Part shown: piece after piece, positions 1-64,000 of the stretch
Numbering within the stretch: position 1 is the stretch's first letter
Layout of the letters: each line of letters starts with the position of its first letter
The notes under the pieces: model-generated
Database searches by the model: none
What the model saw: the letters and a program-made list of their open reading frames with translations, nothing else
Told to the model about the DNA's origin: nothing
Assembly (NCBI GenBank): GCA_026391805.1
Contig: JAPLDJ010000024.1
Coordinates: 15,020 to 79,019, forward strand
DNA length: 64,000 nt
Source of the DNA: Bacteroidota bacterium
Lineage (GTDB): Bacteria > Bacteroidota > Bacteroidia > Bacteroidales > FEN-979
Direction: 5' to 3'
Program-made: the position numbers and the translations under genes

Positions 1-600
1 GAGATCTATGATTTCTCCCTGAACTTCATCAATTCCATACGGCTGCTTTTTTACCCGGGATATAAACTTGAGCCCGGGATCCGCTTCGAATATGTCGAGG
101 AGATCAGTGACGAAACTTCAGCATTCATCGATTCATGCAATGACCGCTACCTTTCCCGGCGAGGAAAACCTGAACTGGAGTGGATCAACCGGTATCCATG
201 GGTGATCGAACAGGACAAACCGGATGCCGATAGCCGCCGGTACTATTTTTCGTCCGTTTCCAAACGGTTCTTTTACCAGATGATCGAATTCCGGAACGCC
301 GAAGGGGCCGTTGCCGGGTTCCTGATGCTCTCCATCCGCGACAACCACCTCACGGTTCCTTATGCCTTTTTCAGGAGCGGGATGGAGACCACGCTGGTGA
401 AATTCCTTTTCAATACAATGCTCGATTTTCAGCTGAACATGTTGACCATTTTTCAGCCTGAACTGTCGGAAGAGATCCGGAAGAAGAAAACTCCTTTCAT
501 CTTTAAAAAGAAAATCGTTAAGCCTTATTTCCTGCCGAAAACCATGGAATTCCCTGAGCTGGACTTCCAGGACGGAGACGGCGATGTCGTATTCACCTGA
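1..600 (+). CDS. hypothetical protein, 5' end cut by window edge
   Basis: Frame 1 is open from nt 1 to the TGA at 598-600. The ORF track shows only the part after internal Met 202. No catalytic motif recognised. The C-terminus reads ...ELDFQDGDGDVVFT. Confidence 0.45.
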   Translation, partial: EIYDFSLNFINSIRLLFYPGYKLEPGIRFEYVEEISDETSAFIDSCNDRYLSRRGKPELEWINRYPWVIEQDKPDADSRRYYFSSVSKRFFYQMIEFRNAEGAVAGFLMLSIRDNHLTVPYAFFRSGMETTLVKFLFNTMLDFQLNMLTIFQPELSEEIRKKKTPFIFKKKIVKPYFLPKTMEFPELDFQDGDGDVVFT

Positions 601-1965
601 TCAGAAAAGATAACCCAGGCTTACATAGATCCCGTACCTTCCGTCGCGCTTGTCGATGGCCTGTCCGTAATCGGCGCAGATGATGAAGTTCTGGTTCATC
701 ACGATGCGGAAACCGCCACCGAACGTTGTGTGCGGGTATTCATGATCGGTGCTGAAGTATTGCGACTGATCAACCTCTGCAGGGATCCCGCTCTTGTTGA
801 TCGCAATGGGCTGTACGACCATCCCGGCATCGGCAAATGCATTCAGCGCCAGGTAAAAATTCTGTTTGATCCACCGGAACCGGTAGAATTTCCAGCGCAG
901 CTCGGCATTTCCAAACAGCTCACCATCACCGACCACCCGGTTCCGGAGGATGCCCCTGACCGTACGTCCACCACCGAGTCCGTCGATGGTGGTCGTCTGT
1001 GAATATGAATTGAGCATGTAATTCTGCAGATAAAACGGAGCTTTGCCGGCGATGGTTCCCTGGTAACCGAGGCGGTATGCAAAGGAAAGATCCTCCTTGA
1101 CAATTGTAAAATACTGGCGGTGGATCAGGGCCATCTTGATGAACCCGAATTTTCCGTCGCCGATGAAATCAGGAGCCACGGCAAAGATCACCTCGGTCCA
1201 GATGCCATGCATGGGGTTTGCCTCATTATCCCGCGTATCCCAGATCAATCCAAGCTTCACGAAATTATTCATCCCCCCGGTTGAATCATCCTTCAGAACA
1301 CCCCATTTAACATATTCGTCGTACAGCCCCGGCACATGGGGCAGTTTCTTTTCCTCTTTCTGACCTTTGTTCAGCTGGTCAACATTTACGGGCCCGGTAT
1401 GCACATTGAGGTAGGTAAAACCTGCCAGCCACCGGAGGTTATTGTGAAAGAATTTTCCCTGGAAATCAGCCCCGATGCGGAGCAGGTCTCTGCGGTACCT
1501 GTAAAAAACCCGGGTCTTATAAGTCAATGAGTCCTCCTTGTCATTTTCCCATGCATGATTGTAAACCGATTCATACCCGTTGAATCCGTAAAAATTCAGG
1601 GATTTTTCGGTCAGGTAAGTAACGTCGGTGGTCAGCCTGATCTTTGGGATCAGCTTTCTCGAATCAAAGAAAAACTGGTTGATCCCGGTTCCCTTTGTAT
1701 ACCGCGACACTTCAACATAGAAACAATGATAGTAATTGGGGTAGATGGCACCGTCGCCGTAATAATAGAGGTAGGCCAGCGCCCCGTACTGAAAACCCAT
1801 GTCGGAATCATATCCCAGGATCGGAAAAGGGGCGAAGTTCCAGCCGGTTTTCACCTTTTCTTTTTTTGCTTCAGCTTTTACTGTATCGGCCGGGTTTTCT
1901 GCAAGGACAAATGAATGGAAACCGATAAGACAAAAGATCAGGAAGGATAAAAACCGGTCATTCAT
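601..1965 (-). CDS. Omp85/BamA-TamA-like outer-membrane beta-barrel (bacterial surface antigen family)
   Basis: 454 aa. Signal-like N-terminus FLIFCLIGFHSFVLA, an aromatic-rich alternating beta-strand pattern, and a terminal ...YVSLGYLF with C-terminal Phe typical of OM barrels. Family assigned from memory, not by search. Confidence 0.6.
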   Translation of the reverse strand: MNDRFLSFLIFCLIGFHSFVLAENPADTVKAEAKKEKVKTGWNFAPFPILGYDSDMGFQYGALAYLYYYGDGAIYPNYYHCFYVEVSRYTKGTGINQFFFDSRKLIPKIRLTTDVTYLTEKSLNFYGFNGYESVYNHAWENDKEDSLTYKTRVFYRYRRDLLRIGADFQGKFFHNNLRWLAGFTYLNVHTGPVNVDQLNKGQKEEKKLPHVPGLYDEYVKWGVLKDDSTGGMNNFVKLGLIWDTRDNEANPMHGIWTEVIFAVAPDFIGDGKFGFIKMALIHRQYFTIVKEDLSFAYRLGYQGTIAGKAPFYLQNYMLNSYSQTTTIDGLGGGRTVRGILRNRVVGDGELFGNAELRWKFYRFRWIKQNFYLALNAFADAGMVVQPIAINKSGIPAEVDQSQYFSTDHEYPHTTFGGGFRIVMNQNFIICADYGQAIDKRDGRYGIYVSLGYLF

Positions 1966-1990
1966 TGCCAGAAAGTTGACGGATTTATTA

Positions 1991-1998
1991 CAAAGATA
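1991..1998 (-). promoter_or_regulatory. candidate Bacteroidetes -7 box (TAnnTTTG) for the Omp85-like gene
   Basis: The plus strand reads CAAAGATA, which is TATCTTTG on the minus strand, 25 nt upstream of the ATG at 1965. Confidence 0.35.
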
Positions 1999-2051
1999 AT
2001 CATATCCCTCCCGAATTGATTAACTTTACTATTCACAAGAATCAAATACAT

Positions 2052-3362
2052 ATGGAAGAGCCGAACGGGACCGGTATAATCCGGAGAGGAGACAAGCGTG
2101 TGATCCGCGGTTGGGTCATGTACGACTGGGCCAATTCTGTTTACCAGCTTTCGATCGCCTCGGCCATTTTCCCGGCCTATTACAATGAAGTGACACAGCA
2201 CGGAAAAGATTTTACCGTCTCCTTCTTTGGCGCCCATCTCTCCAATACTGTGCTTTATTCCTGGGCGATCACGGCCGCCTATCTTTTCGTGGCGGCCACC
2301 TCTCCCTGGTTTTCTTCCATGGCCGATTACACGGGAAGGAGAAAGGGATTCATGCGGGCGTTTACACTCATCGGCGCCATTTCCTGCGGTTTGCTCTTCT
2401 TCTTTAAAGGTTCAAATGTTGAATTCGGAATCATCGCCTTTACCCTCGGAACCATCGGGTATGGCGGGAGCATCGTCTTTTACAACTCTTTTCTTCCTGT
2501 AATTGCCGAACCCAAAGACCAGGACCGCATCAGCGCCAGGGGCTATTCGATGGGATACCTTGGCAGCGTTCTGTTGCTGCTCTTCAATTTTGCGATGATC
2601 CTGAAGCCGGAACTTTTCGGCATACCTGCAGGATCATCCCTGGCTGCGAGGATCTCTTTCCTTAGCGTAATGATCTGGTGGATCGGTTTTTCGCAGATCA
2701 CATTTTACAGGCTGCCGAAATATACCTTCCGAAAGAGGAGTGAAGGCGCCGCGGTTCTTTCCAACGGATATAAAGAGCTCAGGATGGTATTCAACCAGGT
2801 GAGGAAATCGTACCGGCTGAGCATGTTCCTGATCGGGTTCTTCTTTGTCATGATGGGACTTCTTACCGTGATGTTCATGGCAGCTTCCTACGGGGCAAAA
2901 GAAATCGGACTGGATAAAAATATCCTGATCCCGACCATCCTTATCATCCAGCTGGTGGGTATGTTAGGCGCCTGGCTCTTTGCAAGGCTCTCCGGCAAAT
3001 TTGGTAATATTAAAGCATTCCTGGTCTCGCTCATCATCTGGATACTGGTCCTGGTTTTCAGTTATTTCATCCGGGATGCCTACGGCTTTATTTTTGCGGC
3101 ATTTATCATCGGGATCGTGATGGGAGGGTCGCAATCGCTGGCCCGGTCAACCTATTCGAAGATGTTGCCCGAAACAACCGATCATACCTCGTTTTTCAGT
3201 TTTTATGATGTGATGGAAAAACTGGCCACCGTCCTTGGGACCTTCAGCTTCGGGCTCATTGAAACCCTTACCGGCAATATGCGTTATCCTGTTATTGCCC
3301 TGTCGGTTTATTTTATGATCGGCGCAATCTTCATGGTCATGCTTTTAGGTAAGGGAAAATGA
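2052..3362 (+). CDS. MFS transporter, UMF1 (Atg22-like) family
   Basis: About 12 hydrophobic helices. The N-terminal RGWVMYDWANSVYQ motif is typical of UMF1 transporters. The ORF-track start at 2016 is TTG and the first ATG is 2052, so the start is uncertain. Confidence 0.7.
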   Translation: MEEPNGTGIIRRGDKRVIRGWVMYDWANSVYQLSIASAIFPAYYNEVTQHGKDFTVSFFGAHLSNTVLYSWAITAAYLFVAATSPWFSSMADYTGRRKGFMRAFTLIGAISCGLLFFFKGSNVEFGIIAFTLGTIGYGGSIVFYNSFLPVIAEPKDQDRISARGYSMGYLGSVLLLLFNFAMILKPELFGIPAGSSLAARISFLSVMIWWIGFSQITFYRLPKYTFRKRSEGAAVLSNGYKELRMVFNQVRKSYRLSMFLIGFFFVMMGLLTVMFMAASYGAKEIGLDKNILIPTILIIQLVGMLGAWLFARLSGKFGNIKAFLVSLIIWILVLVFSYFIRDAYGFIFAAFIIGIVMGGSQSLARSTYSKMLPETTDHTSFFSFYDVMEKLATVLGTFSFGLIETLTGNMRYPVIALSVYFMIGAIFMVMLLGKGK

Positions 3363-3445
3363 TCTCTCCATCATAAAGTGTTAAGATTTTTTCCCATTTT
3401 TCTTCAGAATTCCGTAAATTAGAGGATTATTAAAAAACCACAACA

Positions 3446-3667
3446 ATGGACGAGTTTGTAAAAATCCTAGATTTGAACAATGAGTTTGAAGCGGAACGGA
3501 TCAAGGAGATCCTGGATGAAAAGAATATCCCGTACGGGATCATTCCTGTTTCCGATTCGGTTTTTGGAAGCATCGAGATGCTTGAGAATGGATTCGGATA
3601 CCTGGAAGCTCCCGGGATATACAGGGATGAAATCCTTGCGATCTTTGCCGAGATCTCCGGGAAATGA
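3446..3667 (+). CDS. small hypothetical protein (73 aa), possibly DUF2007-like
   Basis: Clean ATG-to-TGA ORF in an otherwise empty spacer, acidic, with no motif. The antisense ORFs of equal length are less protein-like. Confidence 0.4.
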   Translation: MDEFVKILDLNNEFEAERIKEILDEKNIPYGIIPVSDSVFGSIEMLENGFGYLEAPGIYRDEILAIFAEISGK

Positions 3668-3685
3668 CGTTATCTGAAATAATAA

Positions 3686-3793
3686 TTTCACGCAGAGAAC
3701 GCAAAGAAAAACGCAAAGGACGCAGAATGTAATTTCATATTAACGATTTCTTTGCGGTCTTTGCGACATACCATTGCGGCCTTTGCGTGAAAT
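3686..3793. repeat. long imperfect hairpin element, GCAAAG family (copy 1)
   Basis: The left arm is TTTCACGCAGAGAACGCAAAGAAAAACGCAAAGGACGCAGA. The right arm is TCTTTGCGGTCTTTGCGACATACCATTGCGGCCTTTGCGTGAAAT, an inverted complement around an AT-rich loop. Same architecture as 47781-47887 and 61818-61924. Confidence 0.7.
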
Positions 3794-3891
3794 ATTTTTC
3801 GATATCCTTCTGAAGAGGTAAGTATTTGAGTTCTTTCCCGCCTCTTTTCCATCTTTTTCAAATCAAAATATTATCTGCTATCTTTGCAGCA

Positions 3892-5715
3892 GTGAAGAAC
3901 TTTTTCAAAATATTGCGATATGCCGGCCCTTACTGGGGTTATGCCTCGCTGAATGTACTTTTCAATATCCTCGCTGTTTTCTTTTCGCTGGTCTCCTTTG
4001 CCCTTTTCATTCCAATCCTGCAGATGCTCTTCAAGCAGATCACCATTCCGGATGTGGCTCCTGCCTGGAACTGGCATGACACGAAGGCGATGACCGAGAA
4101 TTTCTATTATTATTGCGGGGGACTGATCCATCATTATGGTGAAAAAACGGTGCTGCTCTACATCTGCATCATCATCGTCGTATTGTATTTTTTCAAGAAT
4201 TTCTTTCGTTACATGGCGATGTATTTTCTCGCCGTGGTCAGGAACGGTGTGGTAAAGGATCTTCGCAACGGCCTCTACAAGCAGATCCTGATCCTGCCGC
4301 TTTCGTATTACAATGAACAGCGGAAAGGCGATATCATTGCGCGCATGACGAATGATGTCCAGGAAATTGAATGGTCGATCATGAGCTCGCTGGAGATGGC
4401 GTTCCGCGACCCGATCACCCTGCTGGCATACATCGGTACACTCTTCGCCCTCAGCCCCTCCCTGACCATCTTTGTCCTGGTACTGCTGCCGGTCAGCGGA
4501 GTTATCATCGGACGCATCGGCAAGAGCCTGAAACGTACTTCCGACAAGGGACAAAAGAAGATGGGCGTCATCCTTTCGATCATTGAAGAGACCATTTCGG
4601 GCCTGCGCATCATCAAGGCGTTCAACGCCATTACATTCGCTGAAAACAGGTTCAGCAAGACCAACCAGGAATATACCCGGCTTATGATCCGGCTATACCG
4701 CAAGCGGGACCTGGCTTCCCCGCTGAGTGAATTCCTCAGCGTCCTGGTCGTGTGCATCGTTCTCTACTATGGCGGTAACCTGGTTTTCACCCATGGAAAT
4801 TTACTGGATGCTGCAACATTCCTCGTTTACATCGGCATCTTCTCCCAGCTGATGCCGCCGGCCAAAGCCATCACCCAGGCCTATTACAACATCCAGAAAG
4901 GCGCTGCATCGGTGGAAAGGATCACCCAGGTGCTGCAGGAGCCTGAGATCATTGAGGAAAAGCCTGATGCCATTGCAAAAAAGGATTTCAGCAATGAGAT
5001 CGTTTACAAGGGTGTCACCTTCCGGTATATTGCAGAGGATGTGCTGAAGGATATCAGCCTGACCATTAAAAAAGGAAAAACCATTGCCCTCGTGGGTCCT
5101 TCCGGCGGCGGTAAATCAACGATGGTCGACCTTCTGCCCCGTTTTTATGACTGTACCGGGGGGCAGATCATGATCGACGGTTTACCCATCCGTGACCTTG
5201 TGATCAATGACCTGAGGGGAATGATGGGCATTGTTTCGCAGGAGACCATTCTTTTCAACGACACGATCTTCAACAACATCGCTTTCGGCATGGAGAACGT
5301 CAGCGAGGAGGATGTGATCGCAGCAGCGAAAGTGGCCAACGCACATGAATTCGTTGAAAAAATGGCCGATGGATACTATACCAACATCGGCGACCGCGGC
5401 ACAAAATTGTCGGGCGGCCAGCGTCAGCGGTTAAGCATTGCAAGGGCGGTACTGAAGAACCCGCCGATCCTGATCCTGGATGAAGCCACCTCGGCCCTGG
5501 ATACGGAATCGGAGCGGCTTGTTCAACAGGCGCTTGAGAACCTCATGCGGAACCGGACCTCCATCGTCATTGCCCACCGCCTTTCCACCATCCAGTTCGC
5601 CGACGAGATCATCGTCATCCAGGATGGCGTTATTGTCGAACGTGGAACCCACCTGGGACTGCTCGAAGACAATAAGGTATACAGGAAACTTTACGACCTC
5701 CAGTCCTTCGTCTGA
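3892..5715 (+). CDS. ABC exporter, fused permease/ATPase (MsbA-like lipid/multidrug exporter)
   Basis: Six-helix TMD followed by an NBD with Walker A GPSGGGKST, signature LSGGQRQR and Walker B ILILDEATSALD. There is no ATG near the N-terminus. The GTG at 3892 (VKNFFKILRYAGPYW...) fits the usual family start, whereas the track start at 3826 is TTG inside the repeat flank. Confidence 0.85.
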   Translation: MKNFFKILRYAGPYWGYASLNVLFNILAVFFSLVSFALFIPILQMLFKQITIPDVAPAWNWHDTKAMTENFYYYCGGLIHHYGEKTVLLYICIIIVVLYFFKNFFRYMAMYFLAVVRNGVVKDLRNGLYKQILILPLSYYNEQRKGDIIARMTNDVQEIEWSIMSSLEMAFRDPITLLAYIGTLFALSPSLTIFVLVLLPVSGVIIGRIGKSLKRTSDKGQKKMGVILSIIEETISGLRIIKAFNAITFAENRFSKTNQEYTRLMIRLYRKRDLASPLSEFLSVLVVCIVLYYGGNLVFTHGNLLDAATFLVYIGIFSQLMPPAKAITQAYYNIQKGAASVERITQVLQEPEIIEEKPDAIAKKDFSNEIVYKGVTFRYIAEDVLKDISLTIKKGKTIALVGPSGGGKSTMVDLLPRFYDCTGGQIMIDGLPIRDLVINDLRGMMGIVSQETILFNDTIFNNIAFGMENVSEEDVIAAAKVANAHEFVEKMADGYYTNIGDRGTKLSGGQRQRLSIARAVLKNPPILILDEATSALDTESERLVQQALENLMRNRTSIVIAHRLSTIQFADEIIVIQDGVIVERGTHLGLLEDNKVYRKLYDLQSFV

Positions 5716-5719
5716 GTTT

Positions 5720-7510
5720 TCAGAACAGCGGTGCTGTTTTCTTGAGGATCCTCCGGTAAAATGAGAGTACATTCGAACGGGAAATGAACCCAACGTATTT
5801 CCCGTTCCGCGTAACCGGAATGTTCCAGTAGCTGGAATTCTCCAGTTTTTCCATCGCCACATCCATGTGCTCACCCTCTTCGATGGTAACAATATCACTG
5901 GTGACAATATCCTGTACGGTCAGCTTTTCATGAAGTTCAGTCTGGAACAAAAGCGCTTTGATCCGGTCGAGCTGAACGATCCCGATAAAATTATCATCCT
6001 CATCAATTACCGGAAAGATATTCCTGTTACTGCTGGTAAAAGCCTCGATCAGCTTTGTGAACGGGTCGTCGATGCGAACCCGGATAAAATCCGTTTCAAT
6101 CAGGTCATCGAGAACGATCTGCCGGAGGACATTGCTGTCCTTGTCATCGGTGAAAAGATGACCTTTCTGGGCGAGTTTCTTGGTGTAAACGGAATAGGGC
6201 TCAAAGTACCTGCTGATGAAATAGGAAATGGCAGATACGATCATCAGCGGCACGAACAGGACATATCCGCCGGTGATCTCTGCAATGAGAAAGATGGCTG
6301 TGAGCGGTGCATGTATGACGCCCGCCAGGATCCCCGCCATTCCGACAGCGACAAAATTATTGACGTGGAGGTTGCTTATGCCGGTCAGGTTGACAAGGAA
6401 TGCCAGTCCGAACCCGGTAAGGGCGCCGATAAAAAGCGATGGTGCAAAGATCCCTCCGTTACCGCCCGATCCCAGTGTCAAAGCGGTGGCAATAGGTTTG
6501 ATCAGCACGATCAGCAGGACAATCATCAGAAGAATCCAGGGATTGTCTTTGAATGCCATGAAAGGTCCGTTTGCGACTACTTCCCCGATGGAACCTTTAA
6601 GCAGGGCGCTGACGGTTATATACCCTTCGCCGTAAAGAGCCGGAAACAGAAAGATCAGTCCTCCCAGCAACAATCCCCCGAGGAGGGCTTTGAGGTAATT
6701 CTCACGCTTTGTTTCCATCCTGCCTTCTATGAAATGCGTCACCCGGGAGGTATAGACTGAAACCAGTCCGGTGATGATCCCGAGGAGAACATAGAAGGGC
6801 AGGGCATGGAAGTACCAGTCGTTGGTGATGAGGTAGAAAAGATGCCCGCTGTACAGCAGCTTTGAGACAATGCTGGATGTGGCCGTTGCAATGAGGAGGG
6901 GGATGAAGGCCGGGATCGTTATATCCGTAAGCAGCACTTCGATGGCAAAAATGACGCCTGCGATGGGGCTGTTGAAAACGGCAGCGATACCGGATGCCGC
7001 GCCGCAGGCCAGGAGCAGGATGCGCTCACGGTCGCCGAAACGCAGCCGCATGGCGATATTCGACCCGATGGCTGAACCGGTGATGACGATCGGGGCTTCC
7101 AGCCCTGCACTTCCGCCGAAGCCAACAGTGATGCCGCTGGTGATGATATGGGAATAGGTTTTATTTCTGTCGACCCGTCCGGAACGGCGTACAATGGAGA
7201 ACATGATGCTGCCCAGCCCACGTTCGAGTTTTCCTTTGAAGAAGACCCTGATCACCACAACCGTGATCAGTATCCCCGTCACAGGCAAAACAAGGTACCA
7301 GATGTGACTGTCGGACCACCGGAAGAGAAATTCCGGTACCCGCTGCATCAGGTGCACAAGGGATTTGAGGAGGATGGCGGCGAGGGCTGAAATGATCCCG
7401 ACCATGATGCTCGCCAGGATCAGAAAGGTCCGGCTCCCCGCGTGGCTTTCTCTCCAGGTGATAATACTCTTTTGAATCTTTTCAAACACCTTGGCCAGTA
7501 TAAATGACAT
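5720..7510 (-). CDS. ClC voltage-gated chloride channel/antiporter with C-terminal CBS pair
   Basis: Selectivity-filter-like motifs GGSAGLEAP and GGIFAPSLFIGA, about 10 TM helices, and a C-terminal CBS-like tandem. The track ORF runs up to 7765 and overlaps the next gene. Met 7510 (MSFILAKVF...) starts the conserved part. Confidence 0.85.
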   Translation of the reverse strand: MSFILAKVFEKIQKSIITWRESHAGSRTFLILASIMVGIISALAAILLKSLVHLMQRVPEFLFRWSDSHIWYLVLPVTGILITVVVIRVFFKGKLERGLGSIMFSIVRRSGRVDRNKTYSHIITSGITVGFGGSAGLEAPIVITGSAIGSNIAMRLRFGDRERILLLACGAASGIAAVFNSPIAGVIFAIEVLLTDITIPAFIPLLIATATSSIVSKLLYSGHLFYLITNDWYFHALPFYVLLGIITGLVSVYTSRVTHFIEGRMETKRENYLKALLGGLLLGGLIFLFPALYGEGYITVSALLKGSIGEVVANGPFMAFKDNPWILLMIVLLIVLIKPIATALTLGSGGNGGIFAPSLFIGALTGFGLAFLVNLTGISNLHVNNFVAVGMAGILAGVIHAPLTAIFLIAEITGGYVLFVPLMIVSAISYFISRYFEPYSVYTKKLAQKGHLFTDDKDSNVLRQIVLDDLIETDFIRVRIDDPFTKLIEAFTSSNRNIFPVIDEDDNFIGIVQLDRIKALLFQTELHEKLTVQDIVTSDIVTIEEGEHMDVAMEKLENSSYWNIPVTRNGKYVGFISRSNVLSFYRRILKKTAPLF

Positions 7511-7516
7511 CTGCCT

Positions 7517-7524
7517 CAAAGATA
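7517..7524 (-). promoter_or_regulatory. candidate -7 box (TATCTTTG) for the ClC gene
   Basis: The plus strand reads CAAAGATA only 6 nt upstream of ATG 7510. This implies a leaderless or near-leaderless mRNA. Confidence 0.4.
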
Positions 7525-7563
7525 GGCAAAATTGATCCGAACCGGAAATGATTGAAAAATGTG

Positions 7564-8415
7564 TTACAGCCTGACCATTCCGATCATCAGCTCTTCCACC
7601 TTTGCTTTCAGGACTTTTGTTCTGCAGCCGTAATTGTTGATGATGAGGGTGAAGATCAGTTTTTTCCCGCTGAGTGTCCTGACATACCCTGCATAGCTCC
7701 TGACGCCCCCGAGCGATCCGGTCTTGGCCCGGATCCTGCCTTCCCCGCAGCTTCCGACCAGCCATTTGTGCATCGTGCCGGAGATGCCGGCGAGCGGGAG
7801 TGAATTGTAAAACACCGGGAACACCGAAGAGGTGGTCATCTTGAAAAGGACCTCTGCCAGCAGTCTCGGAGTTGCGATGTTATCATGCGACCGGCCGCTT
7901 CCATCGATAAGATTGAGACCCCTTGTATCAATGCCACGCTCCTCCCAGTATTCCATTACAGCCTGCGAGCCGTGCAGAAAATCGTATTTGCCGTATTTCT
8001 CCTGTCCGATTTTCTGCATCAGCCGGTTGGCCCGCCAGTTGACGCTGAAAAGGTTGGTAACCGTTACTTCCTTGAAAATCGGTTCCCCGAAAATTTCCAG
8101 CGCCGCGGCCGTCGTGAGGATCTTCTGGGTCGAAGCCGGGGTCATTCCCAGCGAGCCGTTGTGTTCAAAGATCACCTTTGGCAACCCTTTCGTGAAGTCA
8201 TAAATTACATAGCCGACAATTGCAGATCTGAAACAGGGATCCTTCAGAAAACGTGAAATTTCTGCAGCCAGGGTATCGTGCCGGGCTTTCTCATTCATTA
8301 AGACTGCTGCTGAATCAGCTTTTCCCCTGTTACCGGAGGAATCCTTTCCATGCCCGCAGGAAAGCGAGAGAAGAATGACAGGAAGAAGAAGGGAAAAGAG
8401 TAATTTTCGATACAT
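7564..8415 (-). CDS. short PBP4-family (peptidase S13) D-Ala-D-Ala carboxypeptidase/endopeptidase-like lipoprotein lacking the inserted domains
   Basis: 283 aa. Lipobox LLSLSC, SxxK (PASTQK), DGSGRSHDN and KTGS motifs all present. The roughly 220 aa found between SxxK and the second motif in the neighbouring 504-aa paralog are absent. Confidence 0.7.
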   Translation of the reverse strand: MYRKLLFSLLLPVILLSLSCGHGKDSSGNRGKADSAAVLMNEKARHDTLAAEISRFLKDPCFRSAIVGYVIYDFTKGLPKVIFEHNGSLGMTPASTQKILTTAAALEIFGEPIFKEVTVTNLFSVNWRANRLMQKIGQEKYGKYDFLHGSQAVMEYWEERGIDTRGLNLIDGSGRSHDNIATPRLLAEVLFKMTTSSVFPVFYNSLPLAGISGTMHKWLVGSCGEGRIRAKTGSLGGVRSYAGYVRTLSGKKLIFTLIINNYGCRTKVLKAKVEELMIGMVRL

Positions 8416-8477
8416 CGGTCTTGCAAAGGATTGGTTGCAAAGATCGCAAAAAAGTTCAGATCACGATGGGTCCGGGT

Positions 8478-9992
8478 TCATTTCACGGAAGCCATATCAA
8501 CCATGATCTTTTCCAGTTTTTTGACCATCTCGGGACCGCTGCAGGTAAAATTATTAACAAGGATCGCGAAGATGAACCGTTTCCCTGAAGCCGTTCTGAC
8601 ATAACCGGAATAGCTTTTGACCCTGGAAATGCTGCCGGTCTTTGCACGGAGGTTCCCCTCTGCCTTTGTCCCTTTCATGTATTTTGCAAGGGTTCCGGAT
8701 ACGCCTGCCAGGGGAAGGGAGTTGTAGAAGGTTGTAAACGAAGGTGACCGGGTCATGTAAAAGAGAATATCTGCCAGTTGCCGGCAGGTGACCCCGTCGT
8801 ACCTTGAAACCCCGCATCCATCGTAGAGGAACATACCGTCCGTATCGATCCCTTTTGATTTCCAGAACTGCAGAACGGCTTTGCATCCCGATTCGGAATG
8901 GCCGCTTTTATAGATGGCAAGGCCGATCTGTTTGCTCAGGTCTTCTGCAAAAAGATTATTGCTGTGAATGTTGGTGAGCGTTACAAGTGCAGCCACGGAG
9001 GGCGAAAAGGCGGCGCAAATTCCTATCCGCTCTTTCTGAACGGACGAGAGTATGGCAGAATCAGCATTTTCGATATTTGCCGGTGGACCGCCCACCCGGA
9101 CTCCCAATAAATTCAGCTTTTTTGTAAAGTCGTTTGCAGCGACCATGGCAGGATCAGGAATGACACCGATGTATGGGAAAAAACTGTTCCCTTTTTCCAC
9201 GGTTCCCTGGATCGACATTTTAAGTGCAACGGGATTGCCTTGCAGGAAGGTCTCTGCCGGTGCTCCTTCTGCATCGGCAATGTCGTTTTCCACCTCCAGT
9301 CCCGGGATCTCAGGCTCGAGATCCTCGGCTGCAACCTTGTATTTTCCCTTTTTGTTTTTATGGCCGGTTCCCTGGAAAACATTGCCGGAATAGGTCAGCC
9401 CGCTGGCGGGAGCACAATAGGGGAGAAGGAGTTCACCCCATGTCCAGGTGGCAGGAATGCTAAAACGGCTGAACGCCCTGGGGTCACCGATCACGCTGCC
9501 GGCGATGGAGTCAATTCCGAGATCCTTCACTGCCCGCGCCCAGCGTTCAAAGGTTGACGGGGCTCCGAACGTTGGGTCACCACCTCCCCTGATGTAGAGA
9601 TTTCCTTTCAGGATCCGGTTTTCGATCATCCCATCATATTGTAATGAGGTACGGAACGATCTTGCTTCCCCGAGGATCTCCAGCGCTGCAGCTGTGGTCA
9701 GAACTTTCATGACCGAGGCCGGGACAAGGCTCATATCTGCGTTATAGGTCACCACCGGTATCTGATTCCCATTGCTGTAATCGGTAATATGATACGACAG
9801 GGATGCATGTTTCAGGGCAGTGTCCTTCTTCAGGTTTTCAAGGTCAAGAAGCAGGGTATCCATCGCCGTCAGCTTTTTAACGGCAACCGGCACTGCGGGA
9901 TGTTTTGCAGTTTCTTTCCTTGATTCCCTGTTTTGGCATGAAATCATGAAGCAGGCAATCAAAACAAGAAGAATAAAATAATATGTTCGCAT
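8478..9992 (-). CDS. dacB: PBP4-family D-alanyl-D-alanine carboxypeptidase/endopeptidase lipoprotein
   Basis: 504 aa. Lipobox FMISC, SxxK (PASVMK), DGCGVSRYD and KTGS motifs, with length and order as in PBP4 (peptidase S13). Confidence 0.8.
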   Translation of the reverse strand: MRTYYFILLVLIACFMISCQNRESRKETAKHPAVPVAVKKLTAMDTLLLDLENLKKDTALKHASLSYHITDYSNGNQIPVVTYNADMSLVPASVMKVLTTAAALEILGEARSFRTSLQYDGMIENRILKGNLYIRGGGDPTFGAPSTFERWARAVKDLGIDSIAGSVIGDPRAFSRFSIPATWTWGELLLPYCAPASGLTYSGNVFQGTGHKNKKGKYKVAAEDLEPEIPGLEVENDIADAEGAPAETFLQGNPVALKMSIQGTVEKGNSFFPYIGVIPDPAMVAANDFTKKLNLLGVRVGGPPANIENADSAILSSVQKERIGICAAFSPSVAALVTLTNIHSNNLFAEDLSKQIGLAIYKSGHSESGCKAVLQFWKSKGIDTDGMFLYDGCGVSRYDGVTCRQLADILFYMTRSPSFTTFYNSLPLAGVSGTLAKYMKGTKAEGNLRAKTGSISRVKSYSGYVRTASGKRFIFAILVNNFTCSGPEMVKKLEKIMVDMASVK

Positions 9993-10059
9993 GCAGCAAT
10001 TTTAAACAAAGATGACGAAAAAACAGTAAAGATCTGCCAAATTCCGGAACAAGTTTGCA

Positions 10060-10221
10060 AAGCATACCTCCTTCGTGGTTCTTCGTGTCTTCTTCGTGAA
10101 CCCTCGTGTAACCATTATTAAATCTGATAAAACAAGATATTCAGGCGGGGATTTCTCCAAATGACTTTAAACAGGAATGCATTTTTTAATTTCACGAAGA
10201 CCACTAAGAAGACACGAAGAA
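10060..10221. repeat. long hairpin element, CACGAAG dialect
   Basis: The arm CCTTCGTGGTTCTTCGTGTCTTCTTCGTGAA (10060-10090) has its inverted complement TTCACGAAGACCACTAAGAAGACACGAAGAACCACGAAGAA at 10181-10221, separated by an AT-rich loop of about 90 nt. Confidence 0.65.
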
Positions 10222-10351
10222 CCACGAAGAATAGTCCTTTAACTGTCTTTTTAACCTCTGTTCCATTAAATTCAAATATAAATTTTAAGCGAGAATCCTT
10301 ACTTACTTGATACGAGCTTTCAACATGGTTTTTATAAAACATTAACATATT

Positions 10352-10359
10352 TATTTTTG
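10352..10359 (+). promoter_or_regulatory. candidate -7 box (TATTTTTG) for the carboxylase operon
   Basis: Exact TAnnTTTG match 94 nt upstream of ATG 10454, in an AT-rich spacer. Confidence 0.35.
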
Positions 10360-10453
10360 TCAGTTTCCCATATATTTCTAATTTCGTTCCCCTTTTAAAA
10401 ATTAACAGGTTGAATGTGAATCCGTTCAAAACGAATAATAAAGTAATTTCAGT

Positions 10454-11959
10454 ATGATCCGAAAAGTCTTGGTTGCAAACCGTGGGGAGATCGCCGTCCG
10501 AGTCATGCGCTCGTGCCGGGAGTTGGGACTGATCACCGTGGGCGTTTATTCAGAAGCCGACCGGAAAGCCATGCACATCAGGTATGCTGATGAGGCCTAT
10601 CTCATTGGTCCGGCACCATCGAGGGAGAGTTATCTGAACATCGATAACATCATTGAGGCAGCGAAGAAATCAGGTGCGGATGCCATTCATCCGGGGTATG
10701 GTTTCCTTTCGGAGAATGCAGCATTTTCAGAACGCTGCAAACAGGAAGGGATCATCTTTATTGGTCCCTCAGCACACTCCATCTCCACTATGGGCGATAA
10801 GATCACGGCCCGGCAGACGATGACGAATGCTGGCGTTCCGGTGGTTCCGGGTACGGAAAAGATCAGGGATGAGCAGCAGGCACTCGAGTTTGCACACCAG
10901 GTGGGCGTTCCGATCATGATCAAGGCATCAGCCGGGGGCGGTGGAAAAGGAATGCGGCTTGTCAAGGATATGGATGACTTGCTGCCATCTTTCCGGACGG
11001 CAAAATCGGAAGCGCTGAATGCGTTCGGGGACGATTCCGTTTACATCGAGAAATACATTGAATCGCCGCACCACATCGAATTCCAGATCCTTGCCGACCG
11101 GCACGGGAATGTGATCCACCTGTTCGAGCGTGAATGTTCGATCCAGCGCCGGCATCAGAAGGTCATCGAAGAAACGCCTTCGCCCCTGATGACACCGGAA
11201 CTTCGGGAAGAGATGGGAAAATTTGCAGTTGCCGCTACAAAAGCCGTGAATTATGAAGGCGCAGGCACCATCGAATTCATTGTCAGCGATTCGCTTGAAT
11301 ACTATTTCCTGGAGATGAACACCCGGCTGCAGGTGGAACACCCCGTCACCGAAAGGGTGGTCGGGGTGGATCTTGTAAAAGAGCAGATCAACATTGCAAA
11401 CGGACTTCCGCTCGCAATGAAACAGGAAGACCTGAAACAGACGGGCCATGCCATTCAGTGCCGCATCTATGCCGAGGATCCCGATCATAACTTTATTCCC
11501 CACCCGGGTGTGGTCACACACATCACGGTGCCGCTCGGCCTTGGTGTGCGATACGACGGGTATGTGTATGAAGGGTACGAGATCCCGATGCATTACGATC
11601 CGCTGATCTCAAAGCTGATCTCCTGGGGAAAGACCCGCGCGGAATCCATCGCCCGCATGCGCCGCGCACTCTATGAATACAAGATCACAGGTGTGAAAAC
11701 GAACATCAAATTCCTGGAAAAGATCATGGATGTTCCTGATTTTATCGAGGGAAGATACAACACCCATTTTATTGAGAATAACAGTGACCGGCTGCTCTCT
11801 CCGAAATTGTGCGGGACCGAATGTGAGGACATGGCCATCATCGCCTGCTTCATCGACTACCTGGATAAAATTGAGAAGGTTCAGCCCCAGAAATTCACGG
11901 AGGAGTTTGCTTCAACCTGGAAGGACTTCGGACGAAAGAGAAGCGTTTTACGATTATAA
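10454..11959 (+). CDS. accC: biotin carboxylase subunit of an acyl-CoA carboxylase
   Basis: N-terminus MIRKVLVANRGEIAVRV, ATP-grasp glycine loop KASAGGGGKGMR, then EMNTRLQVEHPVTE. Canonical biotin carboxylase. Confidence 0.9.
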   Translation: MIRKVLVANRGEIAVRVMRSCRELGLITVGVYSEADRKAMHIRYADEAYLIGPAPSRESYLNIDNIIEAAKKSGADAIHPGYGFLSENAAFSERCKQEGIIFIGPSAHSISTMGDKITARQTMTNAGVPVVPGTEKIRDEQQALEFAHQVGVPIMIKASAGGGGKGMRLVKDMDDLLPSFRTAKSEALNAFGDDSVYIEKYIESPHHIEFQILADRHGNVIHLFERECSIQRRHQKVIEETPSPLMTPELREEMGKFAVAATKAVNYEGAGTIEFIVSDSLEYYFLEMNTRLQVEHPVTERVVGVDLVKEQINIANGLPLAMKQEDLKQTGHAIQCRIYAEDPDHNFIPHPGVVTHITVPLGLGVRYDGYVYEGYEIPMHYDPLISKLISWGKTRAESIARMRRALYEYKITGVKTNIKFLEKIMDVPDFIEGRYNTHFIENNSDRLLSPKLCGTECEDMAIIACFIDYLDKIEKVQPQKFTEEFASTWKDFGRKRSVLRL

Positions 11960-11974
11960 TTATACACGCAACGT

Positions 11975-12493
11975 ATGGCTTACGAAATTAAACTGGAACA
12001 CCGCAACGCACAGATCGAAGTGCTGAACCGGGCAGGGAACAAGGTCGTGATTGCTGTGGATGACCGGAAATATGAGCTGGATATCGTGATGGTGGAAAAA
12101 GGCGTCTATTCCATCCTCTACAACGGACATTCCTACAACATTGAGCTGATCGAAGGTGAAACCAGCAAGGAATACATCGTGAACACCTTTGCAAGGTCAT
12201 TTGAGGCCGAGATCATTGACGCGGAGACTAAATACCAGCAAAGCAGGAAACTGGGAACAGATGCCGAAGGCGATAACGACATCTCCTCGCCGATGCCCGG
12301 CAAGGTGGTCAAAATACCTGTAAAGGTTGGTGATCCTGTGGTCTCCGGGCAGACACTCATCGTTGTTGAAGCCATGAAGATGCAGAGCGAATTCAAGGCC
12401 ACAGCCGACCGCACTGTACGCGAGATCCTGGTCAGCGAAGGCGATACCGTGAATGCACACCAGGTGATGATGAAGCTGGAAGAAAGCGCTTAG
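11975..12493 (+). CDS. biotin carboxyl carrier protein
   Basis: 172 aa with a C-terminal biotinyl domain and the EAMKMQ biotinylation motif (VVEAMKMQSEF). Confidence 0.85.
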   Translation: MAYEIKLEHRNAQIEVLNRAGNKVVIAVDDRKYELDIVMVEKGVYSILYNGHSYNIELIEGETSKEYIVNTFARSFEAEIIDAETKYQQSRKLGTDAEGDNDISSPMPGKVVKIPVKVGDPVVSGQTLIVVEAMKMQSEFKATADRTVREILVSEGDTVNAHQVMMKLEESA

Positions 12494-12557
12494 CGCATAG
12501 CGCCTGGCGCTAAGAGATGACAAACAAAGATTAACCGAGAATAAAATCGATAGAAAT

Positions 12558-14096
12558 ATGCATACACACGAGGAAACCTACCGTCAGCTTGAAGAGAAAA
12601 ACCGTCTTGCAGAGCTGGGAGGCGGAGCCGATAAAATCGAAAAGCAGCACAAGGCGGGAAGGCTAACTGCACGCGAGCGCATCCTGATGCTGCTCGACCC
12701 GAACACCTTCGTGGAGATGGACAAACTGGTGACCCATCGATGCAAGGATTTCGGCATGGAAAAGAATAAAATATACGGCGACGGAATGGTGACCGGATAT
12801 GGTAAGATCGACGGACGGCTGGTTTTTGTTTTTGCGCAGGACTTTACCGTTTTCGGAGGTACGATGAGCCGCGCCAATGCCGAAAAGGTATGCAAAGCGA
12901 TGGACATGGCCATGAAGGTAGGTGCGCCTGTGATCGGTCTCAACGACTCGGGCGGCGCCAGGATACAGGAAGGCGTGGAAAGCCTGGCAGGCTATGCAGA
13001 TATCTTTTACCGGAATGTGATGGCTTCGGGTGTGATCCCCCAGATCTCGGCGATCCTTGGCCCCTGTGCCGGGGGTGCTGTTTATTCCCCTGCCATGACC
13101 GACTTCATCCTGATGGTGAAGGAATCCAGCTACATGTTCGTGACCGGTCCGGAAGTAATCAAAACGGTTACGCACGAAGAGGTGACCATGGATGAACTGG
13201 GCGGCGCGATGACGCACAATACAAAGAGCGGTGTGGCCAATTTTGCTGCCGAGAACGACGAGCAGTTGCTGATGATGGTGCGTGAGCTGATGAGCTTCCT
13301 TCCTTCCAACAACATGGAAGATCCGCCTACGCAGCCCTGTACCGACGATATCATGCGGCAGGATGAATCCCTTCAGACGGTCATCCCTACGGATCCGAAC
13401 AAGCCGTATGACATGAAGGAGATCATCACGGCTGTTGCAGATAACCGGAACTTCTTCGAGGTTATGCCGCATTATGCCATGAACATCATTACAGGTTTTG
13501 CGCGGCTCGGAGGAAAACCGGTCGGCATTGTCGCCAACCAGCCGGCTTACCTGGCTGGTGTGCTGGACATCAACTCGGCGATAAAAGGCGCACGGTTCGT
13601 GCGTTTCTGCGATTGCTTCAACATCCCCCTGATCACATTTGAAGATGTTCCGGGATTCCTTCCGGGAACAAACCAGGAATACAACGGCATCATCAAGCAC
13701 GGGGCAAAACTGCTCTATGCTTTCTGCGAAGCCACCGTTCCGAAGATCACGGTCATTACGCGCAAAGCCTATGGAGGAGCCTACTGCGTGATGTCGAGCA
13801 AGCACATTGGCGGCGATGTCAATTATTCCTACCCGATGGGAGAAATCGCCGTTATGGGCCCGGAAGGCGCTGTCAACATCCTTCACAAGGGAAAGCTTTC
13901 GGAAGAGAAACGTGCCGAAGCCGTCGAACATTACCGCGATACCTTTGCCAGCCCATACAAAGCTGCCGAACTCGGATACATCGACGAGATCATCTACCCG
14001 AAAGAGACCCGGATCAAGCTGATCCAGGCGCTGGAACTCATGCAGAACAAGAGCAAGACCAACCCGCCGAAGAAGCACGGGAACATACCTCTTTAA
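12558..14096 (+). CDS. acyl-CoA carboxylase carboxyltransferase (PccB / methylmalonyl-CoA carboxyltransferase family)
   Basis: 512 aa. It has the family hallmarks [26 protein letters not shown] and [11 protein letters not shown]. Last gene of a BC-BCCP-CT operon. Confidence 0.9.
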
Positions 14097-14296
14097 ATAG
14101 CGAAAGGCGAAATAGCGAAAACTATTTTATTGCGAGGAGTGCAACGACGAAGCAATCTCCTTTCTTAGCCCCGCATTGTTGTCATCGCGAGGAACGAAGT
14201 GACGAAGCGACCTCTTTTAACTATTTCGCTATCTCGCAATTTTTCAATTTTTTATTACAAGTCCCGATTTCATCGGGGCGAAGCAACCCCCTGCAC
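14097..14296. repeat. cluster of short dispersed repeats (GCGAAA motifs plus three GTCATTGCGAG...CGAAGCAA units)
   Basis: ATAGCGAAAGGCGAAATAGCGAAAA at 14097. Units at about 14127-14160 (TTATTGCGAGGAGTGCAACGACGAAGCAATCTCC), 14179-14214 and 14258-14296 (GTCCCGATTTCATCGGGGCGAAGCAACCCCCTGCAC). Related units occur at 16226-16478 and 40131-40215. Confidence 0.7.
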
Positions 14297-14422
14297 GTTC
14301 AGTAAGACTTTCCCTTTAATCCGCCAAACAGGGGAAAGGTAATGTGACTTCGAAAAAATAACTTATAAATCATAAATAAGGAGATTGAATTTTGTGATAA
14401 GAGGTAGATTGGAGTAAATGCA

Positions 14423-16099
14423 CTATTCAACGATCATCTTGCCGGTATACATGGTTGTTCCATCTGAGAGAGTTACAGAATAGAAACCGGAGGCAATTCC
14501 GTTGAGATCAGTTTTTGAATTATGGTCATCCAAATGCAAAGTCTGGCTCTTCAATAATTTGCCATTACTATTAAAGATGTTCAGAATAAGATTGTCCTTA
14601 TGAATGAATTCCTGAGGGATCTTTACTCTGAAGGAGCCTTTATTTGGATTTCCATAGATTTTAAGAGCGTGGTTTTCCGATGGTTTTTCTTTTTCCTTAA
14701 CTCCTGCTATCATTTCATGTTTGGCAAATACGATATCTGCCCAGCCATAATTAGTGAATGTATTATTTCCCATTGTAATGCTATAACTTCCGCCAGGTGC
14801 TGACTCTGGAGGAAATTGGCCGGTTGTGTATATACTACTTTCATCAGATGCGATACTTAGACCCATGGCTACTCCTGCATTGTCAACCCCCAGTACATCT
14901 CCATTTTTATTATAACAAGCAATAAACAGATCTTCAGGTGTATTAGCATTAATAATAAAATTTCCAAGTGTTCCCTGACCAGTTAAGAAGCCGGTAATTA
15001 TAACAGTACTATCATTTTGTGCATTGACCCCAGTACACCCTATTGAATAAGATGAAAAAAGTTGTTCTTTCCATAATAACTTGCCAGTAGAATCATATTT
15101 TAATAGCAAGCCATTGTTCTCACTATTTGCAATTAAAGTATCATGACTAAATATGCATGTTCCAAAAAAGATTCCTGTACAATAAATATTGCCATTCTTG
15201 TCGATATCCATCATAGGATCGGAAAAAATTGTATTAGGTTGTCCTTCAAATTTCATCCATTTAGCATTACTGTTATTTGCATCCATGCAAATTAAATCAT
15301 AACCAGTTCCGTGTACATCGGTGATTGATACAGTATCTATACGAAGGGTATCATTTATAGAGGCAGAATAAGCATTGCCAGAAGCATAAATACAATTATT
15401 AATGCACCTCAAGGATAAAAAGTGAATTTGAGATTGATAACCAGAATAAGGAAATTTTGTTTTAGCCCATAAATTATTCCCATTAGGGTCGAACTTTGCC
15501 AAGAAAGTACCTGCTGCTATCGTGCTTGTATCGATTATGTTTGTTGCATTTGAATAACCTCCCATAAAGACATTTCCGTTATTATCAACAGCCAGACTGG
15601 TTCCATACGAAATTGCATTTTGGGGAGTGGCAATGTTTTTTATCCAAAGGCAATTTCCATCGACATTAATTTTTGCCAGAAACCCAGTGCCATTTGAACC
15701 TGAATACAAGTGACAAGTGTCAATACTACATGAATTATCATACGAACCAGCTAAATAAATGACATTGTTAAGGGTATCAAAGGCAAACACAATGTTCATG
15801 TTCCCCAAAGGGCTGACGCAATTCTTGACCCATTGTAAATTCCCACTATCGTTATATTTTGCAATGAATGCATCACTTGAACCAAATAAAGTGTCTTCTT
15901 CAATGTAGCAGTTGTAATATTTTTGATATTGGAAGGGCTTTGCATAGGTTCCATATAAGTATATATTATGTTGAGAATCTATATGACTGATAAAAGCCTG
16001 ATCAACCCCAGGACCACCGATCTGTTTGGCCCATTCCCAGGATTGAGCCATCAGCTGATAAGGACATATCATCAGGAATAAAATGAAAACCCTTTTCAT
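14423..16099 (-). CDS. T9SS C-terminal-sorting-domain protein with beta-propeller-like (SBBP-type) repeats
   Basis: Signal peptide MKRVFILFLMICPYQLMAQ. Repeated D..GN.Y..G segments (DSQHNIYLYGT, DNNGNVFMGGY, DKNGNIYCTGIF...). The last about 80 aa (LKIYGNPNKGSFRVKIP...GFYSVTLSDGTTMYTGKMIVE) look like a Por secretion tail. Markedly AT-rich. Confidence 0.75.
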   Translation of the reverse strand: MKRVFILFLMICPYQLMAQSWEWAKQIGGPGVDQAFISHIDSQHNIYLYGTYAKPFQYQKYYNCYIEEDTLFGSSDAFIAKYNDSGNLQWVKNCVSPLGNMNIVFAFDTLNNVIYLAGSYDNSCSIDTCHLYSGSNGTGFLAKINVDGNCLWIKNIATPQNAISYGTSLAVDNNGNVFMGGYSNATNIIDTSTIAAGTFLAKFDPNGNNLWAKTKFPYSGYQSQIHFLSLRCINNCIYASGNAYSASINDTLRIDTVSITDVHGTGYDLICMDANNSNAKWMKFEGQPNTIFSDPMMDIDKNGNIYCTGIFFGTCIFSHDTLIANSENNGLLLKYDSTGKLLWKEQLFSSYSIGCTGVNAQNDSTVIITGFLTGQGTLGNFIINANTPEDLFIACYNKNGDVLGVDNAGVAMGLSIASDESSIYTTGQFPPESAPGGSYSITMGNNTFTNYGWADIVFAKHEMIAGVKEKEKPSENHALKIYGNPNKGSFRVKIPQEFIHKDNLILNIFNSNGKLLKSQTLHLDDHNSKTDLNGIASGFYSVTLSDGTTMYTGKMIVE

Positions 16100-16225
16100 T
16101 TTCGGAATCTTTAAACGATCACTAATTTAGGTAATTCCGCGAATTGTAACACACACGTTTCAAATAAATGGTCAATTATTTTTTATGAAGAGATGAAACA
16201 ACCCAGATCTGGCTGGAAGATTTGT

Positions 16226-16478
16226 GAGGTTGCTTCGCTTCGCTCGCAATGACATCGTGTTAGGCAAGTAAGGGAGATTGCTTCGTAGCTTCGCTACTCG
16301 CAATATTAAATTGCAAACCATCGAGATTGTGAAATGGCGAAAAATTCCATTAATATTGCGAGCAAAGCGAAGCAATCTCCCTTCAATTATAGCCCGCACT
16401 TGTCATTGCGAGTCCCGATTTCATCGGGACGAAGCAACCTTTTTTCGCTACTTCGCCCCCTCGCTCCTTCGCTTTTTT
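16226..16478. repeat. cluster of GTCATTGCGAG...CGAAGCAATC units in both orientations
   Basis: Units at about 16226-16256 (reverse), 16272-16307 (reverse), 16352-16381 (forward) and 16399-16439 (forward, with the CCCGATTTCATCGGG insert). 16272-16285 pairs perfectly with 16368-16381 (14 bp). 16297-16307 pairs with 16352-16362 (11 bp). The cluster ends with TTTCGCTACTTCGCCCCCTCGCTCCTTCGC. Confidence 0.7.
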
Positions 16479-16515
16479 GTCAGCATTGAATGTAAGGCTG
16501 GGTGTACGATTTTCG

Positions 16516-16523
16516 TATCTTTG
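16516..16523 (+). promoter_or_regulatory. candidate -7 box (TATCTTTG) for the M20 amidohydrolase gene
   Basis: Exact TAnnTTTG match 20 nt upstream of ATG 16544. Confidence 0.4.
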
Positions 16524-16543
16524 AAAAATAATCCGCTCCCCTC

Positions 16544-17749
16544 ATGAACGAGTTAAAGAACCTGATAAAAAGCCTCTCTTCGGAATATTTTGAAGAGGTC
16601 CGGGCGATCCGCCGCCACCTTCACCAGCATCCCGAACTTTCCTGCCAGGAATTCAAAACGGCTGAGTTCATCTGTAAAAAGCTTGATGAATATGGTATTT
16701 CCTACATCCGGGGTGTTGCGGAAACCGGGGTGGTAGGCATCATCAACGGGATCAACCCCGAATCGAAAAACGTTGCCCTGCGGGCCGACATGGATGCATT
16801 GCTGGTGAAAGAGGAAAATGCGGTTGAATATAAATCGCTGGTTCCGGGAAAAATGCATGCCTGCGGGCACGATGTGCACATGGCAAGTTTGCTCGGCGCA
16901 GCCCGCATCCTCGAACATCTGAAGAACAAATTTGAAGGCAGCGTAAAACTTATATTCCAGCCCTCCGAGGAGAGCTATCCCGGCGGTGCTGTGCGGATGA
17001 TCCGCGAAGGCGTCCTGAAAAATCCCGATACCGTTTCCGTCATCGGCCAGCATGTGATCAATACCGTGGATATCGGGAAGATCGGGCTTAAGGCCGGTCC
17101 CTACATGGCCTCCACCGACGAGGTCTTCCTTACTGTAAAAGGAATCGGCGGCCATGCGGCAACACCTGAACAACTGGTGGACCCGATTCTGATCGCAAGT
17201 CATATCATCGTGGCGCTCCAGCAGATCGTCAGCCGGAATGCCAACCCGATCATCCCGACCGTTATTTCGTTCGGAAGGATCATCGGCGACGGCCGTACAA
17301 ACATCATCCCCGACATGGTTTCCGTGGCCGGCACCGTACGTACCTATGATGAATCCTGGAGAAGGACCATCCATGAAAAGATCACCCATATGGCTGCTGC
17401 CATCGCTGAAGCCATGGGCGGAAGCTGCGAAGTGAAAATTTCACACGGATATCCCTTCCTGAATAATGATGAAGAACTGACCACAAAAATACGTTCATGG
17501 GCAACAGACTATCTCGGCGCAGAAAACGTTATGGAACTTGAAGCGCGGATGACATCGGAAGATTTTTCCTATTTCGCCAACGAAGTGCCTTCCTGCTTTT
17601 ACCGGCTTGGCATCCGGAACGAACAGAAGGGCATACGGTCAAATCTTCACACTTCGACCTTCGACGTGGATGAATCCTGCCTGGCAACGGGCATGGGCCT
17701 CATGGCATGGCTTGCGCTCAGCCGCCTCAACGAACTGAAGCATTTGTAA
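16544..17749 (+). CDS. M20/M20D-family amidohydrolase (N-acyl-amino-acid amidohydrolase / hippurate hydrolase-like)
   Basis: 401 aa with RRHLHQHPELS, MHACGHD and GGHAA segments, typical of the M20D aminoacylase family. Confidence 0.85.
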   Translation: MNELKNLIKSLSSEYFEEVRAIRRHLHQHPELSCQEFKTAEFICKKLDEYGISYIRGVAETGVVGIINGINPESKNVALRADMDALLVKEENAVEYKSLVPGKMHACGHDVHMASLLGAARILEHLKNKFEGSVKLIFQPSEESYPGGAVRMIREGVLKNPDTVSVIGQHVINTVDIGKIGLKAGPYMASTDEVFLTVKGIGGHAATPEQLVDPILIASHIIVALQQIVSRNANPIIPTVISFGRIIGDGRTNIIPDMVSVAGTVRTYDESWRRTIHEKITHMAAAIAEAMGGSCEVKISHGYPFLNNDEELTTKIRSWATDYLGAENVMELEARMTSEDFSYFANEVPSCFYRLGIRNEQKGIRSNLHTSTFDVDESCLATGMGLMAWLALSRLNELKHL

Positions 17750-17752
17750 TCA

Positions 17753-19636
17753 ATGAAAAAACTTCTCTATTCATTCTTCCTTTTAACTATTCACTGTTCA
17801 CTGTTCACTGTTCACTGCTTTTCCCAGGATCATCCCGCTCCCAAACCTCCCGTACTGCCTTTCCAGACCAATGCTGCCGATAACAACGACGAGCAGATCG
17901 CCATGCAGTTCTTCCAGAACAGGGAATTTGACAAGGCAGCGGAAGTGTATGAGCGGCTTTACGCAGCCAAACCCTCTTCATACCTCTATACCTATTATCT
18001 TTTCTGCCTGGTCGAGATCCAGGATTTCGGAAAGGCCGAGAAACTGGTAAAATCCGTCCAGAAAAGCGAGCCGGATGCGCTGAAATACACGGTCGATATG
18101 GGATACATTGCGTTCCGCAAGGGAGATCCTGAAAAGGCCAAAAAACTTTATGAAGAAGCCCTCAAAAAACTCGGGCCAAACCAGCAGCAGATCTTCGACC
18201 TTGCAAATGCCTTCATCACCCGGAATGAAAACGAATATGCCATCAAAGTTTACCAGAAAGGGCGGATAATGCTGAACAACAGCTACCCCTTCGGCTTTGA
18301 ACTGGCCATGATGTATGAGCGGACCGGCGAATTCAAAAAAGTGCTGGATGAATATTTCAACCTGCTGGAGTCAAACCGGTCGTACCTCAGTACAGTTGAA
18401 GACCGCCTTCAGTATGACCTCGCCAATGACCCGGATGAATCGAAAAATGAAATGTTCCGCAAATACCTGCTTGAACTGGCGCAGAAGAACCCTGAAAAAA
18501 CCTACTATTCGGAGATGCTCTGGTGGTATTCTGTCCAGCAGAAGGATTTTGAACTGGCCCTGATCCAGGCCCGTTCGCTCGACCGCCGCCTGGGGGAAGA
18601 CGGCGGAAGGGTCTTCCAGCTTGCAAAGATGGCGATCTCGAACCAGGAATACACGGCTGCCATTGAAGCCTATAAATACCTTGTTTCGAAGGGGAAGGAA
18701 TTTCCATATTACTATGAAAGCCGCACAGAACTGCTGAATACACGGTTCCTCCTTATGACATATCATCCGAACCCGGCGCTGAAGGAGCTGACCGAACTGG
18801 AAAAAGAGTTTAAAGCAGAATTGGAAATTACCGATAACCATGCCCAGTGGGTGGCCCTGACAAAGAACCTGGCGCATCTGGATGCCTTCTATCTTGGGAA
18901 AAATGAAGAAGCCATCGCAATGCTGCTGAACGTCACTGAAAAACCTACTGTCGATCCGAAGCTGCGGGCACAGGCCAAACTCGAGCTGGCCGATATCTAC
19001 CTGTTCACCGACGATGCCTGGGATGCGACCTTGCTGTACCAGCAGGTTTACCTGGATTTCAAGACCGAGGAGATCGGGGAGGGCGCCAAATTCAAAAATT
19101 CAAAACTTTCCTATTACATCGGCGAATTCAAATGGGCCCAGTCGCAGCTCGACATCCTGAAAGCTTCAACGTCAAAGCTGATTGCCAATGATGCAATGGC
19201 CCTTTCGCTGCTGATCAGCGAGAATTTTGATCCCGACAGCACCACCATCGCCCTGACTTATTATTCCCATGCCGATCTTCTCGAATACCGGAACAAATAT
19301 GAAGAGGCGCTGAAAACCCTCGATTCGATCGCGCTTGCCTTCAAGTACCATCCGATCTTCACGCACATGTACATGGCGAAGGCGAACATCATGATGGAGA
19401 CGGGCCGCTTCGCGGAGGCGGATACGCTGCTCGGGACGATCGTTACAACCTATCCCGATGATGTGCTGGCCGACCAGGCGCTCTATTTCCGTGCAAAAAT
19501 GAATGAGGAGGAAGTGAAAAACAATTCAAAGGCAATGGCTTTGTACGAGAGCCTTATGAGCCGGTATCCCGGCAGCATCTATGTGCCGGATGCCCGGAAG
19601 CGTTTCCGGGTGTTGCGCGGCGACAAAGGATTTTAA
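17753..19636 (+). CDS. secreted TPR-repeat protein
   Basis: Signal peptide followed by helical repeats with an A/Y/L TPR-like periodicity. No catalytic motif recognised. Only 3 nt after the M20 gene, and its stop abuts the rsmA start. Confidence 0.7.
   Translation: MKKLLYSFFLLTIHCSLFTVHCFSQDHPAPKPPVLPFQTNAADNNDEQIAMQFFQNREFDKAAEVYERLYAAKPSSYLYTYYLFCLVEIQDFGKAEKLVKSVQKSEPDALKYTVDMGYIAFRKGDPEKAKKLYEEALKKLGPNQQQIFDLANAFITRNENEYAIKVYQKGRIMLNNSYPFGFELAMMYERTGEFKKVLDEYFNLLESNRSYLSTVEDRLQYDLANDPDESKNEMFRKYLLELAQKNPEKTYYSEMLWWYSVQQKDFELALIQARSLDRRLGEDGGRVFQLAKMAISNQEYTAAIEAYKYLVSKGKEFPYYYESRTELLNTRFLLMTYHPNPALKELTELEKEFKAELEITDNHAQWVALTKNLAHLDAFYLGKNEEAIAMLLNVTEKPTVDPKLRAQAKLELADIYLFTDDAWDATLLYQQVYLDFKTEEIGEGAKFKNSKLSYYIGEFKWAQSQLDILKASTSKLIANDAMALSLLISENFDPDSTTIALTYYSHADLLEYRNKYEEALKTLDSIALAFKYHPIFTHMYMAKANIMMETGRFAEADTLLGTIVTTYPDDVLADQALYFRAKMNEEEVKNNSKAMALYESLMSRYPGSIYVPDARKRFRVLRGDKGF
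17790..17817 (+). repeat. 4 x 7-bp perfect tandem repeat (TTCACTG) inside the signal-peptide codons
   Basis: TTCACTG TTCACTG TTCACTG TTCACTG read directly from the sequence. It encodes ...IHCSLFTVHCF. Confidence 0.9.
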
Positions 19637-19637
19637 G

Positions 19638-20405
19638 ATGGTGCGACCGAAAAAACACCTGGGGCAGCATTTCCTCCGCGATGAGAACATCGCCCGGAAG
19701 ATCATCGCATCTCTCTCGGAAGATACCGTGAACATTGTGGAAGTGGGCCCCGGCACAGGTGTCCTTTCGAAATACCTGCTTGAAAATCCCAGACTCAATC
19801 CGTATTTTTTCGAGATCGACCATGAAGCCGCAGAATATCTTCTGCGGAATTTTCCAGTAATGGCAGGAAAATTAACCGAACAGGACTTCCTGGAAGCGGA
19901 TCTTTCCATCATCCCGATACCCTTCACCGTCATCGGGAATTTTCCTTACAACATCTCCACACAGATTCTTTTTCGTGTCCTTGAGTTCAGGAATGCCATC
20001 CCGGAAGTGGTCGGCATGTTCCAGAAGGAGGTGGCAGAACGCATTGCTTCGCCACCTGGCTCTAAAAAATACGGGATATTGAGTGTGCTCATGAAAGCCT
20101 GGTACGACACCGAATACCTTTTCACGGTAAATGAATCGGTATTTTATCCTCCTCCGAACGTCAAATCGGCTGTCATCAGGTTGAAGAGAAACCAGACGAA
20201 GCAACTCGACTGTGATGAAAATCTGTTCTTCACGGTGGTTAAAACAGCGTTCAACCAACGGCGAAAAACCTTACGGAATGCACTGAAAGGGTTGATGCAA
20301 AAAGGTTACAGTACATCGCCCGGCTTGTCTGATCTGCTTGATAAACGGGCGGAACGACTGACCGTGGCGGAGTTTGTTTTTCTCACTCAATCGCTGAAAG
20401 GTTAG
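19638..20405 (+). CDS. rsmA: 16S rRNA (adenine1518/1519-N6)-dimethyltransferase
   Basis: MVRPKKHLGQHFL start, SAM loop VEVGPGTGVLS, and the GNFPYNISTQILF motif. The ATG at 19638 lies 1 nt after the upstream stop. The track start at 19581 is an overlap artefact. Confidence 0.9.
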   Translation: MVRPKKHLGQHFLRDENIARKIIASLSEDTVNIVEVGPGTGVLSKYLLENPRLNPYFFEIDHEAAEYLLRNFPVMAGKLTEQDFLEADLSIIPIPFTVIGNFPYNISTQILFRVLEFRNAIPEVVGMFQKEVAERIASPPGSKKYGILSVLMKAWYDTEYLFTVNESVFYPPPNVKSAVIRLKRNQTKQLDCDENLFFTVVKTAFNQRRKTLRNALKGLMQKGYSTSPGLSDLLDKRAERLTVAEFVFLTQSLKG

Positions 20406-20430
20406 CCGGCGCAGGATGCAGTAAAATTCC

Positions 20431-20438
20431 TATTTTTG
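20431..20438 (+). promoter_or_regulatory. candidate -7 box (TATTTTTG) for the GT-C/TPR gene
   Basis: Exact TAnnTTTG match 18 nt upstream of ATG 20457. This supports 20457 over the TTG at 20436. Confidence 0.4.
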
Positions 20439-20456
20439 CAGTTCTATTTTTCGTCA

Positions 20457-22568
20457 ATGAGTAAATCTTCATACATCAGGAAAAAAAATCAGCCGGATGC
20501 TCCGAAAGCGCATCCTGCCTCCGTTGAAAAGGTGAAGGATGGAAAGAAGCCGGCTCCGGGGAAAAATGTACCGCCTCCGGTGAAAAAGATTATTCCGCCG
20601 TACAATACAAAAAAGGCCAACCGCTATTTTGTCCTCTTCTTTTTCGCGTGCTCGGTCATCCTTTACGGGAATACAATCCTCAACAAGTTTGCCGTCGACG
20701 ACAGTTTCGTGACGGGACCGCAGAATGAGCTGGTAAGCCAGGGATTCCATGCCATTCCGAAGATCTTTACTTCATTCTACGTTGAGAAAAAAGGCAATGT
20801 CGGAAACCAGCAATCCGATTACCGTCCAATCGTTAAACTGACTTATGCGATCGAAAGCGGGCTTTGGGGAAACAACAAAGCTGGCCGGAGCCACGCAATC
20901 AACATGCTGATCTATTTCTGGCTCATCACGCTGCTTTTTTTTATCCTGAGGCGGTTGCTGAAAGACTACAACATCCTCTTTCCGTTCCTGATCACAGTGC
21001 TTTTCATGGCCCACCCGGTTCACACCGAGGCGGTTGCCAGCCTGAAAAACCGCGATGAGCTGCTGGCATTTCTCTGCGGACTTGGCACTCTTCATTATTT
21101 CCTGCGCTACACTGAACACAGGAAGCCCTGGTACATCGTTGCCGCCCTCGGGATCTTTTTTGTCGGATACCTATGCAAATCATCGATCATCCCGTTTGTC
21201 TTTCTCATCCCGCTCGTACTCTATTTCTTTACCGACCTGAAGCCAAAGAGCTTTATCTGGATCTTTTTGGCCATACTGGCCATTATTGCAGTTGCATACC
21301 TCGGTCCGCGTATTTTCCTGCCCAAAGCCATCCCGTTCAAGGCCTTCATCGAAAATCCGCTGAACCTGGAGAAAAGCTTCTGGCTCAAGACCGGCACCGG
21401 TTTTATAACGTTGTTGTTTTACCAGAGGATCCTGGTGTTCCCGCATCCCCTGCTCTATTATTATGGGTATGACATGATACCGGTAACCGGCTGGGGAAAC
21501 ATCTGGGTGCTGGTCTCCTTTGTGATCCAGCTCGGGTTGTTCATCATTGCACTCAGGAAATTCCGTGAAAAACACATCCTCTCCTTTGCCATTCTCTGGT
21601 TTTTCCTGGCGATTTCAATGTACTCGAATGTGGCGGCGCCGGTGGTGGGGATCGTCGGCGAGCGTTTCGTCTTCAATGCCTCGCTGGGATTCTGCATTGC
21701 AGTAGTTTACCTGCTCTTCAGGATCTTCAGGACGGATCCCCGGAGCCTTACGATCGAATTCAACGAACGTGCAAAGATCGTTGTGATCCTCTTCCTGATC
21801 CTCATACCTTTTACGGCAATGACCATCAGCCGAAACCGCGCATGGAGAAACCTCCGCGACCTGTACACGGTCGATATCAAGTACCTTGACAATTCGGTTA
21901 AGGCCAACATCGAATATGCAAATTACCTTGTAGGCACCATTTACAGGGATCCCAATTACCTGCAAAATGGCGCCGTTAATGAAAAAAAACAGCAGGTGAT
22001 CGTCGGGCATTTCAGGAAAGCGCTGAAGCTCTATCCGGATGATTATTCCACCCTGAACGACCTTGCCGCGGCCTATCTGAATTTTTCGACGAAATACGAT
22101 TCCGGGGTGTTCTTTCTGAAGAAGGCCATCGCCCTTCGTCCCGAATTACAATCAGCATGGGTGAACATGGCCATGGCATACCGGAAAAAAAATAACCTCG
22201 ACAGCGCCATTGCATGCTATGAAAAGGTGCTGAAGATCAACCCTACCTCGATGACCGCCTGGTTCAAAATGGCTGACCTCTATTTTGAAAAAGGGGATGC
22301 TGCAAGGGCGATCCGGATGAATGAGGATGTCATGAAAAAACATCCTGAACTCGATGTGCCCTATTTCAACATCGGGTACTATTTTGTCATGCATGGCGAT
22401 ACCATAACGGCCATTAAGTACTGGGAACAGGCTGCCCAGCGGAATCCCGGCTATGAGGTCTGCATGAACCTGGCGATGATGTACAAGGGAAAAGGAAACA
22501 AGGAAAAGGCGGACTATTACTACGGCCTTGCCCAGGAAGCCCAGCGCCAGCGGAACCAGATGAGATAG
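20457..22568 (+). CDS. GT-C-fold membrane glycosyltransferase with C-terminal TPR domain (TMTC/PMT/ArnT-like)
   Basis: About 11 TM helices. The first loop carries the acidic motif NKFAVDDSFV, as in PMT/TMTC enzymes. The C-terminal 200 aa are TPR repeats. Assignment by architecture. Confidence 0.65.
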   Translation: MSKSSYIRKKNQPDAPKAHPASVEKVKDGKKPAPGKNVPPPVKKIIPPYNTKKANRYFVLFFFACSVILYGNTILNKFAVDDSFVTGPQNELVSQGFHAIPKIFTSFYVEKKGNVGNQQSDYRPIVKLTYAIESGLWGNNKAGRSHAINMLIYFWLITLLFFILRRLLKDYNILFPFLITVLFMAHPVHTEAVASLKNRDELLAFLCGLGTLHYFLRYTEHRKPWYIVAALGIFFVGYLCKSSIIPFVFLIPLVLYFFTDLKPKSFIWIFLAILAIIAVAYLGPRIFLPKAIPFKAFIENPLNLEKSFWLKTGTGFITLLFYQRILVFPHPLLYYYGYDMIPVTGWGNIWVLVSFVIQLGLFIIALRKFREKHILSFAILWFFLAISMYSNVAAPVVGIVGERFVFNASLGFCIAVVYLLFRIFRTDPRSLTIEFNERAKIVVILFLILIPFTAMTISRNRAWRNLRDLYTVDIKYLDNSVKANIEYANYLVGTIYRDPNYLQNGAVNEKKQQVIVGHFRKALKLYPDDYSTLNDLAAAYLNFSTKYDSGVFFLKKAIALRPELQSAWVNMAMAYRKKNNLDSAIACYEKVLKINPTSMTAWFKMADLYFEKGDAARAIRMNEDVMKKHPELDVPYFNIGYYFVMHGDTITAIKYWEQAAQRNPGYEVCMNLAMMYKGKGNKEKADYYYGLAQEAQRQRNQMR

Positions 22569-22575
22569 AGGACGG

Positions 22576-22638
22576 ATGTCCGATGTCCGACCTCTGACCT
22601 CCGACCTCCGACCTCCGATCTCTGACCTCTGACCTCCG
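22576..22638. repeat. 9 x 7-bp tandem repeat filling a convergent intergenic spacer
   Basis: ATGTCCG ATGTCCG ACCTCTG ACCTCCG ACCTCCG ACCTCCG ATCTCTG ACCTCTG ACCTCCG. It lies between the TAG at 22566-68 and the minus-strand stop at 22639-41. Confidence 0.9.
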
Positions 22639-23595
22639 TCATCGTCCTTCCAATTCTCTCTTCAACTTCAGGCTGATGATCCTTACGCCCTCCGGGTTGA
22701 TGTGATCCGCATTAAAGAAATATTCCGGCTTTCCATGAAATTCGTTCCTGAAATCAAATACCCTGAAATCATTGCTGTTTTTTCTTGTAACTTCCATGAT
22801 TTCACGATCAAGTTTATCCAGGTCGACCATCCTTCCTGCATATTTTAAATATTCATCCGAATAGGGCATTCTTAACAGGATGAGATGAATCCTGTAGTGT
22901 TTGCAGAGCTCAAGTATTCTGAGATAGTACCTTGTTTCACCAAGGGTTGATTTCTTTCCATAGCTTGAAAGGTAGACCGATGCCAGTCCGAACCCCAGTG
23001 ATTCACGGTCGGGTTCTTTTGCAAAATTCCGGTAGTTCCGGGCGGGAATGTACCCGTTTTTTATAACGGAAAGATCGGCGTTGATGAACATCAGCGACAT
23101 TAAGATGTACCTGTAATTTCCCGCGTAAGAGTAAAAATTGCCCTGTGCCCAATCCAGTATGTATCCGGGATTTTTATACTCGCGCGCGAGTTCAAAATAA
23201 TCCAGGTATTTGCGCCAGTAACCTTCAAACGAGAGTTCCTTTTCAGCTCTTGGGCTGAAGTTGACAGGATCGATCGAAAGAAAAATATATTCAGGCCTCT
23301 TGTTTGTTTTTCCGAGGATGTACTTCAGTTTGTAATAGGTTTGCGTGTAAATCTCCTTTGGCATGATATAACAGAACCCTTTTCCGAGAATGGCCGGATC
23401 GACCCTGTCATGAGAATTTCCGAGCATCAGGTATTTCAGGGTATCTGAATAGCCTTCGAACTGCTGATCCTGGAGCCTGCTGATCCGGAAATAGTACATC
23501 TTATGATTGTAAGCGATATGAAAAATCAGGTTCACCGCTATCACCAGGATGATGAAGACCGACAATTTTATAAAGAAATGTCTGTTCCGGTTCAT
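22639..23595 (-). CDS. N-terminally membrane-anchored protein, putative MBOAT partner (DltD/AlgJ/DUF1574-like role)
   Basis: 318 aa with a single N-terminal TM (FFIKLSVFIILVIAVNLIFHIAY). It starts 2 nt after the MBOAT stop. Possible catalytic segments are LMLGNSHDR and FFNADHINPEG. The role is inferred from position, and the fold is not verified. Confidence 0.5.
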   Translation of the reverse strand: MNRNRHFFIKLSVFIILVIAVNLIFHIAYNHKMYYFRISRLQDQQFEGYSDTLKYLMLGNSHDRVDPAILGKGFCYIMPKEIYTQTYYKLKYILGKTNKRPEYIFLSIDPVNFSPRAEKELSFEGYWRKYLDYFELAREYKNPGYILDWAQGNFYSYAGNYRYILMSLMFINADLSVIKNGYIPARNYRNFAKEPDRESLGFGLASVYLSSYGKKSTLGETRYYLRILELCKHYRIHLILLRMPYSDEYLKYAGRMVDLDKLDREIMEVTRKNSNDFRVFDFRNEFHGKPEYFFNADHINPEGVRIISLKLKRELEGR

Positions 23596-23597
23596 TG

Positions 23598-25052
23598 TCA
23601 GAATTGAAAATAAAAGAACTGGTTACTTGCAAAAATCCCGAAAACAAGCAGGAAAAACAGCATGAATAGATAAGCCGAATACCTTACCGCGACCGGTTTT
23701 CCCATGAACTTTAAAGCAAAAGACTTTTCTTTTACAAGGTACTCGAACAAAAGCATGAAGATGATCAGTCCGAAGCTCAACAGAAGATCACTGTTCTTCA
23801 GCAGCGGCAACAGGATTGCTTTGTCGGTATGACTGAAATCAAACAGGTTCCGTATCATCAGGAAAGAATCACCCACCGGGTGCGATCCGAAGAAAAACCC
23901 CGTGGAACAGACCAGGAGAAAAGTAGCAATGATGTTCAGCCCCGTGAGCAGTTTCGGAACCCGGGTCAGCCCGGTGATGCGGTTGAAGTTTGACATGATC
24001 GGCTTGAACGTCCTTTCAAGAATGATATAGGTGCCGTGGAGGAGGCCGAAGATGATGAAATTCCAGTAAGGGCCGTGCCAGAAACCGATCAGTACAAATA
24101 CGATGACCAGGTTGAGGTTCATTCTCCAGTTCACGATCCTGCCGCGATACTTGAACGGCAGTGAAAAATATACATAGTCGCGCAGCCAGGAAGTTAGGGT
24201 CATGTGCCACCGGTTCCAGAATTCGGCAATCGACTGGGCACTGAACGGCCGGTTGAAATTCGGGCTGAGCCTGAACCCAAGGAGCCTGGCCGATCCGATC
24301 GCAATGTCGGTATAGCCTGAAAAATCAGCATACACCTGCATCATCTTCAGCATGATCGCCAGTGCGACCTCGATGCCGTGAAAATACCCGATGTTGGCAA
24401 AAACAGGCTGTACAAATATGGAAAGCCGGTCGGCAATAACGATCTTCTTGAACATGCCCCAGAGGATGAGCCGGAGGCCACTCGTGAAAAGCGTGGGGTC
24501 AAAATCGTGTTTGATATGGAACTGGGGAAGCAGCCTTCTTCCGCGTTCGATCGGGCCGGCCAGTACGAGCGGGAAAAAGGAGACGAACAGGGCATAGACA
24601 CCAAGGTTCTTTTCGGGTTTGAGAATGCCCCGGTAAACATCAATGGAATATCCGATGGTCTGGAACGTATAGAAGGAGATCCCGATGGGCAGAAGGATGC
24701 TGTAATAAGGGATGACGCTGCTTCTTCCTGCAATTCCCGCGACCTGGTTGATAAATTCAGTGAAAAAGCCGAGGTACTTGAAGAACACAAGCATCCCAAG
24801 GTTGATACAAATGGCCAGGACAAGGTATTTCCGGCGCTGTTTTTTCTTCGGAAACTTCCCCATCTGCATGGCAGCATACCAGGAAACAGCGGTTGCGCTC
24901 ATCAGCACCAGGACAAACTCAACTTTCCAGAGGAGGTAGAAGAAATAGCTTGCCGCCAGCAGGAGGATCCAGCGAAAGCGATGGGGGAGGGCATAGTACA
25001 ATAAAACTGTCAGGGGAAGGAAGAAGAGGTATCCGGCGGAATTGAAAAGCAT
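23598..25052 (-). CDS. MBOAT-family membrane O-acyltransferase (AlgI/DltB-like)
   Basis: 484 aa and polytopic. Hallmark motifs are FWNRWHMTLTSWLRDYVY and IGFWHGPYWNFIIFGLLHG, which contain the conserved His residues. Confidence 0.9.
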   Translation of the reverse strand: MLFNSAGYLFFLPLTVLLYYALPHRFRWILLLAASYFFYLLWKVEFVLVLMSATAVSWYAAMQMGKFPKKKQRRKYLVLAICINLGMLVFFKYLGFFTEFINQVAGIAGRSSVIPYYSILLPIGISFYTFQTIGYSIDVYRGILKPEKNLGVYALFVSFFPLVLAGPIERGRRLLPQFHIKHDFDPTLFTSGLRLILWGMFKKIVIADRLSIFVQPVFANIGYFHGIEVALAIMLKMMQVYADFSGYTDIAIGSARLLGFRLSPNFNRPFSAQSIAEFWNRWHMTLTSWLRDYVYFSLPFKYRGRIVNWRMNLNLVIVFVLIGFWHGPYWNFIIFGLLHGTYIILERTFKPIMSNFNRITGLTRVPKLLTGLNIIATFLLVCSTGFFFGSHPVGDSFLMIRNLFDFSHTDKAILLPLLKNSDLLLSFGLIIFMLLFEYLVKEKSFALKFMGKPVAVRYSAYLFMLFFLLVFGIFASNQFFYFQF

Positions 25053-25081
25053 ATCCTGGCGACGAAATGATTCCTGACTGG

Positions 25082-25768
25082 TTAATTAACGCCCGCCTCG
25101 CGGTACCAGACTCCTTCCGGGGTCTCTTCCCGCTCAAGCTTATAGGGCGACTCTTTCAATAAAACTTCGATTTTCTGAGCAACTCCTGCCTCATAATCGG
25201 CAGGTTCAAAAAGAACCCTGGCTCTGGCGTCATTTCCAGCAATCAGCTTCACCGCTTTCCTGATTTTCCCGCCCCTCCGTTCAAAGCTCTCACGGGTGAT
25301 CTCGTATTGCTGGTGATCCACTCCCTCCTGGCCGTTACTGAGCCGGTATCCGAGTACCAGGTTGAATTTGATGGCATTGACGTTCGACCGCAGGATGTGC
25401 GCATACTGTTTGTTCCAGTTGAGCAGGTAGAAGGTGGTTTCGATGCCGGCAATGGATACAAGGTAAGGAACAAGTGTGCTGTAATAGTCTGTCCGGCCGA
25501 GGAAAATTCCGGATTCGGAAGTCCTGTTTTCCCAGTCGATATTTTTATCGTTGAGCAACCCGATCTTCTCTCCCTGGTAATGAATGAGCAGGAAATTATT
25601 CTGCAGGTTATCGACCGAACCGAACCACTTCTGCTGCTGTTCGGGGGTGATGATCTCCCGGTAATTCATGTTGAGCCTTACGGGGTCGGAGTTCCTCCAC
25701 TGCCTGACCAGCTCGATATCCTCCTCCTTCAGCCGTTCCAGGATGATCCCGTATTTAAAGAATTTCAT
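25082..25768 (-). CDS. GNAT-family N-acyltransferase
   Basis: 228 aa. The N-terminal LERLKEEDIELVRQWRNSDPV segment is typical of sugar-modifying GNATs such as the PseH type. Its start overlaps the GT2 stop by 14 nt. Confidence 0.6.
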   Translation of the reverse strand: MKFFKYGIILERLKEEDIELVRQWRNSDPVRLNMNYREIITPEQQQKWFGSVDNLQNNFLLIHYQGEKIGLLNDKNIDWENRTSESGIFLGRTDYYSTLVPYLVSIAGIETTFYLLNWNKQYAHILRSNVNAIKFNLVLGYRLSNGQEGVDHQQYEITRESFERRGGKIRKAVKLIAGNDARARVLFEPADYEAGVAQKIEVLLKESPYKLEREETPEGVWYREAGVN

Positions 25769-26696
25769 GGTTCAGGAGGTCTTTGATGGCAAAGGGAGGT
25801 TTCTGGTTCTGCACCTGGTAAATGCGGCTCAGGTATTCGCCGATGACGCCCAGCGAAAGCAAAATGATGCTGGTGGAGAAAAGGACAGCCACGATCAGGG
25901 CGGTGAACCCGAGGGGAACATCGTGGAAGATCCTCCTGTAGATAAACCATAACCCGATGATGAAGCTGAACATCGCCGTGATGAACCCGCCGTATACCAT
26001 CGCCCGCAGGGGGATGGAGGTATAATAGATCACCAGGTTGGAAGCCATTGTAAAGAGCGTCCCGGAGGTGTAGGTCGATTTCTGGTAAGGCCGTTTCACA
26101 TGCTCCACTTGTACGAAGGCGATGTGCGTCGTGTACCAGTTGAAAAGTTCGTCAATGTAAATGAAATTGATCTGGTGATTCAGGAGTTTTTTCCCGATAG
26201 ACGATTTCATTAACCTGAAGGAAGAACCGTAACCCTTAGTGTTGGAAAACTTGTGCGACCATCCTTTCAGCGCGCCGCTGCCAAGGTTTCTCACCATGGA
26301 ATGTTGCTTGCTGGTGTAAATGCCGTAAACAAGGTCGGCATCCGATTCCTTCATTGTTTCTGTGAGTTTGGCGATCTCCTCGGGAGGATTCTGAAGGTCA
26401 TCATCGATGGTGATGATGTACGACCCGGCGGCATGTGCTATCCCGCAGATGGTTGCATTGTGCTGTCCGAAATTCCGGGCCAGCCTTATGGCAGTGACAG
26501 TTTCAGGATTTGTTTTTTGGATGGACCCCAGCACCTTCCAGCTGGTATCGGAGCTGTCGTCATCAACAAAGATGACTTCAAAGGTTTTTTCAAGCTTGTT
26601 CATCGTCTGCCCGATCCGGCGGTAAAGCTCTTCGAGCGATTCACAGCTGTTATAAACCGGCACCACGATCGAATAATCATATTTCCGTTCGCTCAT
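25755..26696 (-). CDS. GT2 polyprenyl-phosphate glycosyltransferase (GtrB/ArnC/DPM1-like)
   Basis: YSIVVPVYNS, FVDDDSSD, RNFGQ, and DDDLQNPPEEI motifs, plus two C-terminal TM helices ending GEYLSRIY. This is the classic GtrB/ArnC architecture. Confidence 0.85.
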   Translation of the reverse strand: MSERKYDYSIVVPVYNSCESLEELYRRIGQTMNKLEKTFEVIFVDDDSSDTSWKVLGSIQKTNPETVTAIRLARNFGQHNATICGIAHAAGSYIITIDDDLQNPPEEIAKLTETMKESDADLVYGIYTSKQHSMVRNLGSGALKGWSHKFSNTKGYGSSFRLMKSSIGKKLLNHQINFIYIDELFNWYTTHIAFVQVEHVKRPYQKSTYTSGTLFTMASNLVIYYTSIPLRAMVYGGFITAMFSFIIGLWFIYRRIFHDVPLGFTALIVAVLFSTSIILLSLGVIGEYLSRIYQVQNQKPPFAIKDLLNHEIL

Positions 26697-26699
26697 AGG

Positions 26700-27434
26700 T
26701 CAGCCTCCTCCTAAGATCAGGTTTGTAGCGCTAATCCACTTTGATGCATCCGAAAGGTAGAAAACAATGGTATTTGCAACATCCGCCGGATCGCCAAGGC
26801 CCAGCAACTGCCTTTCCTCGATTTTATCCACGGCCTCCTGCGAATAATTTTCTGCCGTATCGTCCAGCATGGGGGTTCTGACAAAAGCAGGAGAAATGCA
26901 GTTGACCCGTGTCCCGCGCGGGGCAAGTTCGACGGCCAGCACGCGGGCGTAGCCTTCAAGCGCTGCCTTGGCGCTGATGTACATGGCCCCGCCCACAAAA
27001 GGGTAACGGGTGGAGATCGAAGAAATGAATACGATGGAGCTGTTCCCTTTGGCCAGTTTTTTCTTCCCGAGGATTCCTGCCGTCAGCAGTACGGAGGCAT
27101 CAAAGCTGATGGAAAATGTTTTGACAATGGTCTCTTTTGTTATGAACCTTGCGGGAGCCAGATCGGAAATGCCGGTGCTGTGAACCAGTCCGTCCAAAAT
27201 AGGTATCTCATTAACAAGCTTGTCAATATCCGCCTGAATGGTAAGATCGGCAATGAATTTCATGTGCCCTTCTCCCTGAAGCGCACTGAAGGTCTCGTCC
27301 AGGCGTTTTGCGTCCCGTCCTGTGATGATCAGCCTGGCGCCAAGCTCACTGGCTGTGATCGCAGTCTGTTTCCCCAGCCCCGAAGAAGCGCCGGTGACCA
27401 GGACTGTTTTTCCTTTCAGGTCAAATGGGTTCAT
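26700..27434 (-). CDS. SDR-family oxidoreductase (FabG-like ketoreductase)
   Basis: GKTVLVTGASSGLGK Rossmann motif and the YISAKAALEGY (YxxxK) active site. ATG 27434 overlaps the KASIII stop (ATGA). The track start at 27521 is an upstream extension. Confidence 0.85.
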   Translation of the reverse strand: MNPFDLKGKTVLVTGASSGLGKQTAITASELGARLIITGRDAKRLDETFSALQGEGHMKFIADLTIQADIDKLVNEIPILDGLVHSTGISDLAPARFITKETIVKTFSISFDASVLLTAGILGKKKLAKGNSSIVFISSISTRYPFVGGAMYISAKAALEGYARVLAVELAPRGTRVNCISPAFVRTPMLDDTAENYSQEAVDKIEERQLLGLGDPADVANTIVFYLSDASKWISATNLILGGG

Positions 27435-28516
27435 ATCTTTTCGGGTTTTTTCGGAGTGGCTTCCTGTTCGGTGAGTTCGGGAACAACAATGCCATCGGTA
27501 TGGATCAGAACCGTACCCCACGAGAGGCCGATCCCGAAGGCAGAGAGCAGCAGCTCTAGCGGCTGGGTCCTGAGCGCGTCACCCATCTGTGTCACCATGG
27601 TGAGCGGAATGGATGAACAGCTGGTATTGCCAAAATCTTTAAGTGAATAAGGCACCTTTTCCGGTGCGACTCTCAGCATCTTCCGTAGGGTTTCATTGAT
27701 CAGGCGGTTGGCCTGGTGAAAGAGGAGAAAATTGAACTCATCCAGGTTCCGGTTGAAATGGTTCAGGGTTGTCTTGATGTTCGGAACCACCTCCCGCAGT
27801 GAAAAATTGAATACCTCTATTCCGTCGAGGGCCACCTGCAACCGGTTCCGGTAGATGCCCTGTCCGTATTTCTTAACATCGAATGACTTTTTGCTCGTGA
27901 GGTTGCGCACGCCCCCGTCGTAAATGATGATGGCTTCATACCCGCTTCCGTCCGTCTGTAGGTTAAACTGCATCGGAGGGAAACCGGGTTTTAGTTCAAG
28001 AGCCGTTGCCGTTCCCGCATCGCCGAACAGCGGATAGGTGCTTTTATCACGGTATGCGGAAGTAATGGTTGAAATATCCCCGACCAGCAGCAACGCTTTC
28101 TGAACGCCGGTCGTTTTCATCAGGCTGCCGATCACCGAAAGACCGTAAACATATCCTGAGCAACCCAGGTTGATATCGAGTGTGATGCAGGTTTTGGGAA
28201 GTTTCAGCCGGTCCTGGAGAAGGGCCGATGTGGAAGGAATGATGTAATCCCGCGACTGTGAAACGAAAACCAGCAGGTTGATCTCGTTGCGCCCCCAACC
28301 CAGTTTTTCCATCAATTGTTCAGCCGCCTGCATGCAAAGATCGGAAGTGGTCTGACCCTGTTCCGCAATGCGACGCGTCTCAACACCGATGGTCCTGATC
28401 AGCAGTTCCCGCTCCTTTTTCGAGATCCAGGTATAATCCTGGTTGGAAGCTCTCTTCATGGGAACGCAGGATGAGAGGCCGGCAATACGGACATCGGGTA
28501 TCTCGAAGATGGCCAT
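27431..28516 (-). CDS. beta-ketoacyl-ACP synthase III family (FabH-like)
   Basis: 361 aa with the Cys-His-Asn triad contexts LGCSGYVYG, FHQAN and GNTSCSSIP. Confidence 0.85.
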   Translation of the reverse strand: MAIFEIPDVRIAGLSSCVPMKRASNQDYTWISKKERELLIRTIGVETRRIAEQGQTTSDLCMQAAEQLMEKLGWGRNEINLLVFVSQSRDYIIPSTSALLQDRLKLPKTCITLDINLGCSGYVYGLSVIGSLMKTTGVQKALLLVGDISTITSAYRDKSTYPLFGDAGTATALELKPGFPPMQFNLQTDGSGYEAIIIYDGGVRNLTSKKSFDVKKYGQGIYRNRLQVALDGIEVFNFSLREVVPNIKTTLNHFNRNLDEFNFLLFHQANRLINETLRKMLRVAPEKVPYSLKDFGNTSCSSIPLTMVTQMGDALRTQPLELLLSAFGIGLSWGTVLIHTDGIVVPELTEQEATPKKPEKI

Positions 28517-28554
28517 TTAAAGTTCTGTTTGTGAGCAGTTGAAGTGTTTAAGTA

Positions 28555-28562
28555 CAAAAGTA
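28555..28562 (-). promoter_or_regulatory. candidate -7 box (TACTTTTG) for the KASIII-to-MBOAT-partner operon
   Basis: The plus strand reads CAAAAGTA 38 nt upstream of ATG 28516. Confidence 0.45.
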
Positions 28563-28592
28563 CTTTTTTTTTCATTCAAGGTTCCATTTTTC

Positions 28593-28600
28593 TAATTTTG
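28593..28600 (+). promoter_or_regulatory. candidate -7 box (TAATTTTG) for the carrier-protein/FAAL pair
   Basis: Exact TAnnTTTG match 46 nt upstream of ATG 28647. It is back-to-back with the minus-strand box 30 nt away. Confidence 0.45.
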
Positions 28601-28646
28601 CAGGACGGAGGACAAATGCGCCTCCGCATGTTGTAAATACTGATGA

Positions 28647-28889
28647 ATGGCAGCACAAACACTCGAAGAATTTCTGGTTGCATGGACTTCGATCCATCTG
28701 AATAAAGGTTTGCCGGTAAAACCGACCGAAACCTTATCCATGTATGGAATCACTTCTATTAAAGCATTACTGCTGGCCGAAGACACGCAAAACCTCTTCG
28801 GCTTCGAATGGCCCCCATACCTTTTTTTCCAGGACCTTACGATTGCAGAACTGGCCGAGGAAGGAAATAAGATGATGGAAGAGATTTGA
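28647..28889 (+). CDS. acyl/peptidyl carrier protein (80 aa)
   Basis: Four-helix carrier pattern: LSMYGITSIKALLLAEDTQNLFGFEW...LTIAELAE. The Ser of GITS sits at the phosphopantetheine position. Confidence 0.75.
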   Translation: MAAQTLEEFLVAWTSIHLNKGLPVKPTETLSMYGITSIKALLLAEDTQNLFGFEWPPYLFFQDLTIAELAEEGNKMMEEI

Positions 28890-28958
28890 CAATTCTTTGC
28901 AAACGACACGCCGATCAACTCATACAAACCTGAATCCTGAAACTAACGAAGATTAAAG

Positions 28959-30665
28959 ATGGCTGAAATTACTTCATACTACCAGCCGGAACTGACCCTT
29001 CCGGATCTTCTCAAACGCGCCGCGGACCGGAATCCTGATCTCTGCACCGGCTATTACGACAAGAACAATATCCTGACCTTCCAGACCTACAAGGAACTTC
29101 TTTCGGAAGCGAAAAAGATTGCAGGTGGACTTTCCGCCATTGGGCTGAATAAAGGCGACAAGATCATCATTGCCACAAAGTCCAACCGGGAAACGATTGA
29201 GATCCTATGGGGAGCCTTCTTCCTCGGTGTGGTCCCGACCATCCTGCAGCCTCCCGCCGCTTTTTCAGAAGATAACCCTGCCTTTATGAAGCTGCTGAAC
29301 GTGTCGAAGGTTCTGGACTCGCCGGTTATCATGATGAGCCCGGATGTAACGGAGACCGGAACGGTGCTGGATAATACCATACGGCACCGGGAAGACCTTG
29401 ACATGACCAGAAAGTATCCCGATCCCGGGTTGAAACCGGAGGACCTTGCCTTCATCCAGTTTTCGTCGGGCAGCACCGGCGATCCAAAGGGCGTGATGCT
29501 GACCCATTTCAACCTGATGATCAACCTGGATGCCATGCTCTACGGATTCGATACCCGCGAAGGAGACCGCTTCGGCAACTGGATGCCGCTGTTCCACGAC
29601 ATGGGACTGATTGGCTATCACCTGAATCCGATTTACGGCCTGGTATCACAGTACCAGCTCGACACGCTCGACTTTGTCATGAATCCGGCGCTCTGGCTGA
29701 ACATGATGAGCAGGGAAAAGGTAACCTCAGCAGGAACTACAAACTTCGGGCTGGCCCTGGTCCTGAAATACCTGAAGAGGGGCAGGCAGAACGAGCCCTG
29801 GGATTTTACCCACATGAAAGCATTGCTCAACGGTGCAGAACCCATCTCAGTAAGGACCATGCAGGAATTCATCGAAGCGCTGATCCCGTCGAAGCTGAAA
29901 CCTGAGGCCCTGATGCCGGTTTATGGCATGGCTGAAGCTACGCTGGCCATCGCTTTCGCATCCCTTAAAGAACATTACGTAGCAACGGCCTTCAATTCCT
30001 CCCTCCTCGACAGGAAACGCAGGGCGGTGCCTGTTGATCCGTCGGACCCCACCGCACGCATGCTCTCGGAAGTCGGTTGGCCGCTGAATGACTTCGAACT
30101 AAGGATCACGGATGACCATGACAACGAGGTGCCGGAAGGGAATTCAGGCCACATCCAGATCAAAGGGCCCAGCGTGACCAAAGGATACTATAAAAATTCC
30201 GAAGCCACAGCCTCGACTTTCTGCGGGGAATGGCTGAGGACGGGTGACATGGGCTTTTTCTTCGACGGCAGGCTATACATCAGCGGCCGCTTCAAGGACA
30301 TCATTTTCAGGAACGGCATCCACTATTTCGCCAATGACCTGGAGGACCTGGCCTGTACGATTGAAGAGATCAGTATCGGGAAAGTCATTTTCGGCGGGAC
30401 CACCGACCGGGAGACCGGCGAAGAAAAAGTGATTGCATTCATCGCCGGGCTGAATGAGGAGAAGGCCCGGGAGGTTTTCAAAAAGCTGCGGATAAAACTC
30501 CGGACTACACTGGGACTTTATGCTGATGTGCTTGTGCTGGTCAAATCGAACGAGATCCCAAAAACGTCAAGCGGGAAGCTGCAGCGGTACAAGCTTATGC
30601 AGCGTTACCTCGACGGTGAATTTGACGACAAGGTCATTATGCCGGAAAAAGGAGATTACCCATAA
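28959..30665 (+). CDS. fatty acyl-AMP ligase (FAAL-type ANL adenylase) 1
   Basis: TLPDLLKRAADRNPD start, LAFIQFSSGSTGDPKGVMLTHFNL, WLRTGDMGFFFDGRLYISGRFKDIIFRNG and KTSSGKLQR. These are typical FAAL motifs. Confidence 0.85.
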   Translation: MAEITSYYQPELTLPDLLKRAADRNPDLCTGYYDKNNILTFQTYKELLSEAKKIAGGLSAIGLNKGDKIIIATKSNRETIEILWGAFFLGVVPTILQPPAAFSEDNPAFMKLLNVSKVLDSPVIMMSPDVTETGTVLDNTIRHREDLDMTRKYPDPGLKPEDLAFIQFSSGSTGDPKGVMLTHFNLMINLDAMLYGFDTREGDRFGNWMPLFHDMGLIGYHLNPIYGLVSQYQLDTLDFVMNPALWLNMMSREKVTSAGTTNFGLALVLKYLKRGRQNEPWDFTHMKALLNGAEPISVRTMQEFIEALIPSKLKPEALMPVYGMAEATLAIAFASLKEHYVATAFNSSLLDRKRRAVPVDPSDPTARMLSEVGWPLNDFELRITDDHDNEVPEGNSGHIQIKGPSVTKGYYKNSEATASTFCGEWLRTGDMGFFFDGRLYISGRFKDIIFRNGIHYFANDLEDLACTIEEISIGKVIFGGTTDRETGEEKVIAFIAGLNEEKAREVFKKLRIKLRTTLGLYADVLVLVKSNEIPKTSSGKLQRYKLMQRYLDGEFDDKVIMPEKGDYP

Positions 30666-30690
30666 GGATGCTTGATATTTTTGACTCTGT

Positions 30691-30714
30691 CCCCTTCTCC
30701 TTCAGGAGAAGGGG
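30691..30714. terminator. perfect 10-bp stem-loop between convergent genes (no U-tract)
   Basis: CCCCTTCTCC TTCA GGAGAAGGGG, located between the FAAL1 stop (30665) and the carrier-2 stop (30747). Possibly a bidirectional terminator or a REP-like unit. Confidence 0.45.
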
Positions 30715-30746
30715 TGCAGGGGATGAGGTGATTGGATACGTCGTGA

Positions 30747-30986
30747 TTACTGTACCCGTTTTTCAATGATCCGATAAAGGTCGGCAACGGTTTTGGAGGT
30801 GGCAATATCTTCCGCATTGATGACCACATCATACTGCGTTTTAACCATGGCGATCAGGATGAGGGCATTGATGGAACTCCATTCAAAAACTTCCCTGAAA
30901 ATACTCTCCGGCTTCAGGGTTCCCGGCTTGATATCTTCATATTCTTCTTCGAGATGGGCGATGAATTCCTGGATGTTCATGGTCAT
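30747..30986 (-). CDS. acyl carrier protein 2 (about 78 aa)
   Basis: MNIQEFIAHLEEEYEDI...FEWSSINALILIAMVKTQYDVVI...VADLYRIIEKR, a carrier fold pattern with Ser in EWSS. The start is either ATG 30986 or 30980. The track start at 31097 overlaps the neighbour's promoter region. Confidence 0.7.
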   Translation of the reverse strand: MTMNIQEFIAHLEEEYEDIKPGTLKPESIFREVFEWSSINALILIAMVKTQYDVVINAEDIATSKTVADLYRIIEKRVQ

Positions 30987-30999
30987 TGGTATTATGGAA

Positions 31000-31007
31000 C
31001 AAAGGTA
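31000..31007 (-). promoter_or_regulatory. candidate -7 box (TACCTTTG) for carrier protein 2
   Basis: The plus strand reads CAAAGGTA 13 nt upstream of ATG 30986. Confidence 0.4.
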
Positions 31008-31084
31008 GGAATTTTCCCTGTACCCATGACTTTTTGAGAACAAATTCGTTCCTTTGCAGCACGATTCAATCTGTTGACAAAACC

Positions 31085-32779
31085 ATGCCTGAGACAAGCA
31101 TTTATTATCATCCCGAACTCACCTTGCCAGACCTTCTTTACAGGGCAGTTAGCGTGCATCCGGATCTGTTTATCGGGTATTGCGATAAAAATGGCGGGAT
31201 ACAGATCCAGAATTACACCGATCTGCTCGCTAGAGCCGAAATGATTGCCGGCGGTCTTTATAACCTGGGGTTAAGGCAGGGCGATAAAATGATCATTGCC
31301 ACCCAGGGCAACAGGGAAACAGTTGAGCTTCTCTGGGGCGGCTTTTTACTGGGCGTGGTTCCCACCATCCTTCAGCCTCCGGTAACCTTTTCAGGATACA
31401 ATCCCTCGGTCGTGAAATTAATGAACGTTTATCACCAGCTGGGGAAGCCGTTTATTTTTATGAGCCCCGAAATGAAGGATACCGGCGGGTTGCCTGAAGG
31501 GACCATAAAGCATACCGAAGATCTGGACGGGAGCGGCGGATACCCGAAACCCGCTTTATCAGCCGAAGATCTTGCCTTCATTCAGTTTTCATCCGGCAGC
31601 ACCGGTGATCCCAAAGGCATCATGCTTTCGCACCGGAACCTGATAACGAACATGGATTCGATCCGTATCGGACTCGATATTCATTACCCGGATCACCTCG
31701 GCAACTGGATGCCCCTGTTCCACGACATGGGACTGATCGGGTATCATATCACGGGCATTTACTGCATGGTGTTCCAGTACCAGGTCGAAACCATCGATTT
31801 CATCATGAACCCCGGCCTGTGGCTGAACCTGATGAGCCGGCAGAAAGTCACGATCTCCGGATGTCCCAACTTCGGACTGGCGCTGGTCGTGCGGCACCTG
31901 AACCGTAAAAAGCCGGATCCTGAATGGGATTTTTCCAGTCTTAAGGCATTGCTCAACGGTGCAGAGCCCATTTCGGTCAGGATCATGCATGAATTTGTGA
32001 ATGCCCTCAGCCCATATGGTTTCCGGCCTGAAGCGATGATGCCGGTATACGGCATGGCCGAGGCCACGCTGGCCATCTCATTCGCGCCGTTGCTGAAACC
32101 TTCGGTGATCTCTGCATTTGACGCCTTGCTGCTGGACCGCGAAAACCGCACAACTCCCGCGGATCCTTCGGATCCTTCCGCAAGGGTGCTCTCGGAAGTC
32201 GGGCTTGTTCTGAACGATATCGGGATCAGGATCACTGATGAAAATGACAAGCCACTGGAAGAAGGCATTGCCGGCCATATCCAGGTGAAAGGCCCGAACG
32301 TGACCTCGGGATATTACAATAATCCTTCTGCCACGGCTGCAGCATTCTGCGGTGAATGGCTCCGGACAGGAGATATAGGATTCTTCTTTGAAGGACGGCT
32401 TTACATCAGCGGGCGGTACAAGGATATTATTTTCAAGAATGGTCGGAACTATTTTGCCAACGACCTCGAAACCATGTCCTGCAGCATCGATGAGATAAAG
32501 TTCGGGAAAGTATGTTTCGGCGGAACGACCGGAAAAGAGGCCGCACAAGATAAAGTTATTGCATTCGTGGCGGGAATTTCTGACGAAAAAGCGCCTGAAA
32601 TATTCAGTAAGCTCAGGGGCCTTCTCCGAAGCAATCTCGGGATTACAGTCGATGAAATGGTGCTGATCAGATCCAACGAGATCCCCAAAACCTCCAGCGG
32701 CAAGCTGCAACGCTTCAAGCTGATGCAGCGCTACATCAGCGGGGAATTCGATGATAAAAAGATCACGGATGAATCATAA
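31085..32779 (+). CDS. fatty acyl-AMP ligase (FAAL-type) 2
   Basis: Paralog of 28959-30665, roughly 55-65% identical by eye, with the same motifs (LAFIQFSSGSTGDPKGIMLSHRNL, WLRTGDIGFFFEGRLYISGRYKDIIFKNG). ATG 31085 (MPETSIYYHPELTLPDLL) aligns with the FAAL1 start. Confidence 0.85.
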   Translation: MPETSIYYHPELTLPDLLYRAVSVHPDLFIGYCDKNGGIQIQNYTDLLARAEMIAGGLYNLGLRQGDKMIIATQGNRETVELLWGGFLLGVVPTILQPPVTFSGYNPSVVKLMNVYHQLGKPFIFMSPEMKDTGGLPEGTIKHTEDLDGSGGYPKPALSAEDLAFIQFSSGSTGDPKGIMLSHRNLITNMDSIRIGLDIHYPDHLGNWMPLFHDMGLIGYHITGIYCMVFQYQVETIDFIMNPGLWLNLMSRQKVTISGCPNFGLALVVRHLNRKKPDPEWDFSSLKALLNGAEPISVRIMHEFVNALSPYGFRPEAMMPVYGMAEATLAISFAPLLKPSVISAFDALLLDRENRTTPADPSDPSARVLSEVGLVLNDIGIRITDENDKPLEEGIAGHIQVKGPNVTSGYYNNPSATAAAFCGEWLRTGDIGFFFEGRLYISGRYKDIIFKNGRNYFANDLETMSCSIDEIKFGKVCFGGTTGKEAAQDKVIAFVAGISDEKAPEIFSKLRGLLRSNLGITVDEMVLIRSNEIPKTSSGKLQRFKLMQRYISGEFDDKKITDES

Positions 32780-32784
32780 TTTTT

Positions 32785-32874
32785 CCCTTTGTGTGACTTC
32801 GTGCGTACTTTGAGCCCTTTGTGGTTAAATTACTTAAAGATTAACCACAAAGGTCACAAAGGGTTTCACAAAGG
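32785..32874. repeat. long hairpin element, CACAAAG dialect
   Basis: CCCTTTGTGTGACTTCGTGCGTACTTTGAGCCCTTTGTGGTTAA, loop, then TTAACCACAAAGGTCACAAAGGGTTTCACAAAGG. It lies between convergent stops at 32779 and 32926. Confidence 0.65.
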
Positions 32875-32925
32875 CGAATAAGTACTTTTTTGTCAACCCA
32901 AAGCCGAAGGCAAGGGGTGAGTTCA

Positions 32926-34035
32926 TCAAATATTCCCAGGCGACTTTTTACCAAAGATTTTTAAATAGGTCTTCAGCAGGATCGTGGCTTTGAAGAAAAA
33001 CCACTGGCTCGCCTTTGCCGGGAGGTATGTCCCGATGATCATCATCGACAGCAGGATATAATTATAAGCCAGCATCGGAGAGGCTTTCAGGAAAAGAACA
33101 AAGCTGAACCTTTTGTCTCTTTTATAGTTTAACCGGTCAGCATATTTCCCCGCGATCTGGTCGGCCATCCTGACCTGCTGCTCAGTGAGCTTGTCCTGCC
33201 AGGTATTCATGCGCCCGGTATTGACCGGTTTCAGGAGGTTCTCATGAAATTTATCCCAAACTGTGTTGCTGAAGATTTCCGTCACCTCATCCTTCTTTTT
33301 ATAGAAATCGAATACCGACGGATCGTAGGAAATTCCGAGAAATTCGCACAGCGACCGGTAGGTCTTCTCCTGCTCCGTCACCAGGTCTTCATAACGGAGA
33401 ATGTAATACCGGTCAGGAAAACGGCGCTTGCACCGGAGGAACATCCGGGTAAAATAGCGCCACCGGCCAACCTGCAAAGGCAAAGAAGGAGCTTCCACGG
33501 CTACATCTTTCTCGACAAGTTTTTGAATAGAAATAAAATTATCCCTGTAATCCCGGATGATGCAAATGAATTTGGCTTCGGGGAAGATCTTCCGGAGCCG
33601 GCGTGAATAAATCGAATAGATCGGATTCTTGTCGCCGATCAGATGCGTCTGCTCCTTATGATATACGGAAAAGGCATAATAGTTAATGCTTTTCAGGAAA
33701 AGCTGGATCGAAGCTTTGTCTTTGTATTTCAGCAATTCACCAACGATGAATTCCTTGTCGAGCTTCAGGTTTTCAACCCTCCGCAGACTGAATTTCGAAT
33801 ATTCAAAAACATGATCGACGAACGACCGGATGGTGGCTTCATCCCATTTTTTAACCTTCTTGAAGCGCTGGTATAAAAAGAGCATGACCGGAAACTCAGG
33901 AGCGATCCTGACGTTCGGGTGGGCGTTGAACAGCGTGGTCAGCAAAGTAGTTCCCGACCGGGGCCTTCCGAAGATGAAAAAAATTGGGATCTTGCTCAGA
34001 TCGTCTGTTTCCATAATTGAATTTCTTTCAATCAT
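32926..34035 (-). CDS. sulfotransferase-family protein with C-terminal membrane segment(s)
   Basis: PAPS 5'-phosphosulfate loop FIFGRPRSGTTLL, 3'-phosphate motif IIRDYRDNFIS, and a hydrophobic tail PMLAYNYILLSMMIIGTYL...WFFFKATILL. Confidence 0.75.
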   Translation of the reverse strand: MIERNSIMETDDLSKIPIFFIFGRPRSGTTLLTTLFNAHPNVRIAPEFPVMLFLYQRFKKVKKWDEATIRSFVDHVFEYSKFSLRRVENLKLDKEFIVGELLKYKDKASIQLFLKSINYYAFSVYHKEQTHLIGDKNPIYSIYSRRLRKIFPEAKFICIIRDYRDNFISIQKLVEKDVAVEAPSLPLQVGRWRYFTRMFLRCKRRFPDRYYILRYEDLVTEQEKTYRSLCEFLGISYDPSVFDFYKKKDEVTEIFSNTVWDKFHENLLKPVNTGRMNTWQDKLTEQQVRMADQIAGKYADRLNYKRDKRFSFVLFLKASPMLAYNYILLSMMIIGTYLPAKASQWFFFKATILLKTYLKIFGKKSPGNI

Positions 34036-34051
34036 TGAACCTCAATATTGG

Positions 34052-34059
34052 CAAAAGTA
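34052..34059 (-). promoter_or_regulatory. candidate -7 box (TACTTTTG) for the sulfotransferase gene
   Basis: The plus strand reads CAAAAGTA 16 nt upstream of ATG 34035. Confidence 0.4.
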
Positions 34060-34289
34060 CAATTATTAGGTGTGAAAATAGTAAAAGCAAGAGCAGGATC
34101 AATACCCGGTTAATTCAAATTGATTTGCAGTTACATATTTATTCCGATGGCTTATTCGTAAGAGTATAAAACCGGAACTTTTTTGTATTAGCTTTTTACT
34201 TAAACCGGATTAAGGAGGGATAATACTGAAATGTCGTTATTGGTAGCAGCTATACATGAACTTTCTGAAAACAGAGGGAAAATGAATTA

Positions 34290-34339
34290 CCCCGTGCTTT
34301 AGCGCGGGGTCAAGACGGTTAAAACACGGGCTTAAGCCC
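34290..34339. repeat. two REP-like stem-loops upstream of the RAYT remnant
   Basis: CCCCGTGC TTTA GCGCGGGG (8-bp stem with one G-U, 34290-34309) and the palindrome GGGCTTAAGCCC (34328-34339). Confidence 0.5.
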
Positions 34340-34356
34340 AAAAATTTGACGGTGTT

Positions 34357-34410
34357 ATGGGATATGTGAAAATCTGGGTGCATCTTGTCTGGACCACAAA
34401 GAACAGGTAA
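34357..34410 (+). pseudogene. 17-codon N-terminal remnant of an IS200/IS605-type Y1 (REP-associated, RAYT-like) transposase
   Basis: The ATG at 34357 encodes MGYVKIWVHLVWTTKNR followed by TAA. This string matches the conserved N-terminus of RAYT/IS200-like TnpA proteins (..VKIWIH.VW.TKNR..). Nothing downstream continues the homology. Confidence 0.55.
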
Positions 34411-34450
34411 AATAACCATTACACATACGGTTTGTAATCTCTGTTATGCC

Positions 34451-34458
34451 TACTTTTG
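34451..34458 (+). promoter_or_regulatory. candidate -7 box (TACTTTTG) for the radical SAM pair
   Basis: Exact TAnnTTTG match. It lies downstream of the track start ATG 34446 and 35 nt upstream of ATG 34494, which favours 34494. Confidence 0.4.
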
Positions 34459-34493
34459 CAATTGCAGAAACAAATAAATTTCTAAAGGTCGAC

Positions 34494-35966
34494 ATGGTAA
34501 AGGGCCATCCCGTAAAACTTCTCCTGATTCATCCTGCGAATAAGACGCGGACCGGTTTTCTGAACGACCACAGCACCCGTTTTATGCCGCTGGGACTGGG
34601 CATTGTCGCCGCCCTTACGCCGCCGCATTGGGAAGTTGAATTGCTTGATGAAAGCTTTGAAGACTTCACCTTACGTCCAGCCGATCTGGTGGCATTTACG
34701 AGTTTTACTTCCAATGCCCCGCGTGCCTATGAAATTGCGGCCCGGTACCGGGAAGCAGGCATTCACACAGTGATGGGAGGGATCCATGCCTCGATGTTCA
34801 CTGAAGAAGCGCTGAAGTACATGGATACTGTTGTTACCGGCGAGGCGGAAGGCGCCTGGCCTGAAGTGATCGCTGATTTTGAAGCCGGCAGGATAAAGCG
34901 CCTGTATGAAGGAGGGATCAATGACGTTGATAAAATCCCCCATGTCAGAAGGGAGATCTACAAATATCCATATGCTTATGACCTTGTGCAGACGTCGCGC
35001 GGATGTCCGTGGGGTTGTGAATTCTGTTCGGTTACGCACATGTGCGGAAAGATCTACCGTGAACGCGATGTGGAGGATGTCCTGGATGAGCTTGAAGAAA
35101 CAACCCGCCCGATGGTCTTTTTCGTGGATGATAACCTGGTGAATTACAAAAAAGGATCCGACGAGCGCGCCATCCGGCTCTTTAAAGGGATGGTGGAACG
35201 AGGAATGAAAAAGCACTGGCTTTCGCAGGCAGCATTGAATTTTGCGGACAATGAAGAGGTGCTTTACTGGGCCAGGAAGAGCGGCTGTACCATCATCCTG
35301 ATGGGCATTGAAGCTGAAAATCCGGAGGCGCTCAAGGATGTGAAAAAGAACCTTAACCTGAAACGCGGCACCGGCTCTTATGAAACGGTAATTAAAAAAA
35401 TGCACAGGCATGGCATCGGCATCCTGGCCACGCTTATTTTTGGCATGGACAGTGACCGGAAAGAGGATTTCATGGCCCGTGGCGAATTCATCAATAAAAG
35501 CACGCTCGATGCCTACCAGTGTACGATCCTTACCCCGCTGCCAGGTACAACCCTCTTCGACAGGCTGAAAGAGCAGAACAGGATTGTCCTGAACAATTAT
35601 CCTGACGACTGGAAGCATTATCATTTCATAAAAGCCACGCATGTCACGCCGAATATGAGCCAGGATGAAATCGAATCCACTATGCACGAAGTCTGGCTGA
35701 ATCTCTACAACAAGGAAACCATGCGCCGGAAAATGTTCCGGACACTCTGGAATACGAAGAGTTTCATGACGGCCTATTGGGCGTATGCCAGCAATCATAA
35801 CTACGGACGGATATGCCTGGAAGGTGTTCCGGAAAGCAACGTTGCCGGTTCCGGCTGGAAGAATTTTAAACACAGACTTTATCTTAAGTTCACCGATAAG
35901 GTGATTTGGCTGATCTATCAGCTTGTCTGGACAAGGATGATCAGGAAAATTTCAGCAAACAGATAA
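34494..35966 (+). CDS. B12-binding-domain radical SAM enzyme (class B) 1
   Basis: N-terminal Rossmann-like B12 domain (KLLLIHPANK...PLGLGIVAALTP), radical SAM cluster motif TSRGCPWGCEFCSV (CxxxCxxC), and a conserved C-terminal extension. Confidence 0.85.
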   Translation: MVKGHPVKLLLIHPANKTRTGFLNDHSTRFMPLGLGIVAALTPPHWEVELLDESFEDFTLRPADLVAFTSFTSNAPRAYEIAARYREAGIHTVMGGIHASMFTEEALKYMDTVVTGEAEGAWPEVIADFEAGRIKRLYEGGINDVDKIPHVRREIYKYPYAYDLVQTSRGCPWGCEFCSVTHMCGKIYRERDVEDVLDELEETTRPMVFFVDDNLVNYKKGSDERAIRLFKGMVERGMKKHWLSQAALNFADNEEVLYWARKSGCTIILMGIEAENPEALKDVKKNLNLKRGTGSYETVIKKMHRHGIGILATLIFGMDSDRKEDFMARGEFINKSTLDAYQCTILTPLPGTTLFDRLKEQNRIVLNNYPDDWKHYHFIKATHVTPNMSQDEIESTMHEVWLNLYNKETMRRKMFRTLWNTKSFMTAYWAYASNHNYGRICLEGVPESNVAGSGWKNFKHRLYLKFTDKVIWLIYQLVWTRMIRKISANR

Positions 35967-35998
35967 ACCCGTTGAGCGAAGCTGTAGAAAATAAGAAG

Positions 35999-37450
35999 AT
36001 GAAATTGCTCCTTGTAAACCCGGCAAATAAAAACCGTAAAGGATTTGTCATAGATCCAAGTACCTGTTACATGCCGATCGGGCTGGGAATCGTTGCAGCG
36101 CTGACCCCTTCAAACTGGGATGTGGAACTTCTCGATGAAAGCTTCGAGGAATTCACGCTCCGCTCCGCCGATGTGGTTGCATTTACGGGTTTTACCGCCA
36201 ATGCTGCACGGGCCTATGAAATCGCAACCATTTGCAGGGAAGCGGGCATGCATACGGTCATGGGTGGCATTCATGCGTCGATGTATACCGGCGAGGTCAT
36301 GGAGTATATGGATACCGTTGTTACCGGTGAAGCCGAAGGCGCCTGGCCTGCTTTTATTACCGATTTTGAAGCGGGAGAAACAAAGCGCCTGTATGACGGC
36401 GGAATCGTGGATATTAAAAATGTGCCCCGCGTCAGGCGCGACATTTATAAGCATCCTTACAATTATGACCTTGTACAAACCTCGCGCGGATGCCCCTGGG
36501 GCTGCGAATTCTGTTCCGTTACCCACATGTGCGGGAAGACATACAGGGAACGCGATGTGGAGGATGTTCTGAACGAACTGGAGGAAACGACCCGCCCCAT
36601 CGTCTTTTTTGTGGACGACAATCTTGTAAACCATAAAAAAGGCGCCGACGAACGTGCGATCCGGCTCTTCAAAGGCATGGTTGAAAGAGGGATGAAGAAA
36701 TTCTGGTTCACCCAGGTGGCATTGAACTTTGCAGATAATGACGAGGTGCTTTACTGGGCACGGAAAAGCGGTTGCATGGGAGTGCTGATGGGGATTGAAG
36801 CAGAATCACCGGCGGCGCTTAAAGATGTCAGGAAGAACCTGAACCTGAAGCGGGGCGTGGATTCGTACAAAGAGACCTTCAGGAAGATCCACAAACACGG
36901 AATGGGAGTCCTCGCATCCGTCATGTTCGGAATGGAGAGCGACAGGAAAGAAGACCTTTTTGCAAGAGGGAACTTCATCCGGGAAAGTTCAATGGATACC
37001 TACCAGACCTCGATCGTGACACCTTTTCCCGGTACCATCCTGTTCGACAGGATGAAAAGTCTGGACAGGATTGTCAGAAAAAATTATCCCCACGACTGGC
37101 AACTGTATGACGGTACGCGGTCAGTCATGAACACGGCCTCAATAAAGCCGGAGGAAATGGAAAATGCCGTGTATGAGATCTGGCTCAATATTTATGACAA
37201 GGCTGCCATGCGCAGGAAAATGTTCCGAACCCTCTGGAATACAAAAAGTTTTTTAACGGCTTACTGGGCCTATGCCGCAAACCATAACTATGCACGCATA
37301 AATCTTGAAGGGGTTCCCCGGCCCTCCGTCTCCGGTTCCGCCTGGAGAGTATTCAGGAACAAGTTCTACCTTAAATTTACGGATATGGTTCTCTGGATAA
37401 TATACCAGCTTGTCTGGACAAGGATGATCCGAAAACTTGCACCGAAATAA
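35999..37450 (+). CDS. B12-binding-domain radical SAM enzyme (class B) 2, tandem paralog
   Basis: About 70% identical by eye to the upstream gene, with the TSRGCPWGCEFCSVTHMCGK block identical. ATG 35999 (MKLLLVNPANK) aligns with the paralog start, and the gap to it is 32 nt. Confidence 0.85.
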   Translation: MKLLLVNPANKNRKGFVIDPSTCYMPIGLGIVAALTPSNWDVELLDESFEEFTLRSADVVAFTGFTANAARAYEIATICREAGMHTVMGGIHASMYTGEVMEYMDTVVTGEAEGAWPAFITDFEAGETKRLYDGGIVDIKNVPRVRRDIYKHPYNYDLVQTSRGCPWGCEFCSVTHMCGKTYRERDVEDVLNELEETTRPIVFFVDDNLVNHKKGADERAIRLFKGMVERGMKKFWFTQVALNFADNDEVLYWARKSGCMGVLMGIEAESPAALKDVRKNLNLKRGVDSYKETFRKIHKHGMGVLASVMFGMESDRKEDLFARGNFIRESSMDTYQTSIVTPFPGTILFDRMKSLDRIVRKNYPHDWQLYDGTRSVMNTASIKPEEMENAVYEIWLNIYDKAAMRRKMFRTLWNTKSFLTAYWAYAANHNYARINLEGVPRPSVSGSAWRVFRNKFYLKFTDMVLWIIYQLVWTRMIRKLAPK

Positions 37451-37467
37451 AGATCAATCCCCGGGGA

Positions 37468-38781
37468 TCAGCCCTGCCTCACCCTTCCGGTGTAACGTTT
37501 TACAAAACTCTTGATAAAATAAAAATCGCTTTTCCGGAAACGGAAGATCTCCGTTACCGGCATCTTCACCCTCCTCGAATAGGCGATCAGGAAGATAATG
37601 CAGCCAACCCCGTAGCTGACATTTGTTGCCCAGACTGCGCCCATTCCGCCATGGCGCGGGATCCAGAGTATGTTCAGCAGAACATTCAGGATCAATGGGA
37701 ACAGGAAACAAAAAATGGCCACCTGCGGTTTTCCCATACCGGCCAGGCGGCTGTTGAGGATCCTGAAGATCACCATGAACATGATCCCGGGCAATATTCC
37801 CTGCATCATCGGTACGCTGCCTTTAAAGCCGGCTCCGAAGATCAGGGGCATGAGCGGCGGGGCCAGAAGGATCATCACCAGGCATCCAAACAGCCCGAAC
37901 AACAGGGAAACCCGGAGAATGGATGCCACAGTTTTATGAACGGCTTTTTCGTCCTCAGCATGGGCGCTTCGTGTAAGGACGATGGTTTCGATGGCGCTCG
38001 GGATGTGCCACATCTGCTCCGCGATCTGCACGGCCAGCGAATAAAGCCCGACCTGCTCCAGGGTGGAATATTTTTTCAGGAGGAGGATATCCACACGGTA
38101 ATTCAGCTGCATGACGAAAATGGAAAGGGCAAATACAACGCCCAGCCTCACCATGCTTTTCATGATCCCTTCATGGTATTTCCAGGTGATATGGTAAGAT
38201 TTCCGGATGATGTAGAAGACGAAAAAGAACATGCAGAAATTCCCAATGAACAATGCCAGGAATGCCCCACGGACAGATAATTTCAGGATCCAGACAAAAA
38301 GGATCACAAAGACAAGGTTGAGAACCGTAGGACCTGCATTCAGGATATTAGCCCTCAGGATTTCCTGTTTCCCGAGAAAGACTCCTCCTGCAAACACATT
38401 GCAGAGAACAAACGGAACGGTCAGCAGGATCAGTGTCAGCAAAACCGGATCAGCATTCCCGGACTCTGAAAAAAGGAAAACAGCTCCGCTGATCAGGACG
38501 CTCAGGACACTGGTGATCAGCAGTAAAATAAAGACCGCAGAAACAATGTTGTCTTCCTCCATTTTTTTTGCCCCGAGATGGTACATGGTGGCCCGCCGGA
38601 TCCCGAGCTGGGTAAACCCGATCACGATGAGCGGCACAACAATGATGGAAGAATAAAGACCATATCCCGCTGCTCCAAGGATCCGCGAAAGGATGATCCC
38701 GATCAGCAGGCTGCTGGCCGTCACGGCCAGGTTGCTGCCAAATACGCTCATGATATCCCTGAAGTAACTTCTCTGGGCCAA
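37468..38781 (-). CDS. MOP-superfamily polysaccharide/oligosaccharide flippase (Wzx-like)
   Basis: 437 aa with about 12-14 TM helices and an N-terminus typical of Wzx. The track start at 38781 is TTG, and an alternative ATG lies at 38751. Confidence 0.8.
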   Translation of the reverse strand: MAQRSYFRDIMSVFGSNLAVTASSLLIGIILSRILGAAGYGLYSSIIVVPLIVIGFTQLGIRRATMYHLGAKKMEEDNIVSAVFILLLITSVLSVLISGAVFLFSESGNADPVLLTLILLTVPFVLCNVFAGGVFLGKQEILRANILNAGPTVLNLVFVILFVWILKLSVRGAFLALFIGNFCMFFFVFYIIRKSYHITWKYHEGIMKSMVRLGVVFALSIFVMQLNYRVDILLLKKYSTLEQVGLYSLAVQIAEQMWHIPSAIETIVLTRSAHAEDEKAVHKTVASILRVSLLFGLFGCLVMILLAPPLMPLIFGAGFKGSVPMMQGILPGIMFMVIFRILNSRLAGMGKPQVAIFCFLFPLILNVLLNILWIPRHGGMGAVWATNVSYGVGCIIFLIAYSRRVKMPVTEIFRFRKSDFYFIKSFVKRYTGRVRQG

Positions 38782-38816
38782 GGAAGATGCAATAAAGAAA
38801 AAATACTAAATTCGTA

Positions 38817-38824
38817 CAAAAATA
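38817..38824 (-). promoter_or_regulatory. candidate -7 box (TATTTTTG) for the flippase gene
   Basis: The plus strand reads CAAAAATA 35 nt upstream of TTG 38781 and 65 nt upstream of ATG 38751. Confidence 0.4.
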
Positions 38825-38895
38825 GGAATTGTTATGAAGCAAAGCCATGTGTATATTTTTCTTTCAATTCTTTAACCCTGATAATGCTTTTCACG

Positions 38896-40026
38896 ATGCA
38901 GATCCCTTTCAATAAACCCTATTTCCCCCGCACCAGCATGATGGCATTTTACCGCGCGGCTAAAGCAGGGAGCATGGCCGGAAACGGGCCCTACACACGA
39001 AAATGCCAGCGGTTTTTTGAAGAACGGTACGGCTTCAGGAAGACCCTGATGACAACATCCTGCACGGATGCGCTCGAGATGGCCGGACTGCTGACCAATA
39101 TTGAACCGGGTGATGAGGTGATCCTCCCGTCGTTCACCTTTGTCTCGACGGCGAATGCCTTTCTGCTGAGGGGTGCAAAGCTGGTTTTCGCCGATACACT
39201 TCCCGACATTCCCAACATCAATCCAAAACAAATTGAAGCCCTGGTAACCTCCCGCACAAAAGCCATCGTAGTGGTTCATTACTGCGGGATCGCCTGTGAA
39301 ATGGATCGCATCATGGAGATTGCCCGAAAGAACAACCTTGTCGTTATTGAAGATGCCGCACATGCACTCGATTCATTTTACAACGGTAAGCCGCTGGGCT
39401 CAATCGGCCATTATGGTACGTTCTCTTTTCATGAGACAAAGAATATTTTCTGCGGGGAAGGAGGGTTGCTGGCGGTCAATGATGCAGCATCCGAAAAGCG
39501 TGCGGAGATCGTATGGGAGAAAGGCACCAACCGTGCCGCCTTTTACCGCGGCGAGGTGGATAAATACGGATGGGTGGATAAAGGTTCTTCCTTCCTGCCT
39601 TCCGATGTACTGGCTTCTTTTCTGTATCTTCAGCTGAAGATGCTGGAGAAGATCCAGGGGAAACGGATTGCGCACTGGAACCGTTATAATTCCCTGCTGA
39701 AACCGGTGGAAGAAAAAGGATTGCTGAAATTGCCGGTTATCCCATCCTTTGCGACCGTGAACGGAAACATGTTTTATTTTACCCTGCCGTCGCGGGAAGA
39801 ACGGGAGAAAATGCTCATCTTCCTGCGCTCGCACGGGATCATGGCGGTGTTTCATTACCTGCCACTGCATTCCAGTACCTTCTTTTTGGATAAGCACGAC
39901 GGACGGGAACTTCCGTTCACCGACCGCTTTTCAGACTGCATCGTCAGGCTGCCGTTCTATTATGGATTGAAGAACAGGGAGATTGATTACATTGTTGAAA
40001 TGGTTGGCCGTTTCTTTAATCAGTGA
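38896..40026 (+). CDS. wecE: dTDP-4-amino-4,6-dideoxyhexose aminotransferase (DegT/DnrJ/EryC1/StrS family, WecE-like)
   Basis: 376 aa from ATG 38896. IPFNKPYF start, SCTDALEMA, PSFTFVSTANAF, the PLP-lysine context FSFHETKN, EKGTNR and VFHYLPLH. It lines up closely with E. coli WecE as I recall it. The track ORF start at 38578 is an upstream read-through. Confidence 0.8.
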   Translation: MQIPFNKPYFPRTSMMAFYRAAKAGSMAGNGPYTRKCQRFFEERYGFRKTLMTTSCTDALEMAGLLTNIEPGDEVILPSFTFVSTANAFLLRGAKLVFADTLPDIPNINPKQIEALVTSRTKAIVVVHYCGIACEMDRIMEIARKNNLVVIEDAAHALDSFYNGKPLGSIGHYGTFSFHETKNIFCGEGGLLAVNDAASEKRAEIVWEKGTNRAAFYRGEVDKYGWVDKGSSFLPSDVLASFLYLQLKMLEKIQGKRIAHWNRYNSLLKPVEEKGLLKLPVIPSFATVNGNMFYFTLPSREEREKMLIFLRSHGIMAVFHYLPLHSSTFFLDKHDGRELPFTDRFSDCIVRLPFYYGLKNREIDYIVEMVGRFFNQ

Positions 40027-40041
40027 TGTTTTTTGCTTTCT

Positions 40042-40245
40042 GATGCTGGATGCTGGATGCTGGATGGCGCGCGTCTCTGACGCGTGCCAACTACTGCAAT
40101 GGCCAATGCACCTCATCCCCCGGCCATCACCATGTCATTGCGAGCAAAGCGAAGCAATCCCCTGCACTTATAACCCACCTTGTCATTGCGAGGAGCATAG
40201 CGACGAAGCAACCTCATGGATGGCGCGCGTCTCTGACCTCAGACC
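40042..40245. repeat. composite repeat block: 7-bp tandem, 20-bp direct repeat pair, two GTCATTGCGAG units, GACCTC units
   Basis: GATGCTG x3.7 at 40042-40067. GGATGGCGCGCGTCTCTGAC occurs at 40062-40081 and again, perfectly, at 40218-40237. Units at 40131-40167 and 40178-40215. TGACCTCAGACCTC at 40234-40247. Confidence 0.7.
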
Positions 40246-43200
40246 TCACTTCTTAAGTTCCGGCAACCTTCCCGGCAATGGAGGAGCATTCAGCATCTCC
40301 AATTGCTTTTCAAGTTCCGGCAGATCCATTTCCCCGATCTTCTTGATGGCATCATACACCGGCGGGAATTCATCCTCCAGTATCTGAAAAGCATCCAGTT
40401 GCAACTGTGTTGGCTGGGATGTGGATGTCCATGTCGTGTAAGCGATTTTTTCAAGCCTCGAATTCAACGGAACCGGTGCCGGAGGATTTTCTTCATTGCT
40501 CGGTCTTTTGCTTCTCCGGTTGATTTTGACATTGAGGATCTCGTCGAGGCTGGCCTGGATGGCGAGGGCTTTTTTGGTCAGCCCGGCCGAGGCGCCGGGT
40601 GTGCTGTTGAGCGACTGCAGAATGTCGGAAACCCGCTTGTAAAGAGTTCCGGCATAATCCTCTGTCCCCTGCATGACGCGGGTCAGGTTTGCAATTCTTT
40701 TGTGAAACGCAACCATTTCCGCCCGGTTGGTTGCAGGCAGGGAAGTATTATTGAGCACCACGGCATTGAATTCAACAGGATCTGCAAGCGGCTTGGTTTC
40801 GCCGGCGGCCGTCAGGGCAAGGCTGACCTTGTATTTCCCTGGCATGGCCAAAATCCCGCTGCCGTTGTCCTTCAGCGGATCATATTTCTCGCCCGATTCC
40901 TGCATCCGTGTGGATTGGTAACGCAAATCCCAGTTTGTGCGGCTGATCCCTTTCGACGGGCTCTTCCGGATCGTGCGGACGACATTTCCACCCTCATCGG
41001 TCACCGTAAAGATCAGATAGGGGGCAATCTCATTCTGTTCGGCGCGCAGATCGGCGTCAGAAGGCTGGGGGATGCGCTCTCCCTTTTTAAAGAGCTCTTT
41101 TTCCTTTTCCTGGCGTTTCTCTTTCAGCGTCTTTGGAACATCCTTGATATAATAAGTAAAGATGGCGCCGAAATCAGGATTCTTTGCAACATAAACCGTT
41201 GAACCCTGCCCGTACTTTCCATCCGAAGGAATATACATCAGCGCATCCTTCACCGGGAAGATGAAAGCTTCCTTGTCGAGGGTCTCTTTATTGATTTTAC
41301 GAAGGGGTGAATAATCATCGAGGATGTAAAAACCACGGCCGAAGGTGGCCAGTACAAGATCGGTCTCTCTTTTCTGGATGGTCATATCCCTGACAGCAAT
41401 GGTCGGAATTCCCGCTTTCAGCTGGATCCATTTCTTTCCGCCATCGACCGTGAAGAAGCATCCGAATTCGGTCCCGGCGAAAAGCAGATCCGGGTTCAGG
41501 AAATCCTGCTGGATGTTGTGAACCGTGCCGTTGGCCGGGAGATCACCTGATATCGATATCCAGGTAGAGCCTTTATCGGTGCTCTTTAAGATGTAAGGCT
41601 TGAAATCATCGCGGAGAATGTTGTCAAATGAAGCAAAGACAATATTCTCGTCAAACCGTGACGGGAATATGCAGCTCACATAAGTGTTTTCGGGAATACC
41701 GGGAAACTTGTCCATTTTTGTCCAGTTCTTTCCTGCATCTTCCGTCACCTGGATGAGGCCGTCATCCGTGCCTGCGTACAGCAGGTTTTCTTTCATGGGC
41801 GATTCGGCCAGCGAAATGATCGTACCGTAAAGCGAAGTCGAAATGTCTTTCTGAACGGCATCGATGCTCCAGTATTTTCCCATCACCGGCCAGGTGTTGC
41901 GGTCGATCTTTGCGGTAAGGTCATCGCTGATCACCTGCCAGGTATTCCCGCGGTCGTCGCTGCGGAAAACCTTGTTGGCCGAGCAGTAAAGGCGCGTATG
42001 CGAATGCGGGCTGATGAACAGCGGCGTGTTCCAGTTCCATTTGTAGCTGTCTTCGCCTTTCCTTGGCTCCGGCCTTATATCCAGCGCTTCCCCGCTTTTC
42101 CGGTCGTATCGTACCATTCCGCCATACTGGGATTCGGCATACACGATGTTCGGATCGAGCGGATCAATCTGCGACCAGAAGCCGTCGCCTCCGTTAGTGA
42201 CAAACCAGTCATCGCTCAGCACGCCTTCCCCACGGACCGAACGGGAAGGTCCCCCGAGTGAATTGTTGTCCTGGGTTCCGCCATAAACATAATAAAACGG
42301 AAGGGTGTTATCCACCTGCACCCTGTAAAACTGGGTCACCGGGAGGTTTGATTTGTAGATGAATTCTTTTGCGCCGTCATAGGTCTCATAAACTCCGCCG
42401 TCGCCGCCGATCAGGAAATGATCCGGGTTGGCAGGATCGATCCACATGGCGTGATCGTCAACATGACGTTTGTTGTTACCTACCTGGCGCCAGGTCTTGC
42501 CGCCGTCTTCCGATACCTGTGCAACAGTTTCAACCGAATAAAGCTTGTCAGCATTTTTCGGATCACAGAAGATCCGGTTGTAATATTGACCCTGTGCAAC
42601 ATGGCCGCTCATCTTCTGCCACGAAGCGCCCCGGTCGGTGGTGCGGTACACCCCGCCTGCATCCTCTGCAGCTTCAATGATGGCATAGACTACATCCGGG
42701 TTCACCGGTGAGATGGCCATCCCGATCCCACCCATGTCGGCCGAAGGCAAACCCGAGGTCAGTTTATCCCAGGTCTCGCCTGCATTGGTCGATTTATAGA
42801 TAGCCGTTTCCGGTCCTCCACCGATCTTGGTGAATACATGCCTCCGCCGCTGTTCGGCCGAAGCGTAAAGCACATCGGGGTTCCGGGGATCCATAATGAT
42901 GTTCTTGACTCCTGTGTTTTCGCTGATCTCAAGCACCTTCTTCCATGTTTTTCCTCCGTCAACGGATTTGTAAAGTCCGCGGTCGCCGCCCGGTCCCCAT
43001 ACGGAGCCTTCAGCGCCAACATATACAACATCCGAATTCCGCGGATCGACCACAATGGTTCCTGTTTGACGCGAATCTTTCAGCCCCATGTTCTTCCAGC
43101 TTTTTCCTCCGTCGGTACTTTTATAAACACCGTCTCCGTAACCCAACGAGCGCTGTGAATTGCGTTCCCCGGTACCTGCCCAGATCACATTCGGGTTGTT

Positions 43201-43605
43201 CGGATCGATGGTGATGCAGCCGATGGAATAAGCCCCGTAATTGTCAAAGACCGGTTCGAAGGTGGTTCCGTTATTGACGGTCTTCCAGATGTGACCGGAT
43301 GCAGCTGCAACAAACCACCGGTCCGTGTTTTTCGGATCAACGGCAAAATCGGCAATGCGCCCTGAAGTAAAGGCCGGACCGATACTCCTGAATTTCAGTC
43401 CGCCAACCAGGCCTGAATTCATCACGCTGTCTTTCTTCTCTTCTTTCTTTTCTTCTTTCTCTTTCTTTTTTTCCTTCTCTTTTTTCTCTGTTTTCGCTTT
43501 GGGCTCTTTCCCGGAATTGCCTTTCTGCTGTTGTGCAGCCAAAGGCAGTGAAAGCAGGAACACGGCTGCCAGCAGCACGATTCCTCCCGTCCATTTTTGT
43601 TTCAT
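40246..43605 (-). CDS. secreted BNR/Asp-box repeat beta-propeller protein (sortilin/VPS10-like)
   Basis: 1119 aa. Signal peptide, a K/E-rich linker, then at least 9 Asp-boxes (STDGGKSW, SVDGGKTW, STNAGETW, TTDRGASW, SEDGGKTW, SDDRGNTW, TEDAGKNW, STDKGSTW, TVDGGKKW). Confidence 0.8.
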   Translation of the reverse strand: MKQKWTGGIVLLAAVFLLSLPLAAQQQKGNSGKEPKAKTEKKEKEKKKEKEEKKEEKKDSVMNSGLVGGLKFRSIGPAFTSGRIADFAVDPKNTDRWFVAAASGHIWKTVNNGTTFEPVFDNYGAYSIGCITIDPNNPNVIWAGTGERNSQRSLGYGDGVYKSTDGGKSWKNMGLKDSRQTGTIVVDPRNSDVVYVGAEGSVWGPGGDRGLYKSVDGGKTWKKVLEISENTGVKNIIMDPRNPDVLYASAEQRRRHVFTKIGGGPETAIYKSTNAGETWDKLTSGLPSADMGGIGMAISPVNPDVVYAIIEAAEDAGGVYRTTDRGASWQKMSGHVAQGQYYNRIFCDPKNADKLYSVETVAQVSEDGGKTWRQVGNNKRHVDDHAMWIDPANPDHFLIGGDGGVYETYDGAKEFIYKSNLPVTQFYRVQVDNTLPFYYVYGGTQDNNSLGGPSRSVRGEGVLSDDWFVTNGGDGFWSQIDPLDPNIVYAESQYGGMVRYDRKSGEALDIRPEPRKGEDSYKWNWNTPLFISPHSHTRLYCSANKVFRSDDRGNTWQVISDDLTAKIDRNTWPVMGKYWSIDAVQKDISTSLYGTIISLAESPMKENLLYAGTDDGLIQVTEDAGKNWTKMDKFPGIPENTYVSCIFPSRFDENIVFASFDNILRDDFKPYILKSTDKGSTWISISGDLPANGTVHNIQQDFLNPDLLFAGTEFGCFFTVDGGKKWIQLKAGIPTIAVRDMTIQKRETDLVLATFGRGFYILDDYSPLRKINKETLDKEAFIFPVKDALMYIPSDGKYGQGSTVYVAKNPDFGAIFTYYIKDVPKTLKEKRQEKEKELFKKGERIPQPSDADLRAEQNEIAPYLIFTVTDEGGNVVRTIRKSPSKGISRTNWDLRYQSTRMQESGEKYDPLKDNGSGILAMPGKYKVSLALTAAGETKPLADPVEFNAVVLNNTSLPATNRAEMVAFHKRIANLTRVMQGTEDYAGTLYKRVSDILQSLNSTPGASAGLTKKALAIQASLDEILNVKINRRSKRPSNEENPPAPVPLNSRLEKIAYTTWTSTSQPTQLQLDAFQILEDEFPPVYDAIKKIGEMDLPELEKQLEMLNAPPLPGRLPELKK

Positions 43606-43608
43606 CGC

Positions 43609-44655
43609 TTAAGGTTTTATAAGGTTTATGATGTTCTCTTCTGAAGGTTTGATCAGTCCTTTTTCTGTAATGATGCCGGTGATATACTTTGCCGGAGTGA
43701 CATCGAATGCCGGGTTCAGGGCTCCTGAACCTGGCGAGCAGACCCGTATCCGGTGCATCTGCCCGTTATCGTCCGGTCCTTCCTGGAACAGGACCTCATT
43801 CTCATCCCGCTCTTCGATGACGATCACACTGCCGTCCCTGCACTTTATATCAATGGTGGAAGTGGGAGCTGCAATGTAAAAGGGAATGTTGTATTCTTTG
43901 GCCATGATGGCTTTTTCCAGTGTCCCGATCTTGTTGGCGCTGTCGCCGTTCAAGGCGATCCGGTCGGCACCTGTTATGACAAGGTCAATCATTCCCTGCG
44001 ACATAAGATGAGCACCTGCATTGTCGGGAATGATCCTGTGCGGGATGCCTGCCTTGTTCAGTTCCCAGGCCGTAAGCCGGGCTCCCTGGCTGCGCGGCCG
44101 TGTTTCATCCACATAAACAAAAACCGCTTTTCCCCGCTCGCTGGCCACGTAAACAGGAGAGAGGGCCGTACCATGATCCACGAATGCCAGCCATCCGGCA
44201 TTGCAATGCGTCAGTATCTTTGCTCCGTGGGGAATCAGCACATTCCCGATCTCCCCGATCATCCGTGAATCCGCAGCATCCTTGTCGGCGATCCGCTGCG
44301 CCTCTTCAACTGCTTTTTCGCGTGAGACGAGCCCGGCCATAAAAACCCTTTCCGTCGCATAAAATAAATTGCGTGCAGTTGGCCGGGTAGCCTCGATCTC
44401 TTTGCGGGCGTTTTCCGCGAACGGTAACGGATTCTCATCAGGAGCCTGGAGAAAGGCCTGTGCCATGGCAAATCCGGCCATGGCCCCGATGGCGCCGGCG
44501 CCCCTCACGGCCATCGTCTGAATAGCAATACAACTTTCTATATAATTATGGGATTCCCGGATACGGAATTCAAACGGTAGCAGATTCTGTTCAATGAGAA
44601 AGACGGTAGATCCCTCCATCCAAACGGTCCGGTATGTTCTGCCATCAACCTCCAT
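43609..44655 (-). CDS. mtnA: S-methyl-5-thioribose-1-phosphate isomerase (eIF-2B alpha/beta/delta-like family)
   Basis: TMAVRGAGAIG, LTHCNAG (catalytic Cys context) and GADRIALNGDSANKIGT motifs, at 348 aa. Confidence 0.85.
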   Translation of the reverse strand: MEVDGRTYRTVWMEGSTVFLIEQNLLPFEFRIRESHNYIESCIAIQTMAVRGAGAIGAMAGFAMAQAFLQAPDENPLPFAENARKEIEATRPTARNLFYATERVFMAGLVSREKAVEEAQRIADKDAADSRMIGEIGNVLIPHGAKILTHCNAGWLAFVDHGTALSPVYVASERGKAVFVYVDETRPRSQGARLTAWELNKAGIPHRIIPDNAGAHLMSQGMIDLVITGADRIALNGDSANKIGTLEKAIMAKEYNIPFYIAAPTSTIDIKCRDGSVIVIEERDENEVLFQEGPDDNGQMHRIRVCSPGSGALNPAFDVTPAKYITGIITEKGLIKPSEENIINLIKP

Positions 44656-44663
44656 GGTTCCGG

Positions 44664-45305
44664 TTACAGCTTAAATCCCAGGCTCACAACCCACATGTTG
44701 TTGATCGCATTGAGATTATAGGGGTCTCCCATGAGGGTGCCGTCATCGGCTGTAAGCTGTGCCGTTTTGATCATCTGGTTCAGCCCTGCCTGGTAACGGA
44801 TGTCAAGGGTGAGGAAAAGCACATCAAACCCGGTTCCCGCCTGTACATACCAGTTTACTTTGTTGATATCGGCATTCTCGATGGGTCCTAATGGGGAGTT
44901 CATGTCCTTGACCTTCGAATTCACGACGAACGATACCATCGGCCCGGCCATGATCCTCCAGTTGAATACCTTTTTTAAATTGATGATCCTAAACCCGATC
45001 AATGCAGGGATATCAAGCGTCCCGAGGGTGACTTTCTGTTTCCAGTTGTTGGCGGTATTTTCGACGTTGTTCTCAAACGTGCCGCCCTGGAAGGTATAAT
45101 AGATCTCAGGCTGAAAATAAAGCTTACCCCCGATCCGGAAATAGGCGCCGAAATGAAGTCCTGAATTATAGGACGAAACAATGGTATCAATACTGGTTTT
45201 AAGTTTTGATGCATTATAGCCCAGTTTAAGGCCAAAGACGAATTGCCCGAACGTCACGCTGGCCGAGAAAAGGAACAGGAAAAACAGGAGGAAAATCTTT
45301 TTCAT
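44664..45305 (-). CDS. small outer-membrane beta-barrel protein (porin-family/OmpW-PorT-like)
   Basis: Signal peptide MKKIFLLFFLFLFSASVTFGQ, alternating strand pattern, and a terminal VVSLGFKL. Confidence 0.6.
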   Translation of the reverse strand: MKKIFLLFFLFLFSASVTFGQFVFGLKLGYNASKLKTSIDTIVSSYNSGLHFGAYFRIGGKLYFQPEIYYTFQGGTFENNVENTANNWKQKVTLGTLDIPALIGFRIINLKKVFNWRIMAGPMVSFVVNSKVKDMNSPLGPIENADINKVNWYVQAGTGFDVLFLTLDIRYQAGLNQMIKTAQLTADDGTLMGDPYNLNAINNMWVVSLGFKL

Positions 45306-45414
45306 TGAAATGGCGGTTTTCTGTGGAGGAAATAATACACTTCAAATATACTATTATTATTAAGCAGGCAGGAAGAATTGGATGTTTAATTTTTTTGTCT
45401 GGTCGGGCGATATT

Positions 45415-45555
45415 CAACCCCTGCGGGTTGTGATGGCATTCATTTCATTATCCGTTGGTTTCACCAACGGTTATTCACATAAAACCCTTTCAGGGTTTAT
45501 CGGGAGGCAAAGTTCGCAGGACTTGGATATGAATAACCCCCGGTGAAACCGGAGG
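45415..45555. repeat. array of four short REP-like stem-loops
   Basis: CAACCC-CTGC-GGGTTG (45415-45430), CCGTTGG-TTTCA-CCAACGG (45452-45470), AAACCCT-TTC-AGGGTTT (45482-45498) and CCCCCGG-TGAAA-CCGGAGG (45537-45555). The second and fourth share the core GGTTTCACC in opposite orientation. Confidence 0.5.
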
Positions 45556-45563
45556 TTTAAAGA

Positions 45564-46835
45564 TCAGTCGATCATCTCAAAACCAGTGTACTTCACGAGT
45601 GCTGCCGGCATCTTTATCCCTGCAGCCGTCTGGTTATTCTCGAGGAGTGCCGCAACAATCCTGGGTAACGCTAGTGCACTGCCGTTAAGAGTGTGGGCCA
45701 GTTGCGTCTTGCCCGTATCATCCTTGAACCGAAGTTTCATCCGGTTGGACTGGAACGATTCAAAATTCGAAATGGAGCTGACCTCCAGCCACCGTTTCTG
45801 TGCTGCCGACCAGACTTCCATGTCATAGGTCATGGCCGAGGTAAAACTCATGTCGCCGCCGCACAGTTTGACAACCCTGAACGGCAGTTCCAGCATCCGC
45901 AGGAGACCGGAAACGTAGAGCCTCATCTCTTCGAGTACTTCATAGGATTTATCAGGATGGGCAAGCTGAACGACCTCCACCTTGTCGAACTGGTGCAGAC
46001 GGTTCAAACCGCGCACATCTTTCCCGTAGGAGCCGGCTTCCCTTCGGAAACAGCTGGAATAGGCTACGTTCTTCACCGGGAAATCACTTTCCTTCAGGAT
46101 CACATCGCGGTAAAGATTGGTAACGGGAACCTCTGCAGTCGGGATCAGGTAAAGGTCGTCCACCGGGGCGTAGTACATCTGTCCGTCCTTGTCGGGAAGT
46201 TGCCCGGTGCCGTAACCGGATGCGGCATTTACAAGGTATGGCGGCTGGATCTCCTCGTAACCCGCCTGAATGGCCTGGTCGAGGAAGAAATTGATCAGGG
46301 CCCGTTGCAGCCGTGCAACTTTTCCTTTGTATACCGGGAATCCGGCACCCGAGATCTTGTTGCCAAGGGCAAAATCGATCAGGTTGTATTTTGCAGCCAG
46401 GTCCCAGTGCGGAACCGCATCGTCGGCCAGAACCGGGAAGTCCCCTTCCTGTTGTACGATCTCATTGTCTTCCGGGGTTGTTCCGGGAGGTATTGAAGGG
46501 TGGGGAAGGTTCGGCACCTTGACCAGGACCTCCTCCAGCTCTTTCTTCGTCGCTTCGAAAGTGACGCTGAGTTCCTTTGCCAGTTCTTTTAATTCGGATG
46601 TTTTTTCTTTCAGGAGGTTGCCCTCCTCCGTCTTTCCGGCCTTGAAAAGGTTACCGATCTCCCGGGCCAGGGAGTTGCTCTGGGCAAGATTGTCATCCAG
46701 CATCTTCTGGGTCTCTTTCCGCTTGTCATCAAGGGCGATGATGGTAAAAATGAGTTCCCTGGCATCAAAGTTCTTGATCGCGAGACGGCGGATGATCTCT
46801 TCCGGGTTCTCGCGGATCGTTTGTAATACGAGCAT
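45564..46835 (-). CDS. serS: seryl-tRNA synthetase
   Basis: N-terminal coiled-coil arm and class II motifs (SSCFRREAGSYGKDVRGLNRLHQF, GSALALPRIVAALLEN), at 423 aa. Confidence 0.95.
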   Translation of the reverse strand: MLVLQTIRENPEEIIRRLAIKNFDARELIFTIIALDDKRKETQKMLDDNLAQSNSLAREIGNLFKAGKTEEGNLLKEKTSELKELAKELSVTFEATKKELEEVLVKVPNLPHPSIPPGTTPEDNEIVQQEGDFPVLADDAVPHWDLAAKYNLIDFALGNKISGAGFPVYKGKVARLQRALINFFLDQAIQAGYEEIQPPYLVNAASGYGTGQLPDKDGQMYYAPVDDLYLIPTAEVPVTNLYRDVILKESDFPVKNVAYSSCFRREAGSYGKDVRGLNRLHQFDKVEVVQLAHPDKSYEVLEEMRLYVSGLLRMLELPFRVVKLCGGDMSFTSAMTYDMEVWSAAQKRWLEVSSISNFESFQSNRMKLRFKDDTGKTQLAHTLNGSALALPRIVAALLENNQTAAGIKMPAALVKYTGFEMID

Positions 46836-46911
46836 TGTTCTGAATTTTTATACAACAAAAGTAATGAATTCCCGCGGAAAACCGTTCCCTGAAAAGCCCT
46901 CCGGAAGAAAT

Positions 46912-46939
46912 AAAAAATCCCGGGCTGCCGGGCCCGGGA
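46912..46939 (-). terminator. rho-independent terminator of rplU-rpmA
   Basis: On the minus strand: TCCCGGGC, 6-nt loop, GCCCGGGA (8-bp GC stem), followed by TTTTTT. It lies 35 nt after the rpmA stop. Confidence 0.7.
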
Positions 46940-46973
46940 AATCAGAAACGAAAACAATGAAAAATACCTTTTT

Positions 46974-47240
46974 TTAATTGGAAGGTTCGAGCGGAGTAAC
47001 AGAAACAAAAGAACGGTGTTTCTGCTCTTTTCTAAATTCAACGATCCCGTCGATCAGTGCAAACAGCGTATGGTCCTTGCCAATCCCGACATTCAGTCCG
47101 GGATTGTGAACGGTACCGCGCTGGCGCACGATGATACTTCCCGATTTGGCAAATTGCCCGCCATAGATCTTAACGCCCAAGCGTTTGCTGTGTGATTCAC
47201 GTCCGTTACTGGAACTACCAGCACCTTTTTTGTGTGCCAT
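46974..47240 (-). CDS. rpmA: 50S ribosomal protein L27
   Basis: [24 protein letters not shown]..., 88 aa. Confidence 0.95.
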
Positions 47241-47295
47241 ATCAATTCAGATTTTTTCTTAATAATCAATTTAACTGAAGCCCGTAGTCAGGAAA

Positions 47296-47664
47296 TTATT
47301 CTGCGGCTGGTGCTTCTTCTTCTTTCTTTGCCTTTTTCTCTTTTGCTGCGCCCTTGTGGGAGATCGCTTCGATCAGGATCTTGCTGAAGTCCTGGCGATG
47401 GCCGCTCTCCTTCTGGAATCCCTTTCTCCTTTTCTTCTTGAAAACTATCACTTTATCTCCCCTGGCATGCTCCAGTACCTTACCGGTAACCTTGGTTCCT
47501 TCCACATGGGGCGTACCAATGGTGATCTTTCCGTTGTTGTCGACCAGCAACACTTCATTGAATTCCACCGGGGTTCCAGGTTCGGCCTCCAGACGATGCA
47601 CAAAGATCTCATCATTCTTCTGAACCTTAAACTGCTGGCCGGCTATTTCGACGATTGCGTACAT
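47296..47664 (-). CDS. rplU: 50S ribosomal protein L21 (with K/E/A-rich C-terminal tail)
   Basis: MYAIVEIAGQQFKV... core, plus the tail KGAAKEKKAKKEEEAPAAE. A TACATTTG box (plus-strand CAAATGTA, 47702-47709) lies 37 nt upstream. Confidence 0.95.
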   Translation of the reverse strand: MYAIVEIAGQQFKVQKNDEIFVHRLEAEPGTPVEFNEVLLVDNNGKITIGTPHVEGTKVTGKVLEHARGDKVIVFKKKRRKGFQKESGHRQDFSKILIEAISHKGAAKEKKAKKEEEAPAAE

Positions 47665-47780
47665 TTTATATTGTATTGAGTTTCTTCAAATTTTGGGAGT
47701 GCAAATGTAGAAATTATTTTTGATTTACAAACGATTTCGTTGTAAAAAACTCATGATATGGTCTCCGGGCTATTAAAAAA

Positions 47781-47887
47781 TTTCACGCAAAGGCCGCAAA
47801 GACCTGCCGCAAAGACCGCAAAGAGTTTATTGGGAAGATATTATATTTTGCGCCCTTTGCGCAATCCTTAGCGTTCTTTGCGTGAAA
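47781..47887. repeat. long hairpin element, GCAAAG family (copy 2)
   Basis: TTTCACGCAAAGGCCGCAAAGACCTGCCGCAAAGACCGCAAAGAG, loop, then TTTTGCGCCCTTTGCGCAATCCTTAGCGTTCTTTGCGTGAAA. The flank CTATCTTTTGAAAC resembles the flank of copy 3. Confidence 0.7.
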
Positions 47888-47935
47888 CTATCTTTTGAAA
47901 CCGCTCTTTTTCAGACAACTTTATGCGTTTTTCTG

Positions 47936-47943
47936 TATCTTTG
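47936..47943 (+). promoter_or_regulatory. candidate -7 box (TATCTTTG) for T9SS cargo gene A
   Basis: Exact match 50 nt upstream of ATG 47994. It lies inside the track's TTG-started extension, which supports 47994 as the start. Confidence 0.4.
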
Positions 47944-47993
47944 TAAGAGCGACTACGTATAAGAGTCTACATAGGTTTACCTATTGTAATGCC

Positions 47994-50900
47994 ATGAACA
48001 ATACCTCAACCAGGCTGCTTGTTTATAAGGAGTTACTGGTTTCTGTATTTTTTCTTTTGGTGACGGGATGTTTCGGACAAACTACCGCCACCCTGAATGG
48101 TATTGTAACAAACAGCCTCACCGGATTGCCTGTGATCGGAGCCACCATAACCGTGGGGACGCACAGCACCGGTTCCGTTTCAGGGGGAATCTATTCTCTG
48201 ACCATCGACCCTGCCGGGACCTATCCGGTAGCTTGTACCAAGGCCGGTTATGAAAATTTCCTTTCCGTCCCGATGACATTTGCTCCCGGTTCATCCAGCA
48301 CGCTTCCCATCGCCCTTTCCGAAAGTCTGAATCCGCCCGCCCTCGTTTCCGCTGTGCTCGATTCAGCGGCCTCTCCTCCGGCGGTGAACATTACCTGGCA
48401 GGTCCCGAGGGGGCCTTACGAGATCCTTTACGATGACGGGATCATGGACAATTTTACCGTATGGGCGGTCCAGGGAAACATGAATGCAGTGAAGTTCACA
48501 CCGGCCGGTTATCCTGCAATGGTCACAGGCGGCAGGGTCAACATCGGAACGGCGGCAAACTATCCGCCCGGCAGTATTGCCTTTGTTCCGTTCCAGGTCT
48601 CGGTTTACGATGCAACAGGTCCGGGCGGTACACCCGGAACAAAGATCGGGGGACCGGTCGATGTGATCCCTGCCGATTTCGGGTGGATCGATTTTACATT
48701 TTCTTCCCCGACCCAGATCAACGGCGGGAGCTTTTACCTGGTGATGATCCAGGGAGGCAATGCCCCGAATGCCACCGGGCTGGCCATCGATGAAACCAAC
48801 CCGCAGTTCAGGAGCTATTCGCGTTTTGTCACCTCCGGGAATTATCCATGGATTCCTGCTTCCGGGAACTTCCTCATGCGCGCGCTCGTAAACGGCCCCG
48901 GCGGTCCCATGATGATGACGGATGCCCCTGCAGGTATTACAGTATACACTGTCTCCAGGCTCAGGCAGGGCGAAGAGCAAAACCCGGCGATCTGGACCCT
49001 CCTTGGCGCTGTCGCCTCCACAAACCTGGCCGATAATAACTGGATCGCTCTTCCCTGCGGACCTTACCGCTGGGCCGTGAGGGCCAACTATACCGGCAAC
49101 CGCACCTCTCCCGATTCCTTTTCGAATGTGATCGGAAAATGCTGGATTGTCAATACCACCGTACATGTTACCCTGAGCTGCGATTCAGCACCGAAGACCG
49201 GGATCACCGTACGGCTCAGCAACCTTGTTTATCCCGATACCCTCTATGAAAAACCGGCGGATACAACCGGAACGGCCTGCTTCACGCATTTCTGGAAAGG
49301 ATCCTACCAGCTCAAGGTCAGCCGGTTCGGGTACCAGGATTTTATTCAGAACGTCAGCATCAGCACCGATAGCACCCTTACGGTATTTCTCCTCCAGACC
49401 AAGACTGCACCTTCCGCCATGATGGTCAACGACAGCAATCTCATCGCTCACTGGAATAAACCGGTCAGCTCCGTTGAACTGTTCCGTGAAACCTGGCAGA
49501 GCGGCAGTTTTACGACCAACGACTGGACCGTTCAGGGACCTAACTGGGGAGTCTCTTCGGCCATCGGGAAACCGATGCCTTCAGCCATGTTTAGCTGGTC
49601 GCCACCCGCCACAAATTATGAGCAATCCATCGTAAGCAAACCGATCACGGGCCGGTCTTCTCCCATCCTCAGGCTGCATTATGATGTTTTCCTGGATAAT
49701 TATGGTACCACCTCGCTGAACCAGCTTGCCGTAGAACTTTGGGACGGGGCCACCTGGCACCTTCTGAGGAATTATAACAATCAGCTTGGCAGCATCCCCT
49801 GGACATCCCAGGACCTCGACATTTCGGCATACAGCAGCACTACCTTCAGGATCCGTTTCCGGGCCTATGGCGTGGATTCCTATGATATCAATAACTGGAA
49901 TATCGATAACATCGTGGTTACAGGCACCGAATCGTCTGCCATTGCCGGTGACTGTATCCTGGGTTACAATGTATTCCTCGACAACATCCTGCTCGGTTTT
50001 ACGCCTGATACCATCTATCCGGTCCCGCCTTCCATGGTTCAGTATGGAAATTCATACACCGCCTGTGTTGCAGCTATCTATGGCAGCGGTTCTTCAGGAC
50101 AGAATTGCTATACATTTATGTCGCGGTATCTTGTTCCGCCCGGAAACCTGCATGGCACCGCGATTGATGACGTTGCCTTCCTTACCTGGGATCAGCCGTC
50201 ACGTATGATGGAATCCCATTCCTCTCCAAATACTGCAGCACCCGGGCTTTCAGGTTATATTCTATACCGCGACGGCGCTTTTCTTGATTCAGTGAAAAAT
50301 GCAGATACCACTTTTTATTATGACCTTGGCCTCTATCCCGGATCCTATTCCTACAAAGTGACCTCCCTGTACGATCTGGCATCTTACGGTTACCCGGGTC
50401 AGTTTGCGCAATCCTATCCGGCCGGACCAGTTACAGTGGACATTAATTATGGACTTCACCTTCCTTTTTCTGAACCCTGGGACCAGGGCAATTTTGCTTA
50501 CCACAGCTGGAGCTTTGCTCCGGATACCGGAAACTGGTCGGTCAACCTTAACCTGGGAAATCCTGCCCCGGGCGCCCAGTTTTCATGGGAACCGCCGAGG
50601 ACAAACTATTCCTATTCGCTCGTAAGCCCTATTCTGAATGCCTCCAGCCTTGAATGTTCGAACATCTGGCTGAATTTTGACTACCGCCTGCTGGATCATA
50701 ATCCAACGGGTAATGAAAAGCTATCAGCTGAACTCTTCTATAACAACGACTGGCATCCTGTTTCAGAGTTTTCCAACCAGGGTAATACGGGATGGATTCA
50801 GCAGCACATCGATATCACACCGGTGAAGGGCAAGGCATTCCGGGTCCGGTTCCGGGCTTACGGGAACAACACCGAAGACCTCATCAACTGGAGTGTTGAC

Positions 50901-51980
50901 AATATTGATGTTTATGGCATATGCAGGCCGCCTCAACACCTGGTGGCGGATACTTCCGGCTATAACAATGTCCGCCTGACCTGGTCTTCTCCTGTCTGTG
51001 AAGACGGATACCCCCTGAACGAAGGGTTTGAAGAAGCTGACTTTCCTCCGCCGGGCTGGGCACAGACAGTTACCAATAGTAATGATGTAACCTGGAAACA
51101 TGTCACGAGCGCCATCCCGCAGGGTGTTCATTCGGGCGCCTATGCGGCCGGACTCACCTGGGACTACGTCCACCAGGATGAATGGCTGATCGCAAAAAAC
51201 ATTGAGATCACCGGCGACCTGACCTTCTGGAGTTATGCATTCCAGGGTTCAGTGCATCTTGACCATTATTATGTCAAGCTCTCCGAAGACCAGGGAAACC
51301 ACTGGCAGATCCTTTTGGATATGTCTGCACTTCCGGCTTATCCTTCCGTGTCGGGATACAATGAATGGGCTACTCCTTATTCGATCGACCTTTCATCACA
51401 CGTCGGCCAGGTGGCAGATCTCGCATGGCAGGCCGTGGATGGAGACGGACAGGGCTTGTGGTACGCATGGATCATCGACGACTGTTCAGTTGCTTCAAAG
51501 AAGATCATGCCTGTGAAATACACAGCGCCTCCATCCGCCTATAACATCTACCGCCAGGATGCAGGCAATGGCAGCTTCAACCTGATCAACAGCACACCCG
51601 TTCAGGATACCACATACCTTGATCAGGGATTGCCGTCGACCATCTATCGCTATTATGTCACATCCTATAATCAGGATTGTTCAGTTTCAACACCCTCCGA
51701 TACTGCCCTTATCAATGTCGTGGCAGGAATTTCATCTATAAATCCCGGGACCCTGAAGGTGTTTCCAAACCCGGCCTCTTCCATAATGACCATTCAATCC
51801 TCAAAGGAAATTCTCTCTGTAAAATTGTTCAATTATGCAGGACAGGAAGAATTACGGCTGACCGGAACCGGACAATATCAGGAAATCATTCGTGTTGCAG
51901 ATTTTCCTTCAGGGATCTATATCATCAGGGTGACTACCCGTACAGGTGTGAGTTCTGTGAAAGTTGCCGTTGCGCACTGA
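47994..51980 (+). CDS. large T9SS-sorted surface protein (CarboxypepD_reg-like + jelly-roll/MAM- or cleaved-adhesin-like modules + Por C-terminal domain), paralog A
   Basis: Signal peptide LLVSVFFLLVTGCFGQ. A TLNGIVTN...GIYSL carboxypeptidase-regulatory-like domain. Two modules ending F(R/K)(I/V)RFRAYG....(I/L)NW..DNI.V.G. One EGFEE..FPPPGW module (choice-of-anchor-J/cleaved-adhesin-like). C-terminal LKVFPNPASS...GIYIIRVTT...VKVAVAH sorting domain. Confidence 0.8.
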   Translation: MNNTSTRLLVYKELLVSVFFLLVTGCFGQTTATLNGIVTNSLTGLPVIGATITVGTHSTGSVSGGIYSLTIDPAGTYPVACTKAGYENFLSVPMTFAPGSSSTLPIALSESLNPPALVSAVLDSAASPPAVNITWQVPRGPYEILYDDGIMDNFTVWAVQGNMNAVKFTPAGYPAMVTGGRVNIGTAANYPPGSIAFVPFQVSVYDATGPGGTPGTKIGGPVDVIPADFGWIDFTFSSPTQINGGSFYLVMIQGGNAPNATGLAIDETNPQFRSYSRFVTSGNYPWIPASGNFLMRALVNGPGGPMMMTDAPAGITVYTVSRLRQGEEQNPAIWTLLGAVASTNLADNNWIALPCGPYRWAVRANYTGNRTSPDSFSNVIGKCWIVNTTVHVTLSCDSAPKTGITVRLSNLVYPDTLYEKPADTTGTACFTHFWKGSYQLKVSRFGYQDFIQNVSISTDSTLTVFLLQTKTAPSAMMVNDSNLIAHWNKPVSSVELFRETWQSGSFTTNDWTVQGPNWGVSSAIGKPMPSAMFSWSPPATNYEQSIVSKPITGRSSPILRLHYDVFLDNYGTTSLNQLAVELWDGATWHLLRNYNNQLGSIPWTSQDLDISAYSSTTFRIRFRAYGVDSYDINNWNIDNIVVTGTESSAIAGDCILGYNVFLDNILLGFTPDTIYPVPPSMVQYGNSYTACVAAIYGSGSSGQNCYTFMSRYLVPPGNLHGTAIDDVAFLTWDQPSRMMESHSSPNTAAPGLSGYILYRDGAFLDSVKNADTTFYYDLGLYPGSYSYKVTSLYDLASYGYPGQFAQSYPAGPVTVDINYGLHLPFSEPWDQGNFAYHSWSFAPDTGNWSVNLNLGNPAPGAQFSWEPPRTNYSYSLVSPILNASSLECSNIWLNFDYRLLDHNPTGNEKLSAELFYNNDWHPVSEFSNQGNTGWIQQHIDITPVKGKAFRVRFRAYGNNTEDLINWSVDNIDVYGICRPPQHLVADTSGYNNVRLTWSSPVCEDGYPLNEGFEEADFPPPGWAQTVTNSNDVTWKHVTSAIPQGVHSGAYAAGLTWDYVHQDEWLIAKNIEITGDLTFWSYAFQGSVHLDHYYVKLSEDQGNHWQILLDMSALPAYPSVSGYNEWATPYSIDLSSHVGQVADLAWQAVDGDGQGLWYAWIIDDCSVASKKIMPVKYTAPPSAYNIYRQDAGNGSFNLINSTPVQDTTYLDQGLPSTIYRYYVTSYNQDCSVSTPSDTALINVVAGISSINPGTLKVFPNPASSIMTIQSSKEILSVKLFNYAGQEELRLTGTGQYQEIIRVADFPSGIYIIRVTTRTGVSSVKVAVAH

Positions 51981-52023
51981 GATTTTCTCTTGCCTGATCT
52001 TTTCATTATTTCTGTTTTATGAT

Positions 52024-52031
52024 TATATTTG
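52024..52031 (+). promoter_or_regulatory. candidate -7 box (TATATTTG) upstream of truncated paralog B'
   Basis: Exact match 123 nt upstream of ATG 52155. The spacing is similar to the box upstream of paralog B. Confidence 0.35.
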
Positions 52032-52154
52032 ATGGATCAATTTTTAACCAGGATAAGTTTTGGTGAAAAATCACCTTATTTAATATACCTCAATTAATCA
52101 TATTATCAGGTCCTCTATATATTCATTCCTGAACGATCAAAACTTTCTGACCTT

Positions 52155-53828
52155 ATGAAAAAGTGTATCCGGCACTTATCTGGATTGATGATGATCCTGT
52201 CAATCCTGGTATTTGCATTTCAGCTAAGGGCTCAAACCACCCTGCTGACCGAGGGCTGGAATACAGCATCGGGCACAACTCCGCCGGCTGGCTGGGCGAT
52301 CGGCCAGCTTGGCTATGGAAGCTGGACATCATTTGTCACTTCCGGCAGCTTCCCTGTTTGTACTCCATACGAAGGGTCGGGGATGGTAAACTTTGATTCC
52401 TGGAACGCTGCAGCAGGCTATGAGAACAGGTTGTATATGATGACGTCTGTCTCGACAATTGGTTTTACCAATATAAAGGTTGACTTTGCTTTGCTGAAAC
52501 AGACTGTCTACAGTGGTGACGGCGTATACGTTGAATGGTCCGTCAATGGTACGACATGGACAACGGCAGGTGCCCTGTTCAATACCAACGGAACCGTTCA
52601 GCAGTGGCAGGTGCAAACCCAGGCGCTGCCGGTCGGCGCGGCCAACCAGGCAACCCTCTACGTCGCCCTCCGTTTTCATTCCAACTGGGGATACGATGTT
52701 TATACCGATCTTTTGCATATTACAGGATTGCAGACCGGCAATCTTACAGGTACGGTCAGGAACTGTTTCAACAATGGAACATTGGCCGGTGTTACAGTGT
52801 CCTGCGGTGGCCTGAATGCAACGACAAATCCCAGTGGTATTTACACTTTGAACGGCATAACCGCCGGGCCACAGATCATTACAGCCAGTCTGGCAGGATT
52901 CCTGCCCCATTCTGAACCGGTAATGGTAATCGCAAATACAACCACAACCCATAACCTCTGCCTCGACCCGATCCCGGGTTACATTGCAGGTGTTGTGACC
53001 AGCTGTGAAACAGGCAGTCCTATAATTGGTGCACGTGTCAGTTTTTCAACTTTCTTTACTTATACAACGGGTGCCAACCCTGCAGCAGGCACCCCGGCGG
53101 GTTATTACAAGATCACAGTGTATCCGGGAATGACCAGTACATTGCAATGTACAAAACCCGGGTTCACAGTCTATTCATCACCTCCCATCACAGCTTCTCC
53201 GCCGGTAACGGTAACATTTAATTTCTGTATGCATGAAAATGTACCGGCTCCGGGTGGCCCGTTTTCGGCAACAGTAAACGCAAATCAGACTTCAGTTACC
53301 CTCAATTGGGGCCTCCCTGTTGATGATATGGTACTGCTGTTTGACGACGGTATCCAGGATAACTTTGCAATTTGGGCAACCGGTGGCGGAAACAACCTGA
53401 ACGCCGTACGGTTCACACCGATCAGCTATCCTTGCATCATCAAGGGTTTCTATGTGAACATCGGTCAATCAACCAACTACACGGCCAGCCAGAACGCATT
53501 CACCCTTACACAAATGGCCATCTTCAGTGATATAGGCGGATTGCCTGGTGTACAGCTTTCGGCTCCTACAACGGTAACACCGGCTATTTACGGATGGACT
53601 AAGGCCAACTTTGATGCTCCTGTAACGATCAGCAACGGAAATTTCTTCATCGCGATGATCCAGCTGGGAAACTCAGCAGCATCACCGGGAATTGCCATTG
53701 ATACGACGGTACAGCAGCTGAGGAGCTTCTCGAAGTTCGGTTCCACGCCGTGGATCCCGGGCCCGGGAAACTACATGATCCGCGCCATTGTGAACGGGTC
53801 GGGCGGTCCGCTGATGCTTGGGAAGTAA
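52155..53828 (+). CDS. truncated paralog B' of the T9SS cargo gene (N-terminal 557 aa only, no sorting domain)
   Basis: About 65-70% identical by eye to residues 1-560 of the gene at 55993. Signal peptide present. It stops at ...GSGGPLMLGK. Nucleotide similarity to paralog B continues past the stop, to about 53905. Confidence 0.6.
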   Translation: MKKCIRHLSGLMMILSILVFAFQLRAQTTLLTEGWNTASGTTPPAGWAIGQLGYGSWTSFVTSGSFPVCTPYEGSGMVNFDSWNAAAGYENRLYMMTSVSTIGFTNIKVDFALLKQTVYSGDGVYVEWSVNGTTWTTAGALFNTNGTVQQWQVQTQALPVGAANQATLYVALRFHSNWGYDVYTDLLHITGLQTGNLTGTVRNCFNNGTLAGVTVSCGGLNATTNPSGIYTLNGITAGPQIITASLAGFLPHSEPVMVIANTTTTHNLCLDPIPGYIAGVVTSCETGSPIIGARVSFSTFFTYTTGANPAAGTPAGYYKITVYPGMTSTLQCTKPGFTVYSSPPITASPPVTVTFNFCMHENVPAPGGPFSATVNANQTSVTLNWGLPVDDMVLLFDDGIQDNFAIWATGGGNNLNAVRFTPISYPCIIKGFYVNIGQSTNYTASQNAFTLTQMAIFSDIGGLPGVQLSAPTTVTPAIYGWTKANFDAPVTISNGNFFIAMIQLGNSAASPGIAIDTTVQQLRSFSKFGSTPWIPGPGNYMIRAIVNGSGGPLMLGK

Positions 53829-53928
53829 GACAGGGCCAGAGATCACAGTCTCAGCTGCGTCTGTATTCACACGACGACCGGTCTCAGTACTACGAAGATC
53901 ACTATAATGTATTGATGATTGGAGGGAA

Positions 53929-55521
53929 TTACAACTGAAGCAGGAACCCGATCAGCTGGTCATCCGATTCCATGTTCAGCTTCTTCCGGAGCCTGTAACG
54001 TGCAACATTCACCGAATTGTGCTGCTGCAGCGTGATCTTGGCGATGTCCTTGCTGCTCAGGTTCATACTGATCATCGCAGCCAGTTTCATTTCATTTGAG
54101 GTCAGCCCCGGGCATTTGTCATTCAGGTTTTTGAAGAAATTGGGATGTACATCCACAAATTTTGCCTTGAAGCTGTCCCAGGTATCCTTGGTGGTCAGTT
54201 TTTCGATGGCCTCGATGGTCTGGTAAATTTCTCCGTTCAGTGAAGATGTTTTTGGCGACCGCGAAGCAATGTCCCTGAAATTGGCAGAGATCTCGGCAAG
54301 TTTTTCATTCGTCTTGATCATGTAAGTGGTCGCCATCAGGAGGTCATGATTTTTCCGCTCCAGTTCGGCCGTCACCTGCGAAACTTCATTCCCTGCAGCC
54401 TCCAGCGCCTGTTTATGCGTACTGATCAATTCATCTTTATGGGTTTTATGCTGGTCAATGGAAGTGACCAGTTTTCCTTTGATCTGCTTCTCATGCCGGA
54501 TGATCTCGTTCTTGAACCGGAGGTTTTTACGCTGCTGGCGGACAAGGAGGCTCAGCAATACAATCAGCAGCAGCGCAAAAACAGCGGCGGAGATGTAAAA
54601 TTTCTGTGCCAGCCGGAAATTGCGGTTCTGCTGCCGGATCAGCTCCGTCCCGGTTTGCTGGCTTACGGCATTGTAACTTTCGGTCAGCCTCAGCATGGCA
54701 TTCCTGTTTTTCAGCGATTGCATGCTGTCATTCAGTTTGTAATAGGCCTCCAGGTTTTGAAAAGCCTGGTCCTGCTTGTTGAGCAGTTTATAGCTCTTGT
54801 AAAGGATCTGGTGAAAACGCATCAACAAGACGGGATCATCGGTTTTTGCAGCGATTGCCAGGCCCTGTTGCGCAAATTCAATGGATTTCTTGCAATCCTG
54901 GGTTTCAAGATAGAGTTCACTTTTCCCGGTTAGGATCACAAGGATGATGTCGTGACGGTTGTTCTTTGTGGCGAGCGTCATGGCTGAATCATAATACATC
55001 TGGGCGAGCTGGGCCTTCGGTTCGGAACGAAACAGTTCGCCGGCAAAATAATATGCATTCATCAGGTTCCCGGAATTGTTTTTTGTAATCCTGAAATACC
55101 GTATCGCGGAGGAAAGGCTGAGCCAGGCGGAATCATACTTCTTCATTTCCCGTAACACCCTGCTGATGGAAAAGGCCTGCTCATACATGGCATCCGGCAG
55201 GTCCATGCGCAGGTAGGTTTCCTGCGATTTCCGGTAGTAATCGAGGGCTTTTGAATACTCCTTCAGGGTGAAATGGATGTTACCAATGCTGTTCAGATCT
55301 TCTGCCTTTGCTGCAAGATCGTTCAGCTTTTCATCCTCCATCAGCGCCTTAAAATACTGGGCCAGGGATTTTTTGTAGGGATTGTTGTCGGCCTTGCCCG
55401 CTTCCGGCCAGCTCCTGGCCAGCAAAGGAAGGAGAAAACAAGCTGCCAGCAAAAAAATCTTGAGGCCGGCAGCTTGTTTTGAAAATGATTTCAACAGGTT
55501 GAGAGATGGCAGGTATACCAT
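53929..55521 (-). CDS. transmembrane one-component regulator: periplasmic TPR-like sensor + TM + coiled coil + LuxR/GerE-type HTH
   Basis: Signal or anchor segment LKIFLLAACFLLPLLA, TPR-like helices, central TM YISAAVFALLLIVLLSLLV, and a C-terminal LTSNEMKLAAMISMNLSSKDIAKITLQQHNSVNVARYRLRKKL HTH. The track start at 55536 is TTG. ATG 55521 sits 20 nt after a TATTTTTG box. Confidence 0.75.
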   Translation of the reverse strand: MVYLPSLNLLKSFSKQAAGLKIFLLAACFLLPLLARSWPEAGKADNNPYKKSLAQYFKALMEDEKLNDLAAKAEDLNSIGNIHFTLKEYSKALDYYRKSQETYLRMDLPDAMYEQAFSISRVLREMKKYDSAWLSLSSAIRYFRITKNNSGNLMNAYYFAGELFRSEPKAQLAQMYYDSAMTLATKNNRHDIILVILTGKSELYLETQDCKKSIEFAQQGLAIAAKTDDPVLLMRFHQILYKSYKLLNKQDQAFQNLEAYYKLNDSMQSLKNRNAMLRLTESYNAVSQQTGTELIRQQNRNFRLAQKFYISAAVFALLLIVLLSLLVRQQRKNLRFKNEIIRHEKQIKGKLVTSIDQHKTHKDELISTHKQALEAAGNEVSQVTAELERKNHDLLMATTYMIKTNEKLAEISANFRDIASRSPKTSSLNGEIYQTIEAIEKLTTKDTWDSFKAKFVDVHPNFFKNLNDKCPGLTSNEMKLAAMISMNLSSKDIAKITLQQHNSVNVARYRLRKKLNMESDDQLIGFLLQL

Positions 55522-55541
55522 AAAATAGTACGTCAATCCGG

Positions 55542-55549
55542 CAAAAATA
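55542..55549 (-). promoter_or_regulatory. candidate -7 box (TATTTTTG) for the LuxR-type regulator
   Basis: The plus strand reads CAAAAATA 20 nt upstream of ATG 55521. Confidence 0.4.
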
Positions 55550-55878
55550 TTTACTCCGGCCGGTTATATTTGAATTAATAGATAATCTGTGGATTTAAAC
55601 CGATAAAGAGGCATATCCTCACGACAAATGAAAACTGAGAACAAAGGGTTTTATTATATGGAAGGATAAATAATATCAATAATGTCAGAATATCTTGCCG
55701 GATAATGGAAAATTTTTATGGGAATTTTCTGATAAAATCGTTAAAGCAGTTGAAAACCAGTAAATAGAAGCCTGATTTCAGCTTTATGGCGCTTTTTCTG
55801 TATATCAGATGTAATGATTTAAATTCATACGTACAGCGTTTGTAATTCAAATTAATTTTTTTCTGTTAAATAGGGGAA

Positions 55879-55886
55879 TACTTTTG
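55879..55886 (+). promoter_or_regulatory. candidate -7 box (TACTTTTG) for T9SS cargo paralog B
   Basis: Exact match 106 nt upstream of ATG 55993. Confidence 0.35.
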
Positions 55887-55992
55887 TGTGGATAAAATTT
55901 TTACCGAAGAAACACACCATTATATACTCAATTAATCATGTTAATTGATCCTTTATATTTTTTCTATCTATTCATTTAAACCAATAAACCTT

Positions 55993-58900
55993 ATGAGAAA
56001 CGTTACAAAGTATTTATCAATGTTGATGGTTATCCTGTCGATATTGGTATTTGCATCTCAGACCAAGGCTCAAACCACTTTGATGACTCAAAACTGGAAT
56101 ACCGCCTCGGGAACAACTCCGCCTGCTGGCTGGGCAATCGACCAGCTGGGTTATGGAAGCTGGACATCGTTCATTACTTCCGGGGGCTACCCGACCTGTA
56201 CTCCTTATGAAGGGTCAACCATGGTAGGGTTCAACTCTTGGAATGCTTCAACTGGTTACCAGAACAGGCTGTACATGACCACGCCTATCAACACATTAGG
56301 CTACACCAACATCACGGTCGATTTTGCAGAGTTTATGCAGACCGTGTTCACTCCGGGAGACGGTCCTTACGTGGAATGGTCAACCAATGGTACGGTCTGG
56401 ACCGTGGCTGGCGGCTTAGTGTATAACTACGCTGCTGTTCAGGGATGGCAGATCAAATCACAGGTATTGCCCGCAGGCGCAGCCTCGGCCACCCTGTACA
56501 TTGCCTTGCGCTTTTACTCCAACTATGGGTATGACGTTTACACCGACCTGTACCACATTACCGGACTTCAAACCGGTAACCTCACGGGAACCGTCAGGAA
56601 CTGTTACAACAACGCCCTTATCGTTGGCGCACAGGTGACCTGCGGCGGTATAACAGGGGTGACCAATGCTGCCGGTGTTTACACACTGAATGCCATCAAT
56701 ACCGGTTCACAGATCATTACCGCAACCATGGCAGGATTCCTGCAGTACAATGCTCCTGTTACGGTCATCGGCAACACCACCACAACGGTTAACTTCTGCA
56801 TGAACCCGATCCCGGGCATTCTGTCCGGTGTTGTGACCAATGCAGCAACTGGTAACCCGGTTATCGGGGCTTATGTCACCTTCGGTGGAGCTGGCACCTA
56901 TTCTACAGGTGCGAACATCCCGGCAGGTACACCGGCCGGGTATTATAAGCTCAGTGTCTATCCCGGCGCAACCGGCACGGTGCAGTGCACCAAACCAGGA
57001 TGGGCGAACTTTTCACAGGCCGGTATTACGGTAACCCCTCCGGCAACCACCCCCCAGAACATCGCTCTGAACGAAAATGCTGCTCCTGCTTCAACACCGT
57101 TTACGGCTGTATTGAATGCAGGCCAGACTTCGGTAGCACTGAACTGGGGCATGCCAAAAGACGACATGGTACTTTTATATGACGACGGCATCCAGGATAA
57201 CTTTGTGATCTGGGCTACCGGTGGCGGAAGTAACATGAACGCCATGAGGTTCACCCCGATCAGCTATCCTTGCGTTGTCAAGGGGTTCTATGTGAACATC
57301 GGCCAGGCCACCAACTACACGGCCGGCCAGAATGCGTTCAGTCCCGTTCAGATGGCCATCTACAGTGAAGTAGGCGGATTACCCGGTGCACAGCTTTCAG
57401 CTCCCACCACGGTAACTCCTGCAGCTTACGGATGGACCAAGGCCAACTTTGATGCTGCTGTAACGATCCCGAGCGGTAATTTCTTTATTGTCATGATCCA
57501 GCTTGGAAGCTCTGTAGCATCCCCCGGACTTGGTGTCGACACCACAGTTCAGCAGCTGAGAAGTTACTCGAAGGTCGGTTCCACTCCATGGATCCCGGGC
57601 CCGGGCAACTACATGCTCCGCGCCGTTGTGAACGGATCGGGCGGCCCGCTGATGCTGGGTGGCACCACAGGAGGGGAGATCACGGCCTCTGCCGTTCCCG
57701 GGTTGACCTACCAGTATTCGGACCGGGGTCTTTGCTTGGCTACCAGGTATGGATTTTGAACCAGACACAGCAGGGAACACCTGCCAGCTGGACTTCGGTA
57801 ACCTTCACCACGGCAACCAATGCAGCATACAACGGATGGGCAAGTCTCACCCCGTGCGGCGGCTACCAGTTTGCAGTCGAAGCACAGTACACGTTCAACC
57901 GCTGGTCAATTCCGATCTTCTCGAACGCCCTTGGCAAATGCTGGACCTGCTCTGTGACGGTCAACGCCAAACTGAGCTGTGATACAGCAAGCAAGGCCGG
58001 ATCGACCATCAAGTTTGAGAACCAGGATCCTTATGTAACGGATACCGTTTATACATGGACAACCGATGCCACCGGCTCACATACCTTCACCAATTTCTGG
58101 AAAGGCAATTACAAGCTGACCATCACCCATTACGGATACACCCCATGGGTACAGACGCCGATCGCCATTATGGGCGACATGACGCTGGACATTACCCTGC
58201 TCCAGATCAAGGCACCGCCGACGGGACTTTATGTTTATGATACCGATGCATTTGCAACCTGGTATCCGCCCGTATTGTCGACCACGATCTTCAACGATGG
58301 GTTCACCACCGGTTTTGGTACAAACGGATGGGTACCTGATGCAGGAAGCCATTGGGCTATTTCTGCAGGCAACGGTAACCCGGGCCAGTGCGCCGAGTGG
58401 AACTATGCACCTGTGGTAACCGCTTACAGCCAGTCGCTGACGAGCAAGACCCTTTACGGGGTTAACTCTCCGATCATGAAGCTGCAGTATGACATCCACC
58501 TGGACAACTACGGTACAACCACGCTGAACCAGATGGCCGTTGAAGTATGGGACGGCGCTACATGGCACTCTGTTGGAAACTATGACAACAGTTCCGGCGC
58601 CAACATCCCATGGACAACAGTAACCACAAACATCACCCCGTATGCTCCGGCAACCGGTTTCAAGGTACGCTTCAGGGCTTACGGCGATAACAGCAATGAT
58701 ATCGACTGGTGGGATGTTGACAATGTCAAGCTCCTTGCCCAGACAAATCCTCACGATCCGTGTATCATCGGTTACAACTTCTACCTGAACAACATCCTTG
58801 ACGGATTTACCAAGGATACGTTCTACAACATCCCGAAGACACACTTTAAGTACAACACCTATTATTGTGCAGACGTACTTGCAATTTACGGAAGCGGTTA

Positions 58901-61718
58901 TTCAACCACCTCGCACTATTGCTGTACCTCTCACTTCCTCTATCCGCCGACCAACGTTCAGGCTTTGGCTATAGAAGATGCTGTATACATCAGCTGGAAC
59001 AAGCCGGTGGTCACCGATGCTGCTATGAACAGCTCGGTAAGAATGCCTGCTACAGGAACCGGACCTGCTGAAGATCGCGTTGCAGCAACAGACAAGCCTG
59101 CTAAAACGTCCTTTGTTCCCGGAACAGGTACAGTTACACCTGACGCACCGGCCGCTTTGGTTTATACCAACGGTACATGTATCAACAGCCCGGGAACGGG
59201 TGCAGGCGGCGCTGATGAAAGCGTTCTGCAAACTTCTCTCGGTATGGGTACATATGGTGTTAACGCAAGCCAGAGCCTCGGCTACACCGTGGCAGACGAC
59301 TTTGTCGTTCCTGCTGGCGGCGGCTGGGATGTTAACCAGATGGTATTCTATACCTACCAGAGCAATGCCCCGACGGGAACCAACCCGATCACCGGTTGTT
59401 ACTTCCGTATTTACAACGGAGCACCGAACGGTAGCGGTACTGTGATCTGGGGTGACCTTACCACCAACAGAATGACCACAGGCGCATGGGGAAATATCTA
59501 TCGTTGCCTTGATGATGGTCTCCACAGTACAGCACGTGCTGTGTTCAAGATCACCTGTAACATCACAAGCCAGCATTTTGCACCCGGTACCTACTGGATC
59601 GAATGGCAGTTTGCAGGTTCAGCATCCTATTCAGGACCGTGGGCACCTGCGGTTGCTATCTGGGGTAATACCACAACGGGTAATTCTCTGCAGTGGCAAG
59701 TTACTTTATGGGCAGCTATCACGGATGTTGGCCCGCAGGGTCAGCCATTTGATTTATATGGCGGCAGCGGCGGTGGTGGTACACCGGCCGGGCTCGTCGC
59801 ATACAGGGTGAAACGCAACCACGTTATCATCCACACGGTACCCGATCCGGATTCACTGTACTACTATGACCTTCACCTCAACCCGGGCCGCTACTGCTAT
59901 GACGTAGATGCCAAGTACAACCTTACCTCCTATGGATTACCCGGCCAGTTTGGCTATTCAAGAAATGCACCGAACGGACCCGCATGCGTAGATGTTGCAT
60001 ACGGATACCCGCTGCCGTTCTTCGAACCATGGGATATGGCAACCTTCACATTCCAGAAATGGACATTCATGAACGGGACTGCAACTACTCCCACATCGAC
60101 CAACTGGCTGATGAACACTGCCTTCGGGGATCCGACACCATGTGCCGACTTCTCATGGCAGCCGATGCAGTCGCCGCTCTATAATCTTTCACTGGTCAGC
60201 CCGACGATCAATGCATCGGCATGGACCTGTGCAGATATCTGGGCCGACTTTGACCTCAAGCTGGCTGACCGCAATGCAACCGGGGACGAAATACTCGATT
60301 TCGATGTTTACGTCAACGGAAACTGGATCAACAAGGCTGAATTCAAGAACGAAGGTTCCTTCGACTGGACGCTGAAGCACATCGACATCAGCACTGTAAA
60401 GGGCAAGGCATTCAAGGTTCGTTTCCGTGCAAACGGAGTGAACTCAGCCGACATCCTGCACTGGTATGTTGATAACATCCATCTCTATGGGTTATGCAAG
60501 GCACCGACCACACTGGCTGGACATCAGAACCAGTTCACCACCACGCTTACCTGGGTTGCCCCGGTTTGCGGACATGGCGGACCTCCTCCTCAGTGGATCT
60601 TCTGGGATCAGCAGACCAACTTCACGAGCATCGGTTACAATGCTGCATATGACTTCCAGATTGCAGCACGCTGGAATCCTGCTCAGCTTGCACCGCTGGA
60701 TGGTGGCGCAGTGACGAAGGTTAAGTTCTGGCCGGCCAGCGCAGGCGCTGCAACATGGCGGGTACGTATCTGGGAAGGCGCAACCGGTACAAGCATGGTT
60801 GTTGACCAGGCCGTTACGGCTCCCATTGTGAACGACCAGTTTAACGAAGTTACACTGTTAGTTCCTCACCCGATTGACATTTCACAGGATATGTATGTTG
60901 GTATGGACGTGAACGCTTCCGGCGGCTGGCCCGCAGGTTGCGATGCAGGTCCTGCCATCGTAGGATTCGGTGACCTGTTCAACGACGGAACCGGCTGGGT
61001 TAATATGAGCCAGCCGCCCAACAGTTTGAACTACAACTGGAACCTTGCTGCTTATATTGAACCGGCAAAGAAGGGAGCACTGACATCGCCAGTTATCCTG
61101 ACTCAGACCCCGGTAAACAATCCGAAGGGATTGAACATGAGCACAAGCGGAAGGATCAACACCAATACGACGACCAACGTGAACACCTCAGGCAGCGGCA
61201 GGATCACGCCGAACATGCCAACAGGATCACAGCTGCTGGGATACAATGTATACCGTACCCCGGATAACGCTACGAGCCCGTTCACCATTATAAACTCGCC
61301 CATTGTTGGCGGATTGACCTACCAGGATGTACACCCGAGCAACACTGAACCGACCACAACGTGGAAATATTATGTCACGGCTGTGTTCCAGGATTCACTG
61401 GCACCGGGCCCGATCCTTTGCGAACCTCCTTCAGATACAATCACGATCACCTTCCCGGCCGTTGGTATCAACGACCTGACGAATGGTACACTGAACCTGT
61501 ATCCGAATCCTGCTAACGATGTTGTGAACGTAGTTTCATCAAACAACATCAAGACGATTGAAGTTCTCAACTATGTAGGCCAGACGATCTATACTAACAA
61601 TAACCTGGATCAGAAGACCGTACAGCTGAACGTTATCAACTTCAGGGCAGGTGTGTACTTTGTGAAGGTTACCACCACCATCGGTATCAAGATCACAAAG
61701 ATCACAGTGACGCACTAA
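55993..61718 (+). pseudogene. very large T9SS-sorted surface protein, paralog B, split by a single frameshift (or assembly indel)
   Basis: Frame 1 runs 55993-57759 (signal peptide MRNVTKYLSMLMVILSILVFASQTKAQ...). Frame 3 is open at least from 57588 and runs to 61718. Homology to paralogs switches from frame 1 (..GSGGPLMLG, about 57660) to frame 3 (LLGYQVWILNQ.., 57732). The end is a Por sorting domain (LNLYPNPANDVVNV...GVYFVKVTT...KITVTH). Joined, it would be about 1,900 aa. Confidence 0.65.
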
Positions 61719-61740
61719 TCCTTCATTGGAACTGTAAAAA

Positions 61741-61770
61741 GGTCGGCCGTTTGGCCGGCCTTTTTTTTTG
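61741..61770 (+). terminator. rho-independent terminator of paralog B
   Basis: AGGTCGGCC GTTT GGCCGGCCT (9-bp stem, one G-U) followed by a T-tract through 61770. It is preceded by AAAAA, so it could work in both directions. Confidence 0.8.
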
Positions 61771-61817
61771 GACTACCTTTGCCGGCAATCACCAGGCTTT
61801 CTCAAAACCTAAGTATG

Positions 61818-61924
61818 TTTCACGCAAAGTCCGCAATGAATTGCCGCAAAGACCGCAAAGAAAAGATGAATACGAAATTAAACTCTGCGTCCTTTGCATT
61901 TTTCTTCGTGTTCTTTGCGTGAAA
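61818..61924. repeat. long hairpin element, GCAAAG family (copy 3)
   Basis: TTTCACGCAAAGTCCGCAATGAATTGCCGCAAAGACCGCAAAGAAAAG, loop, then CTCTGCGTCCTTTGCATTTTTCTTCGTGTTCTTTGCGTGAAA. Confidence 0.7.
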
Positions 61925-61980
61925 TTATCTTTTGAGACAGCTTCGTGATTCACTGTTTTCTAAAAATATGAGTCTCTAGA

Positions 61981-63933
61981 ATGGTATCGGTCAATAATCT
62001 TTCGGTTCAGTTCAGCGGAACTCCGCTGTTCGATCATGTTTCCTTCATTATCAATGACAAGGACAGGATCGGGCTTACCGGGAAAAACGGAGCCGGGAAA
62101 ACGACATTGCTGAAGATCATCAAAGGCTTGCAGAAGGCCGATGAAGGGGAAGTAGTGATACCGTCGGGCAGTACCATCGGGTACCTTGCGCAGGAGATGG
62201 AGACCAAAAGTGAGAAGACCGTGGTGGAAGAAGCCATGACTGCGTTCTCCGAGATCCTGGAACTAAAGCAAAAGATCGGATCGTATGAAGAAGCGATAAA
62301 ATCGAGAACGGATTACGATTCTGAAAGTTACCACAGCCTGATTCATAAGCATTCCGATGCCTATGAACGATTCAACCTGCTGGAAGGGAATTCCATTCAT
62401 ACCAATACGGAAAAGGTGCTGACCGGCCTCGGGTTTGAGATCCCGGAATTTTCGCGTCCCATGAGCCAGTTCAGCAGCGGCTGGCAGATGCGGGTGGAGC
62501 TGGCCAAGATCCTGCTGCGCGTGCCGGATGTCATCCTGCTCGACGAGCCTACGAATCATTTGGATATTGAGTCGATCCAGTGGCTCGAGGAATTCCTGAT
62601 CAACTACAAAGGAGCTGTTGTCCTGGTATCGCACGACAGGGCTTTCCTGGATAATGTGACAAAACGAACCATCGAGATTTCACTGGGGAAGATTTACGAT
62701 TACCGCGCCAACTATTCCGGTTACGTGACCCTGCGGGAAGAACGCCTCGACAGCCAGATCGCGACCTACAATAACCAGCAGCGGCAGATCCGGCAGATCG
62801 AACGGTTCGTCGAACGGTTCCGCTACAAATCCACCAAGGCGGCGCAGGTGCAGTCGAGGATTAAAATGCTGGAGAAGATTGAAGAAGTGGAACTGGATGT
62901 TTTTGACGAATCGGGCATCAAGTTCCGTTTTCCCAAGGCCCCGCATTCCGGAAAGATCATTCTTGATGCAAAACACCTGACCAAGGATTACCCGCAAAAA
63001 AGGGTGCTCAATGATCTTCATTTTTCGGTGATCAAAAATGACAAGATCGCATTTGTGGGGAAGAACGGCGAAGGGAAAACCACCCTTTCAAAGGTCATCG
63101 TAAAACAGACATCCCACACCGGTGAACTGAAATACGGGCACAACGTGGTGCTGGGCTACTATGCCCAGGACCAGTCGGATTTCCTCGATCCTGATAAAAC
63201 GGTCTTCCAGACCATCGATGACATCGCTACCGGCGACATCCGTCCGAAAATCAGGACGATCCTGGGCGGCTTTCTGTTCGGCGGTGAGTCGATCGATAAG
63301 AAGGTGAAGGTCCTTTCAGGCGGAGAAAAATCAAGGCTCTCGCTGGCAAAGCTTCTGCTGACGCCGTCGAACCTCCTCATCCTGGATGAACCGACCAACC
63401 ACCTTGACATGCGTTCGAAAGACATCCTGAAAAATGCCCTTTTCCAGTACGATGGTACGCTGATCATTGTTTCCCACGACCGCGACTTTCTGACGGGTCT
63501 GACCAACCGTGTTTTTGAATTCCGTCATGGCGGGATCAAGGAATACCTGGGCGATATCTACGATTTCCTTGAGGCAAGGAAACTCAGTGAATTATCACAA
63601 CTGGAAGCAGCGGCGAAAGCCGCCGGCAATGAGCCTGTAAAGAAAAACTCTGCCCAAAAAGTAAGCTGGGAAAAGCGGAAAGATTTCGACAAGGAATTAC
63701 GGAAGATCCAGAGCCAGATCTCAAAATCGGAAAATGAGATCGGACGGCTTGAAGCGGAAATCAAAACAACCGAGGGAATGCTGATCCAGCCGGAGAAATT
63801 CAAGGACAAGGTTTTGGGACCGCAGCTATACAAGGAATATGAGCGGCTGAAAGAACTGCTGGAGAAAGAGATGAAGCGATGGGAAGAGCTGCAGCTTGAA
63901 CAGGAAGTACTGGAGAAGAAAAAACCGGATTAA
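61981..63933 (+). CDS. ABC-F family ATPase (two NBDs, no TMD; Uup/EttA-like translation factor class)
   Basis: Walker A GKNGAGKTT and GKNGEGKTT. Signatures FSSGWQMR and LSGGEKSR. Walker B ILLDEPTNHLD and LILDEPTNHLD. Charged coiled-coil C-terminus. Confidence 0.9.
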   Translation: MVSVNNLSVQFSGTPLFDHVSFIINDKDRIGLTGKNGAGKTTLLKIIKGLQKADEGEVVIPSGSTIGYLAQEMETKSEKTVVEEAMTAFSEILELKQKIGSYEEAIKSRTDYDSESYHSLIHKHSDAYERFNLLEGNSIHTNTEKVLTGLGFEIPEFSRPMSQFSSGWQMRVELAKILLRVPDVILLDEPTNHLDIESIQWLEEFLINYKGAVVLVSHDRAFLDNVTKRTIEISLGKIYDYRANYSGYVTLREERLDSQIATYNNQQRQIRQIERFVERFRYKSTKAAQVQSRIKMLEKIEEVELDVFDESGIKFRFPKAPHSGKIILDAKHLTKDYPQKRVLNDLHFSVIKNDKIAFVGKNGEGKTTLSKVIVKQTSHTGELKYGHNVVLGYYAQDQSDFLDPDKTVFQTIDDIATGDIRPKIRTILGGFLFGGESIDKKVKVLSGGEKSRLSLAKLLLTPSNLLILDEPTNHLDMRSKDILKNALFQYDGTLIIVSHDRDFLTGLTNRVFEFRHGGIKEYLGDIYDFLEARKLSELSQLEAAAKAAGNEPVKKNSAQKVSWEKRKDFDKELRKIQSQISKSENEIGRLEAEIKTTEGMLIQPEKFKDKVLGPQLYKEYERLKELLEKEMKRWEELQLEQEVLEKKKPD

Positions 63934-64000
63934 GAACAGTTGGAAATTCCCGGAAAAATCAGAAATCCCTTTTCAGGAGTTCATTTGCGAGCGCTCTCAG

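Follow-up and report, generated by a model that had tools for sequence, protein, structure and literature searches.

PseH N-acylates C4 of NDP-4-amino-4,6-dideoxyhexoses, WecD is the usual and natural partner of the aminotransferase WecE, and undecaprenyl phosphate is the acceptor of the glycosyltransferases ArnC and GtrB. Acetyl-CoA is the acyl donor for PseH and WecD alike (PMC4964394). Modules for the N-acyl group of a 4-amino sugar have been proposed in Flavobacterium psychrophilum (wfpC-G; KAS, ACP, KR and N-acyltransferase) (PMC6519341), whose 3,5-dihydroxyhexanoyl group had been named correctly in a preliminary description of the DNA studied here, and predicted in Vibrio cholerae (RfbK/RfbL; ACP and ligase) (PMC12208996). 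The order FAAL-ACP-KS-KR-ST is known from olefin synthases (PMC3903477).

The window, i.e. the whole stretch of 64,000 nucleotides that was analysed (Bacteroidota bacterium, contig JAPLDJ010000024.1), carries a cluster with components of all these systems. Judged from its sequence, we consider it slightly more probable than its opposite that the locus encodes a pathway, conserved in Bacteroidales (uncultured, Lentimicrobiaceae-like), for a single modified, lipid-carried sugar. Most likely, a 4-amino-4,6-dideoxy sugar would receive a custom hydroxy-fatty-acyl group on its amino group and would then be loaded onto a membrane lipid carrier.

Gene content and operon organization

The KASIII, SDR, GNAT, carrier, ligase and WecE genes of the preliminary description were all found where it had placed them. 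The features of the region are the following:

20457-22568, plus strand, GT-C membrane protein, TMTC/PMT-like, TPRs at the C-terminus; neighbour, probably outside the system
22639-23595, minus strand, X318, putative DltD/SGNH-like protein, membrane-anchored, partner of MBOAT, 318 aa
23598-25052, minus strand, MBOAT, DltB-like, 484 aa; accessory module
25082-25768, minus strand, GNAT, PseH-like N-acyltransferase, 228 aa
25755-26696, minus strand, GT2, 313 aa with TM helices at the C-terminus, polyprenyl-phosphate glycosyltransferase of the ArnC/GtrB type
26700-27434, minus strand, SDR, classical, ketoreductase-like, 244 aa counted from the ATG at 27434
27431-28516, minus strand, KASIII, FabH-like, 361 aa; gene 1 of a six-gene operon
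28555-28600, both strands, divergent promoter region, TAnnTTTG at 28555-28562 (minus) and 28593-28600 (plus)
28647-28889, plus strand, CP1, carrier protein of the Dlt-like module, 80 aa; Pfam PP-binding, 28.5 bits against 20.8
28959-30665, plus strand, FAAL1, 568 aa; Pfam AMP-binding
30747-30980, minus strand, CP2, core carrier protein, 77 aa; Pfam PP-binding, 24.1 bits (cut-off 20.8)
31085-32779, plus strand, FAAL2, core fatty acyl-AMP ligase, 564 aa; PDB matches are FAALs
32926-34035, minus strand, sulfotransferase, PAPS-type, 369 aa; Pfam Sulfotransfer_3 and Sulfotransfer_1
34446-35966, plus strand, B12-binding radical SAM enzyme 1; Pfam B12-binding and Radical_SAM; true start possibly 34494
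35906-37450, plus strand, B12-binding radical SAM enzyme 2, sharing 70% identity with enzyme 1; its start codon is uncertain
37468-38781, minus strand, flippase, MOP-superfamily, Wzx-like, 437 aa; Pfam Polysacc_synt_3, Polysacc_synt and MurJ
38896-40026, plus strand, WecE, dTDP-4-keto-6-deoxyhexose 4-aminotransferase, 376 aa; passes NCBIfam cut-offs

The SDR start overlaps the KASIII stop codon (ATGA), SDR and GT2 are separated by 3 nt, GT2 and GNAT overlap by 14 nt, and gaps of 29 nt and 2 nt follow between GNAT and MBOAT and between MBOAT and X318, respectively. Within 22639-28600 the Bacteroidetes -7 motif TAnnTTTG was present on the minus strand in a single copy, approximately 40 nt 5' of the KASIII start; across the whole window its count was not above chance, and only its positions are suggestive. 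The tight junctions and the lone motif support, short of proof, the co-transcription of KASIII, SDR and GNAT described before. These three genes indeed lie on the minus strand within 25082-28516, but GT2, between SDR and GNAT, had been overlooked, and the operon runs past this interval into MBOAT and then the DltD-like gene.

Acyl-chain genes, WecE and the acyltransferase GNAT

The cluster was compared with 54 non-redundant related loci. KASIII and SDR were each present in 50 of them, CP2 and GT2 each in 48, and FAAL in 44; the identities of the genes, their arrangement and their conserved co-occurrence are direct observations. The minimal core (L053) includes FAAL, CP, KASIII and SDR, with GNAT as the sole acyltransferase that could off-load the carrier. 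A CP-GT2-GNAT trio persists without KASIII and SDR in L110 and L127, and GNAT stands alone in L018 and L065.

KASIII matched ACP_syn_III and ACP_syn_III_C (Pfam) and the NCBIfam FabH subfamily with 205.6 bits, under its cut-off of 249; its closest PDB entry was 4efi (E 7e-66), and 44 orthologues show no variation at Cys119, His267 and Asn297. SDR matched adh_short, adh_short_C2 and KR (Pfam) and FabG-type NCBIfam models, the latter all under their cut-offs, and keeps TGxxxGxG, Ser138, Tyr152 and Lys156 (YxxxK) in the orthologue alignment. CP2 showed weak ACP matches in NCBIfam and an invariant Ser36, and the PDB matches of FAAL2 were 3pbk, 3kxw and FadD32. Since KASIII is single and neither a dehydratase nor an enoyl reductase is encoded at the cluster, one extension round is expected; of the "one or two rounds" proposed earlier, the second is not expected in this cluster. 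Two KASIII genes occur in some of the relatives (L045, L119).

WecE scored 514.9 bits against NF008687 (cut-off 375) and 477 bits against TIGR02379 (cut-off 434.85). It lies inside the cluster in all orthologue contexts examined, in four gene orders (L049, L050, L051 and L053), is found in 9 of the 14 divergent loci, and stands next to GNAT in bare pairs, without other cluster genes, in L126 and L133; at least 15 contigs, paired by their lengths, appear to carry orthologues of both genes together. The linkage to WecE noted at first is thus kept through several rearrangements. Domain and family searches found neither rmlA nor rmlB in the window.

GNAT was barely over the Pfam gathering scores of Acetyltransf_3 and Acetyltransf_4. 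In NCBIfam its best match was PseH (E 2.7e-14; 53.5 bits, under the cut-off of 93.1), followed by a family at E 0.01, and PseH was the best match for all 50 diverse GNAT-family members. GNAT itself gave no detectable WecD match in the family profile searches. Orthologues are 60-78% identical, and a C-terminal extension of approximately 80 aa is conserved. The P-loop is non-canonical, a feature of no diagnostic value, as H. pylori PseH is atypical as well; the structure model had a pLDDT of 55, the usable alignment being too shallow for a reliable model. From the PseH likeness and the WecE linkage, a 4-amino sugar nucleotide is most likely the substrate of GNAT.

MBOAT scored 75 bits against Pfam MBOAT and 165 bits against NCBIfam DltB (cut-off 375), and is missing from minimal clusters. 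X318, which follows MBOAT in every case in the relatives' loci, has invariant GNSH (59-62) and Asp297-His298 and a faint match to Pfam DltD (E 0.12); its AF2 model was unusable. Ser37 of CP1 is invariant, and in many relatives CP1 is fused to its own ligase. FAAL1, 62% identical to FAAL2, scored 352 bits against the NCBIfam FAAL subfamily (cut-off 600) and is replaced in other lineages by an adenylation-CP fusion with about 29% identity. MBOAT, the DltD-like gene, the second carrier (CP1) and its ligase constitute a separable accessory module, bearing out the suggestion that N-acylation complements a Dlt-like model.

The transfer of a carrier-bound chain to the 4-amino sugar by GNAT, as previously proposed, is favoured by its PseH-like family and by the presence of CP, KASIII and SDR alongside it in roughly 50 of the 54 loci, but PseH and WecD both use acetyl-CoA. 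This donor and the GNAT-WecE pairs without CP, KAS and KR (L126, L133) mean that GNAT might carry out plain N-acetylation. It would then be an ordinary acetyl-CoA N-acetyltransferase, a WecD stand-in leading to polyprenyl-P-Fuc4NAc/Qui4NAc, with the FAAL/CP/KASIII/SDR product used elsewhere, either O-linked to a glycan through MBOAT and the DltD-like protein or in an unrelated lipid. The MBOAT relay does depend on an acyl donor bound to a carrier, which the operon supplies, but the MBOAT module comes with its own carrier (CP1) and ligase, and L053, L045, L092 and L116 keep FAAL, CP, KASIII and SDR without MBOAT or another acyltransferase. Together with the trios of L110 and L127 and the undetectable WecD match, this makes the acetyltransferase alternative unlikely.

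GT2, the flippase and the sulfotransferase

GT2 matched Glycos_transf_2 (Pfam) and, over its full length, NCBIfam ArnC (167.5 bits, cut-off 529), and aligned full-length with ArnC structures (E 5e-40) and GtrB sll0501, C-terminal membrane helices included. It lies directly 5' of GNAT in 94 of 95 loci, overlapping it in 56, and the two are fused in proteins P0444 and P0484; some relatives (L096, L097, L114) are devoid of GT2. The flippase adjoins WecE in L049-L051 and L053. No transferase taking the sugar off the lipid carrier was tied to the cluster in the neighbourhoods of the 54 loci.

The GT-C protein is probably no sugar-releasing partner of the cluster: it adjoins 23 of the 40 close loci and 1 of the 14 divergent ones, always beside ksgA. 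The membrane part of the window protein had no Pfam match; homologues (60-65% identical) scored 26-28 bits with PMT_2, against 26.1, and weakly with TMTC_DUF1736.

The conserved sulfotransferase and radical-SAM genes had been left out of the preliminary description. The sulfotransferase, present in 39 of the 54 loci and every time with KASIII, is a homologue of the beta-hydroxyacyl-ACP sulfotransferases of OLS (4gox, E 2e-13) and CurM (4gbm, E 1e-10), had its top PDB matches in the tyrosylprotein sulfotransferases TPST1/2 (E 3e-17) and matched NoeE weakly. The radical SAM enzymes passed the cut-off of no NCBIfam family, and relatives carry 0-3 copies.

A free amphiphile, i.e. a sulfated lipo-amino-sugar or glycolipid like Nod factors or mycobacterial sulfolipids, exported by the MOP protein and with another lipid as GT2 acceptor (cf. 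HpnI and bacteriohopanetetrol), is improbable: GT2 aligns end to end with the undecaprenyl-phosphate users ArnC and GtrB, and a Wzx-like flippase plus Dlt-like extracytoplasmic acylation typify lipid-carrier-linked glycan pathways. It would agree with the long-chain acids that are the usual FAAL substrates, the two acylation routes, the weak match of the sulfotransferase to NoeE, the lack of a reliable link of a downstream GT-C or ligase to the cluster, and a window in which domain searches found no Wzy, initiating transferase or glycosyltransferase beyond GT2. A dissociated OLS/CurM-like line of FAAL2, CP2, KASIII, SDR and sulfotransferase, in which 3-sulfation would activate a leaving group towards an alkene or enoyl product and the sugar genes would be loosely connected, matches olefin synthases in its component set (PMC3903477) and agrees with the absence of any sulfotransferase without KASIII, but is very improbable, given that no thioesterase is encoded, that the sulfotransferase is closest to enzymes other than those of PKSs, and that GNAT, GT2 and WecE are conserved with KASIII and SDR as tightly as the sulfotransferase.

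Proposed pathway and comparison with known systems

For the favoured N-acyl sugar pathway, the donor of the acyl group, the length of its chain and the final acceptor are predictions. FAAL2 would adenylate a carboxylic, probably fatty, acid and load it on CP2; KASIII would add one malonyl unit and SDR would reduce the 3-oxo group. With neither a dehydratase nor an enoyl reductase encoded, the chain would end as a 3-hydroxyacyl-CP. The B12 radical-SAM enzymes may methylate it and the CurM/OLS-related sulfotransferase may sulfate its 3-OH, or these enzymes may act on the sugar. WecE would convert dTDP-4-keto-6-deoxyglucose, formed via RmlA/RmlB encoded elsewhere, to dTDP-4-amino-4,6-dideoxyhexose. 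The PseH-like GNAT would take the carrier-bound acyl group and attach it to the 4-amino group, and the ArnC/GtrB-like GT2, translationally coupled to GNAT, would transfer the N-acyl sugar to polyprenyl phosphate. An outward flip by the Wzx-like flippase and delivery to an envelope acceptor would follow. In this genome, FAAL1, CP1, MBOAT and X318 would probably act as an accessory Dlt-like relay by which one more O-acyl group is added on the outer side of the cytoplasmic membrane.

If true, this would be a new form of known cell-surface sugar pathways. The comparison with rfb-type O-antigen clusters made at first does not hold, as Wzy, an initiating transferase and further glycosyltransferases are missing here; the cluster differs from that type and resembles the Arn/Gtr-type single-sugar route.

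Gene content and organization of the cluster

The minus-strand interval 25082–28516, whose two ends coincide exactly with a GNAT stop codon and a KASIII start codon, contains four genes and not three. These genes, the continuation of their operon, and the genes from CP1 to WecE, which lie divergent to or downstream of the KASIII operon, are listed below.

22639–23595 (−): X318, membrane-anchored protein of 318 aa, operon continuation
23598–25052 (−): MBOAT, DltB-like, operon continuation
25082–25768 (−): GNAT
25755–26696 (−): GT2
26700–27434 (−): SDR, classical, 244 aa
27431–28516 (−): KASIII (Pfam ACP_syn_III and ACP_syn_III_C)
28647–28889: CP1, carrier protein
28959–30665: FAAL1, ligase
30747–30980 (−): CP2, carrier protein
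31085–32779: FAAL2, ligase
32926–34035 (−): sulfotransferase
34446–37450 (+): two B12 radical-SAM genes, 70% identical
37468–38781: Wzx-like MOP flippase
38896–40026: WecE

The KASIII, FabG-like SDR, GNAT, carriers, ligases and WecE reported in the preliminary description were all recovered, with WecE (residues 2–374) above two curated NCBIfam cut-offs (NF008687, 514.9 bits against 375; TIGR02379, 477 against 434.85); GT2 had been left out. Within the operon, KASIII and SDR overlap by ATGA, SDR and GT2 are 3 nt apart, GT2 and GNAT overlap by 14 nt, and 29 nt separate GNAT from MBOAT and 2 nt MBOAT from X318. Between 22639 and 28600 the Bacteroidetes-type −7 motif TAnnTTTG has a single minus-strand copy, which precedes the KASIII start by about 40 nt. 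Over the whole window the motif occurs 37 times against 32 ± 5 expected by chance, and since this is not above chance, its positions alone are suggestive. Copies starting at 16516, 20431, 28555, 28593, 31000, 34052, 34451, 38817, 45343 and 46856 precede many gene starts by 20–50 nt, and these positions suggest later true starts for rSAM1, a radical-SAM gene (ATG 34494), and for the neighbouring GT-C gene (ATG 20457, the start of database protein P0241, 703 aa). Scans for sigma-70 promoters and intrinsic terminators were at chance level and uninformative, and an Rfam search gave zero matches.

KASIII was matched by its two Pfam domains with 49.9 and 63.9 bits, and Cys119, His267 and Asn297 were invariant in 44 orthologues. 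Because its scores are under the cut-offs of housekeeping FabH (PRK09352, 205.6 against 249 bits; TIGR00747, 178.3 against 292.1 bits), it is classed as a FabH-like paralogue. The cofactor and catalytic motifs of classical SDRs are present and conserved in the SDR, whose best FabG model gave 123.9 bits (cut-off 222) and for which a glucose dehydrogenase subfamily model scored higher (140.9 against 215). Since the nucleotide-sugar enzymes of the SDR superfamily are extended SDRs, a short classical protein such as this one would be a better fit to an acyl-carrier ketoreductase than to a member of that group. The PP-binding profile (cut-off 20.8 bits) was matched by CP1 (28.5 bits) and CP2 (24.1 bits), with invariant phosphopantetheine serines (Ser37 and Ser36, respectively). 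The top NCBIfam matches of the ligases were FAAL subfamilies, at 344–352 bits under a cut-off of 600, and the FAALs 3pbk and 3kxw were among the top PDB matches. The carrier genes adjoin the ligase genes and are fused to them in relatives. A biotin carboxylase (10454–11959, +) and an acyl-CoA carboxyltransferase (12558–14096, +), the latter kept at the same relative position in the related locus L052, are placed 8–16 kb upstream of the cluster and could be the source of a malonyl or methylmalonyl extender.

For the GNAT, Pfam matches exceeded the gathering thresholds by small margins (Acetyltransf_4, 27.0 bits against 24.3; Acetyltransf_3, 25.7 against 25.4), with homologues matching consistently. 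The best NCBIfam family was PseH (TIGR03585; E 2.7e-14, 53.5 bits, 138 of 156 model positions), followed by a second-best family at E 0.01. PseH was also the top match in 50 of 50 sampled members of the wider GNAT family, which comprises 667 representatives at 50% identity (E ≤ 1e-10). As the score is below the PseH equivalog cut-off of 93.1 bits, the protein is, by its profile match, PseH-like rather than PseH. WecD-type families were absent from the NCBIfam matches at E ≤ 0.01, as were WecD chains from the PDB matches at E ≤ 1, searched with a single sequence or a profile. About 80 aa of conserved sequence extend the C terminus of the GNAT, in which the canonical Q/RxxGxG/A P-loop is missing. 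The missing P-loop was considered as a sign of a non-CoA donor and dropped: the P-loop of Helicobacter pylori PseH is also atypical, yet this enzyme binds acetyl-CoA, so that the motif is not diagnostic of the donor (PMC4964394). An AlphaFold2 model of the GNAT built with 17 orthologues (66–78% identical) had a pLDDT of 55, too poor for a fold search.

Residues 8–309 of GT2 align with positions 8–313 of the NCBIfam ArnC model, and end-to-end alignments that include the C-terminal membrane helices were obtained with ArnC structures (E 5e-40) and with GtrB 5ekp (E 1e-37). On the basis of this full-length similarity GT2 is assigned to the polyprenyl-phosphate glycosyltransferase type; its score against the ArnC equivalog (NF007986) was 167.5 bits, below the cut-off of 529.

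Of the genes expected in an rfb-type locus, the window has one GT2 and one MOP flippase only. Among the scanned window ORFs of at least 180 aa, neither a second glycosyltransferase nor Wzy, WbaP or WecA was detected, and rmlA and rmlB were not found in the window. The comparison with rfb-type clusters proposed in the preliminary description did not hold, as the cluster is without an initiating transferase, extra glycosyltransferases and Wzy and does not correspond to an rfb/Wzy-dependent repeat-unit locus.

In the neighbouring GT-C protein (20457–22568, +; 703–710 aa), a multi-pass membrane domain, where an Asp-Asp pair at 88–89 is invariant, is followed by C-terminal TPRs. Homologues 60–65% identical to it barely reach Pfam PMT_2 and give weak TMTC_DUF1736 matches; a bacterial TMTC-like GT-C fold, assigned by transitivity, is plausible for this gene, which is syntenic with ksgA. 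A profile search of the PDB returned TPR proteins only. The 710-aa form was considered as an ArnT-like terminal transferase and rejected as a demonstrated component, because only 1 of 14 divergent loci has it next to the cluster and it is always beside ksgA.

The MBOAT protein was well above the Pfam threshold (75.1 bits against 27) and under the DltB equivalog cut-off (165.1 against 375). X318, a putative DltD/SGNH-like partner of the MBOAT, showed a faint match to Pfam DltD (12.2 bits against 22.7, E 0.12), with invariant GNSH and Asp-His motifs. A profile search of the PDB with X318 gave no match, and its AlphaFold2 model, from a single sequence, had a pLDDT of 43, too poor for a fold search.

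Elsewhere in the window, positions 14001–16000 have a GC content of 0.37 against about 0.50 in the rest, coinciding with a T9SS-sorted SBBP beta-propeller gene (14423–16099, −) that may have been horizontally acquired. The type IX secretion C-terminal sorting domain is present on three large proteins (14423–16099, 47895–51980 and 57588–61718), two of them with CarboxypepD_reg domains, and more paralogues are located at 52155–53828 and 55945–57759. Peptidase_S13 (D-Ala-D-Ala carboxypeptidase 3) was matched by the adjacent ORFs 7564–8415 (−) and 8478–9992 (−). The shorter one covers the C-terminal third of the profile only, overlaps the start of a CLC channel gene (5720–7765), and is perhaps a pseudogene or the truncated copy of a duplication.

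Conservation of the cluster in related genomes

The cluster is conserved, at GNAT identities of 37–78%, in many uncultured Bacteroidales of lake, sediment and digester origin, and GNATs 60–78% identical were found across many uncultured MAGs labelled Lentimicrobium, Lentimicrobiaceae or 'Prolixibacteraceae'. Gene frequencies were determined in 54 non-redundant loci that extend 6 kb or more to either side of the GNAT and in a divergent subset of 14 loci (GNAT 37–48% identical).

Genes found with the GNAT in related loci (counts limited by flank length and uncorrected for phylogeny)
Gene; all loci; divergent loci
KASIII; 50/54; 12/14
SDR; 50/54; 12/14
CP2; 48/54; 11/14
GT2; 48/54; 10/14
FAAL; 44/54; 8/14
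Sulfotransferase; 39/54; 12/14
X318; 32/54; 7/14
MBOAT; 31/54; 7/14
Radical SAM; 26/54; 3/14
Flippase; 21/54; 9/14
WecE; 17/54; 9/14

The gene order of the window puts WecE outside a 10-kb flank, and WecE orthologues were thus looked up directly. At least 15 contigs, paired by their equal lengths, appear to carry GNAT and WecE orthologues together. WecE is in the cluster, adjoining flippase and sulfotransferase, in four loci whose gene orders differ (L049 and L051, without radical-SAM genes; L050, with one; L053, with three), and in six others (L030, L034, L037, L039, L040 and L042) thiL-like, uvrC and ppk2 genes separate it from the GNAT. The minimal core was observed in L053, on a contig of 5.27 Mb, and consists of FAAL, radical SAM, CP, KASIII, SDR, GT2, GNAT, sulfotransferase, flippase and WecE, without MBOAT, X318 or a second carrier. 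The Dlt-like module (FAAL1 or an A-CP fusion, CP1, MBOAT and X318) is accessory and dispensable for the core cluster. A Dlt-like model had been described as competing with, or complementing, the amino-sugar pathway; the second alternative stood, the module adding to the N-acyl branch, and the first was discarded.

GT2 is immediately upstream of the GNAT in 94 of 95 loci, with overlapping genes in 56. Two metagenomic proteins (P0444 and P0484, 414–425 aa) are GT2–GNAT fusions. Their halves share 43% and 40% identity with the two proteins of the window, and their GT2 portion is without the C-terminal membrane region.

GNAT orthologues 68–71% identical were also seen with no other cluster gene within 8–10 kb, in L018 (about 10001–10675) and L065 (about 7840–8514), where rearrangement or a misassembled or misbinned contig may be the cause. 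Stand-alone GNAT–WecE pairs, on the same strand and 80 bp apart, are present in L126 and L133. In L133 (5458–7946) the pair comes after genes for a NodU/CmcH-type carbamoyltransferase and an SxtJ-like protein, which hints at a different, carbamoylated amino-sugar pathway with the same GNAT clade.

The best PDB matches of the sulfotransferase were the eukaryotic TPST1/2 (E 3e-17), followed by the sulfotransferases of the olefin synthase (OLS; 4gox, E 2e-13) and of CurM (4gbm, E 1e-10); the last two act on beta-hydroxyacyl-ACP. It was never found without KASIII in the sampled loci, the four presence/absence combinations being 39, 11, 0 and 4 (uncorrected for phylogeny), and FAAL, ACP, KS, KR and sulfotransferase, here discrete proteins, reproduce the domain order of the olefin synthase (PMC3903477). 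This order and the constant association with KASIII make it a concrete possibility that the carrier-bound chain is sulfated at its 3-hydroxyl; the sugar is an equally open target. Two sulfotransferase copies occur in L045, L086 and L096. The two B12 radical-SAM proteins were below the cut-off of every NCBIfam family, with HpnR, BchE and HpnJ as best partial matches; in related clusters the copy number is 0–3 and the genes often flank CP2 (as in L039).

Proposed pathway and alternative explanations

From the observed identities, order and co-occurrence of these genes we infer every chemical step of the following route. CP2 would be loaded with an acid by FAAL2, after which KASIII would condense once and the SDR reduce once, and the chain would be left as a 3-hydroxyacyl-carrier because the cluster encodes no dehydratase or enoyl reductase. 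WecE would supply dTDP-4-amino-4,6-dideoxyhexose and the PseH-like GNAT would make the amide. The N-acyl sugar would then be put on polyprenyl phosphate by GT2, in parallel to the ArnA formyltransferase and ArnC, where N-acylation also precedes lipid loading, and would be flipped by the MOP protein.

That KASIII, a ketoreductase, a carrier, the GNAT and WecE could build an N-(hydroxyacyl)-4-amino-4,6-dideoxyhexose had been proposed from the first description of the region. Given the co-occurrence of the genes and the minimal clusters, this interpretation is partly supported, is the best current explanation and is somewhat probable. It needs the addition of the lipid-carrier step and the tailoring enzymes, which had been missed, and its rfb-like setting was not retained. 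Use of a carrier-bound acyl group by the GNAT is argued by elimination, this being the sole acyltransferase of the minimal clusters, and by association, from the CP–GT2–GNAT trios of L110 and L127.

The strongest rival explanation is that the GNAT merely N-acetylates, as PseH and WecD do with acetyl-CoA as donor (PMC4964394), and that the acyl line serves something else; the stand-alone GNAT–WecE pairs agree with it, whereas the lack of any other acyltransferase in the minimal clusters speaks against it. No enzyme removing the sugar from the lipid carrier was identified, the GT-C protein being tied to ksgA and not to the cluster, and the product may also be a free sulfated glycolipid. The sulfotransferase may instead belong to an OLS-like alkene-forming line, although no thioesterase was found among the Pfam-scanned genes of the cluster.

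A joint reading of all these genes, which we regard as rather improbable in its entirety, would be a new class of envelope component: a 4-amino-4,6-dideoxyhexose delivered on polyprenyl phosphate, with a long N-acyl chain primed by FAAL, extended once by KASIII and ketoreductase, C-methylated by the B12 radical-SAM enzymes and O-sulfated at C3 by the CurM/OLS-type sulfotransferase. The PseH-like GNAT, with an ACP donor, would replace the thioesterase of what would be a dissociated olefin-synthase line, with a second acyl group attached extracellularly by the Dlt-like MBOAT relay. The outcome would be a sulfated lipo-amino-sugar, serving as an anchor or decoration and restricted to anaerobic Bacteroidales.

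If the N-hydroxyacyl amino-sugar pathway is correct, it would be the first route to be defined with a PseH-clade GNAT that accepts a carrier-bound, KAS/KR-tailored acyl group and not acetyl-CoA, and fatty-acid-type assembly (FAAL, ACP, KASIII, KR, possibly sulfation and radical methylation) would be joined directly to an Arn/Gtr-type lipid-carrier sugar pathway. Since the cluster is conserved across many uncultured Bacteroidales, its product is likely a widespread, so far unknown envelope feature, which could bear on surface charge, phage and antimicrobial resistance and the interpretation of lipid biomarkers. The value of the cluster lies in this wide conservation and in a testable prediction, ACP as the donor of the GNAT. 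For N-hydroxyacyl groups on 4-amino sugars, genes have been assigned in Flavobacterium psychrophilum and Vibrio cholerae by prediction only, and the cluster offers a way to test how such groups are installed. No relevant paper was found on this gene combination or on the lipid or sugar chemistry of Lentimicrobium.

Comparison with known systems

The closest precedent for the proposed chemistry, itself predicted, is the module of F. psychrophilum, also a member of Bacteroidota, in which wfpC/wfpE (KAS), wfpD (ACP), wfpF (KR) and wfpG (N-acyltransferase) are the proposed makers of the N-(3,5-dihydroxyhexanoyl) group of Qui2NAc4N (PMC6519341); this group had been correctly named in the preliminary description. 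In both cases a dedicated ACP, ketosynthase and putative ketoreductase adjoin an N-acyltransferase and a 4-aminotransferase, and neither has a dehydratase or enoyl reductase, so that hydroxyls would be retained. The F. psychrophilum module has a PglD-type acyltransferase, UDP-Qui2NAc4N and two KAS genes, inside a Wzx/Wzy O-antigen locus with several glycosyltransferases, whereas the window has a PseH-like GNAT, a dTDP-type WecE and FAAL loading and adds the ArnC-like GT2, the sulfotransferase, the B12 radical-SAM enzymes and the Dlt-like module.

Like the Arn pathway (PmrF, L-Ara4N of lipid A) and the related three-component glycosylation systems GtrB/CsbB/GacI, the cluster has a DegT-family aminotransferase (ArnB or WecE), an enzyme that acylates the amine of the sugar nucleotide ahead of its transfer (the formyltransferase domain of ArnA or, as predicted, GNAT) and a GT2 with C-terminal transmembrane helices that loads polyprenyl phosphate (predicted for the window GT2), followed by a flippase. 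In Arn the sugar is UDP-Ara4N and the N-acyl group is a formyl later taken off by ArnD, whereas a dTDP-6-deoxyhexose would be used by the window cluster, where no deacylase was found; in addition, GT2 is far below the ArnC equivalog cut-off and no ArnT-type transferase is reliably linked to the cluster.

WecD is the textbook partner of WecE. PseH and WecD/RffC share with the window GNAT the fold and, as predicted for the latter, N-acylation of the C4 amine of an NDP-4-amino-4,6-dideoxyhexose. Both are acetyl-CoA users (PMC4964394), whereas the window GNAT sits with a carrier, KAS and KR, is under the PseH cut-off, has no detectable WecD match and bears the C-terminal extension of about 80 aa.

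In cyanobacterial OLS the order is FAAL, ACP, ketosynthase, ketoreductase and PAPS sulfotransferase (PMC3903477). The window cluster would share this catalytic order, and its sulfotransferase is homologous to those of OLS and CurM. OLS and CurM are type I multidomain proteins with an end thioesterase that leads to a terminal alkene, whereas the window cluster has discrete proteins, a FabH-like KS and no thioesterase, and off-loading is proposed to occur as amide formation.

The RfbK carrier and RfbL ligase of V. cholerae O1 are described in PMC12208996, citing Morona et al. 1995, as the hydroxy-acyl supply for perosamine N-acylation. This tetronate branch likewise combines an adenylate-forming ligase and a dedicated carrier, inside a sugar cluster, with a 4-amino-4,6-dideoxyhexose; on the other hand, it uses GDP-perosamine and another transferase type, has no KASIII extension, and leads to a homopolymer O-antigen exported by an ABC transporter.

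DltABCD and the Dlt-like module both have an adenylating ligase, a small carrier and an MBOAT, and X318 is a putative counterpart of DltD, single-pass in the membrane and with a Ser...Asp-His pattern. In contrast to DltABCD, the window ligase is probably a FAAL (an A-CP fusion in relatives) and not DltA, neither MBOAT nor X318 reaches the cut-off of its Dlt family, the cluster belongs to a Gram-negative member of Bacteroidales and its core does not depend on the module.

In the anthrose pathway of Bacillus anthracis, the donor of AntD, a left-handed beta-helix enzyme, is 3-hydroxy-3-methylbutyryl-CoA, and a carrier protein, KAS and lipid-carrier GT2 are not involved. According to Kubiak & Holden 2012, as cited in PMC8141488, the aminotransferase AntC and the N-acyltransferase AntD form an N-(3-hydroxyacyl)-4-amino-4,6-dideoxyhexose from a dTDP sugar, the 3-hydroxyacyl transfer taking place with a CoA donor.

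The window locus differs from all these systems in its combination of a PseH-like GNAT, a dTDP-type WecE, FAAL priming, an ArnC-like GT2 as the sole glycosyltransferase, a sulfotransferase conserved among relatives, B12 radical-SAM genes in varying number and a Dlt-like relay that may be absent.

Follow-up and report, generated by a model that had tools for sequence, protein, structure and literature searches.

Regulators of the ToxR, CadC and TcpP type cross the inner membrane as a single polypeptide, coupling a sensor on the outside to DNA binding in the cytoplasm with no phosphotransfer step, and their targets are usually nearby. In ToxR and CadC the winged-helix domain is N-terminal and cytoplasmic, and the sensor is C-terminal and lies in the periplasm. 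Bacteroidetes-specific one-component membrane regulators are known from Bacteroides polysaccharide utilization loci, where the genes for SusR-like proteins lie beside their targets and the predicted operators are made up of two sites, spaced apart, that lie upstream of the promoters of the target genes (PMC3878776). Another point of reference is BT_3442, a TPR multidomain protein that heads the B. thetaiotaomicron BT_3442-BT_3433 MACPF/lipoprotein cluster of exported proteins (PMC2954219). Here we analyzed a 64,000-nt stretch of DNA (the window) from a Bacteroidota MAG, in which a gene for a predicted membrane-spanning sensor-regulator sits among genes for T9SS cargo. The explanation that we favor overall, at a little better than even confidence, is an ancient pair of T9SS cargo genes (A and B) with an inserted regulator that activates B, accompanied by a partial duplicate of B (B') and a B gene that has been split. 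The regulator gene, the old partial copy and a recent frameshift in B are additions in this lineage; as a whole, the locus is tidy yet fairly ordinary, its kinds of parts being already known.

Open reading frames were found at the positions and in the order given by the first-pass annotation. Gene A (47994-51980, plus strand) encodes 1,328 aa from the ATG at 47994, compared to 1,327 aa in its orthologs. Its product begins with a signal peptide, a CarboxypepD_reg domain, a 190-aa YDDGI domain, an FN3-like domain and a CarboxypepD_reg/PEGA-like domain, and continues toward the C terminus with two jelly-roll modules, a choice-of-anchor J domain (aa 1008-1166) and an FN3-like domain; a T9SS type A sorting domain (aa 1256-1325) comes last. 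A and B are collinear paralogs (38-44% identity), and B occupies two ORFs in different frames in the window, 55993-57759 and 57588-61718. The 5' ORF (plus strand, 588 aa, NTU98_12820) has the architecture of B' until a frameshift leads it into a stop. The 3' part (57726-61718, plus strand, in the -1 frame of the ORF open from 57588) lacks a separate signal peptide. Its body is A-like and contains two jelly-roll modules plus an inserted domain of ∼260 aa, and a T9SS type A sorting domain follows (nt 61497-61718).

The sorting-domain model TIGR04183 scored 40.7 bits for A and 33.7 bits for B against a cut-off of 23, consistent with the earlier prediction that both are T9SS substrates. With a signal peptide and a C-terminal TIGR04183/PF18962 sorting domain, A and B resemble T9SS type A cargo built of adhesin-like beta-sandwich repeats, and their composition of beta-sandwich modules agrees with the adhesin-like nature proposed before. 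Por sorting tails had been assigned to all three cargo genes; they are present in A and B, and none was matched in B' by profile search. Similarly, the FRxRFRA...DN(I/V) jelly roll occurs twice each in A and B and is missing from B', and the motif as originally written had its spacing wrong by one or two residues, matching once loosened. The ∼190-aa YDDGIxDNF...FTP domain is indeed common to all three proteins (A 26-308 versus B' 269-555, 38% identity, E = 2e-55). Among the families suggested for annotation, CarboxypepD_reg passed the Pfam threshold in all three proteins, TIGR04183 matched A and B, and choice-of-anchor J, which links A to other proteins with that domain, matched A only; MAM and Cleaved_Adhesin were unmatched by sequence. 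Structural superposition matched the N-terminal jelly roll of B' to the Kgp K1 cleaved-adhesin domain (4itc, TM 0.60) and to MAM-Ig modules, but A and B differ from gingipain/HagA-type cargo in having neither a catalytic domain nor a sequence-level Cleaved_Adhesin or MAM match. At threshold, Pfam families left approximately two-thirds of each protein uncovered, including the 190-aa YDDGI domain.

By locus comparison, the order serS-rpmA-rplU | A -> B -> ABC-F is kept in ∼50 Bacteroidales MAGs, all of them without the regulator. The A/B tandem is thus an ancient paralog pair at a fixed chromosomal position throughout a Bacteroidales/Prolixibacteraceae clade, and the two genes are predicted to encode neighboring, giant, related T9SS-exported surface proteins at a site kept in dozens of uncultured Bacteroidales. 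Full-length homologs of A number more than 290 (47-69% identity), and a length of ∼1,325 aa is constant, at 1,316 to 1,350 aa in more than 100 homologs among the matches listed. Such length conservation and the conserved position beside rplU-rpmA are unusual for variable adhesins. The retention of the tandem in regulator-less genomes, together with the apparent repeated loss of the regulator, contradicts the notion of a self-contained module built around the regulator.

The regulator gene (53929-55521, minus strand, 530 aa) is, as noted previously, the sole gene of the block on the minus strand and is flanked by B' and B. Its product has two hydrophobic segments. A signal/anchor helix (aa ∼21-36) comes first, then five TPR pairs (aa 48-246; nt 54784-55380) and a TM helix (aa ∼308-328; nt 54538-54600), after which a coiled coil leads on to the LuxR/GerE-type HTH (aa ∼470-529; nt 53935-54114). 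This prediction supports the proposed topology, in which the TPR domain is exported and a TM helix separates it from a cytoplasmic LuxR-type HTH. An AF2 model shows the TPR region at pLDDT >90, a long helix containing the TM segment, and a C-terminal four-helix bundle. The GerE Pfam match fell below the cut-off (19.8 versus 23.5 bits); when the C-terminal profile was compared with solved structures, matches at E ≤0.05 were almost all to LuxR/NarL/FixJ-type HTHs (best E = 1.4e-4). The last ∼60 residues align across the whole four-helix HTH with DosR/DevR, EsrB, VraR, NarL, FixJ and GerE, and the modeled C terminus likewise has four helices. The regulator has no receiver or autoinducer domain, and a TM helix and coiled coil anchor its HTH to the membrane.

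Among described systems, the SusR-like regulators (SusR and BT3705) match the regulator in topology, with a periplasm-exposed sensor and a C-terminal cytoplasmic DNA-binding domain. Their paired operators also have a counterpart here, in two conserved blocks ∼30 nt apart upstream of the gene divergent from the regulator. However, SusR_C and TPR_SusR Pfam models were unmatched at E values up to 5, and the only link by sequence runs through a 24%-identical homolog of the regulator with weak or faint precomputed matches. The DNA-binding domain is recognizably LuxR/GerE-type, whereas the SusR C-terminal domain has been described as unlike known families, and the neighboring genes encode T9SS cargo rather than SusC/SusD or glycoside hydrolases. 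The similarity to ToxR, CadC and TcpP is one of analogy only; the polarity relative to ToxR and CadC is reversed and the DNA-binding fold differs. Weak end-to-end homology was also detected to the NCBIfam model NF053779, "BT3442 family protein" (regulator 53-525 versus model 117-550 of 563, E = 4e-15); at 55 bits against a cut-off of 940, the regulator was rejected as a member.

Only ∼10 orthologs of the regulator were found among 5.8e9 proteins, and each one with known context lies between A and B. The regulator-bearing loci fall into five lineages, with regulator identities of 52-61% and saturated dS. Comparison of these loci portrays the gene as a rare accessory insertion in one sub-clade. 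At least three sub-lineages that retained A and B have apparently lost it, so it appears dispensable.

To be informative, candidate promoters at this locus have to be read by position and conservation, because TAnnTTTG matches are not enriched across the window (37 versus 32 ± 5 in shuffled sequences). Each cargo gene had been credited with its own such box. Boxes are present at all three, 51, 124 and 107 nt ahead of the start codons of A, B' and B, and conservation upholds those of A and B only. The Bacteroidetes-type -7 box of A, TATCTTTG (47936-47943, plus strand), lies 51 nt before the ATG, and box and distance are identical in A orthologs. The B box, TACTTTTG (55879-55886, plus strand, 107 nt before the ATG), is kept in B orthologs whether the regulator is present or absent. 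The candidate B' box, TATATTTG (52024-52031, plus strand, 124 nt before the ATG), occurs in this genome only and is hence unsupported by conservation. For the regulator, the -7 box TATTTTTG (55542-55549, minus strand) is kept as TAATTTTG in orthologous loci, and because of its position we favor the ATG at 55521 as the start over the annotated TTG at 55536.

Between the regulator and B lie two conserved noncoding blocks, TGTATATCAGATGTAATGA (55799-55817), which occurs once in the window, and GTACAGCGTTTGTAAT (55831-55846), which ends ∼33 nt upstream of the B -7 box; both are candidate regulator-binding sites. The blocks, TGTATATCAnnTGTAAT and GTACAGYGTTTGTAA, were present ∼35 to 80 nt upstream of the B -7 box in all regulator-bearing loci (five lineages) and in 0 of ∼80 regulator-less loci, which share the B -7 box and leader. 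Neither block was found at A or B', leaving B as the only gene with a candidate operator. Since presence of the regulator coincides perfectly with the two blocks upstream of the B promoter, it probably controls B, and not A or B'. The earlier suggestion that it governs its neighbors therefore remains plausible for B, where it is always placed between A and B and tracked by the blocks, and loses A and B'. We propose that the blocks arrived together with the regulator, that the TPR domain would recognize a ligand in the envelope, probably peptide or protein in nature, and that a membrane-tethered HTH dimer would then bind the two blocks and activate the divergent B promoter. A and B', both without blocks, would stand outside its direct control.

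Being physically linked, the blocks and the regulator could co-occur through simple co-inheritance or co-deletion of one segment, and the blocks could be sites for autoregulation or for another factor. These considerations lead to the strongest competing account, which we regard as unlikely but worth weighing: the regulator would be a passenger, inserted by chance, that controls distant genes or only itself. Tandem, promoters and B leader all persist without it, its seemingly repeated loss fits this account, and the blocks lie 250 to 300 nt upstream of its own start, making autoregulation geometrically possible. On the other hand, all known orthologs occupy this single site across five lineages, and the blocks abut the B core promoter at a distance typical of activators. 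Distant homologs (22-25% identity) are informative on both sides. Two of the three sampled are likewise divergent from secreted-protein genes, one whose product has three choice-of-anchor J domains and the other belonging to a cluster with a T9SS sorting domain, while the third has unrelated neighbors, none of them secreted.

Gene B' (52155-53828, plus strand, 557 aa, deposited as NTU98_12810) encodes a signal peptide, a MAM/cleaved-adhesin-like jelly roll, two CarboxypepD_reg domains and the 190-aa YDDGI domain. It lies in a segment (52083-53855, plus strand) that copies 55922-57692 at 70.7% nucleotide identity and takes in 72 nt of the B leader together with the initial third of B itself; past 53855 there is no significant similarity. 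An old duplication of leader and first third would account for this arrangement. Relative to B, dN/dS is 0.16 with a dS of 1.33, near saturation, so the ratio is approximate. The ORF is still open over 557 codons despite ∼30% nucleotide divergence, and this intactness, the low dN/dS and the age of the duplication (dS of about 1.3) rule out a decaying remnant. We therefore predict a Sec-exported protein kept by selection, and because it lacks a sorting tail, B' is probably periplasmic. The split in B appears to reflect a recent out-of-frame loss of 58 nt that are present in four orthologous B genes (junction 57717-57718, plus strand); the linker ...APATVTGVEGSPKVYPE... is gone and the reading frame moves by -1. 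As sequenced, B could thus not yield a full-length T9SS-sorted protein.

Because the source is a MAG, strain variation or misassembly could explain the deletion and even the B' arrangement. Taken further, both would be assembly or binning artefacts (from chimeric joins or collapsed repeats, or through a deletion in a minority strain), and the real genome would read A - regulator - intact B, as in the related locus L001. Related contigs frequently break within B (L001, L002, L005 and others), and truncated or split B genes are known from other assemblies (L088 and L089). Even so, we consider this account improbable: at 70.7% identity B' and B are too diverged for an assembly duplicate or collapse, B' has an open frame and a signal peptide of its own and shows selection at the codon level, flanking synteny on the 438-kb contig is normal, and a 58-nt deletion, though possibly a strain variant, is atypical of homopolymer error.

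Returning to the favored reading of an ancient pair with an inserted regulator, pairwise dN/dS values of 0.08 to 0.23 for A, B and B' (approximate, with dS >1 near saturation) indicate that A and B are under purifying selection. These values and the constant length of A contradict the suggestion of the first-pass annotation that selection is diversifying or relaxed, as is typical for surface antigens. Its broader picture of a self-contained, fast-diversifying antigen module with paralog turnover, all governed by the embedded regulator, could draw on the variable copy number of B-type genes (extra copies in seven related loci), on the fragmented B genes elsewhere and on the frameshift in this genome, but is very improbable given pairwise data that lean to no positive selection, the uniform length of the A homologs, deep synteny with ribosomal-protein and tRNA-synthetase genes, and a regulator and candidate operator that are missing from most members, with no candidate operator at A or B' either.

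The B leader contains a conserved hairpin, CTCAATTAA-TCATG-TTAATTGAT (55927-55949, plus strand), flanked by conserved CCATTATATA and CCTTTATAT; in the B' copy (52090-52112) the 3' arm is degenerate. No Rfam match was obtained. We found 47 instances, solely upstream of B-type genes, with pairing of 100% in 217 cells, covariation at pair 7 (AU 16, UA 14, GC 1), G.U wobbles and GNRA loops in 8 of 18 distinct cores. Four of the seven pairs are invariant and stability is weak (-3 to -7 kcal/mol), and the sequence may alternatively serve as a DNA palindrome for a dimeric protein. As a conserved 5'-UTR feature of B-type genes independent of the regulator, the hairpin points to a separate, probably post-transcriptional, second layer of control. 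At its other end, B is followed by an intrinsic terminator (61741-61769, plus strand), GGTCGGCCGTTTGGCCGGCC and then T9. The locus is flanked by copies of a 105-nt dispersed element, one between rplU and the A promoter (47782-47886) and one at 61819-61923 (77.6% identity to the former). No copy was found in 90 related loci; the window holds three (3687, 47782 and 61819), with 11-nt terminal inverted repeats (TTCACGCAAAG...CTTTGCGTGAA) at the ends of the element and CGCAAAG repeats inside.

The A/B locus lies on a 438-kb contig of an uncultured 'Bacteroidetes bacterium' metagenome-assembled genome (MAG), and an ORF scan bore out the gene coordinates of the first-pass annotation. Gene A (47994-51980), the partial copy B' (52155-53828; NTU98_12810 in the deposit) and B are encoded on the plus strand, with the regulator gene between B' and B on the minus strand (53929-55521, or to 55536 with an upstream TTG start; NTU98_12815). 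B is spread over two ORFs (55993-57759 and 57588-61718) that overlap and differ in frame, and its 5' part is NTU98_12820. The upstream flank carries minus-strand genes for L21, L27, SerRS, an OMP beta-barrel and an IF-2B-like protein, and the downstream flank carries a gene for an ABC-F ATPase.

The locus defines a widespread and strongly conserved pair of T9SS proteins (about 1,300 and 1,900 aa) next to rplU-rpmA, and this well-defined pair at a fixed site is modestly new. A has more than 290 homologs, and the 120 listed are 47-69% identical to it over at least 97% of its length and 1297-1376 aa long. When we scanned one genome per species, 77 loci were returned, all from Bacteroidales, Prolixibacteraceae or Draconibacterium-type MAGs; most have serS-rpmA-rplU divergently upstream of A, then a B-type gene, then ABC-F. 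Among relatives A remains single and B varies in copy number; at seven related loci (L009, L017, L021, L030, L039, L044 and L058), A is followed by a tandem array of two or three full B-type genes, every one of them preceded by a leader hairpin (B-type hits near 14-15 kb and near 21-22 kb). The narrow length range of the A homologs and the shared synteny mark the locus as ancient and conserved, not as a fast-evolving island. The diversifying or relaxed selection proposed earlier was likewise not borne out: A has a dN/dS of 0.08-0.10, the regulator 0.10, and B and B' 0.15-0.23. The first-pass interpretation was right only in part.

By their sorting-domain profiles, A and B are predicted to be exported as type A T9SS cargo. 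A scored 40.7 bits with TIGR04183 (cut-off 23) and 37.4 bits with PF18962 (cut-off 27), and the 3' ORF of B scored 33.7 and 45.5 bits, respectively. In A, a Sec signal peptide and the sorting domain are on the same polypeptide. In B as sequenced, the signal peptide (5' ORF) and the sorting domain (3' ORF) are in different frames, and the 3' ORF by itself lacks a signal peptide; both would be on one polypeptide only if a 58-nt deletion in B, discussed below, is not the real allele. B' had no sorting-domain match at E <= 0.01, and its protein ends directly after the 190-aa YDDGI domain common to all three paralogs. Having a signal peptide without a sorting tail, B' should remain in the periplasm.

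The first-pass observations were largely right, except that B' lacks the sorting tail and the jelly-roll modules ascribed to all three genes. The FRxRFRA(Y/N)G...W..DN(I/V) module ending, which matches only if its spacing is slightly looser than first written, is present in two copies in each of A and B and is absent from B'. CarboxypepD_reg (PF13620) is common to the three paralogs, at 50.5 bits in A, 61.4 in B' and 59.0 in the B 5' ORF, all above the gathering cut-off of 32.3; B' and the B 5' ORF have two such domains each and no other domain above threshold. A choice-of-anchor J domain (NF038128) is present at aa 1008-1166 of A (74.2 bits versus a cut-off of 30), with no match in B or B' at E <= 0.01. 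The suggested MAM and Cleaved_Adhesin families gave no sequence HMM match, either with whole proteins at E <= 0.01 or with excised modules at E <= 1, and in Pfam the excised modules drew only sub-threshold hits to Reelin_subrepeat-B and F5_F8_type_C. Across most of each cargo protein no Pfam family was found at threshold, and sequence searches of solved structures with A and both parts of B found no relatives. AF2 modeled B' confidently across its N-terminal jelly roll and first CarboxypepD_reg (pLDDT about 90) and poorly across the 190-aa YDDGI domain (pLDDT 25-70). The confident parts resemble MAM-Ig, reelin repeats and CnaB pilin domains, as well as the Kgp K1 cleaved-adhesin domain, and the MAM/Cleaved_Adhesin likeness is thus limited to the level of fold.

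Residues 26-308 of A align with 269-555 of B' (38% identity, E = 2e-55), and residues 318-735, 751-1007 and 1182-1328 of A align with the 3' part of B at 44%, 44% and 35% identity. By these alignments, B is an A-like body with three changes: it has an additional N-terminal jelly roll and CarboxypepD_reg, a domain of ~260 aa has been inserted, and another domain stands where A has choice-of-anchor J.

The regulator was described earlier as a TPR sensor followed by a transmembrane (TM) helix and a LuxR-type HTH, a topology that hydropathy and an AF2 model (mean pLDDT 82) both predict. Hydrophobic segments fall at aa 26-41 (signal/anchor) and 313-333 (TM helix) of the 535-aa form; in the model, five TPR pairs lie between them, and a long helix continues through the membrane into a coiled coil and a C-terminal four-helix bundle. 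The TPR part resembles those of peptide-binding proteins (LGN, KLC, Rap). Pfam GerE matched the regulator at E = 6e-4 and 19.8 bits, under the cut-off of 23.5, with 16-20 bits for its orthologs and 28 bits for a distant homolog. In a PDB search with a profile built from the C-terminal 105 residues, the significant hits (E <= 0.05) were almost all LuxR/NarL/FixJ HTHs, the best being DosR (E = 1.4e-4), with an alignment over the full length of the HTH. The weight of this evidence favors a LuxR/GerE-type HTH at the predicted C-terminal bundle. As to the start codon, ATG 55521, the first-pass choice, is more plausible than the publicly annotated TTG 55536, because the regulator has a conserved -7 box (55549-55542, minus strand; -7 boxes are TAnnTTTG promoter boxes) that ends only 6 nt before that TTG.

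In SusR, the sensor is periplasmic and the DNA-binding domain is cytoplasmic (PMC3878776). The regulator is predicted to share this topology of periplasmic sensor, TM helix and cytoplasmic C-terminal DNA-binding domain, but neither it nor its orthologs matched the Pfam families SusR_C or TPR_SusR at E <= 5, and only a 24%-identical homolog has precomputed matches to SusR families, weak or faint ones. SusR-like polysaccharide utilization loci also have adjacent susC/susD, whereas the orthologous loci here are without them; the neighbors of the regulator are T9SS cargo, ribosomal-protein genes and ABC-F. Nor is the regulator a member of the BT3442 family (NF053779), for which it scores 55.4 bits against an equivalog cut-off of 940.

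The regulator is rare. Among 5.8e9 proteins we found about 10 orthologs (52-63% identical), and every one with context sits between A and B, convergent with A (20- to 25-nt gap) and divergent from B (about 500 nt). None of the 77 representative loci carries it, including the closest, in which A is 67-70% identical; a metagenome scan for further regulator loci added one usable contig. In a neighbor-joining tree of A, built without support values, bearers and nonbearers of the regulator are mixed in one subclade, which suggests one gain and several losses.

We aligned the regulator-B intergenic regions of four lineages. Conservation is low overall, and what is kept is the -7 boxes of the regulator and of B, the B leader, and two blocks, block 1 (TGTATATCAnATGTAATGA; 55799-55817) and block 2 (GTACAGYGTTTGTAAT; 55831-55846), which end about 33 nt upstream of the B -7 box. 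A pattern search recovered the blocks in eight of eight regulator-bearing loci and gave no other match across 1.3 Mb of related loci or in the rest of the window. In a fifth lineage (L094), block 1 and the beginning of block 2 stand at a contig end. In relatives without the regulator, the same B -7 box and leader are retained, with unrelated sequence where the blocks would be. TGTA motifs in the blocks are about 10 and 31 nt apart, which would place them on one helix face. This comparative evidence makes the blocks the best candidates for an operator, with B as the only target indicated, although physical linkage alone could explain why blocks and regulator occur together. The palindrome in the B leader was rejected as an operator, since about 40 genomes have it without the regulator.

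We sampled three contexts of remote regulator homologs (22-25% identity). One homolog is divergently oriented to the gene of a 1254-aa protein that has three choice-of-anchor J domains. Another is divergently oriented to a cluster that includes a T9SS sorting-domain gene, and two such regulators stand in tandem there. The third has unrelated neighbors. The remote homologs with T9SS-type neighbors are at L092/L093 (273-6118) and L091 (1-8833).

To our knowledge, the regulation of individual T9SS cargo genes is little known beyond a few model species. Most of what the locus contains is of known kinds, namely, T9SS type A cargo made of adhesin-like beta-sandwiches and a membrane one-component regulator of SusR topology with a LuxR-type HTH. 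Modestly new, beyond the A/B pair, are a rare cassette of regulator and candidate operator gained and lost at the A/B site, an old tail-less paralog apparently under selection, and a cargo-specific leader hairpin. A broader reading, which as a whole we consider unlikely, would make the TPR-TM-LuxR proteins an uncharacterized Bacteroidota family of membrane one-component regulators for T9SS cargo genes. Their peptide-binding TPR domain might sense the state of the envelope or secretion pathway (e.g., unsecreted cargo or the tail-less periplasmic B'), and the regulator might in turn adjust the activity of the cargo promoter by feedback. In this reading, the conserved 5'-UTR hairpin with its GNRA cap, found before B-type genes, would represent a second element, a cis-regulatory RNA specific to this cargo family and not described before. 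None of this overturns current views; the organism is uncultured, and function is inferred throughout. The locus does offer a testable pair, a LuxR-HTH membrane regulator of SusR topology and, upstream of a single cargo promoter, two candidate operator blocks, with natural controls in sister genomes that have the same promoter and neither regulator nor blocks.

The TAnnTTTG boxes were found where first reported. They are not enriched across the window, and the positions of the A box (TATCTTTG) and B box (TACTTTTG) are conserved across orthologs. Every B-type start codon has, about 70 nt in front of it, a strongly conserved element, CC(A/T)TATAT-ATCAAT-(loop)-ATTGAT-(A/C)CC(T/A)TATAT, followed by TTATTAAC(C/T)AAA. 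Comparison of related loci placed its hairpin at 55927-55949 on the plus strand, with a degenerate B' copy at 52090-52112. There are 47 instances among L001-L090, with or without the regulator, all on the coding strand and only before B-type genes.

We counted pairing in 31 equal-length leader sequences, and the stem was paired in 217 of 217 cells. Pair 7 is A-U in 16 sequences, U-A in 14 and G-C in 1, pairs 1 and 2 have G.U and G-C variants, and none of 500 shuffles reached the observed covariation score. The loop is 4-7 nt long, with GNRA tetraloops in 8 of 18 distinct six-nt-spacer cores against roughly 0.6 expected (our estimate, from a 1-in-32 chance frequency with equal base use assumed). 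Pairing, covariation and GNRA loops together speak for a 5'-UTR RNA hairpin rather than a DNA palindrome bound by protein; four invariant pairs and a weak helix count against the RNA reading. RNAalifold gave no structure on a MAFFT alignment of the leaders because the two hairpin length classes were misaligned, and we therefore assessed the structure with a hand-anchored alignment and the equal-length subset. The hairpin is absent from Rfam 15, in which no family matched 47000-62500 at E <= 1 save a chance Thr_leader hit at the B terminator. In the B' copy the 3' arm has decayed, leaving B' with neither hairpin nor candidate operator.

Self-BLAST identified 52083-53855 as a duplicate of 55922-57692 (70.7% identity), spanning 72 nt of leader and the first third of B and ending in the linker after the 190-aa domain. 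The B' protein is 69% identical to the N-terminal part of B versus 60% to the ortholog in L001, which indicates that the copy arose within this lineage; B' was found in none of the orthologous regulator-bearing loci. With a dS of 1.33 and a dN/dS of 0.16 against B, no stops and only single-codon indels, B' looks to be an old copy kept under purifying selection. Another locus (L088, 4417-6117; ENA contig_102294) has an independent B-type gene of 566 aa that is cut short at the B' linker (...NYMIRAWVNG|) and adjoins a convergent signal-peptidase gene; either truncation recurs at this point or the contig is chimeric.

The frame of B switches between ...GLTYQYS and GSLLGYQVW..., where four orthologs read through a linker (...YQYAPATVTGVEGSPKVYPE...LLGYQVW) from which the B of the window is short of exactly 58 nt. 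We read the break as an out-of-frame deletion. The 1,330 codons 3' of it are still open and conserved (dN/dS of 0.22 versus L001), so the deletion is either recent, or a strain variant, or an assembly fault. A programmed -1 frameshift was rejected because no X XXY YYZ slippery site was seen by eye in 57700-57735 and the shift coincides with the deletion. A homopolymer sequencing error at the G4 run was rejected on account of the same deletion. A frameshift predating the duplication, carried by B' as a deletion junction, fared no better, as the tail alignment past 53855 was no better than shuffles (1493/2000). The end of the B' duplication (57692) and the start of the 58-nt deletion (57717) are only about 25 nt apart in the same interdomain linker.

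B genes are often broken in assemblies. Many metagenomic contigs of relatives, including L001, L002, L005, L012 and L018-L020, end inside B, which suggests that assemblies are regularly interrupted by repeats or strain variation in B. At L089 (4392-9617), a B-type gene is split into ORFs of 649 and 1045 aa within a CarboxypepD_reg-like domain, at a position different from the break in the window.

A 105-nt element, bounded by terminal inverted repeats of 11 nt and containing tandem CGCAAAG/CTTTGCG motifs, has three copies in the window (3687-3791, 47782-47886 and 61819-61923), and two of these happen to flank the A-B locus on either side. It was found in none of 90 related loci and is therefore specific to this genome. 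We rejected the copies as att-like borders of a mobile island, since the third copy at 3687, the ancestral flanking synteny and the absence from relatives point to dispersed MITE/REP-like repeats. Between the candidate -7 box and the start of B', a small GC-poor hairpin (GGTGAAAAATCACC; 52062-52075) is followed by TTATTT; it might weakly terminate A or act as an attenuator in the B' leader.
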